Shown: positions 1 through 51,962, numbered from the stretch's first letter. The stretch: DNA of 51,962 nt from Bacilli bacterium (GCA_045535005.1 JAZSKU010000113.1:1-51962), one strand, 5' to 3'. A program made the numbers and translations. The notes: a model not told the origin generated them from the sequence alone.

Positions 1-1076
1 AAATAGTATTTTTTCTTTCTTTCGAATTCTTCTTCTACTAATACAAATTTAGGTATATCTTCTTTAATTCTTTCTATGAATTTATTAGAGTCATTTGTAA
101 ATGCATTAATATTTATAATTACATAATCATCTATTATATTAATACCATGTCCCATATTAGTAATTATATTTTCTCTTTTATATTGTTCATATAATTTAGA
201 TGTTGGTGAAATATTATTAGACATAATTATACTTAAATAATCTTTTAAAACTACATCTTGTTTTATACCAAACATTTTCTTATTTAACTTAATTGCTAAT
301 TTAACTTTTTCATCTTGAATATCTTTTTTAATTTCTTCATATGAAATATATACTGTTTCTTTTTCTTTTGTTTTTACTCTTTTTGGTAATGTTTTAGGTT
401 TAAGTTTTAAATTAGACATATATTTTTTTATTTCTTCTAACATTTCATCTTTATCAAAGTTACCACATAAAGTAATAAATGTATTATTAGAAATATAGAA
501 ATCTTTATATATTTTATTTAGTGAAGCAGATGTTATTTTATCTATATCACTATGTTTACCAAGCACGCTATCTTTTACATATGATGTATGAAATAAGTTA
601 TCAAATAATCTATCATACATATATCTATCTATTTGATCTTTATACATATCTATTTCTTCATGAATTATACCTTTTTCTTCATTAACACATTTTTCATTTA
701 TATTTGTATTATAGAATATATCTAATAAAAGTTTTAGGTTTTCTATAGGGTTTATACTTCCAAAAAGATTATAGTTTGTTCCATAATAACTTGTCCATGC
801 GTTAGCTAAGCTTCCTAATTCATTTATTCTTTTTGAAATACTTTCATTCTCTGATAAAGCCATTACTTTATGTTCTAAAAAGTGAGCACTTCCTGGGATA
901 ATATCAAATGTTTTATCATCAATTTTATATTTATTTATTCTTGCTCCATATTTAACAGAGATAGTTAAGTAAAAATTCTTTGTTTTATCTGTTGGATACA
1001 TATATACTTCTATACCATTATCTAGTTTTTCTATATATATACTTTCATCTACTCTTTCAAAAGTTTTCTTTATCAT
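1..1076 (-). CDS. M16 (pitrilysin/insulinase) family zinc peptidase, catalytic-type. The N-terminal ~358 aa are in the window and the C-terminus runs off the left edge.
   Basis: Manual translation from the ATG at 1076 gives MIKKTFERVDESIYIEKLDNGIEVYMYPTDKTKNFYLTISVKYGARINKYKIDDKTFDIIPGSAHFLEHKVMALSE..., which contains the inverted zincin motif HxxEH (HFLEH). The start overlaps the stop of the upstream paralog (ATGA). The frame is still open at position 1, which explains its absence from the ORF track. Confidence 0.7.
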   Translation of the reverse strand, partial: MIKKTFERVDESIYIEKLDNGIEVYMYPTDKTKNFYLTISVKYGARINKYKIDDKTFDIIPGSAHFLEHKVMALSENESISKRINELGSLANAWTSYYGTNYNLFGSINPIENLKLLLDIFYNTNINEKCVNEEKGIIHEEIDMYKDQIDRYMYDRLFDNLFHTSYVKDSVLGKHSDIDKITSASLNKIYKDFYISNNTFITLCGNFDKDEMLEEIKKYMSNLKLKPKTLPKRVKTKEKETVYISYEEIKKDIQDEKVKLAIKLNKKMFGIKQDVVLKDYLSIIMSNNISPTSKLYEQYKRENIITNMGHGINIIDDYVIININAFTNDSNKFIERIKEDIPKFVLVEEEFERKKKYY

Positions 1077-2332
1077 TCGTTATCCCCCTTTAATAAATAT
1101 ATTGTACTTAGAGATATTTTCTTATTTAATTCTATTACTTCTTCTATAGTAACTTCATTTATTTTTTCTCTTTGATATTCTATATCTTCAATAGTTTCAA
1201 ATTCACTAAACCAATAATGATTTATTTGAGAAGTTACATCATCATAATAATTATTTAGATAAGTATTTATTGTTTTTTTAGCTGAATCAAATAATCTTTC
1301 TATAGTTTTTTTATCACTCATTAATGATACACATTCTTTTATTAAAGATACTGTTTTATCATAATTAGTTTTATTTATTCCCGCATATATAGTAAGTGAT
1401 GGAGTATATTTAGTTGTATAAGAACCTATTGAATAACAAAGTGAATTAGCTTCTCTTACTATATTAAATAATATAGAATCATTCATTGTACCTAATATTG
1501 TATTATAAACTCTAAGCACATGATTTTTTTCATGAGGAGTTAAATCATTTAATTTATATCCCATATATAGTTTAGATTGATTAAATGGCATAGATTCTAT
1601 TTTTTCTATAACTTCATCTTTAGTTTTTAGTGTTAGACTTATTGGTTCGTTATATTTATTACCTTTTAATGATTTAAATCTTTCATTTATTTTAGATACT
1701 ATATTATCATCTATTTCACCTATTACTGTTATATCTATTTTATATTCTTCTGTGAATATTTTTTTATAGAATTCATAAAGATTTTGTGGTGTTACACTTT
1801 CTATATCTTTTATTTCAGGAGTTGGACCATATTCTGATGGTGTACCTTTATACATTATTTTAGAATATTGTTTTGATGCGTATGCTCCTGGATTATCTTT
1901 CATAGCTTTTAAGCTTGTTATTGAGTCTTTTTGTATAATATTAAAGTATTCTTCTTTAAAACCATTATTCTCTATATTAGGGTTAAAAAGTGTCTCACAG
2001 AAGAAGTCTAGTGTTAGATATAAATATTTATCTTCTGTATATTTAGGATTTAGAAAATCAAGTGAGAATGTAAAATTTTCTAGTTTACCTGATACTCCAA
2101 AACCTGCGGATACTCTAGCTCCATATAAGTCTTCTCCTATAGAAGCCATTTTACTTTTAGTATTATATTTTTTAGATGTATAAACCATGTTTTGTGTTAA
2201 AAGAGATGACAAAGCAACTTCTTTTCTATTATATTCTCTTGATAAGAATATAACTATATTCATAGTTTTAAATCTATCAGTATTTATTAGATGAAGTGTA
2301 TATCCTTCATTATTCATTTTTCTATATTCCAT
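1073..2332 (-). CDS. M16 family peptidase-like protein, non-catalytic partner (no HxxEH motif)
   Basis: 419-aa ORF with an AGGAGG RBS. Length and layout are M16-like. It is translationally coupled to the HxxEH-bearing paralog downstream, as in YmfF/YmfH-like pairs. Confidence 0.55.
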   Translation of the reverse strand: MEYRKMNNEGYTLHLINTDRFKTMNIVIFLSREYNRKEVALSSLLTQNMVYTSKKYNTKSKMASIGEDLYGARVSAGFGVSGKLENFTFSLDFLNPKYTEDKYLYLTLDFFCETLFNPNIENNGFKEEYFNIIQKDSITSLKAMKDNPGAYASKQYSKIMYKGTPSEYGPTPEIKDIESVTPQNLYEFYKKIFTEEYKIDITVIGEIDDNIVSKINERFKSLKGNKYNEPISLTLKTKDEVIEKIESMPFNQSKLYMGYKLNDLTPHEKNHVLRVYNTILGTMNDSILFNIVREANSLCYSIGSYTTKYTPSLTIYAGINKTNYDKTVSLIKECVSLMSDKKTIERLFDSAKKTINTYLNNYYDDVTSQINHYWFSEFETIEDIEYQREKINEVTIEEVIELNKKISLSTIYLLKGDNE

Positions 2333-2365
2333 AAATACCCTCCTTTGTCAAATGTATTATAACAT

Positions 2366-2406
2366 ATTATAAAAGAAGAAGATTATAAATTGTATCTTCT
2401 TCTTTA
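2366..2406 (-). terminator. Intrinsic terminator after deoD
   Basis: Minus strand reads AAGAAGAAGAT-loop-ATCTTCTTCTT followed by TTTTAT. Confidence 0.6.
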
Positions 2407-2419
2407 TTATTTACAAAAA

Positions 2420-3124
2420 TTATTTTTTTATTATAGATTCTAAAGCCAATAAAATCATTTCATCAAGTTTTCTTTCTCTTGCTTCAGAGTCTATTTCTAC
2501 ATGTGTAATTAAATTATCACTTATAGTTAATATAGCAGTTGCATTTTTAAGGAATTTCTTAGCTGTGAATAATAATGCATATGTTTCCATTTCTACTGCT
2601 AAGCATCCTTTTTCTATAAATTTAGAATAATCTTTATTTTCTGTATAGAATGCTTCTGTAGTATGTACTCTTCCTTGTTTAACTGTTATTTGTTTTTTAG
2701 CTGCTGTATTCATTATTATTCCATTTAAATCAGTTGATGAATTAATAATTTCTACATCTTCTCCTCTTGCTTCTTCATCAAATGATGTTGTTGAATATGC
2801 AGAAGATGCTACTAAAATATCAAATACTTCTAAGTCTTCTGTATAAGCCCCTGCTGTACCTATTCTAATTATGTTTTCTACTCCATAATCATTAAATAAT
2901 TCATATGCATAAATACCCATAGAACCCATTCCCATTCCACTTGAGAATATTGTTACTGGTACTCCTTTATAATTTCCTGTAAATGCTAGTTCTCCTCTTA
3001 CTTGATTAACTAATTTAACATCTTCTAAATATTTATCAGCGATGTATTTAGCTCTATTTGGATCTCCTGGCATAAGCACTCTTGGTGCGATTTCTCCATG
3101 TTTTGCTTCAATATGTACTGTCAT
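2420..3124 (-). CDS. deoD: Purine nucleoside phosphorylase, DeoD type
   Basis: 234 aa. N-terminus MTVHIEAKHGEIAPRVLMPGDPNRAKYIA..., then SSGMGMGSMGIY and a VEMET segment typical of hexameric PNP. Confidence 0.85.
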   Translation of the reverse strand: MTVHIEAKHGEIAPRVLMPGDPNRAKYIADKYLEDVKLVNQVRGELAFTGNYKGVPVTIFSSGMGMGSMGIYAYELFNDYGVENIIRIGTAGAYTEDLEVFDILVASSAYSTTSFDEEARGEDVEIINSSTDLNGIIMNTAAKKQITVKQGRVHTTEAFYTENKDYSKFIEKGCLAVEMETYALLFTAKKFLKNATAILTISDNLITHVEIDSEARERKLDEMILLALESIIKK

Positions 3125-3133
3125 AATTCCTCC

Positions 3134-3652
3134 TTAATTACTATAATCAGTATTATAATTTTTTATACTATTTTTAACTAAATCTTCAGTTACTTTATAA
3201 CTTAAGAATTGATTTGAACAAACATTTACTTTTCCATCATAACCTTTACAAATATCTGTATTGTAATATGGGTTAAAATATGGGAATGTTATTTTCATAG
3301 TTCTTCTTGAATTTTTAGTAGGGACTTCTTTATCAATAGCGTATACTATTTCTTCTCCCTCTTCTATATCATAGATAGTTACTTCATTTTTGTTGTTACC
3401 GACATATTTATTTTCTCCATCTGTAATATATAAGTCACTTACTACATTTGAAAATACTAATGTATAAGTTTTTGATGTTTTGTTGTATGATTTAGAAAAT
3501 TTTATATCATAGATATTATTATCTTCTTTTATAGTTTCATCGTTTGGTTTTTCTTCTTCAGGTTTAGTAAATATTGCGATTAAAACGCAAGCGATTATTG
3601 CTACTAAGATAACTGATACTACAACAATTATTTTATTTCTTTTACTTTCCAT
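3134..3652 (-). CDS. Hypothetical membrane-anchored protein
   Basis: 172-aa ORF with an N-terminal TM helix (IIVVVSVILVAIIACVLIAIF). No recognisable motif. Confidence 0.5.
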   Translation of the reverse strand: MESKRNKIIVVVSVILVAIIACVLIAIFTKPEEEKPNDETIKEDNNIYDIKFSKSYNKTSKTYTLVFSNVVSDLYITDGENKYVGNNKNEVTIYDIEEGEEIVYAIDKEVPTKNSRRTMKITFPYFNPYYNTDICKGYDGKVNVCSNQFLSYKVTEDLVKNSIKNYNTDYSN

Positions 3653-3654
3653 AA

Positions 3655-5898
3655 TTACTCCTTAGGTTCTTCTAATTTAACTAATACATCTCTTGGTTTA
3701 CTTCCCTTTGCTGGACCTACGATACCTTTTTCTTCAAACATATCCATAATTCTAGCTGCTCTATTGTAACCAATACTATATTTTCTTTGGATTAAAGATG
3801 CACTTATTTGTCCCATACGAATTGCATAATTTAATACTTCATCATATAGTACATCTTTTTGTCCTTCTCCACCTGGCAGACTTCCTCCACCTGAAGAAGA
3901 TGATGCTTCTAAATTAGTGAACTTTTCATCATATTTTGGAGCATGTGTTCTTTTCTTAACGAAATCAACAACTCTTTTAATTTCATCATCTGATACGAAG
4001 CTTCCTTGAACTCTTGTAGGATTATTATCATCCATTGGTTTATATAACATATCACCTTTACCAAGTAGTTTTTCTGCTCCTGTCATATCTAGGATTGTTC
4101 TTGAGTCAATTGATGATGATACTGCGAATGAAACTCTTGTTGGAATATTTGCTTTAATAACACCAGTAATTACATCTGCTGATGGTCTTTGTGTTGCAAC
4201 AATTAAGTGAATACCTGCAGCTCTTGCAAGTTGAGTAATTCTCATGATTGATTCTTCTACTTCTTTTGCTGCTACTAACATAAGATCAGCAAGTTCATCT
4301 ATAACTACTAATATATAAGGCATTTTCTTAAGACCACAGTTTGGATCTTTAGATAATTTCTTTTCAACATAATCATTATATGTTCCGATACTTTTTGTAC
4401 CACTATTTTTATATATTTCGTATCTATTATCCATTTCAACTACTATTTTTTGTAGTGCAGCAGATGCTTTTTTAGGATCTGTTACTACTGGCATAAGTAA
4501 ATGTGGGATATCTTCATATACATTAAATTCTACTTTTTTAGGGTCTACAAGTACCATTTTTACTTCTTCTGGACTTGTACGCATTAATATAGAAACAATA
4601 ATATTATTTATACATACACTCTTACCACTACCAGTAGCACCCGCTACTAACATGTGTGGTGTTTTATTTATTTCTACATATTTAACTTTACCCATTATAT
4701 CTCTACCAAGTGGTGCTAGCAATTTTGAGTCATCTAATTTACTTGGTATTGCTTCCATTATTTCTCTCATTGAAACAGCCATAATACTTTGATTAGGTAT
4801 TTCTACACCAACTGTATTTTTACCAGGAATTGGTGCTTCAATTCTAACTTCTTTTGCTGCTAGCGCAAGAGCTATTTCACGGTTAATACTAAGTACTTTA
4901 TTTACTTTAGTACCACGTTCTAAATCCATTTCATATTGTGTAACAGCAGGACCTACATGTACTTCTATTACTTTAGCTTTCATACCGAAGTCTTGGAATA
5001 CTCTTTCTAAGATTTTAGTATTATTTGCTATAAATTCAGTTGAATTAACTTTTCCTTTATTTTTAATTGGATCTAATAAACTAACTGGAGGTTTTATATA
5101 TACTTCGTTTTCATAACTATCTTCAACAACCTCTGGTACTTTAGTTTCTATATTACCAACTGATGCATCTTTAAGATTTAATCTATCAGCATCTTCAACA
5201 CTTGTAATAACAATTTTATTATCTACTTCTTTTTCTTCACCAACTAATTCATTAACATTAATTGATTCTTCTTCATCAGAAGGTTCTCTAGTAAATAGTT
5301 TCTTTATTGGAGAAATTATTGCTTTTAATAAATCTACTAAAGTTATATCAAATAACATAATAAGTCCAAATACTGAAATAATTGCGATTACTACTTTAGT
5401 TCCTTCTACTGCGAATAGAGATACTAATGCCCAAGAAGAAGTTGCTCCTATTAATCCACCACCAGTATTTCTTATTTTACTAGCATCTAATTCATATTTA
5501 TTATCTGGATTTCCTGTTTCTTGATATGCTTCACTTATATTATCAAATGTTGTATTAAATATAGCGCTTCCACTAAGTGAATTATCTTCTATATAATTTA
5601 TATGTGAGAATAATAATATTACTGCGATAAGACAATATATACCTATTAATCTTGCTGAAAAATATTGTGGGTTATTTCTTTTAGCAATACTATAAACTCC
5701 CATACATAATAAGAACATTAATAATAGACTCCACCATGAACCAAATAAGAAGATAGCAAACTTTTTAACTAAGCTTCCAACTAGTCCAAATGATCCAAGT
5801 CCTGTAATAGACAAAAGAACAAGAAGCAAACCTTGCAATTCTCGTCCATATTTAAATCCTTGTTTATTTTCTTTCTTTTGTGTTTTCTTTTTTGCCAT
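3655..5898 (-). CDS. ftsK: DNA translocase FtsK/SpoIIIE
   Basis: 747 aa. N-terminal TM helices, Walker A GATGSGKS, VVIDELADLM Walker B region, and a C-terminal gamma wHTH (LIQRKYSIGYNRAARIMD). Confidence 0.9.
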   Translation of the reverse strand: MAKKKTQKKENKQGFKYGRELQGLLLVLLSITGLGSFGLVGSLVKKFAIFLFGSWWSLLLMFLLCMGVYSIAKRNNPQYFSARLIGIYCLIAVILLFSHINYIEDNSLSGSAIFNTTFDNISEAYQETGNPDNKYELDASKIRNTGGGLIGATSSWALVSLFAVEGTKVVIAIISVFGLIMLFDITLVDLLKAIISPIKKLFTREPSDEEESINVNELVGEEKEVDNKIVITSVEDADRLNLKDASVGNIETKVPEVVEDSYENEVYIKPPVSLLDPIKNKGKVNSTEFIANNTKILERVFQDFGMKAKVIEVHVGPAVTQYEMDLERGTKVNKVLSINREIALALAAKEVRIEAPIPGKNTVGVEIPNQSIMAVSMREIMEAIPSKLDDSKLLAPLGRDIMGKVKYVEINKTPHMLVAGATGSGKSVCINNIIVSILMRTSPEEVKMVLVDPKKVEFNVYEDIPHLLMPVVTDPKKASAALQKIVVEMDNRYEIYKNSGTKSIGTYNDYVEKKLSKDPNCGLKKMPYILVVIDELADLMLVAAKEVEESIMRITQLARAAGIHLIVATQRPSADVITGVIKANIPTRVSFAVSSSIDSRTILDMTGAEKLLGKGDMLYKPMDDNNPTRVQGSFVSDDEIKRVVDFVKKRTHAPKYDEKFTNLEASSSSGGGSLPGGEGQKDVLYDEVLNYAIRMGQISASLIQRKYSIGYNRAARIMDMFEEKGIVGPAKGSKPRDVLVKLEEPKE

Positions 5899-5905
5899 AA
5901 GTCAC

Positions 5906-7618
5906 CTAACTTTCCATCTTGTTTAGAAGTTTTTTATGTATTCCAGGTTCTACAATATTTAATGCATTAAGTATAATTTCTAATGATTCTTTGTATTCAC
6001 CTTTTCTAAATGCTTTTTCTGATGCATTTAACCCCTTTTCAACTTCTTCATTACTTGATCTATACTTATTTCCATATACTATTGCCATTTCAGCCATAGC
6101 AGCGGTTTTAGTAGTTGTTGTTGCAGTTTGATATAACTTAAGTGCTAAGTCTCTTGCTGTATCAACTCTTAAATTTAACGTTTTAATAGAAATAGGTTTC
6201 TTTTCTAATTCTATTGTAATTTCTTTAATCGCATCATGTGATTCTTTAAGTTCAACATAAAAGTTTTTTGGTATTACTGGAAGATTATAATCTTTAATTT
6301 TATATTTAGAACTATTAATAATATTTTTAATTTCAAATAATTGATCTCTAGCTCTAGCTTCATCTTCTTTTAGACTACCTAAATTCTTAAGTGTTGTTTC
6401 TAATTTATCTTCTACTTTAGATAAATTAACAGCTACCATTTCACATTCATTACTTAGTTTTGAATATGGCATAACTTTAGATAAAGTTCTATCATTAATA
6501 AGTTTAAAACTATCTTTAACACTTATTAATTCTTTATTTATTTCATCTATAACCATTATTTCATCATCAGATAAATCATATGTATCTTTTATATTAGCTA
6601 TTTCAGCATATAAATTTCTTATGATGGAAGTAACTTTACTTAGTCTTTCACTAATATTTATGATACCTCTTTCATAATCTTTTTTACCTCTTTTTTCATT
6701 ATCAAAATCTGTATATATAGATTCATAATAATCAAGTAGTGTTTTTAAATCAAATATAGAATCTTGTAAATTAAGTACATTTAATTTATCCATGATTTCA
6801 CTAATTTTTTTATTAGTTTCTTCTATATTATAATCTAAGTTTAAGTATTCAAGATTATACCCTTCTCTTGTCATTTTAGTACATACTGTTTGTATGTCTT
6901 TCATTTTCTTTGGAAGTATCATTGTAGACATAAGTACTATTGTTGGAGCTTCTTCAATAACAATACTTATATTATTTATCATATCATCTAATACTTTAAC
7001 TATTTTACCAAGTTCTTCATATTCATGATTTTGTATTGATACTTCAAAAGCACTAAATAGTTTATCTATATTTTCGAATTGTAATTCTATTCTTGATGAT
7101 ACTTCATTATAATCATTTTTATTTTTATTATATTTAAATACTACTTCTCTATATAAACTCTTTAGTTTAGTTATAGCTTCTCTATTTCTATCTTCACTTT
7201 CAGTTAGATCTTTTATTTCTCCTAAAAGTTGAACTGATTTAGCTTTAACATGTAATATTTTCTTTTCTACTTCTATTATTTTGTTTTCACATTCTTTATA
7301 TTCTTTTGCTAAACATGAATTTTCTATTTCTATAATACTATCTGTTATTTTAGGTAAATCTTCTTTTTCTAATGCTTCAAAACGTTTTCTCCATGAGATT
7401 ATATCTTCTTCTATTTTTTTATTGTTTGCTAATTTACTTGCTTTAGCAAGTTCAGATATTAATACTGATGATATTATTAGATTCTTTTCTGTAGTTAATC
7501 TATCTATAGTAGCTAATATATTCTTTTTCTTTCTTGATTTCATGATTAAAACAACCACAAGTAATAGGATTACAAATAATACAAAACATCCTATGATTAT
7601 TAGCGTTACTTTATTCAT
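5906..7618 (-). CDS. ezrA: Septation ring formation regulator EzrA
   Basis: 570 aa. Single N-terminal TM helix followed by long coiled-coil repeats. Size and architecture match EzrA. Confidence 0.75.
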   Translation of the reverse strand: MNKVTLIIIGCFVLFVILLLVVVLIMKSRKKKNILATIDRLTTEKNLIISSVLISELAKASKLANNKKIEEDIISWRKRFEALEKEDLPKITDSIIEIENSCLAKEYKECENKIIEVEKKILHVKAKSVQLLGEIKDLTESEDRNREAITKLKSLYREVVFKYNKNKNDYNEVSSRIELQFENIDKLFSAFEVSIQNHEYEELGKIVKVLDDMINNISIVIEEAPTIVLMSTMILPKKMKDIQTVCTKMTREGYNLEYLNLDYNIEETNKKISEIMDKLNVLNLQDSIFDLKTLLDYYESIYTDFDNEKRGKKDYERGIINISERLSKVTSIIRNLYAEIANIKDTYDLSDDEIMVIDEINKELISVKDSFKLINDRTLSKVMPYSKLSNECEMVAVNLSKVEDKLETTLKNLGSLKEDEARARDQLFEIKNIINSSKYKIKDYNLPVIPKNFYVELKESHDAIKEITIELEKKPISIKTLNLRVDTARDLALKLYQTATTTTKTAAMAEMAIVYGNKYRSSNEEVEKGLNASEKAFRKGEYKESLEIILNALNIVEPGIHKKLLNKMES

Positions 7619-7679
7619 ATAATATCCTCCTTATACATTTTATCATATTTAATATTTTTTTTGTAGTAGTTTTTATTAA

Positions 7680-7722
7680 AAGAAAAAGAAAAGAAAGTAA
7701 GTTTACACCTTACTTTCTTTGG
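7680..7722 (-). terminator. Intrinsic terminator overlapping the stop of the 238-aa ORF
   Basis: Minus strand reads AGAAAGTAAGgtgtaaaCTTACTTTCT followed by TTTCTTTTTCTTTT. Confidence 0.6.
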
Positions 7723-8426
7723 AATAATCTCATAAATGGTTTTTTCTTACTTTCACAATGTTTTGTTTCTACTGCGAATGATAAATATTTACCATCTTCA
7801 CTATATCTTTTTACTATTTCTACTTCATCATCTATTCTTGGAAACAATAGTGCTGTTTCATATTGTTCTAGTGTTAATTCATATATTAGATCAAATAATT
7901 CACTTTCTATTTCATTACCTTTTAAATCATAGAATATTAATTTGTTTCTTTGAAGAGATAATGTACCTACTAAAGATCCATCGCATACAGGTGCTACACA
8001 TGGGTTTGGTATATCTGGATATACTACTTTAGATACTCCTTTTCTATAACTTAACATTTCTTGATATTGACTTAATAAGTATGCTCTTCTTCTTTGAGAT
8101 TTAAATCTTGATATAAGCGCTTCTGCTTTTAAGTTTTCTTTTGATGAATCTTGTTTTTTCATTTCATCATCCATTATTTTTCTAAGACGTTTAATAGCTA
8201 ATTCTAATTCAGAATTTGATTTATTATATAACGAATTAAATGATGGTATATTTACTTCTTCAATATACTTTTTACCTTCTTCTGAAGTTATCTTTACATA
8301 TGTATCAGGGTTGCCACTTCCCATAACACTATCAAAGATTCTCATTGGGAAATTACCATCATTATATAGTAAAAACTCTAAATCACCTTTTTGAATATAA
8401 TGTTCTCCATTAGTTATTATTTTCAT
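7710..8426 (-). CDS. Hypothetical protein
   Basis: 238-aa ORF with a GGAGG RBS. No motif I recognise. Confidence 0.5.
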   Translation of the reverse strand: MKIITNGEHYIQKGDLEFLLYNDGNFPMRIFDSVMGSGNPDTYVKITSEEGKKYIEEVNIPSFNSLYNKSNSELELAIKRLRKIMDDEMKKQDSSKENLKAEALISRFKSQRRRAYLLSQYQEMLSYRKGVSKVVYPDIPNPCVAPVCDGSLVGTLSLQRNKLIFYDLKGNEIESELFDLIYELTLEQYETALLFPRIDDEVEIVKRYSEDGKYLSFAVETKHCESKKKPFMRLFQRK

Positions 8427-8444
8427 ACAAAACCTCCATTAATT

Positions 8445-8753
8445 TTATTTTTCACTTTCTAAATATATTCTTTTAGAGAAACTTCCTCTTTTTAATACTT
8501 TAGCATTTCTTAATGAATCAAATTCTTCATAAGAAACTCCTTTTAAAGCTAATATTGCTCTTAATACTTCTTCTACATCAGCAAGTTCTTCTACTTCTCC
8601 ACTTTCAAGATACTCATTCACTTCTTCTAATATTTTTCTATTTAATTCTTGTAAATATTCTTCTTCTGTTAATATTCTAGTTACTGGTGTTACTCCTTTA
8701 GACTCCATAATTTCTGGAATATTATCTCTTACTAGTTTATTGTATACTTTCAC
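8445..8753 (-). CDS. MazG-like all-alpha nucleoside triphosphate pyrophosphohydrolase (house-cleaning type)
   Basis: 102 aa. YNKLVRDNIPEI N-terminus, EELADVEEVL acidic helix and KRGSF tail, as in small MazG/phosphoribosyl-ATP pyrophosphohydrolase-like proteins. Confidence 0.6.
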   Translation of the reverse strand: MKVYNKLVRDNIPEIMESKGVTPVTRILTEEEYLQELNRKILEEVNEYLESGEVEELADVEEVLRAILALKGVSYEEFDSLRNAKVLKRGSFSKRIYLESEK

Positions 8754-8795
8754 TTTTTCACCTACTTTTGTTTTAAAAAGATGGAATAATCCACC

Positions 8796-9293
8796 TTAAT
8801 ATAATTCATCAAAAACATTATATTTTTTAGTTTCATTATATTCTTCTTTAATTGCTTTTTGAATTTCTTCATCATATGAAGACATATAACCACTAAATGT
8901 TTGATCACCTATAATTAAATATGGAAGTCCGATTTCTTCTTCTTTAAAATGTTCTCCTACTTGTTGCATTAAATAATAATTTCTATCGTTATCCCATACT
9001 TCAAATGTATATAAATCATAGTATTTACCGTATTCATTTATACTTTTATTTAATCCAGCCACTAATTTTTTACAATGAGGACAACCATCTCCCCAGAATA
9101 AATATACATTTAATTTACCATCTTTTGGTTCTTTTATATCAGTTTCTGACATTCTAGTTAATACATGAGGTTCATATGTTTCAGGAGTATTTCCTCCACC
9201 ATTATTTTCATCATTATTTAATGAAAATACTACTACACATGCTATAACAAATAATACTATTCCTATTGTTATAATTATACCTTTATTTTTCAT
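8796..9293 (-). CDS. Membrane-anchored thioredoxin-fold protein (CxxC)
   Basis: 165 aa. N-terminal TM helix, then the WGDGCPHCKK redox motif. Confidence 0.65.
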   Translation of the reverse strand: MKNKGIIITIGIVLFVIACVVVFSLNNDENNGGGNTPETYEPHVLTRMSETDIKEPKDGKLNVYLFWGDGCPHCKKLVAGLNKSINEYGKYYDLYTFEVWDNDRNYYLMQQVGEHFKEEEIGLPYLIIGDQTFSGYMSSYDEEIQKAIKEEYNETKKYNVFDELY

Positions 9294-9328
9294 ATTTACC
9301 TCTCAATCATTTTTTTAATTACTATTCT

Positions 9329-9357
9329 AGTATAATACATATATTAATATAGTTCAA
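9329..9357 (-). promoter_or_regulatory. Sigma-A-type promoter for the thioredoxin-like / MazG-like / hypothetical gene string
   Basis: Minus strand reads TTGAAC, 17 nt spacer, TATACT, about 35 nt upstream of the RBS. Confidence 0.5.
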
Positions 9358-9362
9358 ATGAA

Positions 9363-9782
9363 TTATTCTATTTTTAATAAAATTTCACTGTCTATATCTA
9401 AAATATCATTTATATTTATTTTGGTTTTATCATATAAAAGTATGTATTCATGTGTTAAATCTATTTTTTTGATAATACCTTTTTTATTTATATATTTTCC
9501 ACCTAATTTTTTAGTATCTTCTACAAAATAAGTGAATGTTACTTCTATATTTTGATAATCTTGATTCATTATATAATTTATTTTATTATTTAATAATTCT
9601 TTTGATTCTTCTGTTAAAATTATTTTTTCTTCTGTAGTTCTTCCTGTTTCTTTTACTGCTTCATCATATCCAGTTAATGCAGCAAATGGAGCAAATTGTC
9701 CTGCTCTTGCATCCATGCTCATTTGAGGTCTTTTTTTAGATACATGATGTGGTAAATTTATTATATCACTATAATCTTTCAT
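9363..9782 (-). CDS. YolD-like protein (accessory protein of Y-family polymerases)
   Basis: 139 aa with RPQMSMDARAGQFAPFAALTGYDEA, the hallmark YolD segment. Its start overlaps the stop of the polymerase gene. Confidence 0.75.
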   Translation of the reverse strand: MKDYSDIINLPHHVSKKRPQMSMDARAGQFAPFAALTGYDEAVKETGRTTEEKIILTEESKELLNNKINYIMNQDYQNIEVTFTYFVEDTKKLGGKYINKKGIIKKIDLTHEYILLYDKTKININDILDIDSEILLKIE

Positions 9783-11284
9783 TATCCTTGATGACCTCCT
9801 ATTTGTCTATTTCTATCTTTAGCAGTTGCTCCTTCTTCGAGATTCATTGCCTTTAATATAGCGTTTTTACCATATTTATTTTTTATTTCATAAAGAGTCT
9901 TTTGTAACGCTGAATCTATTTGTTCTTCTTTTTCTTCTTCTTCTCTTTTCTTTTTAACTTCGTTATAATCACTAAATAAATCTATTTGTTCATATTTAGG
10001 AGTATCAACTACTTTATCTTTAGGTATTACATTAGAAGCTACTACATTAATCCTTCTAACTAATAAGTCTTTATTAATTATTCTTTCAAATAATTCAAGC
10101 ATATATTTAGTTATTATTTTAGATGAATATGTTTGATGTGGAATATTAATTGTTCCATGAGCATGTTTTGGTATTAACCTACCATAATGATCTTTTACTA
10201 CTTCTCCTTTATAATATGATGATATCCTTGGGTCTGTTAAATTATCTATATCATAACCTACTGTTAGAACCAATTGATCTGTCACTAGATTTTTGGATAA
10301 TAAATTCATTGATAAAGCATCTGACATTTCTTTTATAATTATTTTAGTTTTATCATATGTATATGGACAATGTAATACTTGTCCTTCACTTACACTGTTT
10401 CTTGTTGGTTTAAATGATTTAATATCTTTTATTGTACATGGTTCCCATCCCCAAGCATGGTCTATTAATAGTTCTGCGTTTACTCCGAAAAGTCTATAAA
10501 GCAAGTCTTCATTTTCAACGGAACATCTTGCGACATCTCCCATCGTATACATTTTATTTTGTTCTAACTTTTTAGCGTAGCCTGGACCTAGGCGCCAAAA
10601 TGCCGTTAGAGGGCGATGATTCCATAGTTTTTCTCTATATTCCATTTCTGTTAAGCTTGATAATCTAACACCATATTTATCTGCTTCCGCATGTTTAGCC
10701 ACTATATCCATTGCCACTTTAGCAAGATACATATTTTCACCTATTCCTGCTGTTGCTGTAATACCTGTTGTTTCATATACATCATGTATTATTTTAGTTA
10801 CTAATTCTTCTGCTGTCATTTTGTAATAACTTAAGTAATTTGTAATATCAGCAAATACTTCATCTATTGAATAAACATATATATCTTCTTTATCAATATA
10901 TTTTAAATATATATTATATATATCAGTACTATATTTCATATAATGAGCCATTCTAGGTGGTGCTACTATATAATCTACTTCTAAATCTATATTATTATTT
11001 AGTTCATCTATATTAAAAGATGAACCTCTAAATCTATTGTATTTGGTTTTCTTTTTTCTTTCATAATTTACATTTCTTACTTTTTGTACTACTTCAAATA
11101 ACCTTGCTCTTCCTGGTATTCCAAATGATTTTAATGATGGTGTTACTGCTAAACATATTGTTTTTTCTGTTCTTGATTTATCAGCAACAACAAGATTAGT
11201 TTTCATAGGATCTAAGTTTCTTTCTCTGCATTCTACTGAGGCATAAAAGCTTTTTAAATCTATACATATATAAGTTTTCTTCAT
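9782..11284 (-). CDS. Y-family (translesion) DNA polymerase, UvrX/YqjW/ImpB-like
   Basis: 500 aa. N-terminus YICIDLKSFYASVECRERNLDP, SIDEVFADIT catalytic acidic motif, AAGGAGG RBS. Confidence 0.85.
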   Translation of the reverse strand: MKKTYICIDLKSFYASVECRERNLDPMKTNLVVADKSRTEKTICLAVTPSLKSFGIPGRARLFEVVQKVRNVNYERKKKTKYNRFRGSSFNIDELNNNIDLEVDYIVAPPRMAHYMKYSTDIYNIYLKYIDKEDIYVYSIDEVFADITNYLSYYKMTAEELVTKIIHDVYETTGITATAGIGENMYLAKVAMDIVAKHAEADKYGVRLSSLTEMEYREKLWNHRPLTAFWRLGPGYAKKLEQNKMYTMGDVARCSVENEDLLYRLFGVNAELLIDHAWGWEPCTIKDIKSFKPTRNSVSEGQVLHCPYTYDKTKIIIKEMSDALSMNLLSKNLVTDQLVLTVGYDIDNLTDPRISSYYKGEVVKDHYGRLIPKHAHGTINIPHQTYSSKIITKYMLELFERIINKDLLVRRINVVASNVIPKDKVVDTPKYEQIDLFSDYNEVKKKREEEEKEEQIDSALQKTLYEIKNKYGKNAILKAMNLEEGATAKDRNRQIGGHQG

Positions 11285-11307
11285 TTTATACCTCCTTAAA
11301 TATTATA

Positions 11308-11384
11308 ACAAACAAGTGTTTTCTTGCATAGCGAACAAATGAAATTTGAGTGTTAAAAAAGATTGTTTTACGAAATATTGTTTG
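11308..11384. promoter_or_regulatory. Candidate LexA-operator-like sites (degenerate Cheo-box right halves, TTGTTyG) in the divergent polymerase / small-ORF intergenic region
   Basis: TCATTTGTTCG lies on the minus strand at 11332..11342 and CACTTGTTTGT on the minus strand at 11308..11318. CGAAATATTGTTTG lies on the plus strand at 11371..11384. A near-identical TCATTTGTTTG sits in the spacer of the lexA promoter (49481..49491). Confidence 0.35.
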
Positions 11385-11391
11385 CTATTGT
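11363..11391 (+). promoter_or_regulatory. Candidate promoter of the small hydrophobic ORF
   Basis: TTGTTT, 17 nt spacer, TATTGT. The spacer carries the CGAAATATTGTTTG box. Confidence 0.35.
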
Positions 11392-11455
11392 TATATATAG
11401 GAACATTTAATAGTTGGGTGGAGCCAATCTTCAACAAAGAAGGGAGGCGATAATA

Positions 11456-11542
11456 ATGAATAAAAAAGATTTGTTGATTTCTATTTTATTGATTATAATT
11501 ATTATTTTATTATTATTGCTTTTTATTACAATAGTAAAATAA
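11456..11542 (+). CDS. 28-aa hydrophobic peptide, type I toxin-like (MNKKDLLISILLIIIIILLLLLFITIVK)
   Basis: Strong RBS AAGGGAGG lies 7 nt upstream of the ATG. The peptide has a charged N-terminus, one TM helix and a C-terminal Lys. It is below the size cut-off of the ORF track. Confidence 0.5.
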   Translation: MNKKDLLISILLIIIIILLLLLFITIVK

Positions 11543-11650
11543 AAAACCACCTAACTCAATGCTGAATTAGGTGAAACCAAAATTATATGGCGACACTCAA
11601 CACGCTAATATTAAGTGTTCCTTTTATATTGTATGAAATTTCTTTCATCT
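11536..11650 (-). ncRNA. Candidate antisense small RNA, convergent with the small hydrophobic ORF
   Basis: A minus-strand promoter reads TTGTTA (11680..11685), 17 nt spacer, TGT-TATTAT (11657..11662). A minus-strand intrinsic terminator follows at 11536..11573 (CACCTAA/TCA..TGA/TTAGGTG then GTTTTTTATTTT), and its U-tract overlaps the stop codon of the small ORF. Confidence 0.3.
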
Positions 11651-11667
11651 ATATACATAATAACATA

Positions 11668-11693
11668 AAAACGACTTTTTAACAAGTCGTTTT
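11668..11693 (-). terminator. Intrinsic terminator after tRNA-Met (symmetric, so possibly bidirectional)
   Basis: AAAACGACTT-loop-AAGTCGTTTT, with A/T runs on both sides. Confidence 0.6.
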
Positions 11694-11702
11694 AAATTCA
11701 CT

Positions 11703-11779
11703 TGGTAGCGACGGAGGGATTCGAACCCCCGACCCTCTGGGTATGAACCAGATGCTCTAGCCAACTGAGCTACATCGCC
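11703..11779 (-). tRNA. tRNA-Met (anticodon CAT), elongator-like, with encoded CCA
   Basis: Minus strand reads GGCGATGTAGCTCAGTTGGCTAGAGCATCTGGTTCATACCCAGAGGGTCGGGGGTTCGAATCCCTCCGTCGCTACCA. It folds as a cloverleaf with D-arm GCTC/GAGC, anticodon loop TTCATAC and T-loop GGTTCGAATCC. A lysidine-modified Ile2 identity cannot be excluded from the sequence alone. Confidence 0.9.
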
Positions 11780-11799
11780 ATAAAAATTCAAGTAACTTA

Positions 11800-11828
11800 A
11801 TATTAACATAATTAATATTTTTTGGCAA
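11800..11828 (-). promoter_or_regulatory. Promoter for tRNA-Met
   Basis: Minus strand reads TTGCCA, 17 nt spacer, TAATAT, about 20 nt upstream of the tRNA 5' end. Confidence 0.5.
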
Positions 11829-11849
11829 TACTTAAATTTTATTTTTTAA

Positions 11850-13112
11850 TTAAAACTTGAAATTTATATCTTCTTTTCTTAGTTTTATAGGATAAATCTC
11901 ATTAATTTTATAGTTTCCTTTTAGTTTTACTGGTATATAGTTCTCAGTAAATCCATGAAAATATCCTTCTTTTTCTTCTTCTATTAATACATTTAATTCT
12001 TTATCTATATTATTTAAGAAATATTCACGCTCTAATTCATTAGATAATTCTAGTAATCTTTTAACTCTTTGTTTCTTTATGTTTCCATCTACTTTGTTTT
12101 TCATTCTTGATGCGACTGTACCTGTTCTATCAGAGTATGGGAATACATGTATTTTTGAGAAGCCTATTTCTTTGCAGAACGATAAAGTACTTTCAAAGTC
12201 TTCATCTGTTTCACCTGGAAAACCTACGATTACATCTGTAGTTAATGATATATTTTCTCTTCTTGATTTTATTTCTTCAACTTTATCTCTAAAATAGTTT
12301 AGATCATATCTTCTATTCATTAGTTTTAATACATTATCACTACCAGCTTGAAGTGGTATATGTAAGTGAGATACAAACTTTTGATTATTTTTAATTATAT
12401 TCATCATTTCCGAATCTAGTTCTACTATTTCTACTGATGAAAGTCTTATTCTTTTTAATAATTCTATTTTAGATAATTCATTTATTAAATCAGATAGTCT
12501 TTTATTATCCGAACTATATTGTCCAGTATGAATACCCGCTAAAACAAGTTCTTTATGATTTGAAAGTGCAAGAGTGTTTGCTTCCATTATTACTTCATTA
12601 AATCTTTTACTTCTTACTCTTCCTCTTACATATGGAATTATACAGTATGAACAAAAATTATTACATCCATCTTCAATTTTTATAAATGCTCTATGATGAT
12701 GTTCATATTTTTTTATTTCCATACTTTCAAATTCTACTTCGTTCATATCATAGAATTTTACTATTTGTTTTCTATCTTTCTCATATTGTTTTATATACTC
12801 TAATACTTTTGATTTATCTTTATTACCTAGGATAATATCAGCATCAATAAGATCAGTTATTTCATTTTGTCTAAATTCACAGAAACAACCAAAAGCAACA
12901 ACAATAGCATCTTTGTTGTTCTTTTTAATATTATTTATTACTTGTTTACTTTTATTGTCTGCTGTATTAGTAACTGTACATGTGTTTATTAAACATATAT
13001 CTGCATTTTCTGTTACTTCAATATATCCATCATTTAAAAGAAGAGCTCTTACGAACTCACTCTCATAACTGTTTACTTTACATCCTAATGTTTTTATTAA
13101 AAATGTTTTCAT
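11850..13112 (-). CDS. mtaB: Radical-SAM methylthiotransferase, MtaB/YqeV type
   Basis: 420 aa. N-terminal MTTase domain (IKTLGCKVNSYES), radical SAM CNNFCSYC motif, C-terminal TRAM-like region. Confidence 0.8.
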   Translation of the reverse strand: MKTFLIKTLGCKVNSYESEFVRALLLNDGYIEVTENADICLINTCTVTNTADNKSKQVINNIKKNNKDAIVVAFGCFCEFRQNEITDLIDADIILGNKDKSKVLEYIKQYEKDRKQIVKFYDMNEVEFESMEIKKYEHHHRAFIKIEDGCNNFCSYCIIPYVRGRVRSKRFNEVIMEANTLALSNHKELVLAGIHTGQYSSDNKRLSDLINELSKIELLKRIRLSSVEIVELDSEMMNIIKNNQKFVSHLHIPLQAGSDNVLKLMNRRYDLNYFRDKVEEIKSRRENISLTTDVIVGFPGETDEDFESTLSFCKEIGFSKIHVFPYSDRTGTVASRMKNKVDGNIKKQRVKRLLELSNELEREYFLNNIDKELNVLIEEEKEGYFHGFTENYIPVKLKGNYKINEIYPIKLRKEDINFKF

Positions 13113-13789
13113 TCTAATGTTAACCTAAACTCTTTAAGTATTTTTAAATATTCTTCTTCTTTTATATAATTATCTACTTGAGTTACTTCTTTCTCTTCAA
13201 CTACTATTTTATTTATTCTAGGTGCATTATCATCTGTTTTTTCATCTTTATAAGTTAGTGTTATATTAGAAGCATTTTTAAGTAATTGTTCATAACTAAT
13301 AATAGCTTTCTTTTCTTGTTCTTCTTCATATTTTTGAATAGCTATTTGGTTATCTGAAATACCTAATGTTTCCATTCTTTCTTTTGTTTTTCTTTCTAAC
13401 TCTTCTGTTGAAATAACAGCGTTTTCTTCTTCTCCTGATTCATATTCATCTATAACTGACTCGTATGTTTTTATATTTGATGTATCTATTTGTTTAATTA
13501 ACGGTTTATTTTCATCAATTATATCGTCATCTGACGTAGCTTTTAATAAATCTAAATCATCTAAGATATCATCTTTTGGAGTTTCTTTTTTAACTTCATA
13601 TTTAGGTACACTTGGTTTAGAATATTCTGCATTTCTTTTCTCTTCTTTTTCAAGCATTTCTAAATATTGTTCTCTTGTTTTAACTAAAGCAAGAACTAGT
13701 ACCAAAAGTATTACTAACATTAATACTAAGAATACTAAGAAGAAATCTCCACTCATAAAATTTTGCATAAATTGATCAAACTTTTCCAT
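13109..13789 (-). CDS. Hypothetical membrane-anchored acidic protein
   Basis: The ORF has a TM helix (FFLVFLVLMLVILLVLVLALV) and a glutamate-rich tail. The ATG at 13789 follows an AAGGAA RBS. The track's 13798 start is a GTG. Confidence 0.45.
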   Translation of the reverse strand: MEKFDQFMQNFMSGDFFLVFLVLMLVILLVLVLALVKTREQYLEMLEKEEKRNAEYSKPSVPKYEVKKETPKDDILDDLDLLKATSDDDIIDENKPLIKQIDTSNIKTYESVIDEYESGEEENAVISTEELERKTKERMETLGISDNQIAIQKYEEEQEKKAIISYEQLLKNASNITLTYKDEKTDDNAPRINKIVVEEKEVTQVDNYIKEEEYLKILKEFRLTLE

Positions 13790-14501
13790 TATTATCACAT
13801 TCCTTTAAGTATTTAACAATTGAAGCTATCATAAGTGGTACTGTTTCTGTTCTTAAAACATCGCTTCCCAAACTTGTTTTAGTGTATCCTTTTTCTACTA
13901 AAATATCTTCTTCAATTTTTGATAGACCACCTTCTGGTCCGAATACTAAATTAATTGTATCATCCCAATTGTCATGTGTTAATACGTTTACAATACTATT
14001 TACATCATCTTTGTCAAGTGAGCACAATATGTTTACACCTTTGCAACTTTGTACATCTTTTAAATCTATTATAGATTCTACTATTGGTTTATCTATTCTA
14101 TAGCATTGTTCACTTGCTTCTTTTAATATTTTATTCCATCTAGTTAATTTCTTTTCAAAGTCTTTTTGTTTTAATTTATACTTGCAATGATTATATTGAA
14201 CCACTATAAATTTTGTTATACCTAGTTCTGTTCCATGTTGAAGTATGAAACTCATTTTTTCTTCACTTAATAGTGGTGTATAAACTAAGAATTCTTTTCT
14301 AATTGTAGTTTCTTTAAATATTTCTTTTATATCAGCACTTATCAGATCATTATTTAGTGTGCATATATAACTTTCTTTATCATATACAACAATTATTTCT
14401 GTGCCACTTTTCATACGCATAACATTCTTTATATGATTTAAGTCATTTTTGTTTAATTCTAAAGTATTATTTTTTTTATTTACTGCGAAATATTGTTGCA
14501 T
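13776..14501 (-). CDS. rsmE: 16S rRNA (uracil1498-N3)-methyltransferase RsmE
   Basis: 241 aa with the C-terminal SPOUT motif LVFGPEGGLSKIEE...LGSDVLRTET. Confidence 0.8.
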   Translation of the reverse strand: MQQYFAVNKKNNTLELNKNDLNHIKNVMRMKSGTEIIVVYDKESYICTLNNDLISADIKEIFKETTIRKEFLVYTPLLSEEKMSFILQHGTELGITKFIVVQYNHCKYKLKQKDFEKKLTRWNKILKEASEQCYRIDKPIVESIIDLKDVQSCKGVNILCSLDKDDVNSIVNVLTHDNWDDTINLVFGPEGGLSKIEEDILVEKGYTKTSLGSDVLRTETVPLMIASIVKYLKECDNNGKV

Positions 14502-14510
14502 ATAACCCTC

Positions 14511-14774
14511 CTATTTCAATTCTATTATTGTTTCTCCATCGTTATAATTATTTGTTTTATAACTTATTATTCTTTTATCATGTTTTAAATAATCGTGTAA
14601 ACTTTTCTTTAATATACCTTCTCCTTTACCATGAACAACCACTATTTTTTTAGCTTCTATTCTTAGAGAATTATCTATAAAGTTATCTACTACTGCTATA
14701 GCTCCATATCTATCATAACCATGTATATCTAAATGAGGAGCATTATATAAAAATGGATCTATAATTTTTCTCAT
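14511..14774 (-). CDS. Stand-alone Smr domain protein
   Basis: LDIHGY...VVHGKGEGILK Smr motifs. The start is placed at the ATG at 14774, which follows an AGAGG RBS; the track ORF extends to 14813 without an RBS. Confidence 0.6.
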   Translation of the reverse strand: MRKIIDPFLYNAPHLDIHGYDRYGAIAVVDNFIDNSLRIEAKKIVVVHGKGEGILKKSLHDYLKHDKRIISYKTNNYNDGETIIELK

Positions 14775-14837
14775 TTTAAACCTCTTTACAGCCTTATTAT
14801 ACAAAGAAATCAATTAAAATACAATGTTTATGGCAAA

Positions 14838-14866
14838 AATAAAAAGTTGCTTAAAAGCAACTTATT
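14838..14866 (-). terminator. Intrinsic terminator of the infC-rpmI-rplT operon
   Basis: Minus strand reads AAGTTGCTT-ttA-AGCAACTT followed by TTTTATTTTT. Confidence 0.7.
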
Positions 14867-14870
14867 TTAA

Positions 14871-15398
14871 TTAATTTAAAGCAGCAACTAAATCAGCTTT
14901 TTTCATACCTGTAGTATCAATATTTTTTGATGCACAGATTTCTTTTAATTCAGCAACTGTTAATTTGCTATAATCAGTTTTTTCTTCAACAGCTTTTTCT
15001 ACTTTAGCAACAACTTCTTTAGCTTCTTTCTTAGGAGCTTTACCTTCTAAAGCTTCTTTAGCTAAAACTACTAATTTAGTAAATTCTTCTGGTGCGAAGA
15101 TAGCAAGTTCACTAAGCATTTTTCTATTGATTTCGATATTTGCTTTCTTAAGACCATTAATGAATTTAGAATAAATTATATCATTATTTCTACAAGCAGC
15201 ATTGATTCTTGTAATCCATAATTTTCTAAAGTCGTTAGCTCTTTTCTTTCTATCATTATAACTATAGTTTCCACTATGGAATAATTGTTCTAGAGCTGTT
15301 TTATATAATCTATGTTTGCTTCCAAAATATCCTTTAGCTCTTTTTAAAACTTTTCTTCTTCTATTTTTAGAAACAACTCCACCTTTAACTCTTGTCAT
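14871..15398 (-). CDS. rplT: 50S ribosomal protein L20 with a ~55-aa C-terminal SAP/HeH-like extension
   Basis: The N-terminal ~120 aa is canonical bL20 ([35 protein letters not shown]...WITRINAA). The tail ...[32 protein letters not shown] resembles a SAP/Rho-N/HeH helix-extended-helix motif. Confidence 0.9.
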
Positions 15399-15412
15399 CT
15401 AGTAAACCCTCC

Positions 15413-15604
15413 TTATCCTAAAAGTCCTTTGTATCTTCTAGCATCTCCGCTACTTAATACTGAACCCTTTCTTGATTTTCTATTGAAATCTGTTGATTTC
15501 TTTCCACTATTATGGTTAGCACCTACATGTCCAATTTTAGTTGAACCTGAAGCTCTAACTTTAATTTTTTTACTGATACCACCGTGTGATTTCATCTTTG
15601 GCAT
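15413..15604 (-). CDS. rpmI: 50S ribosomal protein L35
   Basis: 63 aa, MPKMKSHGGISKKIKVRASGSTK..., basic composition, positioned between infC and rplT. Confidence 0.9.
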   Translation of the reverse strand: MPKMKSHGGISKKIKVRASGSTKIGHVGANHNSGKKSTDFNRKSRKGSVLSSGDARRYKGLLG

Positions 15605-15621
15605 ATTTTCATCTTCCTTTC

Positions 15622-16143
15622 TTATTTTTTAGGTGTTAAGAATAGTTGCATAGTTCTACCTTCCATTTTAGGCATACTTTCTATATCAGCAACATCACTT
15701 AATTTTTCTGCGAATTTCATTATAACTTCTTTTCCTAATTCAGGATGGGCAAGTTGTCTACCCTTGAATCTTACTGCTACTTTAATTTTGTGACCTTTTT
15801 CTAAATATGCTCTTGCATTTCTAGATTTTGTTTCAAAGTCTCCAACATCAATTGTTACACTAAGTCTATATTCTTTTGTTTCATGATTTTGTTCTCTTTG
15901 TTTTTTCTTAGCCTCTTTTTCTCTTTTTTGTTTTTCATATTTGAACTTATTATAGTCAATAATCTTACAAACAGGATTTTTAGGATCATTGTTTAAAAGA
16001 ACTAAATCAAGTCCTGCATACTTCGCTAAAGTTAATGCATCGGTAATATTTTTAATTCCCATTTTTTCGCCATTTGGCCCGATAACCATGACATTACTAA
16101 AAGTTATTTGTTCGTTCATTAGAACATCGTTTTGCTTAGCTAT
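15622..16143 (-). CDS. infC: Translation initiation factor IF-3, probable non-AUG (ATA) start
   Basis: The IF-3 core is I-AKQNDVLMNEQITFSNVMVIGPNGEKMGI...KIIDYNKFKYEKQKREKEAKKKQ... A GGAGGTG RBS (16151..16157) lies 7 nt upstream of the ATA at 16143, giving 173 aa. The ATG at 16278 used by the track lies inside the leader and has no RBS. Confidence 0.8.
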   Translation of the reverse strand: MAKQNDVLMNEQITFSNVMVIGPNGEKMGIKNITDALTLAKYAGLDLVLLNNDPKNPVCKIIDYNKFKYEKQKREKEAKKKQREQNHETKEYRLSVTIDVGDFETKSRNARAYLEKGHKIKVAVRFKGRQLAHPELGKEVIMKFAEKLSDVADIESMPKMEGRTMQLFLTPKK

Positions 16144-16277
16144 TGCTAACACCTCCATTATAATTAAAAAAGTGGATAGAAATATCCACTTCAAAAGACT
16201 CTTTATTATTTTAAGCTTTTGTACCAATACTCTATAGTATCTGGTGAAGAGTGGATCTCTTTCTTTCTTTTTCAACA
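16144..16277 (-). promoter_or_regulatory. infC operon leader (L20-leader-type transcription attenuator)
   Basis: A terminator, AAGTGGATA-tttc-TATCCACTT followed by TTTTTT (16165..16191), sits immediately before the infC RBS. An upstream copy of ATCCACT can pair with the 5' arm of that stem, forming an antiterminator. This matches the known L20-mediated attenuation in Firmicutes. Confidence 0.55.
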
Positions 16278-16283
16278 AGATAG

Positions 16284-16312
16284 ATTATATAGTAAATACT
16301 CTATTTTGTCAA
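16284..16312 (-). promoter_or_regulatory. Consensus sigma-A promoter of the infC operon
   Basis: Minus strand reads TTGACA, 17 nt spacer, TATAAT. Confidence 0.7.
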
Positions 16313-16360
16313 GTATTTACTTAAATATATTCTAAAATACCACTTTTATTAATTATATCT

Positions 16361-16388
16361 TTTAAAAAGGTACCACTTAAGGTACCTG
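16361..16388 (-). terminator. Intrinsic terminator after proS (archaeal-type)
   Basis: Minus strand reads AGGTACC-ttaagt-GGTACCT followed by TTTTTAAAAG. Confidence 0.65.
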
Positions 16389-16518
16389 TTATTAACTTTT
16401 GAATCATTTAATTACTCATTATTTATTTCAATATCTTCTATCTATATAACCACCTACCTTATGCTTCAATTATATATAAGGAATGTGATAGATTAGTGAA
16501 ATTATAAACTATTTACAC

Positions 16519-17940
16519 TTAGTATTGTATACCCCAAACTATTTCATGTTTTGCTTTTTTACCACATACAATACATTTTTCTTCTTTATAATCTTTTGAT
16601 TCTACTATACATCTAGATTTAGTTCCTCTGATTTCTTTCATCTTTAATTCACAAGCTTCATCTCCACACCAATGAGTATAAACAAATCCTGGTTTAGTAT
16701 TCATTATTTCTTCTACTTCACTTAAACTATCTGTGTGATATGTTCTTTCTTTAACATTTTCTAGTGCTTTATTATAAAGATTATTTTGAATATCTTCAAG
16801 TAATGCAGTTATTTCTTTTTCTACATCAGATACTTTAACTTGTATTTTTTCTAATGTATCTCTTCTAACTAATGTTACTTCATTATTTTCTAAATCTCTT
16901 GGACCTACTTCTATTCTAACTGGTATTCCATTAACTTCAGCTTCTGCGAATTTAAATCCAGCTGTTTTATCTGTTTTGTCGATATATGAAATAATATTTT
17001 TAGATAATAATTCTTCATTAATACTATCACATACTTTTATTACTTCTTCTGTATCTCTAATTGGAATAATACATACTTGTTTTGGAGCTATTCTTGGTGG
17101 TAATACAAGTCCTCTATCATCTGAGTGTGTCATTATTAATGCACCTATCATTCTAGTACTTGTTCCCCATGATGTTTGATATACATATTCAAATTTATTA
17201 TCTTTGTTTACGAATTTAACATCATAAGCTTTGGCAAACTTTTGTCCAAAGTAATGACTTGTTCCAGATTGTAAACATATACCATTTTGCATTAATGCTT
17301 CTATTGTTAGAGTGTATTCTGCTCCAGCAAATTTTTCTTTTTCTGTTTTTTGTCCAGATAATACTGGTATAGCTAAATAGTATTCAAAGAATTCTTTATA
17401 TGTATCTAGCATTCTTTGTGTTTCTTCCATAGCTTCTTTTTCAGTTGCATGTACTGTATGTCCTTCTTGCCATAAGAATTCACGGCTTCTTAAGAATGGT
17501 CTTGTTTCTTTTTCCCATCTTACCACATTACACCATTGATTACATAACTTTGGTAAATCTCTATGAGTTTTTACGCTTGTTCTATAATAATCACAGAATA
17601 ATGATTCACTTGTTGGACGGAATGCTAATCTTTCTTCTAATAAATTACTTCCTCCGTGTGTTATCCATGCTACTTCAGGAGCGAAACCTTCAACTAACTC
17701 TCCTTCTTTTTTTAGTAAGTTTTCTGGAATGAACACCGGTAAGTATACGTTAGTATGTCCAGATTTTTTGAACATTTGATCCATTTTATTTTGCATACTT
17801 TCCCAAATAGCATAACCGTTAGGTTCTAGGATTACACACCCTTTAACACTAGAATAGTCAGCTAATCTAGCAGCTTTTACAACATCAGTATACCAAGTTG
17901 CAAAGTCTTCACTTCTTTGAGTTATTTTCTCATTTTTCAT
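16519..17940 (-). CDS. proS: Prolyl-tRNA synthetase, archaeal/eukaryote-like type (no INS editing domain, C-terminal Zn-binding domain)
   Basis: 473 aa. N-terminus EDFATWYTDVVKAARLADYSSVKGCVILEPNGYAIWE, class II motifs, and a C-terminal Cys cluster ending ...WGIQY. The upstream T-box carries a CCU codon in the expected specifier region. Confidence 0.85.
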   Translation of the reverse strand: MKNEKITQRSEDFATWYTDVVKAARLADYSSVKGCVILEPNGYAIWESMQNKMDQMFKKSGHTNVYLPVFIPENLLKKEGELVEGFAPEVAWITHGGSNLLEERLAFRPTSESLFCDYYRTSVKTHRDLPKLCNQWCNVVRWEKETRPFLRSREFLWQEGHTVHATEKEAMEETQRMLDTYKEFFEYYLAIPVLSGQKTEKEKFAGAEYTLTIEALMQNGICLQSGTSHYFGQKFAKAYDVKFVNKDNKFEYVYQTSWGTSTRMIGALIMTHSDDRGLVLPPRIAPKQVCIIPIRDTEEVIKVCDSINEELLSKNIISYIDKTDKTAGFKFAEAEVNGIPVRIEVGPRDLENNEVTLVRRDTLEKIQVKVSDVEKEITALLEDIQNNLYNKALENVKERTYHTDSLSEVEEIMNTKPGFVYTHWCGDEACELKMKEIRGTKSRCIVESKDYKEEKCIVCGKKAKHEIVWGIQY

Positions 17941-18130
17941 ATTTCCCTCCTAAAATAAAAAGGAATGGTACCAAAGGAGTCTATTTAAGACGGTACCATC
18001 CCTTTATTTTCTTAATTAAAATAACGCTTTTATATGCGTGTGCTATTAACACCTCTTAGCAGAAGATAGGAATTAATAAGTATTATTATCTAGTTTTCAC
18101 TATCCTAGACTCACTATAAATAAGGAACTT
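17941..18130 (-). promoter_or_regulatory. T-box riboswitch leader (Pro) for proS
   Basis: The minus strand carries AGTGAG and GATAGTGAAAAC stem-I elements, a CCT codon in the ...AATTCCTATC... segment, and the T-box sequence AAAGGGATGGTACCGTC (17989..18006). The terminator is GGGATGGTACC...GGTACCATTCC followed by TTTTTATTTT. Confidence 0.8.
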
Positions 18131-18297
18131 AATAATATTTCTTCACGATTTATGCAAACATTTTAGCATAAAAATATATATAAATCAATATATTTATTTA
18201 CACTTTTTATGTAAAATTTATAATGAATCTCTAAATTAAGAATATAATTATTTGCTATTTATGTTATATTATTACCTCAACGAAAGGAAGTGAATAT

Positions 18298-19173
18298 ATG
18301 AAAGTTTTAAATGATACTGTTTTCTTTATATCTAAATTAATACAAATAGATAATAAGTATATATACTCTTTTATTTATACTGTTATAGCATTTTTAATAT
18401 TAAAACTTATATCTAAATGTTTTGAATTAGTAAACAATAAATTCAATAATGATGACAGGAACAAATATACTTTAAATCAAAGAGTTAGATTAATTAGTTC
18501 TATTTTATTTATATTATGTTGTGTACTTATATGGCAAGAACATTTTGAAAATATTTTAACTTTAATTAGTTTTGTATCTGCGGCTTTAACACTTGCGGTT
18601 AGAGATATGGTATTTAATTTCTTTTCTGGATTATATATAAAAATTAATAAACCTTTTTCATTAGAGGATAGAATTGATATCGCTGGTAATATTGGGGATG
18701 TTATTAATATAAATTATTTAAGTTTTGAAATATTAGAGGTTAAAACAGAAGATAAAGGAGAACAAAGTACTGGTATTATTATTAGAATACCTTCATCTAA
18801 AATATTTAGTGACACGCTTAAAAACTACTCTAAAGGATTTAAATATATATGGAAAGAAATTAATGTTACTGTTCCAATAGATAGTGATATTGAAAAAACT
18901 AAAAAGGAATTATATAAGATATTAAGTGAGAATGAAATATTAAAGAGTATTCCTCGTAAAATGAAAAAAGAACTAAATAATGTTAATGGAGAATATAGAA
19001 TTTATTATAACAACTTAGATCCTATTATATATACATCTGTTGATGATAATAAAATTATATTATCTTTAAGATTTTTAGTTCATCCTAAGAAAACAAGAAT
19101 TGTTGAAAGTGATATATGGAATAAAATATTAATTGCTAATAAGAAAAAGAAAATAGTTTTATTTAACGATTAA
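18298..19173 (+). CDS. Small-conductance mechanosensitive channel (MscS family)
   Basis: 291 aa. Three N-terminal TM helices, then RDMVFNFFSGLYIKINKPFSLEDRIDIAGNIGDVININ (pore helix plus beta domain). Confidence 0.65.
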   Translation: MKVLNDTVFFISKLIQIDNKYIYSFIYTVIAFLILKLISKCFELVNNKFNNDDRNKYTLNQRVRLISSILFILCCVLIWQEHFENILTLISFVSAALTLAVRDMVFNFFSGLYIKINKPFSLEDRIDIAGNIGDVININYLSFEILEVKTEDKGEQSTGIIIRIPSSKIFSDTLKNYSKGFKYIWKEINVTVPIDSDIEKTKKELYKILSENEILKSIPRKMKKELNNVNGEYRIYYNNLDPIIYTSVDDNKIILSLRFLVHPKKTRIVESDIWNKILIANKKKKIVLFND

Positions 19174-19175
19174 AA

Positions 19176-19200
19176 AAAGGCTTAAATTAAGCCTTTTTTG
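19176..19200. terminator. Bidirectional terminator between the mscS-like and ytxH-like genes
   Basis: AAAAAGGCTTAAATTAAGCCTTTTTT, a perfect hairpin with A/T runs on both sides. Confidence 0.65.
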
Positions 19201-19603
19201 TTTTTGGTTCTTCTAATTTTTTTTCTACATCTTTAACTACTTTTAAAGCTTGTTTTCTAACTTCATCAGCAGCTTTTTCTACTACAGGTGTTCCTTTTTC
19301 TATAGCTAATTTGTATAGTTCTTCAGCTTTTTCTTTGATTTCTTGTGCTTTTTCCATAGCTAAATCTTTAGCTTTTTCAAAATCTAAATCAGATAATTCA
19401 TTTTGAAGTACTTCTGCTTTATAAAGTAATTCATCTTTTACTTCATCCATATCTACTTCTTTTAGTTTTTTAACTAAATCTTCTACTTTTTTAGCTAATA
19501 GTTTTCTTGTGTTTTCACCTTTATCTGGGGCAAATAATAGTCCGATTCCAGCGCCTATTGCTAAACCACCTATAAATTTACCTAATCCACCTTTTTTACT
19601 CAT
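19187..19603 (-). CDS. YtxH-domain general stress protein
   Basis: GGLGKFIGGLAIGAGIGLLFAPDKGENTRK is the YtxH signature. The start is placed at the second ATG, 9 nt after AGGAGG. Confidence 0.65.
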   Translation of the reverse strand: MSKKGGLGKFIGGLAIGAGIGLLFAPDKGENTRKLLAKKVEDLVKKLKEVDMDEVKDELLYKAEVLQNELSDLDFEKAKDLAMEKAQEIKEKAEELYKLAIEKGTPVVEKAADEVRKQALKVVKDVEKKLEEPKTKKA

Positions 19604-19889
19604 CTTCAGCATCCTCCTTTTTTGTTTTTTTACTTTTAAATAATTTTTTTACTTTTGTTGTTACGAAGTTTAATAATGTATCACTTACTAATGTAATTCT
19701 ATCAGTAGTGAAATCAATAACTTCAAATATTTTATCAAGTGATTTAACTTTATTAGTTACATCATCAATTACATCATCTACTTTATTCATAGTAAGAATT
19801 AGTTTAATTCCTAAGATGATTGCTACTACTAAAAGAGCTATTAAAAGTAAATAAATTATTATTGGTAATACTTGACTTAAAAATTCCAT
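19596..19889 (-). CDS. DUF948-like membrane protein
   Basis: 97 aa with an N-terminal TM helix followed by an amphipathic helix. This protein typically pairs with YtxH. Confidence 0.55.
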   Translation of the reverse strand: MEFLSQVLPIIIYLLLIALLVVAIILGIKLILTMNKVDDVIDDVTNKVKSLDKIFEVIDFTTDRITLVSDTLLNFVTTKVKKLFKSKKTKKEDAEDE

Positions 19890-19892
19890 ATT

Positions 19893-20738
19893 CTAATCCT
19901 CCTTATCATCATACATAGAATCTATTAAATTAAATAAATCATGTTCTAATGTACTATCTGTCATTGTTTTATCTGACACTTCTTCTTTAGGTTCTTCTTT
20001 TTCTAGATTGAATGTTTCTTCTAAATCTTCATCGAAGATACTATCTTTCATTTGATCTTCTATTTCACCTATTGATATTTCAGCAGTAGTTTTTTCTATT
20101 TTAGTTATTAACTCTTCTATTTTATTTGATTTTTCTTCTAATTCTTTTACATCTTCTTCTATATCATCTACAGTTGATTTAATTGTTTCTGGAGTTAATT
20201 TATTCATTAAACTTAATGTATCTTCTAAGTCATCTTCTAATGTTCCATAAGCTTTTCTTCTTATTGAATCATAGTCTCTTGCTGTATCTTCTACTTTAGG
20301 TTTAACTACTACATCTCTCTTAACTACTTCATCTCTTTTATAGTCTTTATCTAAAATACCATATATTGGAGATATAACAGGACTTGGTTTGAATACTTTT
20401 GGTTTTTCAGGTTCTTTTCTAGCTTGTTCTGCTACTCTATTTATTCTTGGTTCAACATCTAATACACTTTTTCTTGGTGGTAAATCTTCTTCTGGTTCTA
20501 ATTCTGTGAAATTAAATGTTCTTTCACTTCTAAATAGTTCTCTTTCTGAAACAACTGGTTTTTCTTCTTTTGGTTGTTCTGTTACTTTGAAATCTTCTAT
20601 TTCTTCTTCAATTTTAATTTCTTCTACTTTTGGTTTTGGTTTTTCTATTTCTTTCTTAGGTGTAATATCTATATTTACATCTGCTTCAGGTTCTTCAACA
20701 TCGTAAAATATATCTTTTATTTTACTAAATAGTCCCAT
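19893..20738 (-). CDS. Hypothetical highly acidic protein
   Basis: 281-aa ORF rich in E/D/K, with an N-terminal amphipathic MGLFSKIKDIFY segment. Confidence 0.45.
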   Translation of the reverse strand: MGLFSKIKDIFYDVEEPEADVNIDITPKKEIEKPKPKVEEIKIEEEIEDFKVTEQPKEEKPVVSERELFRSERTFNFTELEPEEDLPPRKSVLDVEPRINRVAEQARKEPEKPKVFKPSPVISPIYGILDKDYKRDEVVKRDVVVKPKVEDTARDYDSIRRKAYGTLEDDLEDTLSLMNKLTPETIKSTVDDIEEDVKELEEKSNKIEELITKIEKTTAEISIGEIEDQMKDSIFDEDLEETFNLEKEEPKEEVSDKTMTDSTLEHDLFNLIDSMYDDKED

Positions 20739-20755
20739 TTTGCACCTCTTTCTTA

Positions 20756-21397
20756 CTAATCATTTGAATCAAAATTATTTGAGTCATAATTTCCTGTATC
20801 TTCAATATATTGAAGTATATTTTTTGATTCATCTTTTTCTTCAGGTTCAGGTATTTCATATGCTGTTTCTTTTGAATCTATGTTGTTATCTTCTATGTAA
20901 GTTTCAATTACTACATCATTATATTTTATTGAATTTAGAATTGTTATAGCTTTTGATATAGCACTTCTTAATTCATTTTCCTTTACCTCTACTTCTATTA
21001 TAGCATAATTATAACACAACTCAATAAAAAAGTTATCATTATTTTTTGTTATTTTTAAGTAACCATTTTTATCATCTTTATCAAATGTATAGAAACTATA
21101 ATCATCTAAATTTCTTTCACTTAATATATTATTTTTATAGTAATAACTAACTATATCTACATTTAAATAATATTTATTTGTGTTTGATAATAATACTTGT
21201 GAATGTTCTTTATCTTCATGTATTGTGAAGTCTGTTGGTAAGTAATATTTATAACCTTTATTATTAGTATTATGTAAATATGCTTTCTCATTAATTATAG
21301 TATTTATTATCTCATTATATTCCATTGTATTAATAGAATATGTAGTACATCCTGTAAGAAATAACATACATATAAATATAATTATTTTCTTATACAT
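20756..21397 (-). CDS. Lipoprotein, function unknown
   Basis: An AGGAGG RBS precedes MYKKIIIFICMLFLTGC, which carries the lipobox L-T-G-C. The longer track ORF, starting at 21457, overlaps trmB and has no RBS. Confidence 0.6.
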   Translation of the reverse strand: MYKKIIIFICMLFLTGCTTYSINTMEYNEIINTIINEKAYLHNTNNKGYKYYLPTDFTIHEDKEHSQVLLSNTNKYYLNVDIVSYYYKNNILSERNLDDYSFYTFDKDDKNGYLKITKNNDNFFIELCYNYAIIEVEVKENELRSAISKAITILNSIKYNDVVIETYIEDNNIDSKETAYEIPEPEEKDESKNILQYIEDTGNYDSNNFDSND

Positions 21398-21434
21398 ACT
21401 TCCTCCTAGTATTAAATAAATTATAGCAAATAAT

Positions 21435-22052
21435 TTATTTTTTCTCAACACTAACATAGTTAATGTTTTTACCCTTACTTCTAAATTTATCTTCGTATTC
21501 TGTTGTACATGTATCTAAGTAATTAGTATCTGTTTTTATTATTTTGTATCCATATTCATCAAATGATAATAATGAGTATTCATATAAGTCATCATTATCT
21601 GTTTTCATTTCTATTTTCATATCACCTTTAAATATAGGATCATACTTACTTAAGAAGTTTGGACTTGTTAATCTTCTTTTAGCATGTCTTTTTTTAGGCC
21701 ATGGATCACTAAAATTAAGATATATTTTAGATACTTCTTTATCAAATACATTACCTATTGTAAAAGCATCATAACAGATTAATTTTAAGTTATTTATTTC
21801 TAATTCTTCAAGTCTTTTAACTGCTCCTACTAAAGGACTATCGTATTTTTCTACTCCAATAAAATTTATATTTGGATTTTCTAAAGCTTTTTGTATTATA
21901 AACTTTCCTTTTCCAGTACCTATTTCTATTTCTATATCGTTATCATTATTAAATACACTTTTCCATTTACCTTTATAATCTTCTGGATTAGATATTAGAT
22001 ATGGTGATGATTTTATAATAATATCTGCATTTTTAATATGTTTTAATCTCAA
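21435..22052 (-). CDS. trmB: tRNA (guanine46-N7)-methyltransferase TrmB
   Basis: 205 aa with an EIGTGKGKF SAM motif and FSDPWPKKRHAKRR. Confidence 0.85.
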   Translation of the reverse strand: MRLKHIKNADIIIKSSPYLISNPEDYKGKWKSVFNNDNDIEIEIGTGKGKFIIQKALENPNINFIGVEKYDSPLVGAVKRLEELEINNLKLICYDAFTIGNVFDKEVSKIYLNFSDPWPKKRHAKRRLTSPNFLSKYDPIFKGDMKIEMKTDNDDLYEYSLLSFDEYGYKIIKTDTNYLDTCTTEYEDKFRSKGKNINYVSVEKK

Positions 22053-22123
22053 AACAATTCACCTCGCATTAATATTATACACTAAGTAATTTATTTTGTC
22101 ATATAATATTTATAGGTGAAAAT

Positions 22124-22291
22124 ATGAATAATAGAGATATGTTTTATCAAGGTGGATTTTTAATTCCAAATATGAATGATTTTGATAATAGAATTAATGC
22201 TCTTCAAAATCAAATAAAAAATTTAGAAATAAGAATTTCTAAATTAGAGAGTATTAATAATGAAGTAACTGATAATGTATATATGATATAA
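22124..22291 (+). CDS. Small coiled-coil protein (55 aa), hypothetical
   Basis: An AGGTGA RBS precedes MNNRDMFYQGGFLIPNMNDFDNRINALQNQIKNLEIRISKLESINNEVTDNVYMI. It is followed by the hairpin AAAGAGTAAACTTtttAAGTTTACTCTTT. It is too short for the ORF track. Confidence 0.4.
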   Translation: MNNRDMFYQGGFLIPNMNDFDNRINALQNQIKNLEIRISKLESINNEVTDNVYMI

Positions 22292-22324
22292 AAAGAGTAA
22301 ACTTTTTAAGTTTACTCTTTATTA

Positions 22325-23581
22325 TTATAAGTCAAAATGTGCTTTTGTAGATTTATCGTTTTCTCTTATAAGAGCCATACTTAAGCAGTGTGGTCCACCT
22401 CTACCACAACATAATTCAGCACTTGGTATTTCAATTACTCTAACACCATTATCTCTCATTGCTTGGTTAGTTGTGAAGTTTCTATCGTAACCGATAACTA
22501 CACCTGGTTTAACACAAAGGAAGTTACATCCATCACTGAATCTTTCTCTTTCTGAATCCATTGTGTTTCCATTACCACATTTAATGATTACTACATCGTC
22601 TAAATGTAAATATTTCTTTAAGATTCCTTCTAATGGTAGTGGATCTAAAGTTATTTTTACATTTTTACCATCTTTAGTTAGAATGAAGAATTTAGACATA
22701 TCTGCTACTTCTTGAACTACAGCAAATTTGTTATAGTCAACTCTTGTCATAACAGTATCTAAGTGCATACATTCACCTTCATCTGGCATATCAAATGCAA
22801 TAACTGTATTAAATGTTGAACCTGGTTCATTAAAGATACTCTTAGCAACTTTTTCGATTGCTTCAGGTTCTGTTCTTTGACTACATCCGATTATAATAGT
22901 TTCTTCGTTCATTACTTGAACGTCTCCACCTTCGATTGAATGTTGTTCATATCTTCCATAATGAACTGTTACATCTTTATATAATGGATGATATTTGAAG
23001 ATATATTCAAATATTAATGTTTCTCTTTTTCTTGTTAGAGCCCACATTGTAGGAAGAATTACTGAGTTACCTACAGTGATAATTGGATCTCTTGGAGCAT
23101 AAGAGTTTGGTGATGGATCAAGTACCATATCACCTCTTCTATCTCTTGAACGATAATAATGAAGTGGATCTTCTTTTTCAAGACCAAGTTCACTAATATG
23201 TGTTCCAGCATTACATTTAGCAGCTAGTGCTCTATTATCTTTAATACTATTTAATAGATTAAATGCTGCTGCGTAAATTTTTGGATCAGTTACTCCACCT
23301 TCTTTTAAGAATTGTTTAATAAACTTTTCTCTTGTTCCAACTGGAGCTGCATCCATTGCTTCACCAAATAATTGTGTTGAGTAAACTACTTCTACTCCTT
23401 CTTTTCTAAGTGAGTCTGCAAAGATATCGTGATCTCTTTGATAATGTGGCATATAAGGAATACCATCAAAGTATAATCTTGATAAGTTAAATGGACTCAT
23501 ATGTAAGCATTCTTCACCAGGTCTATTCATTAGCACTCTTTTAAGAGGTGCTATTTCACTAAAGTTATTTATACTTTTCAC
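22325..23581 (-). CDS. arcA: Arginine deiminase (paralog 1)
   Basis: 418 aa. N-terminus SEIAPLKRVLMNRPGEE and a C-terminal catalytic Cys in GRGGPHCLSMAL. Confidence 0.85.
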   Translation of the reverse strand: MKSINNFSEIAPLKRVLMNRPGEECLHMSPFNLSRLYFDGIPYMPHYQRDHDIFADSLRKEGVEVVYSTQLFGEAMDAAPVGTREKFIKQFLKEGGVTDPKIYAAAFNLLNSIKDNRALAAKCNAGTHISELGLEKEDPLHYYRSRDRRGDMVLDPSPNSYAPRDPIITVGNSVILPTMWALTRKRETLIFEYIFKYHPLYKDVTVHYGRYEQHSIEGGDVQVMNEETIIIGCSQRTEPEAIEKVAKSIFNEPGSTFNTVIAFDMPDEGECMHLDTVMTRVDYNKFAVVQEVADMSKFFILTKDGKNVKITLDPLPLEGILKKYLHLDDVVIIKCGNGNTMDSERERFSDGCNFLCVKPGVVIGYDRNFTTNQAMRDNGVRVIEIPSAELCCGRGGPHCLSMALIRENDKSTKAHFDL

Positions 23582-23599
23582 CTTTAGTTCACCATCCCT

Positions 23600-24604
23600 T
23601 CAAATAAATTCATTACCGTTAGATAATGTAGCGTAGATAACAGCTTTAATAGTATGCATTCTATTTTCAGCTTGATCAAATATGACATTTCTTTCATGTT
23701 TAAATGCTTCATCACTAATTTCCATTTCAGCAACACCATATTTTTCTTTTATTTCAGCACCTACTCTAGTTTTATCATCATGGAATGATGGTAGTGGGTG
23801 CATTACTACTGCAGTATCTTTTCCTTTATTTATTAAATCCATATTAACTTGGTATGGAAGTAATAAATCGATTCTTTCTTTCCATAGGTTTGGATCTTCA
23901 CCCATTGATAGCCATACATCTGTATAGAATACATCAGCATCTTTAACGCTTTCATCGATATCATCAGTAACTTTTACGCTACCTCCGCTAACTTTTGCAA
24001 TTTCATTAACTCTATCAATGAATTCTTGTTCTGGCCATAATTCTTTTGGCCCACATAAGCAAATATGAACACCAAGTTTTGCACTTGCGATCATTAATGC
24101 TCTTGAAGTATTATTTCTAATATCTCCATAATGACTTAAATGAAGTCCTTTGATATAACCAAAGTGTTCTTTTAATGTCAAGAAATCTGCTAACATTTGT
24201 GTTGGGTGATCACTATCAGTAAGTCCATTCCATACTGGAACACTTGAATTTTCTGCTAATTCTTCTACTAATTTTTGATCAAATCCTCTATACTCAATAC
24301 CATTATACATTCTACAAAGTACTTGAGCAGTGTCAGCTATACTTTCTTTGTGTCCAAGTTGACTACTGTTTGGATCAATGAAAGTAACACCAAGTCCTAA
24401 ATCATATGCAGCTACTTCAAATGCACAACGAGTTCTTGTTGATGTCTTTTCAAAAAGAATTGCAATGTTTTTACCTTTGAAGTATTCATGAAGAATTTCT
24501 TTTTTCTTCATTTCTTTGAATTTTTCAGCTAGTTTGATTAAATAAAGAATTTCTTCTTCTGTATAATCAAATAGTGTTAAAAAATCTCTTCCTTTAAAAT
24601 TCAT
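23600..24604 (-). CDS. arcB: Ornithine carbamoyltransferase (catabolic context), with HPLP in place of the canonical HCLP
   Basis: 334 aa with STRTR, HPTQ and DVWLSMGE motifs, and ...MHPLPSFHD.... Confidence 0.8.
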   Translation of the reverse strand: MNFKGRDFLTLFDYTEEEILYLIKLAEKFKEMKKKEILHEYFKGKNIAILFEKTSTRTRCAFEVAAYDLGLGVTFIDPNSSQLGHKESIADTAQVLCRMYNGIEYRGFDQKLVEELAENSSVPVWNGLTDSDHPTQMLADFLTLKEHFGYIKGLHLSHYGDIRNNTSRALMIASAKLGVHICLCGPKELWPEQEFIDRVNEIAKVSGGSVKVTDDIDESVKDADVFYTDVWLSMGEDPNLWKERIDLLLPYQVNMDLINKGKDTAVVMHPLPSFHDDKTRVGAEIKEKYGVAEMEISDEAFKHERNVIFDQAENRMHTIKAVIYATLSNGNEFI

Positions 24605-24671
24605 TTCTTTTTTCCTTTCTAGTCCTCTATTATAGAATTAGTATATCATATTTTTTTTATAAATAAAATAA

Positions 24672-24698
24672 AAAAAAGGATAGTTTTCTATCCTTTTT
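24672..24698 (-). terminator. Intrinsic terminator after the arcC-transporter ORF
   Basis: Minus strand reads AAAAAGGATAG-aaaa-CTATCCTTTTT followed by TTTATTTT. Confidence 0.65.
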
Positions 24699-24700
24699 AA

Positions 24701-26143
24701 TTATGATAATAATACTCCTGCAGCTGTTAAGATTACCATTGAAGTTAATGCGATTAACACAAATATTTTCATAGCCCATCTTAACCAAGTTGTATAGTTA
24801 ACTTTAGCAAGAGCAAGACCACCCATTATAGCTCCACAAGTTGGAGTAAATAAGTTTACAAATCCGTTAGCTGCTACAAAAGTCATAATTGTAGTTTCTA
24901 CATTGAATCCTAATTGTACAGCTAGAGGTGCCATAATTGGAGTTGATAAAGTTGCAAGTCCTGAACTTGATGGAACAAGTACTGATAAAATTATATGTAA
25001 GATATAATTTCCAGGAACGAATAATGCAACTGGTACACCTTTTAATAAATCAGCAGCGTTATAGATAATGAAGTTATCTAAGTAAGTTACTGACATAAGA
25101 ACACTAGCTCCACGAGCTACAGCAATAATTAATACTACTGATAAAATGTCTCTTGCACCTTCAATAATATAGTCAATTATCTTATTTGCACTAAATCCAT
25201 TGATAATACCAATTACAATTCCTATTAATAAGAACCATAATGCTGCATCATAGAACCACCATGCACCTAATGGAGCACCTGTTAACCAAGCAGTCCATGA
25301 GTCGAAGAATGTAATACCAAATTCTCCCCAAGGTAAGAATCCTACGATCATTACTAGGAATGCAAATGCAAATAACCATAATGTTACAGTTTGTTTTCCT
25401 GTTAATTTAGCATCTTCTACACCACTTTCACCTGATGCGAATTTTTCTGCTTTCTTTTGTTCTTGTAATGATAAGAATGTTGAACCTTTATCAGCTTTAA
25501 CTTTCTTAGCATATCTCATAACGAAGAACATTGAAATTCCTAATGAAGTTAACCATAATAGAACACCTAATATAATTAAGATTCCTTGGTTAGCAACGAT
25601 ACCTTCTGGTAATGCAGCTACTGCAGCACCTGTTGCAAATGGGTTTATAGTTGAACCTAAAACGCCACTACCTGCACCTAATAATACAGTTGCAGATGCA
25701 ACGATTGTATCCATACCAGCAGCAACCATTGTGAATGCTAATAATGCGTAGAAACCAACTGTTTCTTCAAGCATACCGTAAGTTGTACCACCGATTGAGA
25801 AAATAATCATTAGTATAGGAATTAATACTAATTCATTTCCTTTTAATTTTTTAACTAAGACCTTAATACCTGTATCTAAAGCACCAGTTTTTGTTATGAT
25901 TGTTAAGAATGCACCAAGAATTAATGTGAATATACATACATCTACAGCGTCTTCGAAACCTAAAATTGGTGAAAGTAAGAAATCAGGTAATGTAGCAGCA
26001 ACTACACCACTACCATTGATAATATTACCTGCTGCATCAAATTGTGCTGCTGGTAAAACTAATGTAAGAAGTGCTAATGCCATTATCAATAACATGATAA
26101 TAGAAAAAGCGGACATTCTTTCTCTTTTTTTCTTTCTTGCCAT
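24701..26143 (-). CDS. YfcC/DcuC-like (ArcD-type) membrane transporter module. It has its own RBS and ATG but is in frame with arcC, with no intervening stop.
   Basis: A GGGAGG RBS lies 8 nt before the ATG at 26143. The 480-aa polytopic membrane protein begins MARKKKRERMSAFSIIMLLIMALALL.... Confidence 0.7.
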   Translation of the reverse strand: MARKKKRERMSAFSIIMLLIMALALLTLVLPAAQFDAAGNIINGSGVVAATLPDFLLSPILGFEDAVDVCIFTLILGAFLTIITKTGALDTGIKVLVKKLKGNELVLIPILMIIFSIGGTTYGMLEETVGFYALLAFTMVAAGMDTIVASATVLLGAGSGVLGSTINPFATGAAVAALPEGIVANQGILIILGVLLWLTSLGISMFFVMRYAKKVKADKGSTFLSLQEQKKAEKFASGESGVEDAKLTGKQTVTLWLFAFAFLVMIVGFLPWGEFGITFFDSWTAWLTGAPLGAWWFYDAALWFLLIGIVIGIINGFSANKIIDYIIEGARDILSVVLIIAVARGASVLMSVTYLDNFIIYNAADLLKGVPVALFVPGNYILHIILSVLVPSSSGLATLSTPIMAPLAVQLGFNVETTIMTFVAANGFVNLFTPTCGAIMGGLALAKVNYTTWLRWAMKIFVLIALTSMVILTAAGVLLS

Positions 26144-27094
26144 AAATAAGCCTCCCTTTCGATCATTTTTGATTATTGTACCTGTTTCTTGCAAAAGAGC
26201 TTCTTTAGCTTTTGATAGAGATGTTATAATACCAATACCTTTTTTACTATTTTCGCAGAAATCAACACATGACTCTACTTTAGGTAACATACTTCCAGGA
26301 GCAAATTGTCCATCTCTCATATGTTTTCTTGCTTCTGTAGTACCTATTTTATGTAGTTCTTCTTGATTTTCTTTGTTATAGTTAATAGAAACTTTTTCTA
26401 CTGTAGTTAGTATTAATAACATATCTGCTTTAAGTTCTTTTGCCAAAAGAGAGCTAGATCTATCTTTATCTATGACAGCATCTACTCCTTTTAGTTTTCC
26501 TCTTTCTCTTACTACTGGAATTCCCCCACCTCCAGATACGATTACTATGTTTCCTTGTTCTAACAGGTCTTTAATTAGATCAAGTTCAACTATAGCTTTT
26601 GGTTTTGGAGAAGGTACAACTCTCCTATAACCTCGTCCAGAGTCTTCCACGAATTTATATCCTGTCTTTTTAGCTATTTCTTTTGATTCTTTTTCTGAAT
26701 AAAAGCCACCTATTGGTTTTTGTGGGTTATTAAAAGCAGGATCTCTCTTATCTACTAATACTTGAGTAATTACTGTTGCACAGTTTTTATCAATTTTTCT
26801 TTTCTTTAGTTCATAATTTATTGCTTGTTGAAGGTGATACCCAATGTATCCTTGTGACATTGCTCCACATTCTGCAAATGGTATTTCTGGTGTTTTACCA
26901 TCATTATTTGATGAATACTCAAATGCATTATTTATCATACCTACTTGAGGTCCGTTTCCATGTGAAACTACTACATTGTATCCTTCACTAACTAAATCTA
27001 CTATTGAACTAGCTGTTTGGCTAACTAATTTTAATTGTTCTGCCGGATTGTTTCCAAGGGCATTACCACCTAATGCGACAACTATGCTTTTCAT
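26144..27094 (-). CDS. arcC: Carbamate kinase module, read through in frame into the transporter (797-aa ORF 24701..27094)
   Basis: MKSIVVALGGNALG... and VVSHGNGPQVG motifs. The ~317-aa kinase part ends ...GTIIKNDRKGGLF with no stop codon. Confidence 0.8.
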
Positions 27095-28326
27095 GGTTTA
27101 TCACTTCTAACTAGTGGCATACTCATACATCTTGGTCCACCTCTACCACGAGATAATTCAGCACTATGCATTTGTAATACTTTTATTCCATTATCTCTTA
27201 GTAATTCATTTGTAATATTGTTTCTATCGTAAACAATAACTACACCAGGTGCGATACAAAGTGTATTACTACCATCATTCCATTGTTCTCTTTCTGCTGC
27301 GATTTCATCGCCACCAGCACATGGAATTAATGTTATTTTTCTATTTAAATATTCTTCTAATATTTTTTCTAATGAACTATTTTTCTCTTTAACATTTAGT
27401 CCACCTTCTCCATCAGAAGTTATTTCAAATACTTTTAGTGTTCCCATAATTCCTGGGTGATATGTAAATTTATCTTTATCTATTTGTGTAAATACTGTAT
27501 CTAAATGCATGAATGCACGACATACAGGAATATCAAATGCTAAAATAGTATCTATTTTTGCATCTTTATCAGCAAATATTTTAAGAGCTAATTCTTCTAT
27601 AGCATCAGCGCTTGTTCTTTGTGAAATACCTACTGCTAAGATATTCTTAGATAAGTTTAAGATGTCACCACCTTCAATATGATATGCACTATATCTATCA
27701 AAGTATTTGTCTACCATTCCTTTGAAATCTTTATGGTATTCGAATATATATTCTGCATAAATAGTTTCTCTATTTCTTGTTTCAGAATACATTCTATTTA
27801 ATGATACACCATTTCCAATTGAAGCAAATGGGTCACGAGTAAAATATAAGTTTGGCATTGGATCTACTACAAAAGATGTGTCTGGTTTTAATGAGTCAAC
27901 AAGACTTTTACCTTTTTTAGCTTTAGCCTTAATTACTTCGTTATTTACAATTCCTTCCATTGTTTTAAGAACTAATAATCTATTATTATCTATTGAAGAT
28001 AAATAATCATATACAAGTCCTCTATACTTTGGTGTACGTATTCCAGCTTCATAGATAAATTGTGTTATAAATCTTTCTCTAATTTCTGGATTATCATCAA
28101 GTACTTCTGTCATTAAGTCTTCTAAGTATACAACTTCTACGCCATTATCTTTTAAAATACGTACGAATTCATCATGTTCTTCTTGAGCAACTGGTAAGTA
28201 TGGAATATCATCGAATAATAATCTTCCTAAACTATCTGGTGTTAAATTTAATAATTCTCTACCAGGACGATGAACTAATACTTTTTTTAAAGGATTAATT
28301 TCGCTTGTAACATTGATTGGAAACAT
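27091..28326 (-). CDS. arcA: Arginine deiminase (paralog 2)
   Basis: 411 aa with SEINPLKKVLVHRPGRE and GRGGPRCMSMPL. By eye it is roughly 40-45% identical to paralog 1. Confidence 0.85.
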   Translation of the reverse strand: MFPINVTSEINPLKKVLVHRPGRELLNLTPDSLGRLLFDDIPYLPVAQEEHDEFVRILKDNGVEVVYLEDLMTEVLDDNPEIRERFITQFIYEAGIRTPKYRGLVYDYLSSIDNNRLLVLKTMEGIVNNEVIKAKAKKGKSLVDSLKPDTSFVVDPMPNLYFTRDPFASIGNGVSLNRMYSETRNRETIYAEYIFEYHKDFKGMVDKYFDRYSAYHIEGGDILNLSKNILAVGISQRTSADAIEELALKIFADKDAKIDTILAFDIPVCRAFMHLDTVFTQIDKDKFTYHPGIMGTLKVFEITSDGEGGLNVKEKNSSLEKILEEYLNRKITLIPCAGGDEIAAEREQWNDGSNTLCIAPGVVIVYDRNNITNELLRDNGIKVLQMHSAELSRGRGGPRCMSMPLVRSDKP

Positions 28327-28359
28327 AATCTTCTTCTCCTATTCTATTCTTATGATATT

Positions 28360-28388
28360 ATTATAGCAAACTAAAAAATCAATGTAAA
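28360..28388 (-). promoter_or_regulatory. Promoter of the arc cluster
   Basis: Minus strand reads TTTACA, 17 nt spacer, TATAAT. Confidence 0.55.
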
Positions 28389-28404
28389 CTAAAAAAAGAG
28401 ACAA

Positions 28405-30771
28405 TTATTTGTCTCTTAATATAGCATTATGTTTTTTAACTACGTTTTCTATTATTTTATCGAAGATTGGATTAATTTCTTCATCTGAAAGTGTTTTATC
28501 AAAACTTTCAAAATATAAACTATAAGCAATTGATTTTTTATTTGCTTCTATTTTATCTCCTTCATAATAGTCGAATACTTCTACATTTTTAAGTAGTTTT
28601 CCTGCTGCTTGTCTAATTGTATTCATTACTTCTTCACTATTAATATCTTTTGATATAACGAATGCTAAATCTTTTGTTATACCTGGATATTTAGAGAATT
28701 CTTTATATTTTATTTTACCTGTTTTATTTTCAAATAAAGTATCTAAATTCATTTCAAGAACATATATTTCTTCTTTATATAGTCTTGGATGAACACAACC
28801 AAACATACCTACGATTTTACCACTTACATTGATGTATACACTCTTTGTTGGATGCATTTCTTCAGGGAATTCTTTTACTATGAATGAATATCTATTTTTA
28901 TATCCTAAGTAATCAAGTAAGTCTTCTACGATTCCTTTAATTGTATAGAAATCATATTTTTCTTTAACAAGTCCTTCTGTATAAGTACCTGTTAGTAAGC
29001 AAGCTAATTTAGATTCTTCTGTGTAGTTACCATCTATTGATGAAAATCCACTACCTAATTCGAAGATACTTAAATCTTTTATATTTCTTGCTTTATTATA
29101 ATCATATACAGATAAAAGTGATGTTATTAAACTATGTCTTAATACTACTCTTTCTTCTGTCATTGGATCTTGTACTTTGATAAGACCAAATTCATCGTTT
29201 GTAAATTTGAATATATCATCCATATTAATTAATGAGTATGTTATTACTTCATTAAGTCCGAATGATACCATTTTATCTCTTATGATTCTTTTTTTATTAT
29301 CTTTTACACTTGGTGTGCTTTCTAATACTGGTAGTGTACCTACTATATTATCAACACCATATATTCTACCAACTTCTTCGATTAAATCTTCTTCAATTGA
29401 GATATCTACTCTTCTTGTTGGAACTAATACTGTGAATATTCCATCTTTTTCTGTACATTCGAATTTTAGTTTTCTAAATACATCTTTAACATCAGATACT
29501 TCTAAATTATATCCTAAAACTGATGTTATTTTTGATAGAGCTATATCTATTGATTTAGCTTCTCTATTTAATGTATTGTATTCTAAAGTACCTGTACATA
29601 CTTTAGCATCTGCATATTTAGATAGAAGTGTACATGCTCTTTCTATTGCTAAGTAACATCTATTAACATCAAGACCTTTTTCGAATCTAATACTTGCTTC
29701 GCTTCTTAATATTTTCTTAGATGTATTTCTAATATTTAATGGATTAAAGATTGCAGACTCTATAACTACATTTTTAGTAGTTTCTTCTATTTCTGTATTT
29801 AGTCCACCCATTACTCCAGCAAGACCAACTGTTTTCTTTCCATCTGTAATAACTATATCATCTTCAGTTAATACTCTTTCTGTATTATCAAGTGTAGTTA
29901 CTGTTTCACCTTGAGTAGCCATTCTTGGGCTTATACATTTACCTAATGTATGTGCATCATAGAAATGAAGTGGTTGACCTGTTTCTAACATAACATAGTT
30001 TGAAATATCTACTACATTATTTATTGGTCTAATACCACAAGCCATTAATCTATTTCTAATGAATGCTGGGCTTTCTTTTATAGTTATATCTTTTACTTTT
30101 TTAACTAAGAATGTATATACATTATCTGTATCTACTTTTAATTCTATTTCATCTTTTACATTATCTTTAATTTCATCATATTCAATTGCTGGTTCTTTTA
30201 CTTCTTTATCAGTAATAGCAGATACTTCATATGCAAGACCTAGTTCACTTAATAGATCTGCTCTATTTGCTGTTAATTCGAAATCTATAATTACATCATC
30301 AAGTTCTAAATATTTAATTGGATCTTCTCCAACAATAGCGAATTCATCTAATTCATGAATTCCATTTATATCATTTTCTGTTAAGTATTTATTTTCTAGC
30401 CCTAGTTCTGCTAAAGAACAAAGCATACCATTTGATTCATATCCTAAAATAGTTGTTTTCTTTATTGTTCCACCTGGAAGTTCTGCTCCGTTAAGTGCAA
30501 CTATAACTTTAATACCTTTTCTTACATTAGGAGCTCCACAAATAATATTTAATACTTCTGTTTTAACATCTACTTTGCATACGTGTAAGTGATCACTTTC
30601 TGGATGATCTGTACATTCAAGTACTTCTCCGATAACTAAGTTATTTGCTTTTATTAATCTATCTGTACTTTCACTTTCATTACCGATTCTTACCATTTCA
30701 TTTGTTAGATAATCTATATCTACATCTTTTAAATCAGTATAATCATGAACAAAGTTTTTACTTAATATCAT
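28405..30771 (-). CDS. pheT: Phenylalanyl-tRNA synthetase beta subunit
   Basis: 788 aa. N-terminal tRNA-binding OB domain (VIGEVLECTDHPESDHLHVCKVDV), B3/4 and B5 domains, C-terminal FDX-ACB domain. Confidence 0.9.
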   Translation of the reverse strand: MILSKNFVHDYTDLKDVDIDYLTNEMVRIGNESESTDRLIKANNLVIGEVLECTDHPESDHLHVCKVDVKTEVLNIICGAPNVRKGIKVIVALNGAELPGGTIKKTTILGYESNGMLCSLAELGLENKYLTENDINGIHELDEFAIVGEDPIKYLELDDVIIDFELTANRADLLSELGLAYEVSAITDKEVKEPAIEYDEIKDNVKDEIELKVDTDNVYTFLVKKVKDITIKESPAFIRNRLMACGIRPINNVVDISNYVMLETGQPLHFYDAHTLGKCISPRMATQGETVTTLDNTERVLTEDDIVITDGKKTVGLAGVMGGLNTEIEETTKNVVIESAIFNPLNIRNTSKKILRSEASIRFEKGLDVNRCYLAIERACTLLSKYADAKVCTGTLEYNTLNREAKSIDIALSKITSVLGYNLEVSDVKDVFRKLKFECTEKDGIFTVLVPTRRVDISIEEDLIEEVGRIYGVDNIVGTLPVLESTPSVKDNKKRIIRDKMVSFGLNEVITYSLINMDDIFKFTNDEFGLIKVQDPMTEERVVLRHSLITSLLSVYDYNKARNIKDLSIFELGSGFSSIDGNYTEESKLACLLTGTYTEGLVKEKYDFYTIKGIVEDLLDYLGYKNRYSFIVKEFPEEMHPTKSVYINVSGKIVGMFGCVHPRLYKEEIYVLEMNLDTLFENKTGKIKYKEFSKYPGITKDLAFVISKDINSEEVMNTIRQAAGKLLKNVEVFDYYEGDKIEANKKSIAYSLYFESFDKTLSDEEINPIFDKIIENVVKKHNAILRDK

Positions 30772-31811
30772 TATTGTATCTCCTTTCTATCAAAGTTCTT
30801 TAAGAATCTATAATCGTTAGCATATAAAAGTCTAATATCTGTTATACCATATTTAAGCATAGCAACTCTTTCTATACCAACACCAAATGCGAATCCTGTA
30901 TATTTTTTATGATCAAAACCACATGCGTTTAATACGTTTGGATGTACCATACCACTACCTAATATTTCAATCCATCCAGTTCCTTTACATAAAGAGCAAC
31001 CTTTTTGATTACAATTAAAACATGATACATCTACTTCATAACTTGGTTCTGTAAATGGGAAATAACTAGCTCTAAAACGTACTTTTCTATCTTCACCAAA
31101 CATCTTTTTAGCAAATACCTCTAATGTACCTTTAAGGTCTGATAGTGATATATTTTCTCCTACTACTAAACCTTCAATTTGAGTAAATTGATGTGAATGT
31201 GTTGCATCATCATCTCTTCTATATACTTTACCTGGGCAAATTAATTTGAATGGTTTTTTCTCTACATTTGCAAGCATACTTCTTACTTGTACTGGGCTTG
31301 TATGTGGACGAAGTAACATTTCTTCAGTAATATAGAAACTATCTTGAGCATCACGAGCTGGATGTCCTTTTGGTAAATTTAACATTTCGAATGCATATTT
31401 ATCACATTCTACTTCTGGTCCTTCTACTACATCGTATCCCATTGATGAGAATAAGTCTTCAATCTCTTCAATAACAATACTTATTGGGTGTTTAGTACCA
31501 GTTTTTCTCTTTTTACTTGGAAGTGTTAAATCTATTTTATCTTTTTCTAATTTTTCATTTAAAGCTTTATCTTTAATTGATTTTAGTTTTTCATCTAAAG
31601 CTGTAGTAATTTCATTTCTAATTTCATTTGATTTACTACCTACTTCTCTTTTTTCTTCATTAGATAGATTTCTCATTTCACTCATTACATCGTTAAATTC
31701 ACTTTTTTTACCCATATACTTACTTTTAATATTATTTATAGTAAGTTCACTATCTGCAGATTCTATTTCTTCTAATGCATTATTTTTAATTTTCTCTAGT
31801 TTTTCTATCAT
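30771..31811 (-). CDS. pheS: Phenylalanyl-tRNA synthetase alpha subunit
   Basis: 346 aa with an N-terminal coiled coil, [12 protein letters not shown], and class II motifs. Confidence 0.9.
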
Positions 31812-32012
31812 ATTTCCTCCTAATAAAAAAAATATTATAACTTAAGGGTGAAATATATCCACGGTACCACCTTAATTCATAATATTTTATGCTCTTTATT
31901 TTGTTAACGCCAAATTACGTTCTTTTTGTGTGAAGGTGAATTCATAAAAAATTATTTATTAACTTTTCACCAATTTAGTTAATTCTCTTTGAAATAATTT
32001 TGTTTTTACTAC
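31812..32012 (-). promoter_or_regulatory. T-box riboswitch leader (Phe) for pheST
   Basis: The minus strand carries AGAGA and GGTGAAAAG stem-I elements, UUC codons in GAATTCACCTTCAC, and the T-box sequence AAGGTGGTACCGTGG (31859..31873). A long terminator spans 31831..31886 and is followed by TTTTTTTT. Confidence 0.8.
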
Positions 32013-32067
32013 TATTTCTTCACAAAAGATAAGTGTATTTTATCACTAAATATTTATTTTTTCAAGT

Positions 32068-33762
32068 TTATTTATTTAATATTTTAAATATTTCTTCCAT
32101 TAATTTAATTGTTTCTATTTCTCTTGAAGAATCATCTTTTCTTTCTTTTATTTCAACAATATTTTGTTCTATTTTTCTTCCAAGAGTTATTCTAATAGGT
32201 ACACCTATTAAATCCATATCATTGAATTTAATACCTACTGTTTCTTTTCTATCATCTAATATAGTATCTATTCCTAATTTATTTAGTTTATCATATAGTA
32301 GTTTAGCGTATTTATAAGCTTCTTTATCATTAACATTTACTACTACTATACCTACTTTATATGGAGCTACTTCTATAGGCCAAATAATTCCTTTATCATC
32401 ATGGTGTTTTTCTACTATTGATGATATACATCTATCTATACCTATTCCATATGATCCCATATGAACATAGTTAAGTTCATTTTTTTCATCTAAGTATCTT
32501 AAATTATATACTTGGCTATATGAACTACCTAATTTAAATATATGACCTACTTCTATACCTTTTAATATTTCACATTCACTCTTACATTTTGGGCAAAGTG
32601 ATGAATTATTAAATAGTTTTATATTAGCATATCTATTAACTTTAAAATCTATTCCTGGATTTATATTTTTATAATGATAATCTACTTCATTACTTCCACA
32701 TATTGCGTTATACATGCTTTTAACTTCGTTATCTGCAATTACTTCCATAGTTGTTTTAAGTGGTCCTACAAAACCTGGATGTGTACCCATTTTTTCTAGT
32801 TCTTCTACTGTTGGAAGTGATATGCATCTATTTGGATACATTTTTTCAATCTTTTTAAAGTTTACTTCTGCATCTCCTCTTAATAAAAGCATTTTATATA
32901 TTTCATCAACTTTAATAATAATTGCCTTTATTATATTTGATGCATCTACATCTAAATAATCTGTTAACTCTTTTATAGTTTTTATATTTGGTGTATATAT
33001 TTTTTGTTTCTTTTCAATTTGTATATCTTCTTTTTTATATTTATCATAAGACGTAGCATACTCAATGTTAGTAGAATAACTACATTTAGTACATTTTACT
33101 ATTTCATTATCTCCATAATCACATATTACATGGAATTCTTCTGAGTCAATTCCTTTCATTGATTCAGGATCGCTTCTTGCGATTTGAGTAGATAGTCCTA
33201 TACGATTAAATGTATGTTTAAATACTTGGAACATTTTATCGTAACTTATTTCTAAACCACCTTCATCAGCATCAAAACTATATGCATCTGCCATAAGGAA
33301 TTCTTTTTTACGATTAAGTCCATATTCACATTTTATTTCATCTCTATATTTATTAGTTATTTGATATAAACTAAAGTGTAAATCTTTATAACTTTTTATT
33401 TTAATTCTTGATAACAAAGCAAATAATTCTTCATGTGTTGGACATAAAGAATAACTTTTATTATTACGACTTAATATAGTAAATAATTCATCATCTAATA
33501 AATTATTTCTATCAGTCATTTCAAATATTTCTGTATTTATAAATGATGGCATTAATACTTCTTCTGCATTAATTTCATTCATTTCATCTCTTATTATTTT
33601 TTTAATATTATTTACTACTTTTAAACCCATTGGTAAGTATCCATATATACCATTATCGTATTTATGAATCATACCACTTTTAACAAGTAATTTTGTACTT
33701 ATGATATCTTCATCTTTTGGGTATTCTTTTCTTGTTATGAAAAAACTATTAGACAACCTCAT
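32068..33762 (-). CDS. proS: Prolyl-tRNA synthetase, bacterial type with an INS editing domain
   Basis: 564 aa with N-terminus MRLSNSFFITRKEYPKDEDIISTKLLVKSGMI, a ~180-aa insertion between motifs 2 and 3, and a C-terminal anticodon-binding domain. Confidence 0.85.
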   Translation of the reverse strand: MRLSNSFFITRKEYPKDEDIISTKLLVKSGMIHKYDNGIYGYLPMGLKVVNNIKKIIRDEMNEINAEEVLMPSFINTEIFEMTDRNNLLDDELFTILSRNNKSYSLCPTHEELFALLSRIKIKSYKDLHFSLYQITNKYRDEIKCEYGLNRKKEFLMADAYSFDADEGGLEISYDKMFQVFKHTFNRIGLSTQIARSDPESMKGIDSEEFHVICDYGDNEIVKCTKCSYSTNIEYATSYDKYKKEDIQIEKKQKIYTPNIKTIKELTDYLDVDASNIIKAIIIKVDEIYKMLLLRGDAEVNFKKIEKMYPNRCISLPTVEELEKMGTHPGFVGPLKTTMEVIADNEVKSMYNAICGSNEVDYHYKNINPGIDFKVNRYANIKLFNNSSLCPKCKSECEILKGIEVGHIFKLGSSYSQVYNLRYLDEKNELNYVHMGSYGIGIDRCISSIVEKHHDDKGIIWPIEVAPYKVGIVVVNVNDKEAYKYAKLLYDKLNKLGIDTILDDRKETVGIKFNDMDLIGVPIRITLGRKIEQNIVEIKERKDDSSREIETIKLMEEIFKILNK

Positions 33763-33767
33763 ACTTT

Positions 33768-34211
33768 CTATTCCTCTACTATATAACTTATTATTTTTCT
33801 TTTTGCAGCATCTTTTACATCATATCTAACACATACTAATAAGTTATTCATACTTTGTCCAGTTCTTGGATCTGTTAATACAGCTTTTCCTACTTCATGT
33901 CCATTATCATCTTCACTTTTATCACCTGCTACATAACCACGACTAATTAATTCAGATACTAAAATACAAGCACAGTCAGAGTTACATACTTTAACTCCTG
34001 TATAGTCAGCAGATATTGGACTAGGTATTTGAACTAAGTTATCATTAGCCCAGTCTTTAGCTCCATTATTAATAGAGTTTACTTTACTTTGATATGCGTT
34101 TTCTAATACTTCATCTCTTGTCTCTATTATTGATGGTACTACTAAAAGAGATAAAATTGCAAGTATTGCTATTACTGCTAAAAGTTCTATTAATGTAAAT
34201 CCTTTTTTCAT
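33768..34211 (-). CDS. Type IV pilin / pseudopilin (ComGC/PilA-like prepilin)
   Basis: MKKGFTLIELLAVIAILAILSLL carries the class III signal peptide (cleavage G|FTLIE). The start is placed at the ATG at 34211, 8 nt after AAGGAA. Confidence 0.8.
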   Translation of the reverse strand: MKKGFTLIELLAVIAILAILSLLVVPSIIETRDEVLENAYQSKVNSINNGAKDWANDNLVQIPSPISADYTGVKVCNSDCACILVSELISRGYVAGDKSEDDNGHEVGKAVLTDPRTGQSMNNLLVCVRYDVKDAAKRKIISYIVEE

Positions 34212-34331
34212 TTTTATCATTCCTTACTATGTTAATATGAGTATAACAAATTTTAAAAATAATAACAATATTTTATTGAAATAATATCTTTTATAAGTTA
34301 TAATAATTTATAGAATAGAAAGAGGTTTATC

Positions 34332-35759
34332 ATGAAGGAATTTGATTTTGAAAAAATCCCTATAGTAGAGATATGTAATGAAATTCTTTTAGATTCAGTT
34401 AATAGAGGTGTCAGCGATATACACTTTGATCCATCTAAAGATTCTATTAAGATTAGATGTCGTATTGATGGTGTGTTATCTGATTATGCTATTATTCCTG
34501 GAAAATATAAAAGAAATTTAATTTCACGTTTAAAAATGATAGCAAGTATGAATATCATGGAAACTCGTCTTCCACAAGATGGTGCTATCAAAACAAAAAT
34601 TGGTGAAAAGACATTAGACCTTCGTGTTTCGTCTTTACCTACTAACTGTGGTGAAAAAGTGGTTATCCGTATCCTTGATTACTCAAAGAGTTTACAAGGA
34701 CTTGAAACTTTAGGTTTTTCACAAAACAGTTTAGATAAAATTAATAAAATGATTTCAATACCTAACGGTATCATCTTAGTAACCGGAGCTACTGGGTCTG
34801 GTAAATCAACTACAGTTTACTCTATTTTACAAAAGATGAATACTGAAGATGTTAATATAATTACAGTTGAAGACCCTGTCGAAATGGATATTGGTGGTAT
34901 TAACCAAGTTCAAGCTCAACACGAAATTGGACTTGACTTCGCAACTGTACTTAGAAGTATCTTACGTCAAGACCCTGATGTAATTATGATCGGTGAAATT
35001 CGTGACGATGAAACTGCGAGAATAGCTGTTAGAGCTTCTATCACTGGACACAAAGTTTTATCTACAATCCACACCAATAACTCACTTAATACAATAGAAC
35101 GTCTTACAGATATGGATGTTGAAAGATACTTACTTGGTTCTGCTTTATCTGGAATCATTTCTCAAAAGTTAGCAAGAAAGGTATGTCCTCATTGTAAACA
35201 ATTAAGAGAAACTACTCCATATGAAAAAGATGTATTTAAAAAAGTATTAAATCAAGATGTAAGTCAAATGTTTGATGCTAACCCTGATGGATGTGAACAT
35301 TGTTTTAGAGGATATTCTGGACGTGTTGCACTTTTAGAAATACTTGTTATGAATGATAATATTCGTGATGGTATAACAAATGCCGTTCCAAAAGAAGAAT
35401 TAAGAAAAATAGTTTATAAATCAGATGTTGTTACCCTACTTCAAGATGGTCTTGAAAAAGTTGTTCAAGGAGAAACATCATTTGCTGAAATATTAAAAGT
35501 TGTAGACTTAGATAATGACTTAGGAAATTATGAAGACTCAAGTTTACAAACTAGTTTAGATGATACTGATACTACACATGCTGCTAATGAAAGTAAAACT
35601 GAAGTTAAAGAAGAAGCTAAAGAAGAAGTTAAAACTGAAACTAAAGTTGAAGATGATGTAGATTATAGTTCATTAATACCAACTGATCCAGATAATCATA
35701 ATAATGAGATACCTCATGATAATGTTAAACCTGGTGAAATTGAATACTTTAATTTCTAA
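34332..35759 (+). CDS. Type II/IV secretion ATPase (PilB/GspE/ComGA family) with a ~90-aa acidic low-complexity C-terminal tail
   Basis: Walker A GATGSGKST, Asp/His boxes, and the tetracysteine motif CPHC...CEHC. The tail is rich in KTEVKEEAKEEVKTETKVEDD. Confidence 0.85.
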   Translation: MKEFDFEKIPIVEICNEILLDSVNRGVSDIHFDPSKDSIKIRCRIDGVLSDYAIIPGKYKRNLISRLKMIASMNIMETRLPQDGAIKTKIGEKTLDLRVSSLPTNCGEKVVIRILDYSKSLQGLETLGFSQNSLDKINKMISIPNGIILVTGATGSGKSTTVYSILQKMNTEDVNIITVEDPVEMDIGGINQVQAQHEIGLDFATVLRSILRQDPDVIMIGEIRDDETARIAVRASITGHKVLSTIHTNNSLNTIERLTDMDVERYLLGSALSGIISQKLARKVCPHCKQLRETTPYEKDVFKKVLNQDVSQMFDANPDGCEHCFRGYSGRVALLEILVMNDNIRDGITNAVPKEELRKIVYKSDVVTLLQDGLEKVVQGETSFAEILKVVDLDNDLGNYEDSSLQTSLDDTDTTHAANESKTEVKEEAKEEVKTETKVEDDVDYSSLIPTDPDNHNNEIPHDNVKPGEIEYFNF

Positions 35760-35787
35760 AATGCTCTTAAAAGAGCATTTTTTTATT
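35758..35787 (+). terminator. Intrinsic terminator after the pilB-like gene
   Basis: ATGCTC-ttaaaa-GAGCAT followed by TTTTTTTATTT. Confidence 0.65.
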
Positions 35788-35817
35788 TGTTATAAATATT
35801 ATTTAATGGTGAATAAT

Positions 35818-36876
35818 ATGTTTCAAAATAAACAAAATTTTAGAATTAAATTAATATTCTTATCTTCTCTATTAGTATTTATACTTATATTAGTTAAAGT
35901 GTTTTATATACAAGTTATTGAATATAAGAAACTTAATACTTTAGCTAATGAATTATGGAGTCGTAATTTAACTATAGGTTCTGATAGAGGTAAAATATTA
36001 GATAGAAATGGTAAAACTATAGTAGATAATATTACTACTGTTAGTTTATATATAGTACCTAATCAAGTTATTGATAAAAAAGATGCTGCAGCTAAAATAA
36101 GTAAAATACTTAATATTAGTTATGATAAGATGTATAGTTATTTAACAAAGAAATCTTCTTTAGTTAAAGTTCATCCTGAAGGAAGAAACTTAAGTTTTGA
36201 TGTTGCTGATAAAATTAATGAACTTGAACTTGATGGTATATATTTACTTAAAGAAAGTAAGAGAAACTATATATATAAAAATACTTTATCTCATGTACTA
36301 GGATATACTGGTATAGATAATCAAGGGTTAAGTGGTATAGAACTTAAATATGATAAAATTCTTACTGGTAAAAATGGTAGTATTAAATATTATTCAGATG
36401 GTCATGGTAAAAAATTAGAACTTAGTGAACTTTATATAGAACCAGTAAATGGTAAAGATGTTAAATTAACAATTGATTTAGATGTTCAACTATCACTTAG
36501 TAATGAACTTAATAAAGCATTTTTAAAATATAATGCTGATAAAGCTATAGGAATAGTACAAAGTGTTAAAACTGGTGAAATTATTGCTATGGAGAGTTTA
36601 CCTTCTTTTGATCCAAATAATTATAAAAATTATGATACTGAAACATTAAATCGTAATTTAGCTATATGGAATAGTTTTGAACCTGGTAGTACTTTTAAAA
36701 TAATTACACTTGCTTCTGCGATTAATGAAGGTATAGTTAATATATTTAGTGATACTTATAATGATACTGGTGGTATTAAAGTTGAAGGTAGTACTCTACA
36801 CTGTTGGAAAAGAAAAGGACATGGATATCAATCGTTTATACAAGTAGTTGAAAACTCATGTAAAGAGTATATTTAA
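35818..36876 (+). CDS. Class B penicillin-binding protein (SpoVD/PBP2B-like), N-terminal fragment truncated by the inserted element
   Basis: A GGTGA RBS precedes MFQNKQNFRIKLIFLSSLLVFILILV (TM anchor). Next come the dimerisation domain (WSRNL...DRGKILDRNG) and the active-site STFK motif (EPGSTFKIITLA). Host sequence ends at ...CWKRKGHGYQSFIQVVENSC. After 36863 the codons KEYI* are read from element DNA. Confidence 0.85.
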   Translation: MFQNKQNFRIKLIFLSSLLVFILILVKVFYIQVIEYKKLNTLANELWSRNLTIGSDRGKILDRNGKTIVDNITTVSLYIVPNQVIDKKDAAAKISKILNISYDKMYSYLTKKSSLVKVHPEGRNLSFDVADKINELELDGIYLLKESKRNYIYKNTLSHVLGYTGIDNQGLSGIELKYDKILTGKNGSIKYYSDGHGKKLELSELYIEPVNGKDVKLTIDLDVQLSLSNELNKAFLKYNADKAIGIVQSVKTGEIIAMESLPSFDPNNYKNYDTETLNRNLAIWNSFEPGSTFKIITLASAINEGIVNIFSDTYNDTGGIKVEGSTLHCWKRKGHGYQSFIQVVENSCKEYI

Positions 36877-36880
36877 ACAA
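36845..36880. other. attL junction (host PBP | element), core TAA at 36861..36863
   Basis: GTTGAAAACTCATG-TAA-AGAGTATATTTAAAC. Homology to PBP sequence stops after TGT AA. Confidence 0.6.
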
Positions 36881-38417
36881 GGACAATTAACTCATTTTTT
36901 CTATTATTAAATTTTATTTCTTTAATAATATATTTGTCATAATTAAAGTATATTTTAAGACGTATATGACTTCTATTAGTTAAAGGAAATATTTCTATTC
37001 TCTTAATAAATATCTTTATTAAATTAGGTAATTCATCCTCTAAATTAAGTATATTTTTTATATTATTTAGATTATCAATATTTATATAACTTTTATTATT
37101 TAATTTAGAATCTAATTTATTCTTTTTATTTAAATATTCTTCTTTACTAATAATATTATTAATTAATAAATCTAATAGTTTATCTTTTTCAGAATCAATA
37201 GATTTAATTTCGTTACTTTTATTATAATTATTAATAATATTAGTATATTCATTTATTAAAGAAGAAGTTATTAAATTAATATCTATTATTTCATTAAATA
37301 TATCAATAAATATTTTATCTAGATATTCTTCTTTTATAATTGGACTATTACATATATTTTTTCCGTTTGACTTATAATTCTTACATGAATATGTTGGGCT
37401 ATTCTTTCTAGTGCTTCCACTACTTCTTATATATATTTGATTACATTTACTACAATAAATTAAACATGAGTATTTAGAATATTTATTAGAATTTAATATA
37501 TGTTTGTGTATAGACTTCTTTCTTTTATTATATAAGTTATTTACCCTATTCCATAACTTTTCATCTATTATAGCTGGTATATTATTATCTTTTTCTATTA
37601 TTTGATTTTCTTTTGGTACTTTTACTTTCTTATGAGTTTTATAATCTATTACTTCAGTTAATCTTGCTGTGTAATATCCTTTATATCTAGGATTAGTTAT
37701 AAACTTAGATATTGTTGTTTGTGAATATGGTTTACCTTTTTTATTTAAGTATCCCATTTTAGATAAATTATTACTTATTTCTTTTAAACTTGTACATCCT
37801 GAAATATATGTATTAAATATATGTCTTATAATAAAAGCTTCTTTTTCATTTATTACATATTTACCATTCTTTTTATAATAACCTGTTAAATTACTTCCGA
37901 TTAGTTTTCTATCTTTTATCATTCTATTAATACCAAATTTAATTCTACTTGATAATTTTCTTACTTCATCTTGAGCTAAACTAGACATAATAGTTAATCT
38001 AAATTCAGAGTCTTCATTTATAGTATTAATATTATCTGTTAAGAAATACACTATTGTGCCGTGTCTTAAAAGATACTCTGTATATTTAATACTATCTAAT
38101 GTATTTCTTGAGAACCTTGATATCTCTTTAGTAAGTATTAAATCTATGTTGCCAAGTGAAGCGTCCTCTATCATACGAAGAAACTCTTTTCTATTTTTAA
38201 CAGATGTACCTGTTATACCTTCATCTATATAACTACCTTTAAATATCCAATTTTTATTTTCTTTAATCATTTCATTAAAATAATTAGTTTGATTTTCTAA
38301 ACTATTTAATTGATCTTTTGAATCAGTAGATACTCTAGCATAATAAGCTACTTTTAAGGGCATATCATATATCGTAATACCTTTTCTTAGTAATTCTCTT
38401 CCTTTTATTATATCCAA
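36873..38417 (-). CDS. Large serine recombinase (SpoIVCA/CisA-like)
   Basis: 514 aa. Resolvase catalytic domain with MPLKVAYYARVSTDSKDQ (nucleophilic Ser) and SRFSRN, a recombinase domain, a Cys-rich zinc ribbon (CSKCNQ...CKNY...CNS) and a C-terminal coiled coil. TTG start 6 nt after AAGGGTGA. Confidence 0.9.
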   Translation of the reverse strand: MDIIKGRELLRKGITIYDMPLKVAYYARVSTDSKDQLNSLENQTNYFNEMIKENKNWIFKGSYIDEGITGTSVKNRKEFLRMIEDASLGNIDLILTKEISRFSRNTLDSIKYTEYLLRHGTIVYFLTDNINTINEDSEFRLTIMSSLAQDEVRKLSSRIKFGINRMIKDRKLIGSNLTGYYKKNGKYVINEKEAFIIRHIFNTYISGCTSLKEISNNLSKMGYLNKKGKPYSQTTISKFITNPRYKGYYTARLTEVIDYKTHKKVKVPKENQIIEKDNNIPAIIDEKLWNRVNNLYNKRKKSIHKHILNSNKYSKYSCLIYCSKCNQIYIRSSGSTRKNSPTYSCKNYKSNGKNICNSPIIKEEYLDKIFIDIFNEIIDINLITSSLINEYTNIINNYNKSNEIKSIDSEKDKLLDLLINNIISKEEYLNKKNKLDSKLNNKSYINIDNLNNIKNILNLEDELPNLIKIFIKRIEIFPLTNRSHIRLKIYFNYDKYIIKEIKFNNRKNELIVLV

Positions 38418-38575
38418 GTTATTTCACCCTTTTAATGTATTCATAGTATATATAATTATCTATAATATTATTTTCATATAATTTTCTATTAATATTTAGT
38501 TTCCATTCTTTTATTAAATTATTCATATTTAACTATATGAACATTAATAAAAAAAATACATAAAAAAAGAGCTAT

Positions 38576-38971
38576 TTAAGCTCTTGCATTATTTCTTATA
38601 AGTGCTTGATATATTACTTTAAGATTTTCTTTTTTATCATGATTCATATTAACAAATACTATTCTCATTTGATATCCACTTTCAAGTGCTAAGAATAATT
38701 CTGCTCTTCCTGGTTTAAATGTAATAGCACTAGTATTAATTGATTTATATGGAATTACATGTATCTTTTTATATGATTTTATAATATCTCTATCAAATAA
38801 TACCATTGTTTTATCAGTAAATACTGCATAATCTCTAGCAGTTTTATATCCACCTAATATTCTTTCACCAGGATTTACATATTCTTTAGTATAATCTGGT
38901 AAATCATCAATTTCTATTTGTTCTTTAAAATCAAAATATTTTGTTAATTCTTTATATTTTATATATGCCAT
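38576..38971 (-). CDS. Bacterial PH-domain protein (YokE-like)
   Basis: 131 aa. ...ERILGGYKTARDYAVFTDKTMVLFDRD...IPYKSINTSAITF...ELFLALESGYQMRIVF matches the bPH/YokE pattern of beta strands followed by a C-terminal helix. It has its own terminator at 38562..38585. Confidence 0.55.
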   Translation of the reverse strand: MAYIKYKELTKYFDFKEQIEIDDLPDYTKEYVNPGERILGGYKTARDYAVFTDKTMVLFDRDIIKSYKKIHVIPYKSINTSAITFKPGRAELFLALESGYQMRIVFVNMNHDKKENLKVIYQALIRNNARA

Positions 38972-39025
38972 TTTAACTACTCCCTATCTAAGAACATTTT
39001 AACATATAAAAAATCAAAAGAAAAG

Positions 39026-39046
39026 AAGAGATTTCTCTCTTCTTAT
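39026..39046 (-). terminator. Intrinsic terminator after the 2007-aa gene
   Basis: Minus strand reads AAGAAGAGA-gaaa-TCTCTTCTT followed by TTCTTTTGATTTTTT. Confidence 0.6.
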
Positions 39047-39059
39047 TTTATTCAGTAAT

Positions 39060-42000
39060 CTATTCTACTACTGGAACTATAACTTTTTCTACTACTTCGC
39101 CTTGAGCATTTTGTTCATAACCATCAGCTAAGTATGCAGTTACATCATTTAATGTACCAGTGAATTTTCCACCTTTGATAATTACATCAAATGTTTGGTC
39201 TGCTTGAGCAGAATCAGTATGAATTACTTCATAACTAGCGCTCTTAGAAATAAATGTTCCGCCTTTTACTAGTACAGTAACATCTTTTGCAGCAGATGCG
39301 TTTAATAAATAAATTGCAGCTCTTGCTGAATTATATTTACCACCATCAACTGTTACACTAACATTATTTGAACTTTCTGCATAAATTGTGTAATATTTAT
39401 GAGTTTCAAAGTTAGAATTCTTAATGTTTGCAGTACCACCAGTAATTCCGAATGCTCCTTTAGTATTTGTAATATTTACATTATCAAGAGAAGCATTTCC
39501 TGCAGTTACTCTAATAGCATAACTTGATTGAGAATCAGCTGTAATAGTTGTATTTTTAATTTCTAAAGTTCCAGTACTACTTACTGCTGCATCTCCCCAT
39601 TTTTGTGTTTTACCATTAATAGTTGATGATATAGAAGTAACTTTAATTGTTGAATCTTTAATTATTAATGTTCCATTATTATCAAATGTAGAACCATCTT
39701 TAGATCCATTATCTTTAACATCAACATTATCAATTGTTAAAGTTCCTTCGTTAGATACAATTCCATAAGAATGAGTATCTTGGTTAACTAAGTCACCATC
39801 TTTGATAGTTAAGTTACCTTTATTTTTGATTAATCTTGATGAATCATCATCTGGATTATCAATAACTAATTCTTTACCATCTAAATCAATTACTAATGTT
39901 TTATTTGAAGCTAATTCAATTTCTTCTGTTAAAGTTGTATCTTCAGTTAATTTATAAGTTCCACCTTGTAGGAAAGCTAGTTTTAACTTTCCTTCAGGTG
40001 TATTTAATAAATTATCAAATTCTTCTTGAGTTAATTCTCCAAATTTAGTAATAATTTTTTCAACGATTGCACCATCTTCAATTACTACTTCATTAATTAA
40101 ATCAACTTCTGATAAATCTAGTACTTTAACTTTAGCACCAGATTTAATATTAATTGCATTATAACGTTTTGTTAAATCAGTTCCATCTACTAAAATAGCT
40201 TTAGCAACAATTTTATTAACTGTTGTACCATCACCAATTGTTAGATGACCATTAACGTTAGTTCTTGTAGCAGTTTCAATAGTATCTACTTTTACATTAT
40301 TAAATGTAGCTTTAGTTTTATTCCATACATATACAGTTCCTACTTCTCCACCATTCATTTCAAGTATTGAACTTTGAGTAAGAACTAAATCATATAATGG
40401 GAATCCAGCTTCATCCATACTAGACATTTTTGTTCCAGTGATGATTGAATTATTGATTTCACCTTCGCCCCATAGAATTAATCCACCAGCTAATTGTGAG
40501 AATGAAACAACTTCTAAATTTTTCATTGTTACATTATTTAAGACATTTTTCTTAGTTGGATGTTCATAGAATCCTAAATTATTTGCAGTTATTTGTCCTT
40601 TTAATGTTAAGTTATTAACTGTAACACTTCCATTTTTAGATGCGAATATATTTGACATAGCAGGTGCTTTATAACCAGTTGGCCATTCCATATAAGCATC
40701 TTTTGTAGAAGCAATTTGTGTAACTGTATATCCGTTACCATTAATTACAATATCACCAGATGCATTTATAATATCACCTTTTGTACCGTTTCCAGTTTCA
40801 TCATAATATAAACTGTCATTCCATAATGTCATATCTCCAGTTAAATCCATAACTCCATTAGTTGGTTTTAAAGTATTTTTACCAAGTGTATAAGTGATTT
40901 CACTTTCGTTTCCAGATAAGTCTCTTGCAACTACTCTGTATTCACCATTTCCAAACCAATCAAAGTTTGTTCTAAAACTCTTTCCACCTGGATAAGTTTT
41001 AACTAGTTTTCCATCTCTATATGCATATAATGTTACATCTTGTAAATCTGATGTAATAACATCTGTTTTCTTTTCTAGAGTATCTTCTCTAAAATCTAAA
41101 GATAATTTTGGAGCAGTTGTATCACTAACAATTACCCAAATCTTAGATTGTTGTAATTGATTATTAGATACATTTCCTTCAGCATCTTCAGCCATGTATA
41201 CTAGTAAGTATTTACCAATAACATTTGGATCAACAGTTTCACCTTCTGCAAGTCTTCTTACAAATGGTCCTGTTGCATTATTTTCACCTAATTCATATAA
41301 GTTAATATATGATGGTGCGCTCTTTTCATAATCAGCATCGATATTATCAGTAACTGTTGCACCTAATTCTGTATAAGTACCTGTTCCGTATTCAACATGT
41401 ACATTATTTTTTGCCTTAGCTGTAACAACTGGACTAGTTGTATCAACAACATTAACTATAATATCTTTTGTAGTTACATTATTAAATTTATCTGTGAAGC
41501 TATAACTTAAAGTATAAGTTCCTACTTTACTCATGTCTACACTACCAGATTCTAATTTAGTTGTAACTTCTGTTAAATCAGTAATTTCAAATGTTGGGAA
41601 GTCTGTAAATTCTTTTGTTTTGTCTCCCTCAACAGTTTTTTCTGTATAGCTTGGTGTTACTACTGGAGCTGTATGATCGATTGTAGCCATTGTCTCTGTA
41701 CTGTTACCAGCTTGATCTGTAACAACTACTTTATATTCTCCATCTCCTAACCAGTCTATTGAGAATCTCTTATAATTAGATTTTTCATCTACTGTTTTAA
41801 CTACTTCAGTTCCTTTATAAACTTTAAATACAATTTTATTAGTATCACTACCTACAACATCAGTTCTCTTATCAGCAAGTTCTGGTCTATAATCAATTTC
41901 TAATTCTGGAGCTGTTTTATCAATAACAATGTATTTTTGAGAACCTAATTCGATATCATCGTTTGTAAGTTTTACTCCTACATTTCCAACTTTATCAGCA

Positions 42001-45000
42001 TATCCTACTACTTTAACAGAAAGATCACCATCTTTTAATCCATCATCTTCAGTTAATTTGAATTCAGCTGCATAAATGTAACTATCATCAGATATTTTAG
42101 CTAAATATGCAAGTTTACTAACTTTTCCATTTAATGTTACTGTTGGGTTTGTAGCTAATCTTTCAGTAAATGTTGTGTATACATAAATAGTTGTTCCATT
42201 TGTTGCATACATTGTATATTTACCATTTTCCCAGTATCCTTTTCCTCCAAGCATTCTTATACTTGAGTGAACTGGTGCGATTGTATCGATTGATACATTC
42301 TTTTGTCCTGGTGTAGTTATATCATCATTTGTTAATGTAACTCCAACATTTCCTACTTTGTCAGCATATCCGTAAACTTCAATGCTTACTGCACCTTGTT
42401 TAGAGTTTTCTGTGACTTTGTATGTAGCTCCGTACATATAAGTTCCATCAACTTCTTTAATATATGATGTAGATAATTCTTCACCATTTAATTTTACTTT
42501 TGCATTTGTAGCTAGTTTTTCTTTAAATGTCATATATACATTTATTGTTTCTCCAGCTTTTACATACCATGTTTGAACACCATTTTCTTTAAGTGCTCTT
42601 CCACCTAACATTCTTAATGTTGCATATTCTGGTGCAGTCTTATCAATAACAAATGTTACTGTTGATTCATTTCCTGCTTTATCATAAGCAACAACTGTAT
42701 GTGTTCCTTCATGAGTAATTTTCTTTTGGAATTTAATTAATCCATCTACTGTTGTGAAATCAGATGCAGTATATTCTGTTCCATCGATAACTACTTTATC
42801 TAAATTCTTATCGCTTACATAAACGATTTCATTTTTATTTGTAGCTTTTGTTTCATCAACACCTGTAATTGCTGGTGCTGTGTAATCAATTGTGAATGTA
42901 ACTCTTACTCTGTTGCCTGCTCTATCATAAGCAACAAATTCATGAGTTCCTTCTACATCGTATTTTGTTCCTAATTCATATTTTTCTCCATCTATAGTAG
43001 CAGATGCGATTGGAGATACATTATGAACAGCATATTTTACTTCATTAATAGTAACTGGAGTATTGTAATGATAATTATTATTAATTCCTTCGATTACAGG
43101 ATTTCTGTTATCGTATACAACGCTTCTTCCGTTACTTGTAATAGTTTGATCTTCTAATACTGTTTCATTTAATGCTATGTCTTTAATATTTGAAACTTTA
43201 ATTTCTAATGTTCCTTGTTTTAAATCTTTTTCATTAGCATCAATTGTGAATGTACCTTCGTATAAGAATTTGTTTTCGTTATTCTTAACTTTTTCATTTA
43301 AAACCATTTCAACTTCTCTACCAGCAATTGTTACTGTTGGAGCTGTTGTTAATTCTTCTGTAAATGAAATAGCAAATTCAAAGCTATCACCATTCTTAAC
43401 ATAGTAATATTTAACACCATTTTCAATATATTCTGTTTTATTTACACGTAATGTTGAATATACTCTTGCTGCTGGTGTTCTGTCATAAATTACAGTTTTA
43501 CCATTAGTTGTAACATTTGTAGTGAATGTTTCATATACTTTTTTACCATTTGTTTGATAATAGAATCCAGTATTACCAGCTTTATCTGTTACATTAGAAA
43601 TAACGATTTCTAATTGTCCTTCAGTTAATTCTGTTTCATTTTCTGGGATTTCTAAGTATCCATAATACATATAACTATTAGTAGCTGCGAAGTAATTTTC
43701 GAATGTTAATTTAACTTCTTTTCCACCAATTGTAACTACAGCGTCTTCACCTAATTCTTCTCTAAATCCGATATTGAATTGTACTTTTCCACCGTTTTTA
43801 ATGTAATATGTTTTTCCAACTTCTACACTGTTTCCTTTTCTGAAGAATGTTTGAGTTACTCTATTTTCTGTTCTATCTAATATAATAACTTTTTCTCCTA
43901 CAGACATTTTAGTGATATCATCAGTTTTATTTCCTGCTTTATCTAAGATATCTACTACATGGAATGTTATATTTCCATCTTCAGCAACTAAGTTTTCATT
44001 AATTTCTAAAACTGCTGTGTAAACATATGGATAGTCATTGTTTTGAGATGTGCTTGCTACTACGTTTTCATTAGCAACTCTTGCAATTTCTTTTCCATTT
44101 GCAAAGAATATGAATGTTGGATTATTTTTTAATTCTTCGTTAATTGAAATGTATGCAGTTATTGTTTTTCCATTAATCGCATATTGTGTCTTAACTTCAT
44201 TCTTGTATCCATTAACATTTGCATTTACTGCGTTTTTCTTAGCAGCAGTCTTATCAATTGTAAATGTTACACTTGATTCATTGAATGCTTGATCAAGTAC
44301 AGTATAAACATATTCTCCTTCCTCTGTAAATGTAGCTAGAGGATCTATTTCTTGTCCATTTAATGTTACTTTTATTGTTACATTTTCTTCATTAACAGTA
44401 AGTGTAACATCTTCGTTTGTTATTTGTCCGTCTTCTATTCCCATAATTAATGCAGGAGTAGTATCATTTAAAATTATATTTACATCATCTAAACGACCTT
44501 GTAAGTTTTGTTTAACGTCTTCAGTAGTTAATGCACTAATTACATCTTGGATACTATTTGTGTCTCTAAAGTTTCTTGCTGAATCCATATCATCTTTATT
44601 AGTAGCATTTTTTACCATTTCTTCTAATGCAGCAATTAGTTCAGTTGCATTAATTGCAGCATCTACTGCATCTAATCTTGAAGCTAATTCTTGCTTTTTA
44701 GTTTCATCAGTTACTCTATCAACTAATGTACGAGCTTTTGATGAATCTTCTTTGTTTAAACTATTTTCAGCTATTTCTACTGCTCTTAGAGCATCTTGGT
44801 AAGTATTATCTTGTTTTTTATCTGTTTGGTTACCTTTGTTGTTATTACTATTACCAACTGTAGAATTTCTATTAGATTTACTATTTTCTTCATCGTTTTC
44901 TGTTTCATCAACTACGATAGTGTTATCAGTTTTATCTGATTCATTATCTTTCTTTACTTCTTTTGAACCATTTTCAGATCCATTTAATTCTTCCTCGTTT

Positions 45001-45083
45001 TCACCAGGATTTGCGAAAGTAAATACAGAAAGTCCGATAAGTAAGAATATAAGTAAAACTATATATTTTTTCTTTCCTTCCAT
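39060..45083 (-). CDS. Giant secreted/surface protein (2007 aa): signal/anchor, helical repeats, multiple Ig-like domains, C-terminal right-handed beta-helix region
   Basis: N-terminus MEGKKKYIVLLIFLLIGLSVFTFA|NPG. Helical modules read (A..RLD.V..AI). Ig-like repeats recur, each ending D.AGN....TF.ID.TAP. DUF5011-like modules are present (VGTYTLSYSFTDKFNN, IGKYLLVYMAEDAEGN). The last ~700 aa carry repetitive G(T/N)LTI.N..V coils. No LPXTG, SLH or choline-binding anchor was seen. Confidence 0.85.
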   Translation of the reverse strand: MEGKKKYIVLLIFLLIGLSVFTFANPGENEEELNGSENGSKEVKKDNESDKTDNTIVVDETENDEENSKSNRNSTVGNSNNNKGNQTDKKQDNTYQDALRAVEIAENSLNKEDSSKARTLVDRVTDETKKQELASRLDAVDAAINATELIAALEEMVKNATNKDDMDSARNFRDTNSIQDVISALTTEDVKQNLQGRLDDVNIILNDTTPALIMGIEDGQITNEDVTLTVNEENVTIKVTLNGQEIDPLATFTEEGEYVYTVLDQAFNESSVTFTIDKTAAKKNAVNANVNGYKNEVKTQYAINGKTITAYISINEELKNNPTFIFFANGKEIARVANENVVASTSQNNDYPYVYTAVLEINENLVAEDGNITFHVVDILDKAGNKTDDITKMSVGEKVIILDRTENRVTQTFFRKGNSVEVGKTYYIKNGGKVQFNIGFREELGEDAVVTIGGKEVKLTFENYFAATNSYMYYGYLEIPENETELTEGQLEIVISNVTDKAGNTGFYYQTNGKKVYETFTTNVTTNGKTVIYDRTPAARVYSTLRVNKTEYIENGVKYYYVKNGDSFEFAISFTEELTTAPTVTIAGREVEMVLNEKVKNNENKFLYEGTFTIDANEKDLKQGTLEIKVSNIKDIALNETVLEDQTITSNGRSVVYDNRNPVIEGINNNYHYNTPVTINEVKYAVHNVSPIASATIDGEKYELGTKYDVEGTHEFVAYDRAGNRVRVTFTIDYTAPAITGVDETKATNKNEIVYVSDKNLDKVVIDGTEYTASDFTTVDGLIKFQKKITHEGTHTVVAYDKAGNESTVTFVIDKTAPEYATLRMLGGRALKENGVQTWYVKAGETINVYMTFKEKLATNAKVKLNGEELSTSYIKEVDGTYMYGATYKVTENSKQGAVSIEVYGYADKVGNVGVTLTNDDITTPGQKNVSIDTIAPVHSSIRMLGGKGYWENGKYTMYATNGTTIYVYTTFTERLATNPTVTLNGKVSKLAYLAKISDDSYIYAAEFKLTEDDGLKDGDLSVKVVGYADKVGNVGVKLTNDDIELGSQKYIVIDKTAPELEIDYRPELADKRTDVVGSDTNKIVFKVYKGTEVVKTVDEKSNYKRFSIDWLGDGEYKVVVTDQAGNSTETMATIDHTAPVVTPSYTEKTVEGDKTKEFTDFPTFEITDLTEVTTKLESGSVDMSKVGTYTLSYSFTDKFNNVTTKDIIVNVVDTTSPVVTAKAKNNVHVEYGTGTYTELGATVTDNIDADYEKSAPSYINLYELGENNATGPFVRRLAEGETVDPNVIGKYLLVYMAEDAEGNVSNNQLQQSKIWVIVSDTTAPKLSLDFREDTLEKKTDVITSDLQDVTLYAYRDGKLVKTYPGGKSFRTNFDWFGNGEYRVVARDLSGNESEITYTLGKNTLKPTNGVMDLTGDMTLWNDSLYYDETGNGTKGDIINASGDIVINGNGYTVTQIASTKDAYMEWPTGYKAPAMSNIFASKNGSVTVNNLTLKGQITANNLGFYEHPTKKNVLNNVTMKNLEVVSFSQLAGGLILWGEGEINNSIITGTKMSSMDEAGFPLYDLVLTQSSILEMNGGEVGTVYVWNKTKATFNNVKVDTIETATRTNVNGHLTIGDGTTVNKIVAKAILVDGTDLTKRYNAINIKSGAKVKVLDLSEVDLINEVVIEDGAIVEKIITKFGELTQEEFDNLLNTPEGKLKLAFLQGGTYKLTEDTTLTEEIELASNKTLVIDLDGKELVIDNPDDDSSRLIKNKGNLTIKDGDLVNQDTHSYGIVSNEGTLTIDNVDVKDNGSKDGSTFDNNGTLIIKDSTIKVTSISSTINGKTQKWGDAAVSSTGTLEIKNTTITADSQSSYAIRVTAGNASLDNVNITNTKGAFGITGGTANIKNSNFETHKYYTIYAESSNNVSVTVDGGKYNSARAAIYLLNASAAKDVTVLVKGGTFISKSASYEVIHTDSAQADQTFDVIIKGGKFTGTLNDVTAYLADGYEQNAQGEVVEKVIVPVVE
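41905..42635 (-). repeat. Tandem duplication of a ~122-aa (~366-bp) module inside the giant gene
   Basis: The two units begin ...RMLGGRALKENGVQTWYVKAGETINVYMTFKEKLATNAKVKLNGEE...GYADKVGNVGVTLTNDDI and ...RMLGGKGYWENGKYTMYATNGTTIYVYTTFTERLATNPTVTLNGKV...GYADKVGNVGVKLTNDDI. They have diverged at the DNA level. Confidence 0.7.
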
Positions 45084-45162
45084 TTAAAAACCTCCTATTT
45101 TTTCTTTTCAAATAACAAAAATTTGCAGACTCCCCCCAAGGCCACATTCTTGGAGTACTTAT

Positions 45163-45191
45163 ATTATATTCGCAACAAGTAAAAAAGTAAA
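45163..45191 (-). promoter_or_regulatory. Promoter of the giant surface protein gene
   Basis: Minus strand reads TTTACT, 17 nt spacer, TATAAT, about 75 nt upstream of the ATG. Confidence 0.5.
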
Positions 45192-45231
45192 CAAAAAATT
45201 CACTTTTTCAAGCGAATTTTACATGATTTTT

Positions 45232-45747
45232 TTATTTTACATATTTAATTCTTGTGATAGGCCAAATTCTTATATTAACTTTACCTAAAATATCATTTTT
45301 ATCTATAAAGCCAAACTCTCTACTATCAAGTGAATTATTTCTATTATCTCCAAGTACTAAGTATTTATCTTCTGGTATTTCATCGAATATAATGTCTTCT
45401 GTTATTTGTTCTTTTGTTAAGAATGTTTCTTCTATATATTCTCCATTTATATATAATTTATTATCTTTATACTCTACTTTTTCTCCTGGTAAACCAATAA
45501 CTCTTTTGATTAAATATTTAGTATCTTCATATTCAAATGATATTATATCGAATCTCTTAACATCAAATAATCTATAATGAAATTTATTTAATAATAATAT
45601 ATCTTGATTTTCTAATGTTGGACTCATAGATGGACCAACTACTTGTTCTAATGTTACAACATATACTATTATGAATAACATTACTACTATAGTAAGTATA
45701 TATTTAAATGAATCTATACAAAATTCTTTTACATCTCTTAAATCCAT
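45232..45747 (-). CDS. Type I signal peptidase (S26 family), element-encoded
   Basis: 171 aa. TM anchor, catalytic Ser box GPSMSPTL, Lys box KRVIGLPGE, and GDNRNNSLDSR. Confidence 0.85.
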   Translation of the reverse strand: MDLRDVKEFCIDSFKYILTIVVMLFIIVYVVTLEQVVGPSMSPTLENQDILLLNKFHYRLFDVKRFDIISFEYEDTKYLIKRVIGLPGEKVEYKDNKLYINGEYIEETFLTKEQITEDIIFDEIPEDKYLVLGDNRNNSLDSREFGFIDKNDILGKVNIRIWPITRIKYVK

Positions 45748-45839
45748 ATGTATTCTCCTATTAACAATACAATATTAACATAAGTAAATTAAATTTTAAA
45801 GTTATTTTACGTTTTAAATTAGAATTTTACTTATGTTCT

Positions 45840-45875
45840 TATTTATATGTAAATTAATCCTGGGTTTGTGACACT
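45840..45875. other. attR junction (element | host PBP), core TAA at 45855..45857
   Basis: TTATATGTAAAT-TAA-TCCTGGGTTTGTGACAC. The PBP frame resumes as (AA)T CCT GGG TTT GTG = N P G F V. Confidence 0.6.
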
Positions 45876-46701
45876 TGGTCTTAAACTGGGTAAAGAAAGA
45901 TTATTTGAGTATATTAAAAAGTTTGGTTTTGGAAGTAAAACTAATATTGATTTAAATGGTGAAAGTAAAGGTATTTTATTCAATATTAATAATATTGGTT
46001 TACTTGAACTTGCCACTACTGCTTTTGGTCAGGGGGTTAGTGTTACACCTATTCAACAAGTTAATGCTGTTAGTGCAATTATTAATAATGGGAATCTTTA
46101 TAAACCATATGTTGTATCTAGTACTTCTGATAAAATATTTAGTCCTACTTTAATTAATTCAAATATAATTTCATCTGAAACTAGTTCTTTAGTTAGATAT
46201 GCACTTGAAAGTGTTGTTGCTAATGGAAGTGGTCGTAATGCTTATATTGAAAACTATAGAGTTGGTGGTAAAACTGGTACTGCTCAAAAAGTTGGTAGTG
46301 ATGGAAGATATATGGAAAATAATTATATTCTTTCTTTTATTGGGTTTTTACCTGCTGATGATCCTTTATACACTGTTTATATTGCTATTGATAATGCTAA
46401 AGGAGTTACTCAATATGGTGGTGTTGTAAGTGCTCCTATTGCTAAAAATGTTATGGAAGATATTATATCTATTTATGATATTAAAAGTGATAGTGATGGA
46501 ATACCAAAATCTTATAAATGGGATGATATTAAATATATAACTATTCCTAATTTAATTGGTATGACTAAAAAGGAAGTAAGACGTGCTTTAAATGGTTTTG
46601 AAATAATATTTATAGGTTCTGGTGACAAAGTAATTGATAGTCAACCAAGTTCATTATCTCGTGTTAAGGAAGGTAGCACTATTAGAATTATGTTAAATTG
46701 A
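45856..46701 (+). CDS. Class B penicillin-binding protein (SpoVD/PBP2B-like), C-terminal fragment with no start of its own
   Basis: NPGFVTLGLKLGKERLFEYIKKFGFGSKTNIDLNGE..., TTAFGQGVSVTPIQQ, the KTG motif (VGGKTGTAQK), and a single C-terminal PASTA domain (IPNLIGMTKKEVRRALNG...GSTIRIML). The GTG at 45868 used by the track is internal. Confidence 0.85.
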   Translation, partial: NPGFVTLGLKLGKERLFEYIKKFGFGSKTNIDLNGESKGILFNINNIGLLELATTAFGQGVSVTPIQQVNAVSAIINNGNLYKPYVVSSTSDKIFSPTLINSNIISSETSSLVRYALESVVANGSGRNAYIENYRVGGKTGTAQKVGSDGRYMENNYILSFIGFLPADDPLYTVYIAIDNAKGVTQYGGVVSAPIAKNVMEDIISIYDIKSDSDGIPKSYKWDDIKYITIPNLIGMTKKEVRRALNGFEIIFIGSGDKVIDSQPSSLSRVKEGSTIRIMLN

Positions 46702-46752
46702 CTAAATACTCTTTCTTTGCTATAATATGGGCGTTTTAAAGGGGTTTATAGT

Positions 46753-47586
46753 ATGAAAAAGATATATTTATCAGAAAGTGAAATTAGTTCGTTAGAATTC
46801 TTAAAATTAGATAATGGTATTATGTCTACTGAAGAAGATTTATATTTTTTTAAAGACAGTGTATTTAAAACATTGTTTCCTCTTGATACTGAAAAAGTTA
46901 ATCATAAGTTATATATATTAAGAAGTTTAGATGAAGTAAGAGATGTTTTTCCAAGTGAACTATGTATTCCCCACTCTTTAGTTTATTCAGGTGATGAAAT
47001 TAAAGGTTTTGCAATGGATAAAATAAGAGGTAAAAACTTAGAAACTATTTTAAGAGATGATAGTTTTCCTATTAAAGATAAAATAACTATTTTAAGAAAT
47101 ATTGGTATATTATTAAGTCGATTAGATAAAAGATTTTTTATAAATGACTTACATGCCTCTAATATATTAGTTACTCCTGATAATGGAATTAAAGTTATTG
47201 ATTTAGATAGTTCTAAAATTAATGATAGTGTATCTTTTCCATCTAGATATTTAACTCCATTTTCTTTAGTAAAAGATGTTGATAAATATAAAAAGAGTTC
47301 TAACAGATTTGGATATATTGAAGCTGATAGAAATTCTGATTATTATTGCTTTGCTATAATTATTCTTAATTTTATATTTGGTAAGAATATTAGTGGTATT
47401 AAAAGAAATGATTTTTATGAGATACTTAACTTTTTAGAAAGTTGTGGTATTCATAGAGATTTAATTTATTCATTTGATTTATTAATTAGTGAAAATGATA
47501 ATATTAATCCATATGAGTTATTATCATCTATTGATAGTAATATGATTAGTAAAGCAAGAACTTTAGAAATTAAGAGAAGTTACTAA
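46753..47586 (+). CDS. Protein-kinase-like fold protein (Kdo/RIO/Bud32-like mini-kinase), paralog 1
   Basis: 277 aa. The catalytic-loop-like segment is FFINDLHASNILVTPDNGIKVIDLDSS (D-x4-N, then a DLD metal-binding motif). A candidate ATP-binding Lys sits in SVFKTL. An AAAGGGG RBS and a TGCTATAAT promoter lie upstream. Confidence 0.55.
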   Translation: MKKIYLSESEISSLEFLKLDNGIMSTEEDLYFFKDSVFKTLFPLDTEKVNHKLYILRSLDEVRDVFPSELCIPHSLVYSGDEIKGFAMDKIRGKNLETILRDDSFPIKDKITILRNIGILLSRLDKRFFINDLHASNILVTPDNGIKVIDLDSSKINDSVSFPSRYLTPFSLVKDVDKYKKSSNRFGYIEADRNSDYYCFAIIILNFIFGKNISGIKRNDFYEILNFLESCGIHRDLIYSFDLLISENDNINPYELLSSIDSNMISKARTLEIKRSY

Positions 47587-47588
47587 AA

Positions 47589-47618
47589 ATAAAAACTACA
47601 ATGCAAATTGTAGTTTTA
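47589..47618. terminator. Bidirectional terminator between mini-kinase 1 and trpS
   Basis: AAAACTACAATgcaaATTGTAGTTTT, with A/T runs on both sides. Confidence 0.65.
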
Positions 47619-48599
47619 TTTTCTTACTAAACCAACTTTAGTTTTCATGATTTCTAGTTTTTCTTTAGCAATCTTTCTTGTTTTTTCTATTCCTTCATCA
47701 AGTATTCTATCTAATTCATCACTATTTAGTAATTCATTATATCTATCTTGTATTTCTTTAATAGCGTTACATACTATGTCTGCTACTTCGCGTTTAAATT
47801 CACCATAGTTTTTACCTACAAACATTGATTCTATTTCTTCATGTGTTTTTGTAGTTAATGCACTATATATATTTATTAAATTAGATATACCTGGTTTATT
47901 TTCAGGATCATATTTAATTAACATTTCAGAATCTGTTGTTGCTGACATGATTTTCTTTCTTGTAACTTCTACATCATCAAGCATAAGGATAACACCTTTT
48001 TTATTTTCAGCTGATTTTGACATTTTCTTTGTTGGGTCTTGAAGATCCATTATTTTAGTACCATTTTTAGCCATAACTGGTTCAGGTAACTTGAATGTTT
48101 CTCCATACTTTTTATTAAATCTTTCTGCGATGTTTCTAGCAAGTTCTACATGTTGTTTTTGATCTCCACCTACTGGAACATAATCAGCATCATATGTAAT
48201 TATATCTGCAGCCATAAGTACTGGATATGTTAATAATCCACTTGAGAAATTAACATTTTTTAAACTTTTATCTTTGAATTGAGTCATTCTTGATAACTCA
48301 CCAAAATATGTATTACATTCTAGGATCCATGAAATATTAGCGTGATATTCATTTTCTGATTGAATATAAATAGTATTCTTTTCAGGTAAAATACCACAAG
48401 CTAAATAAATAGCTATTAAACTTCTTATATTTTTCTTTAATTCTTCACTATCTTGTGGAACAGTTATTGCATGCATATCTGCTACAAAGATAAATGAATC
48501 ATAAATATTTTGATTTTCAACCATTTGTTTAATTGAACCAATATAATTTCCTAATGTAATTACACCTGTTGGTTGAAGACCAGTTAACATTCTTTTCAT
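47616..48599 (-). CDS. trpS: Tryptophanyl-tRNA synthetase
   Basis: 327 aa with TGLQPTGVITLGNYIGS (the HIGH-region equivalent in TrpRS) and KMSKS. Confidence 0.9.
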   Translation of the reverse strand: MKRMLTGLQPTGVITLGNYIGSIKQMVENQNIYDSFIFVADMHAITVPQDSEELKKNIRSLIAIYLACGILPEKNTIYIQSENEYHANISWILECNTYFGELSRMTQFKDKSLKNVNFSSGLLTYPVLMAADIITYDADYVPVGGDQKQHVELARNIAERFNKKYGETFKLPEPVMAKNGTKIMDLQDPTKKMSKSAENKKGVILMLDDVEVTRKKIMSATTDSEMLIKYDPENKPGISNLINIYSALTTKTHEEIESMFVGKNYGEFKREVADIVCNAIKEIQDRYNELLNSDELDRILDEGIEKTRKIAKEKLEIMKTKVGLVRK

Positions 48600-48722
48600 A
48601 ATATTTCACTTCCCTCTTCATGTATTATACTATAATAAATAAATTTTTTCATTATTTTTTATATTTTATTTGCATACTCAATTTAATTATTGTATTATAA
48701 AGATATTTTGTAGGTGGATAAT

Positions 48723-49469
48723 ATGAAACAACTTGTAATTGATGAATCTAAATTATATAAAAAACCTTTACTTATTGATACTGAACATCATGAGAGTGAT
48801 ATTTATATACATGATCAAAATACATTATATAAAGTATTACTTTCTAGTAGTAGAGTTTTAAGAGAACAATCTATTTATAGACTTAGTGAATACTCTAATC
48901 CTGATACTGTACTTCCAAGGGATTTACTATATAATGAAAACTATTGTTTTATTGGATACTCTATGGATTATTTAAGTGATTATAGTGTAAGTAAAGATGT
49001 TATATTTGGAGATATGTCTTTTGAAGATAGACAAAAGTTTGCATTTAAAGTAGCTAGTATAATCGAAGGATTTATGAATGATGGATTTATATATTGGGAT
49101 ATTCATTCAGAAAACATTATGTATAAAGGAAATGATATTAAGATTATAGATATGGATTCTATTAAATTTAGAGATGATTATTCTACTGAAGGATATAAAT
49201 ATGAACAAATGCGTGCTCATCAAAGTTTAACTCTTTTATGTTTATCATATATGGCTGGATTTGAATTTTTAGAGTTTCCTAAAGTACTTAATTATGAAGA
49301 ATTACAAAGATTATTTGGTCCTATGTTTGAAAATACTTATTTAGAAGATATGTTTGAAGATATATTTGATTATCCTGATAAGTTACTTAGACCTACTACA
49401 TTTATTATGGATTTAACTGAAGATGATTTAAGTCATTTCAAAAAGAATTTAATTAGAATACTTAAATAA
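48723..49469 (+). CDS. Protein-kinase-like fold protein, paralog 2
   Basis: An AGGTGG RBS lies 5 nt before the ATG at 48723. The sequence GFIYWDIHSENIMYKGNDIKIIDMDS has the same D-x4-N / (I)DxD layout as paralog 1. Confidence 0.5.
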   Translation: MKQLVIDESKLYKKPLLIDTEHHESDIYIHDQNTLYKVLLSSSRVLREQSIYRLSEYSNPDTVLPRDLLYNENYCFIGYSMDYLSDYSVSKDVIFGDMSFEDRQKFAFKVASIIEGFMNDGFIYWDIHSENIMYKGNDIKIIDMDSIKFRDDYSTEGYKYEQMRAHQSLTLLCLSYMAGFEFLEFPKVLNYEELQRLFGPMFENTYLEDMFEDIFDYPDKLLRPTTFIMDLTEDDLSHFKKNLIRILK

Positions 49470-49473
49470 TTTA

Positions 49474-49502
49474 TTTACAATCATTTGTTTGTATGTTATT
49501 AT
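49474..49502 (+). promoter_or_regulatory. lexA promoter with a candidate operator in the spacer
   Basis: TTTACA, 17 nt spacer, TATTAT. The spacer is ATCATTTGTTTGTATGT and contains TCATTTGTTTG. Confidence 0.5.
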
Positions 49503-49525
49503 TAAGTTAGTTAGGAAGTGATTAA

Positions 49526-50143
49526 ATGGAAAAGTTAACTGACAAACAAGAAAAGATATTAAATGTAATAAAGAAATTTATTGCTGAAAAAGGTTATGCT
49601 CCTACTATTAGAGAATTATGTAAGTTATGTAATTTAAGTAGTACTGCTACTATGTTTGTTCACTTAAAGAATTTAGCTAAGAAAGGTTACATTAATCAAA
49701 CTGAGAGTAAATTTAGAACTATTGAACTTAATGTTCCTAATGAATATAGTAAGCAAAATGAAAATGTTGTTAATGTTCCTTTAGTTGGTAAAGTTGCTGC
49801 TGGTAACCCTATTGAAGCTATTGAGAATCCTAATGAATATTTTGCATTACCTAAAGAATTAATTCCTGCTAATCACGATGTATTTACTTTAGAAGTTAAT
49901 GGTGAAAGTATGATTAATGTTGGTATTTACGATGGTGATATTGTTATTGTAAAGAAACAAAATACTGCTAACAATGGTGAAATTGTTGTAGCCATGACTG
50001 ATGAAAATGAAGTAACTTTAAAAAGATTTTATAAAGAAGCAACTCATATAAGATTACAACCTGAAAATGATTATTTAGAACCTATTATATTACAAAATTG
50101 TACTATACTTGGTAAGGCTGTTGGATTATATAGAAAGATATAA
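49526..50143 (+). CDS. lexA: LexA repressor
   Basis: 205 aa. N-terminal wHTH, Ala-Gly cleavage site (VGKVAAGNP), and the S24 peptidase Ser (GESM) and Lys (TLKRF). Confidence 0.9.
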   Translation: MEKLTDKQEKILNVIKKFIAEKGYAPTIRELCKLCNLSSTATMFVHLKNLAKKGYINQTESKFRTIELNVPNEYSKQNENVVNVPLVGKVAAGNPIEAIENPNEYFALPKELIPANHDVFTLEVNGESMINVGIYDGDIVIVKKQNTANNGEIVVAMTDENEVTLKRFYKEATHIRLQPENDYLEPIILQNCTILGKAVGLYRKI

Positions 50144-50170
50144 AAAAATCAAGCTTGTGCTTGATTTTTT
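50144..50170. terminator. Bidirectional terminator between lexA and the 162-aa ORF
   Basis: AAAAAATCAAGCttgtGCTTGATTTTTT. Confidence 0.65.
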
Positions 50171-50637
50171 AATTGTCTATGATATACATCTTTATTACCT
50201 AATTGATAATATTCTATATCATTATCTATTTGAGGAGCTATACCTCTAAATAAAGGTATTTCTTCTTCTGTTAATTTAAAACGTTGTACTAATCTTTGTA
50301 TTCTAAATATATTATTTGATGATAATACATCTTTGATTATTTCTTCTCTTGTAAGTACTTTTAATACTTTTATTTTAGTTGAAGCATACATATCATAATA
50401 TCCATAATATTCATCATTATACTCAACTATACTACCACTACCCTCTACTAAAGCTATTTCTAATTCATAATTAAATGAATCAAAATTTCTTAATGTATCT
50501 TCTGGTCTTAAACAAAAATGATATCCATTCATACTCCATTTTGCATTACCAGATAATGTGTATTCTTTATTTAATTCAAATGGTTCAGAAAAACTATTTT
50601 CTAAACCTTTTAAGAATACTTTATAACCTAAAATCAT
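50149..50637 (-). CDS. Hypothetical protein, translationally coupled to the rhomboid gene
   Basis: 162-aa ORF whose ATG overlaps the rhomboid stop (TAATG). Its N-terminal GYKVF...NGYHFC pattern resembles an uncharacterised domain seen in phage and Firmicutes proteins. No function can be assigned. Confidence 0.45.
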   Translation of the reverse strand: MILGYKVFLKGLENSFSEPFELNKEYTLSGNAKWSMNGYHFCLRPEDTLRNFDSFNYELEIALVEGSGSIVEYNDEYYGYYDMYASTKIKVLKVLTREEIIKDVLSSNNIFRIQRLVQRFKLTEEEIPLFRGIAPQIDNDIEYYQLGNKDVYHRQLKNQAQA

Positions 50638-51779
50638 TATTTAATAAATAACATATATAGTAGTGCTGCAGTCATTAAAATATATACAATTGCTCCGTTT
50701 ATTTGATCTGATTTTCTTCCTTTGTCACCTATTCCGATAGCCATTGCGATTAATATACCACCTATAAATCCACCAATGTGTCCCATAAGTCCAATTGTTG
50801 GAATAGCAAGACCTATTAAGAAGTTTACTACTAAAGTTGGTACTATTGAACTTCTTAAGAATCCTTGTAGTGTTGCTCTATAGTAATATGTAAAATATGC
50901 AATACTACCAAATAAACCAAATATTGCAGTTGATGAACCTAGTGAGTATCCTCCTGATACTAAGAATAGTGTTGAAAATATACTACCTAGTATTCCACTT
51001 AAGAAATATATTACTGCGAATTTAAAACTTCCATAATATCTTTCTACTTGAGGACCTAATGAATATAACGCACTCATATTAAACATTAAATGTATTACTC
51101 CACCATGTAAGAACATTGAAGTTATTAATCTATATATTTCACCATTTTGGAATGCTTCATAATCATTAACAAACATTGATGTAATGTTACCTGATGTATC
51201 AAATATTAATAAATATAACCATATAACTATATTTATTGCCATAAGAGCATAAGTAACAACTGGTTTTTTAGGACTAAATATTTTAGCTAATTTCTTTTCA
51301 TTTTTTATTGTTTTTTCATTCATATCTTCTGTTAATTTAAAGAATTCAACAGGATCTACTTTTTCATTTAATATAGCATCTTTTACTTTAGGAAAGAATT
51401 CCATAACTGTTTTATTCTTTTTGAAATCATTTAATTTATTTATTTTAACAGTTTCTATATTTTTGCTATTATTATCTATTACTTTAACACTATCTCCAGT
51501 ATCTAATAATAAGTTTAACATTGTCATATTAAGAGATAATGTACTCTTTTTAATACTTTTCATAATAGATGATGCTTTATGCATATCTACTTTTAATTGT
51601 TCTTCATTATGAATATAGTTAGTATTTATTCTTATAAGTTTTAAATCATTTTGCATGTTTTCTAACCATATTTCATTTTGAAGACCATTAATTATTACTG
51701 GTTTATAATCTTCTTCTGTTATGAAATAATGTAATATTTTTAATATAACATCATCTTTTTTATTTATTTTAATGTTCAT
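50637..51779 (-). CDS. Rhomboid family intramembrane serine protease (GluP/YqgP-like) with an N-terminal cytoplasmic domain
   Basis: 380 aa with HGGVIHLMFNM (H..HxxxN), catalytic GSSTAIFG (GxSxxxxG) and GHIGGFIGG (catalytic His). Confidence 0.8.
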   Translation of the reverse strand: MNIKINKKDDVILKILHYFITEEDYKPVIINGLQNEIWLENMQNDLKLIRINTNYIHNEEQLKVDMHKASSIMKSIKKSTLSLNMTMLNLLLDTGDSVKVIDNNSKNIETVKINKLNDFKKNKTVMEFFPKVKDAILNEKVDPVEFFKLTEDMNEKTIKNEKKLAKIFSPKKPVVTYALMAINIVIWLYLLIFDTSGNITSMFVNDYEAFQNGEIYRLITSMFLHGGVIHLMFNMSALYSLGPQVERYYGSFKFAVIYFLSGILGSIFSTLFLVSGGYSLGSSTAIFGLFGSIAYFTYYYRATLQGFLRSSIVPTLVVNFLIGLAIPTIGLMGHIGGFIGGILIAMAIGIGDKGRKSDQINGAIVYILMTAALLYMLFIK

Positions 51780-51834
51780 TATTATTCCCTTTCTTTAATA
51801 ATATTTTACTATTAAACATATAATTAGTAAAGAG

Positions 51835-51962
51835 GTGGTTTCCATAAAAAAGTATGTAAATGCTTATCTTTTATTTACTATAATATTGTTATTTTGGTTA
51901 GTTAGTAGTTTTTTATTTAAATGTGATGATTCTTTTTATAGTTTACTTGTTTTACCTAAGTT
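51835..51962 (+). CDS. Partial ORF, possibly a TspO/MBR-like membrane protein; start codon unclear, continues beyond the window
   Basis: The frame is open from 51802. An AGAGGTGG RBS precedes ...IKKYVNAYLLFTIILLFWLVSSFLFKCDDSFYSLLVLPK. There is no in-frame ATG, so a GTG (51835) or ATA (51844) start would be required. Confidence 0.3.
   Translation, partial: MVSIKKYVNAYLLFTIILLFWLVSSFLFKCDDSFYSLLVLPK

Follow-up and report, generated by a model that had tools for sequence, protein, structure and literature searches.

The window analysed here, a stretch of 51,962 nucleotides from Bacilli bacterium (GCA_045535005.1 JAZSKU010000113.1:1-51962), contains a gene for a SpoVD-type class B penicillin-binding protein (PBP) that is cut within its catalytic SxN motif by an element of 8,994 bp bearing a large serine recombinase (LSR). 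On sequence grounds, the best reading of this split PBP is a skin-like, excision-dependent gene, to which we assign a probability of about 0.55. Comparison of the assemblies demonstrates that the PBP is broken in the genotype dominating the assembled population and that the same break occurs in at least 76 species representatives. Since the detached pieces are under selection, the gene is probably rebuilt, when needed, in those cells that matter for fitness.

Structure and in silico rejoining of the PBP gene

The N-terminal half of the PBP (residues 1-348; 35818..36861, plus strand) encodes the membrane anchor, the PBP dimer domain and the STFK motif, and runs up to the Ser-Cys of SxN; its start, MFQNKQ at 35818, was assigned by homology, the mechanical ORF beginning at 35704. 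This half ends in ...QVVENSC and its frame then reads four element-encoded codons (KEYI) before a stop at 36874..36876. The C-terminal half (residues 349-629 and the stop codon; 45856..46701, plus strand) contributes the Asn of SxN, TPIQQ, KTG and one PASTA domain. Its frame opens after a TAA at 45850..45852 and reads I-NPGFVTLG... from 45853, with the Asn349 codon starting at 45856; the earliest start-like codon is a GTG at 45868, four codons in, the stop codon ends at 46701, and neither a signal peptide nor a membrane anchor of its own was found in this half. The contents of both halves as given in an earlier note on this DNA held when the sequence was re-read, and the 8,994-bp insert that it placed within SxN was confirmed to the base, the removal of 36862..45855 giving a class B PBP of 629 aa. 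The product of the join (35818..36861 plus 45856..46701) carries STFK, SCN, KTG and a single PASTA. A TAA common to both junctions (36861..36863 and 45855..45857) leaves an ambiguity of 3 bp in the position of the cut.

The rejoined protein, which the note had proposed to align with its homologs, is collinear with intact orthologs and aligns to them without gaps, Q342-V353 (QVVENSCNPGFV) being invariant in 10/10 aligned sequences. The best 120 intact homologs are all 629 aa long except three (638, 633 and 633 aa), with 69-76% identity over 100% coverage, and a search for the empty site, likewise suggested there, yielded a syntenic uninterrupted allele in L001-L004. Domain searches describe the PBP as PBP_dimer, Transpeptidase and a single PASTA. 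Its assignment to the SpoVD type agrees with the comparison with solved structures, in which the closest relative of the PBP is C. difficile SpoVD (389 bits vs 227 bits for the best FtsI). The SpoVD equivalog model TIGR02214 matches the rejoined protein at full length (positions 4-633 of 636) and scores 662 bits, just below its cutoff of 688, an observation that counts against the sporulation-gene reading. In the relatives L297 and L299, not in the window, mraY and a SEDS gene adjoin the PBP; because this SEDS neighbour also scores above the FtsW cutoff, the PBP may be the host's sole class B PBP. The note had recognised no spoVD-type PBP as a described target of intervening elements, and no earlier report of one was found in the literature.

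The integrative element and its relatives

The LSR gene (36873..38417, minus strand; 514 aa, TTG start) lies at the left junction, 11 nt from the crossover, and every gene of the element is on the minus strand, opposite to the PBP, as had been described from the sequence. The protein has Resolvase, Recombinase and Zn-ribbon domains (PF00239 95 bits, PF07508 71 bits, PF13408 35 bits); R28-V-S30-T-D32 and further residues of the catalytic region do not vary across an alignment of 18 sequences, and the relatives have a coiled-coil region longer by about 25 aa. The domain set of an LSR integrative element, including a resolvase domain with the nucleophile serine, is thus present. The nearest solved relative is 3G13, a 'putative conjugative transposon recombinase', and the top NCBIfam models are CcrB/CcrC, the XisF model matching weakly (92 bits, cutoff 375). 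A small ORF of 35 aa (38419..38526, minus strand) abuts the LSR start. At least 63 of 74 elements encode, upstream of their LSR, a conserved small protein of which it is a short form; it is a candidate recombination directionality factor (RDF) without a match in a Pfam search. The expression of the window copy is uncertain, since an RBS is not evident and just 5 nt separate it from the promoter-like motif; this short form without obvious RBS counts against the excision reading.

That motif, CATATAGTT (38531..38539, minus strand), is the window copy of TCATA(t/a/c)A.TT and stands upstream of the small ORF/LSR pair. Motifs of this CATA type occur in 68% of the LSR operons and in about 55% of the PBP promoters vs 8% of 644 control genes, frequencies by which a distinctive promoter-like motif is common to the recombinase operon and to many PBP orthologs; its absence from the window's own PBP promoter is a point against the excision reading. 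The motif may match the sigma-E/sigma-K consensus of B. subtilis. Together with the conserved small ORF, its sharing with PBP promoters is an indirect hint of excision under mother-cell sigma factors.

The cargo comprises a bPH_1 bacterial PH-domain protein recognised by a domain match (131 aa; 38576..38971), a secreted or surface protein with Ig-like repeats (2007 aa; 39060..45083), found in the same element in L301 and L302-L305, and a signal peptidase I (171 aa; 45232..45747; TIGR02227, 169 bits) conserved in L301-L305, all on the minus strand. A homolog of the bPH_1 protein is present in host DNA of L074. Domain and family searches found no relaxase, coupling protein or type IV secretion genes in the window element, nor does it contain replication genes. 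A prophage identity was considered and rejected: structural, packaging and lysis genes are absent and the nearest LSRs in IMG/VR are only 37-40% identical. The window element is best explained as a non-conjugative integrative element derived from an LSR ICE/IME family of RF39 gut bacteria, and is at most mobilisable or a decayed ICE derivative.

The crossover dinucleotide of attL is the AA at 36862..36863, inside the common TAA, and that of attR is the AA at 45856..45857, with which the Asn349 codon begins; the same crossover position is used in 76 loci. The element-side arm of attL (36864..36890), one half of attP, carries the family outer motif TGTCCTTGT when read inward, and that of attR (45829..45855), the other half, has TGTTCTTAT and a homologous arm in L301 and L302. 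In the reconstructed attB and attP alike the AA is the best centre of dyad symmetry, individually not significant, and in relatives the attP arms are clearly palindromic about this AA. There is no target duplication beyond the TAA at the two junctions. Comparison of these sites demonstrates that integration was conservative and that imperfect inverted repeats flank the AA dinucleotide at which it took place. An attP form on DNA with LSR and without PBP occurs in two relatives of the window's element, L203 and the ICE contig L296, in which tandem junctions are possible instead of free circles. No excision product was seen for the window element.

Of 80 species-representative genomes with a related LSR (independent loci), 76 have it directly beside this PBP, with the break at the identical codon. 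By this count the recurrence is far beyond chance, and the family uses the Cys348|Asn349 codon boundary of the SpoVD-type PBP as attB. The hosts of the named relatives belong to three families of the order RF39, uncultured gut bacteria. Two further LSR lineages split the PBP within STFK and at TPI|QQ, a single gene holding up to three elements; the three sites coincide with the gene's most conserved motifs, and some genomes have the PBP in 3-4 pieces, of 55-66 residues, with the cuts passing through catalytic motifs. The element lengths are not multiples of 3, and 12/12 split genes (eleven including L053, in three pieces, together with L297) rejoin to ORFs of 634-636 aa without internal stops; the C-half of L069, with sites 2 and 3, likewise gives an intact frame on rejoining (286 aa). 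Among the relatives there are minimal elements, of 2.5-3 kb, that carry the recombinase alone.

Divergence of LSR and host is uncorrelated across the family (Mantel r = -0.009), LSRs 97-100% identical occur in hosts whose PBP C-halves are only 49-57% identical, and L296 carries a relaxase, a coupling protein (T4CP) and a VirB4-like ATPase. On these comparisons most members are horizontally mobile, forming an ICE/IME family and not a phage one. Family members carry toxin-antitoxin pairs; this cargo and the mobility amount to selfish behaviour, and were counted against the excision-dependent reading. The earlier description of a skin-like element stands as regards an LSR element and a precise split, reversible in silico, but not as an isolated remnant, the family being large, mostly mobile and using three sites. 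The non-phage cargo is likewise real, while its oddity disappears, being explained by membership in the ICE/IME family.

Selection on the split gene and alternative explanations

Between the window and L302 the dS values of the element (0.77-1.07) and of the host flank (0.63-1.0) are about equal, demonstrating at sequence level that the element was inherited vertically through a long divergence and co-diverged with its host. The C-half of the PBP shows a dN/dS of 0.19 in the same pair; a neutrally evolving copy would be expected to hold about 13 in-frame stops, and none of 2,000 simulated copies stayed open. For split PBP alleles generally dN/dS is 0.02-0.15, and none of some 70 PBP pieces (80 loci) has a frameshift or stop, whereas several LSR copies are fragments. 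These ratios and intact frames demonstrate purifying selection on the detached pieces. The dead insertion or pseudogene, which the note had named as a refuting case, is excluded by the co-divergence of element and host while the PBP half stays intact. The same data make improbable a purely selfish insertion without restoration, in which the elements simply land on extremely conserved DNA, the host can do without the PBP and what is left of the gene is a pseudogene of recent origin. That explanation would account for the uncoupled LSR and host divergence, the near-identical LSRs in distant hosts, the toxin-antitoxin cargo, the ICE relative and the choice of the gene's most conserved motifs; however, three independent LSR lineages fall on one gene although equally conserved motifs abound elsewhere, and the pieces remain open in the window and across the family.

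Two further explanations were weighed. It is highly improbable that the two halves are separate polypeptides assembling into an active enzyme without DNA rearrangement, even though both are open and free-standing C-halves are called as genes in many assemblies: having no signal peptide or anchor, the C-half could not reach the cell wall, it lacks a conserved start or RBS, its frame opening two codons before Asn349, and elsewhere the short pieces run through the catalytic motifs. An assembly artefact or chimeric contig has a negligible probability. The assembly behind the window is of the metagenome type, and mis-binning is obvious in several related contigs, but the junction is the same to the base in L301, an independent sample of the same species, in a related species in at least nine contigs (L302-L305) and in 76 other loci, and has the structure of a recombinase site.

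The most serious competitor, still rather unlikely, is a reversible ON/OFF switch in growing cells with no tie to sporulation, in which the LSR integrates, the LSR with the RDF excises, and subpopulations with or without the transpeptidase arise; these could serve beta-lactam tolerance, for instance, or a state with a thin wall or none, the lineage being close to the wall-less Mollicutes. Such a switch would suit a gene that is broken in the dominant genotype yet selected, the attP-form DNA in metagenomes, the neighbourhood of mraY and the FtsW-passing SEDS gene in relatives, resembling that of a general division enzyme, and what is known of RF39, whose sporulation is disputed and which has lost most PBPs and is placed among lineages without peptidoglycan. 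Against it, an excised, non-replicating circle would vanish from dividing cells, and the window element, without replication or transfer genes, has nevertheless been inherited vertically over a dS of about 0.9. Known LSR systems are moreover strongly directional and not freely reversible, and two or three elements in one gene would need joint flipping.

The literature on RF39 sporulation disagrees. Field et al. predicted RF39 to be spore-forming and reported spoVD as reduced or absent there, a result that split genes would give; a 2025 classifier scored RF39 MAGs as non-sporulating. Within the 51,962-nt window there are no sporulation genes.

Proposed excision and its meaning for RF39

For the skin-like, excision-dependent gene, recombination of attL with attR catalysed by the LSR is the only mechanism encoded on site; it would remove the element as a circle and restore ...VENSC-NPGF.... 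Excision probably also needs the small protein whose ORF directly precedes that of the LSR, which would act as directionality factor. The most likely setting would be a terminally differentiating cell, namely the sporulating mother cell making cortex, so that the germ line would keep the element, as in skin/sigK and SPbeta/spsM.

Several known systems share parts of this arrangement. The cyanobacterial heterocyst elements (nifD/XisA, fdxN/XisF, hupL/XisC) interrupt genes that only a terminal cell type requires, and XisF is a serine recombinase like the window LSR. Several independent elements and multiple elements per gene are the common pattern, but phylum, target and recombinase lineages differ and a terminal cell type is hypothetical here. 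In the 'active lysogeny' of the Listeria comK prophage, a functional prophage that excises in intracellular growth, an element inside a gene forms an excision-dependent switch of that gene, as proposed here; unlike it, the present element is not a phage. The conjugative and mobilisable Firmicutes transposons driven by LSRs (Tn5397/TndX, Tn4451/TnpX, the C. difficile CTns) and SCCmec (CcrAB) have the same type of recombinase (3G13; CcrB/CcrC), and L296 has transfer genes, which the window element lacks; PBP-motif targeting and lasting upkeep of a split gene are not described for them.

The closest parallels are skin (SpoIVCA, sigK) of Bacillus subtilis and Clostridioides difficile and the smaller gin (gerE), vfbin (spoVFB), vrin (spoVR) and yin (yabG) (PMC4191935, PMC5595907, PMC5025042, PMC10747680), which are also LSR-bearing, non-infective elements inside a coding sequence with precise in-frame removal (in silico for the window). 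Vertical inheritance of the window element and the minimal recombinase-only relatives add to the likeness. In contrast, what is interrupted here is a class B PBP, within its catalytic motifs, at three sites and by three LSR lineages, most family members are mobile ICE/IMEs, and the element is known from sequence, in uncultured RF39 hosts whose sporulation is disputed. The SPbeta prophage (SprA/SprB, spsM) is both an active mobile and a gene-intervening element, whose LSR and small RDF control direction (PMC4191935, PMC5499854); the present family resembles it in this double role and in its LSR with a small, putative RDF, but has no phage genes, LSRs distant from those of IMG/VR and a putative RDF without Pfam family.

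We tentatively propose, as a possibility short of even odds, that RF39 may use programmed DNA rearrangements on what is perhaps its sole class B transpeptidase, up to three independent elements keeping the gene off in growing cells and all having to excise to rebuild it. Excision would occur in the mother cell during sporulation, or else would switch cells between a walled and a weakly walled state, the wall-less Mollicutes being neighbours of this lineage. The LSR gene of the main element subtype, with an ORF of 857-874 aa across attP, would itself be split by integration and restored by excision, host and element genes thus switching reciprocally. If the sporulating-mother-cell version is true, it would be hard evidence of a cryptic developmental programme in RF39.

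The split gene, its reconstruction and the window's element

Joining the two halves of the SpoVD-type class B penicillin-binding protein (PBP) gene, the N-half at 35818..36861 (forward strand, residues 1-348) and the C-half at 45856..46698 (forward strand, residues 349-629, the stop codon ending at 46701), without the 8,994 bp that separate them leads to a 629-aa protein with a PBP_dimer, a Transpeptidase and one PASTA domain. Among the best 120 intact homologs all but three are also 629 aa long, with 69-76% identity to the joined PBP over 100% of the query, and in an alignment of 10 sequences, which is free of gaps, all share QVVENSCNPGFV across the junction. The earlier note's description of a PBP cut in its SxN motif into two collinear halves is thus borne out. 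The uninterrupted allele that it had suggested looking for in relatives is present in four related contigs (L001-L004), in the gene order of the window (ProRS, pilin, T2SS-type ATPase, PBP, kinase-like, TrpRS, kinase-like, LexA, DUF7666, rhomboid), and these are true empty sites. The sequence common to both junctions is TAA only. The best dyad centre of the attB reconstructed in silico (...GAAAACTCATGT-AA-TCCTGGGTTT...) and that of the reconstructed attP (...TATATGTAAATT-AA-AGAGTATATTT...) are each non-significant alone and coincide on the AA of this triplet. The G+C content is 0.269 in the element vs 0.270 in its flanks.

The element (36862..45855) carries on the reverse strand a 514-aa large serine recombinase (LSR; 36873..38417) with Resolvase, Recombinase and Zn-ribbon domains, whose end lies at a distance of 11 nt from the crossover, an ORF of 35 aa directly adjoining the LSR start, a bacterial PH-domain protein, a 2007-aa secreted protein and signal peptidase I. 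No phage, replication or transfer genes were found in it; a prophage origin was rejected on the lack of phage genes and on the 37-40% identity of the nearest LSRs in IMG/VR. Of its family, the window carries a non-conjugative copy that is inherited vertically. Its cargo is indeed not phage-like, as had been pointed out, but it is not unusual, variable cargo being normal for the ICE/IME family.

Just downstream of the PBP, two paralogous kinase-like proteins (46753..47586 and 48714..49469) flank TrpRS, with weak Pkinase matches only (17.9 bits) and synteny conserved in relatives. Two ProRS genes of different types lie within the 52-kb window: the one at 16519..17940 is of the proS_fam_I type (573 bits), and the one at 32068..33762 encodes a bacterial-type enzyme of 564 aa that has an editing domain. 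An arginine deiminase pathway cluster (22325..28326) with two arcA paralogs, ornithine carbamoyltransferase and a 797-aa protein in which carbamate kinase is fused to a YfcC-type antiporter represents a Mollicutes-like energy metabolism. Ribosomal protein L20 (14871..15398) has 175 aa with a C-terminal extension, and is below the cutoffs of both the 'L20/unknown domain fusion' and the 'sunset domain variant' models.

Selection on the interrupted gene

All 12 reconstructable split PBPs from different species (11, including the three-piece locus L053, plus L297) rejoin to ORFs of 634-636 aa that are free of internal stops and retain STFK, SxN and KTG, and the C-half of L069, interrupted at the SxN site and at TPI|QQ (sites 2+3), rejoins to an intact 286 aa. 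The element lengths, 2,480-10,548 bp, fall into all three classes modulo 3 and the elements carry stops, so that read-through and intein-like explanations are excluded. There was no frameshifted PBP piece in the loci of the best 80 of 185 genomes; several LSR copies are fragments. The dN/dS between split alleles is 0.02-0.15, a value in which selection before and after insertion is inseparable for arbitrary alleles and can be separated only through the pair formed by the window and L302.

L302 belongs to a related species, has a PBP C-half 80% identical to the window's, and carries at the same site an element of the same type, which shares the giant protein, the signal peptidase and a homologous attR arm. 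It was seen in at least 9 contigs from several samples; L306 (P0236) is too short to reach the recombinase end in this lineage. Between the window and L302 the element genes have dS values of 0.77 and 1.07 and the flanking host genes of 0.63-1.0; since element and host have diverged to about the same extent, the insertion would most simply predate the split of the two species and have been passed on vertically. The earlier note had allowed for a dead insertion and a pseudogene. The detached C-half, however, shows a dN/dS of 0.19 in this pair and has stayed open, whereas a simulated neutral copy acquires ~13 in-frame stops at half the window/L302 divergence and none of 2,000 stays open; a dead insertion is therefore excluded for the window's lineage. 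The same element is also integrated in L301, an independent sample of the window's own species. Samples in which the element is present are SRR24653818, ERZ28654015, ERZ28653841, ERZ28653904 and ERZ28018789.

A recombinase family at the PBP gene

An LSR-alignment scan with one genome per species returned 185 genomes with a relative, the best 80 of which were analysed. In 76 of these 80 the LSR lies directly against a piece of this PBP, the break lying exactly between the codons of Cys348 and Asn349, and in the other 4 the contig ends before the PBP junction could show. The named hosts, Candidatus Coprovivens, Faecimonas and Faecisoma, represent three families of the order RF39. Judging from synteny, a G+C content of 26% and the element family in common, the window's own host would also be a member of RF39. 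In most loci the LSR is located at the attR end in the direction of the PBP, and the two arms of attP are clearly inverted repeats of each other, TGTTCGTGTATTGACACAAAGC-AA-TCTTGGTGTTACTACAAGAACA, with the AA (bases 1-2 of the Asn codon) found at both junctions. The polarity is reversed in the window, its closest relatives L297/L298, L009, L014 and L027, where the core reads TT in the LSR sense, which is the core expected of a flipped integration under the central-dinucleotide rule of LSRs. In a 'type b' group (L072, L076, L079, L083, L075-L077, L080, L081, L084) the attR-side arm (e.g. TTTTTTTAGCCAGAAATCCCGCCCCCGAG) is unlike the inverted attL arm, in contrast to the main subtype. Seven contigs with RF39-type PBP and LSR (L011, L016, L019, L026, L053, L058, L081) are filed in public MAGs as Paludibacteraceae, Oribacterium, Bacteroidaceae, Phocaeicola, Vescimonas and Muribaculaceae, probably through mis-binning of a widely shared mobile element with its flanks.

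Two more sites in the PBP are taken by more distant LSRs (39-52% identical), each with its own palindromic attP. Site 1 lies before the Lys of STFK, with the AA of the Lys codon as crossover, and site 3 between TPI and QQ, with CA as crossover. Among the loci of the best 80 of the 185 genomes, 13 have an element at site 3 and 54 have this site empty, and at site 1 the counts are 6 occupied and 21 empty; in the locus L047 the PBP is broken at all three sites. Several independent recombinase lineages have thus converged on one gene. Same-site LSR fragments or frameshifts and tandem or nested elements were also seen (L019 9886-10323; L034 19749-21072; L059 10001-10201; L064 10001-17700; L025), and some such arrays must either rely on a recombinase in trans or be decaying. 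The source of L034, OZ006981.1, is an example of a closed RF39 genome with a split PBP.

A Mantel test over 49 loci shows no correlation of LSR with PBP identity (r = -0.009), and LSRs 97-100% identical occur in hosts whose PBP C-halves are just 49-57% identical, which points to recent horizontal transfer. The closest solved structure to the LSR is a 'putative conjugative transposon recombinase'. The 33.8-kb contig L296 contains a family member with attP and without PBP, together with a VirB4-like ATPase, an M23 peptidase, a MobL/relaxase and a VirD4-type coupling protein, and is an ICE. A scan for the attP pattern, which is too short, gave more than 120 metagenome and 11 viral matches attributable to chance; the sole survivor after filtering by arm sequence and LSR adjacency was L203, a second attP-form contig with type I restriction genes, in which no terminal overlap was found and which is a candidate circle at most. 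Other elements differ widely in their cargo (RelB/ParE-type pairs, secreted proteins, enzymes, a response regulator), and a few of them are barely more than the recombinase. Pairs of RelB/DinJ-type antitoxin and ParE/RelE/YafQ-type toxin-like ORFs, recognised by eye in minimal or small elements (L063 8934-9537; L067 8793-9395; L065 6638-7226), would guard the element against loss. A type IV pilin-like gene and a T2SS/T4P ATPase (33768..35759) lie directly upstream of the PBP in conserved synteny; if this pilus serves competence, it would offer an uptake route for non-conjugative elements.

The recombinase ORF of the main subtype crosses attP and fuses in frame with a 260-300-aa DUF5655-containing ORF just inside attL, the fused products having 857 aa in L203 (reverse complement, 1233-3806), 871 aa in L296 (10001-12616) and 874 aa in L043 circularised in silico. 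As this ORF is continuous through attP, integration disrupts not only the host PBP but also this gene of the element. In 'type b' elements (LSR of 527 aa) and in the window the LSR ends before the crossover. Once integrated, many LSR ORFs extend over attR (or attL) and continue within the PBP, either antisense to it or in another frame, and near-identical recombinases consequently vary in length between hosts (545-608 aa); the protein P0132 ends in RVFNYL, the antisense of QVVEN, and the P0139 cluster has 1,869 members (LSR tails compared in alignment A2).

Regulation, host biology and proposed mechanism

A small ORF sits immediately upstream of the LSR in at least 63 of 74 elements; it measures 70-86 aa in main-subtype elements and 35-45 aa in 'type b' and in the window. 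It has the core L..N..LY....I and no match in Pfam, and we propose this ORF as a candidate directionality factor. It is preceded by TCATA(t/a/c)A.TT, with a conserved G 21 nt further upstream, in 33 of 41 non-redundant elements and in the window, where the ORF begins just 5 nt from the motif. Of the LSR operons, 68% have CATA at a distance of 20-36 nt ahead of the start codon, as do ~55% of the orthologous PBP genes; among 644 control genes from these loci the figure is only 8%. CATA is absent from the promoter of the window's own PBP. We take this motif to resemble the -10 element of B. subtilis sigma-E/sigma-K promoters, and it also overlaps sigma-A-like hexamers in A/T-rich DNA. In B. subtilis spoVD is sigma-E dependent. 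The CATA-bearing genes include SEDS, a Dac-type carboxypeptidase, MurE, MraY and a weak YlxY-type deacetylase. Sporulation-specific models were all below cutoff on these genes, in a sample biased to PBP neighbourhoods, and a CATA regulon was not concluded.

Against the SpoVD equivalog model the PBP aligns full-length and scores 662 bits, below the cutoff of 688; it is far closer to C. difficile SpoVD, at 389 bits, than to the best FtsI, at 227 bits. In relatives it adjoins mraY and a SEDS gene, whose top score is SpoVE and which is also above the FtsW cutoff. Two free-standing C-halves are labelled 'stage V sporulation protein D' by JGI; a search with the C-half protein gave short proteins only, from which no split-to-intact ratio is derivable. 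The window itself (~40 ORFs annotated) contains no sporulation genes. RF39 was predicted by Field et al. to be walled and spore-forming, with most PBPs lost and spoVD 'reduced or absent', and a 2025 classifier that takes spoVD as universal in spore-formers gave the order a sporulation probability of 0%. The split alleles could contribute to both statements: scoring the presence or absence of spoVD, as is done to predict sporulation from MAGs, overlooks them, and this may explain the reported lack of spoVD in RF39.

The PBP is broken in the genotype that dominates the assemblies and is thus not needed for bulk growth; it is nevertheless strongly selected and always reconstructable. The simplest mechanism, by analogy, would be that the LSR excises the element and restores the PBP in a cell type that adds to fitness without passing on its chromosome, the same logic as in skin, SPbeta and the heterocyst elements. 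The main rival explanation, a vegetative ON/OFF switch of the PBP, is harder to reconcile with a non-replicating element that has persisted by vertical descent, and with alleles that hold multiple elements. In agreement with the earlier note, neither spoVD nor a PBP was found as the target of an intervening element in the literature searched, whose coverage is incomplete; the targets described there are sigK, spoVFB, spoVR, gerE, spsM and yabG.

Excision in such a cell type would add a new target class, a cell-wall synthase cut within its catalytic motifs, to the short list of excision-controlled genes. The family further represents dozens of natural LSR/attP/attB sets with three specificities, both polarities and a candidate new directionality factor. 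In RF39, a very common and uncultured gut order, a gene broken in the bulk yet strongly selected would imply a hidden cell state, either sporulation or a wall switch.
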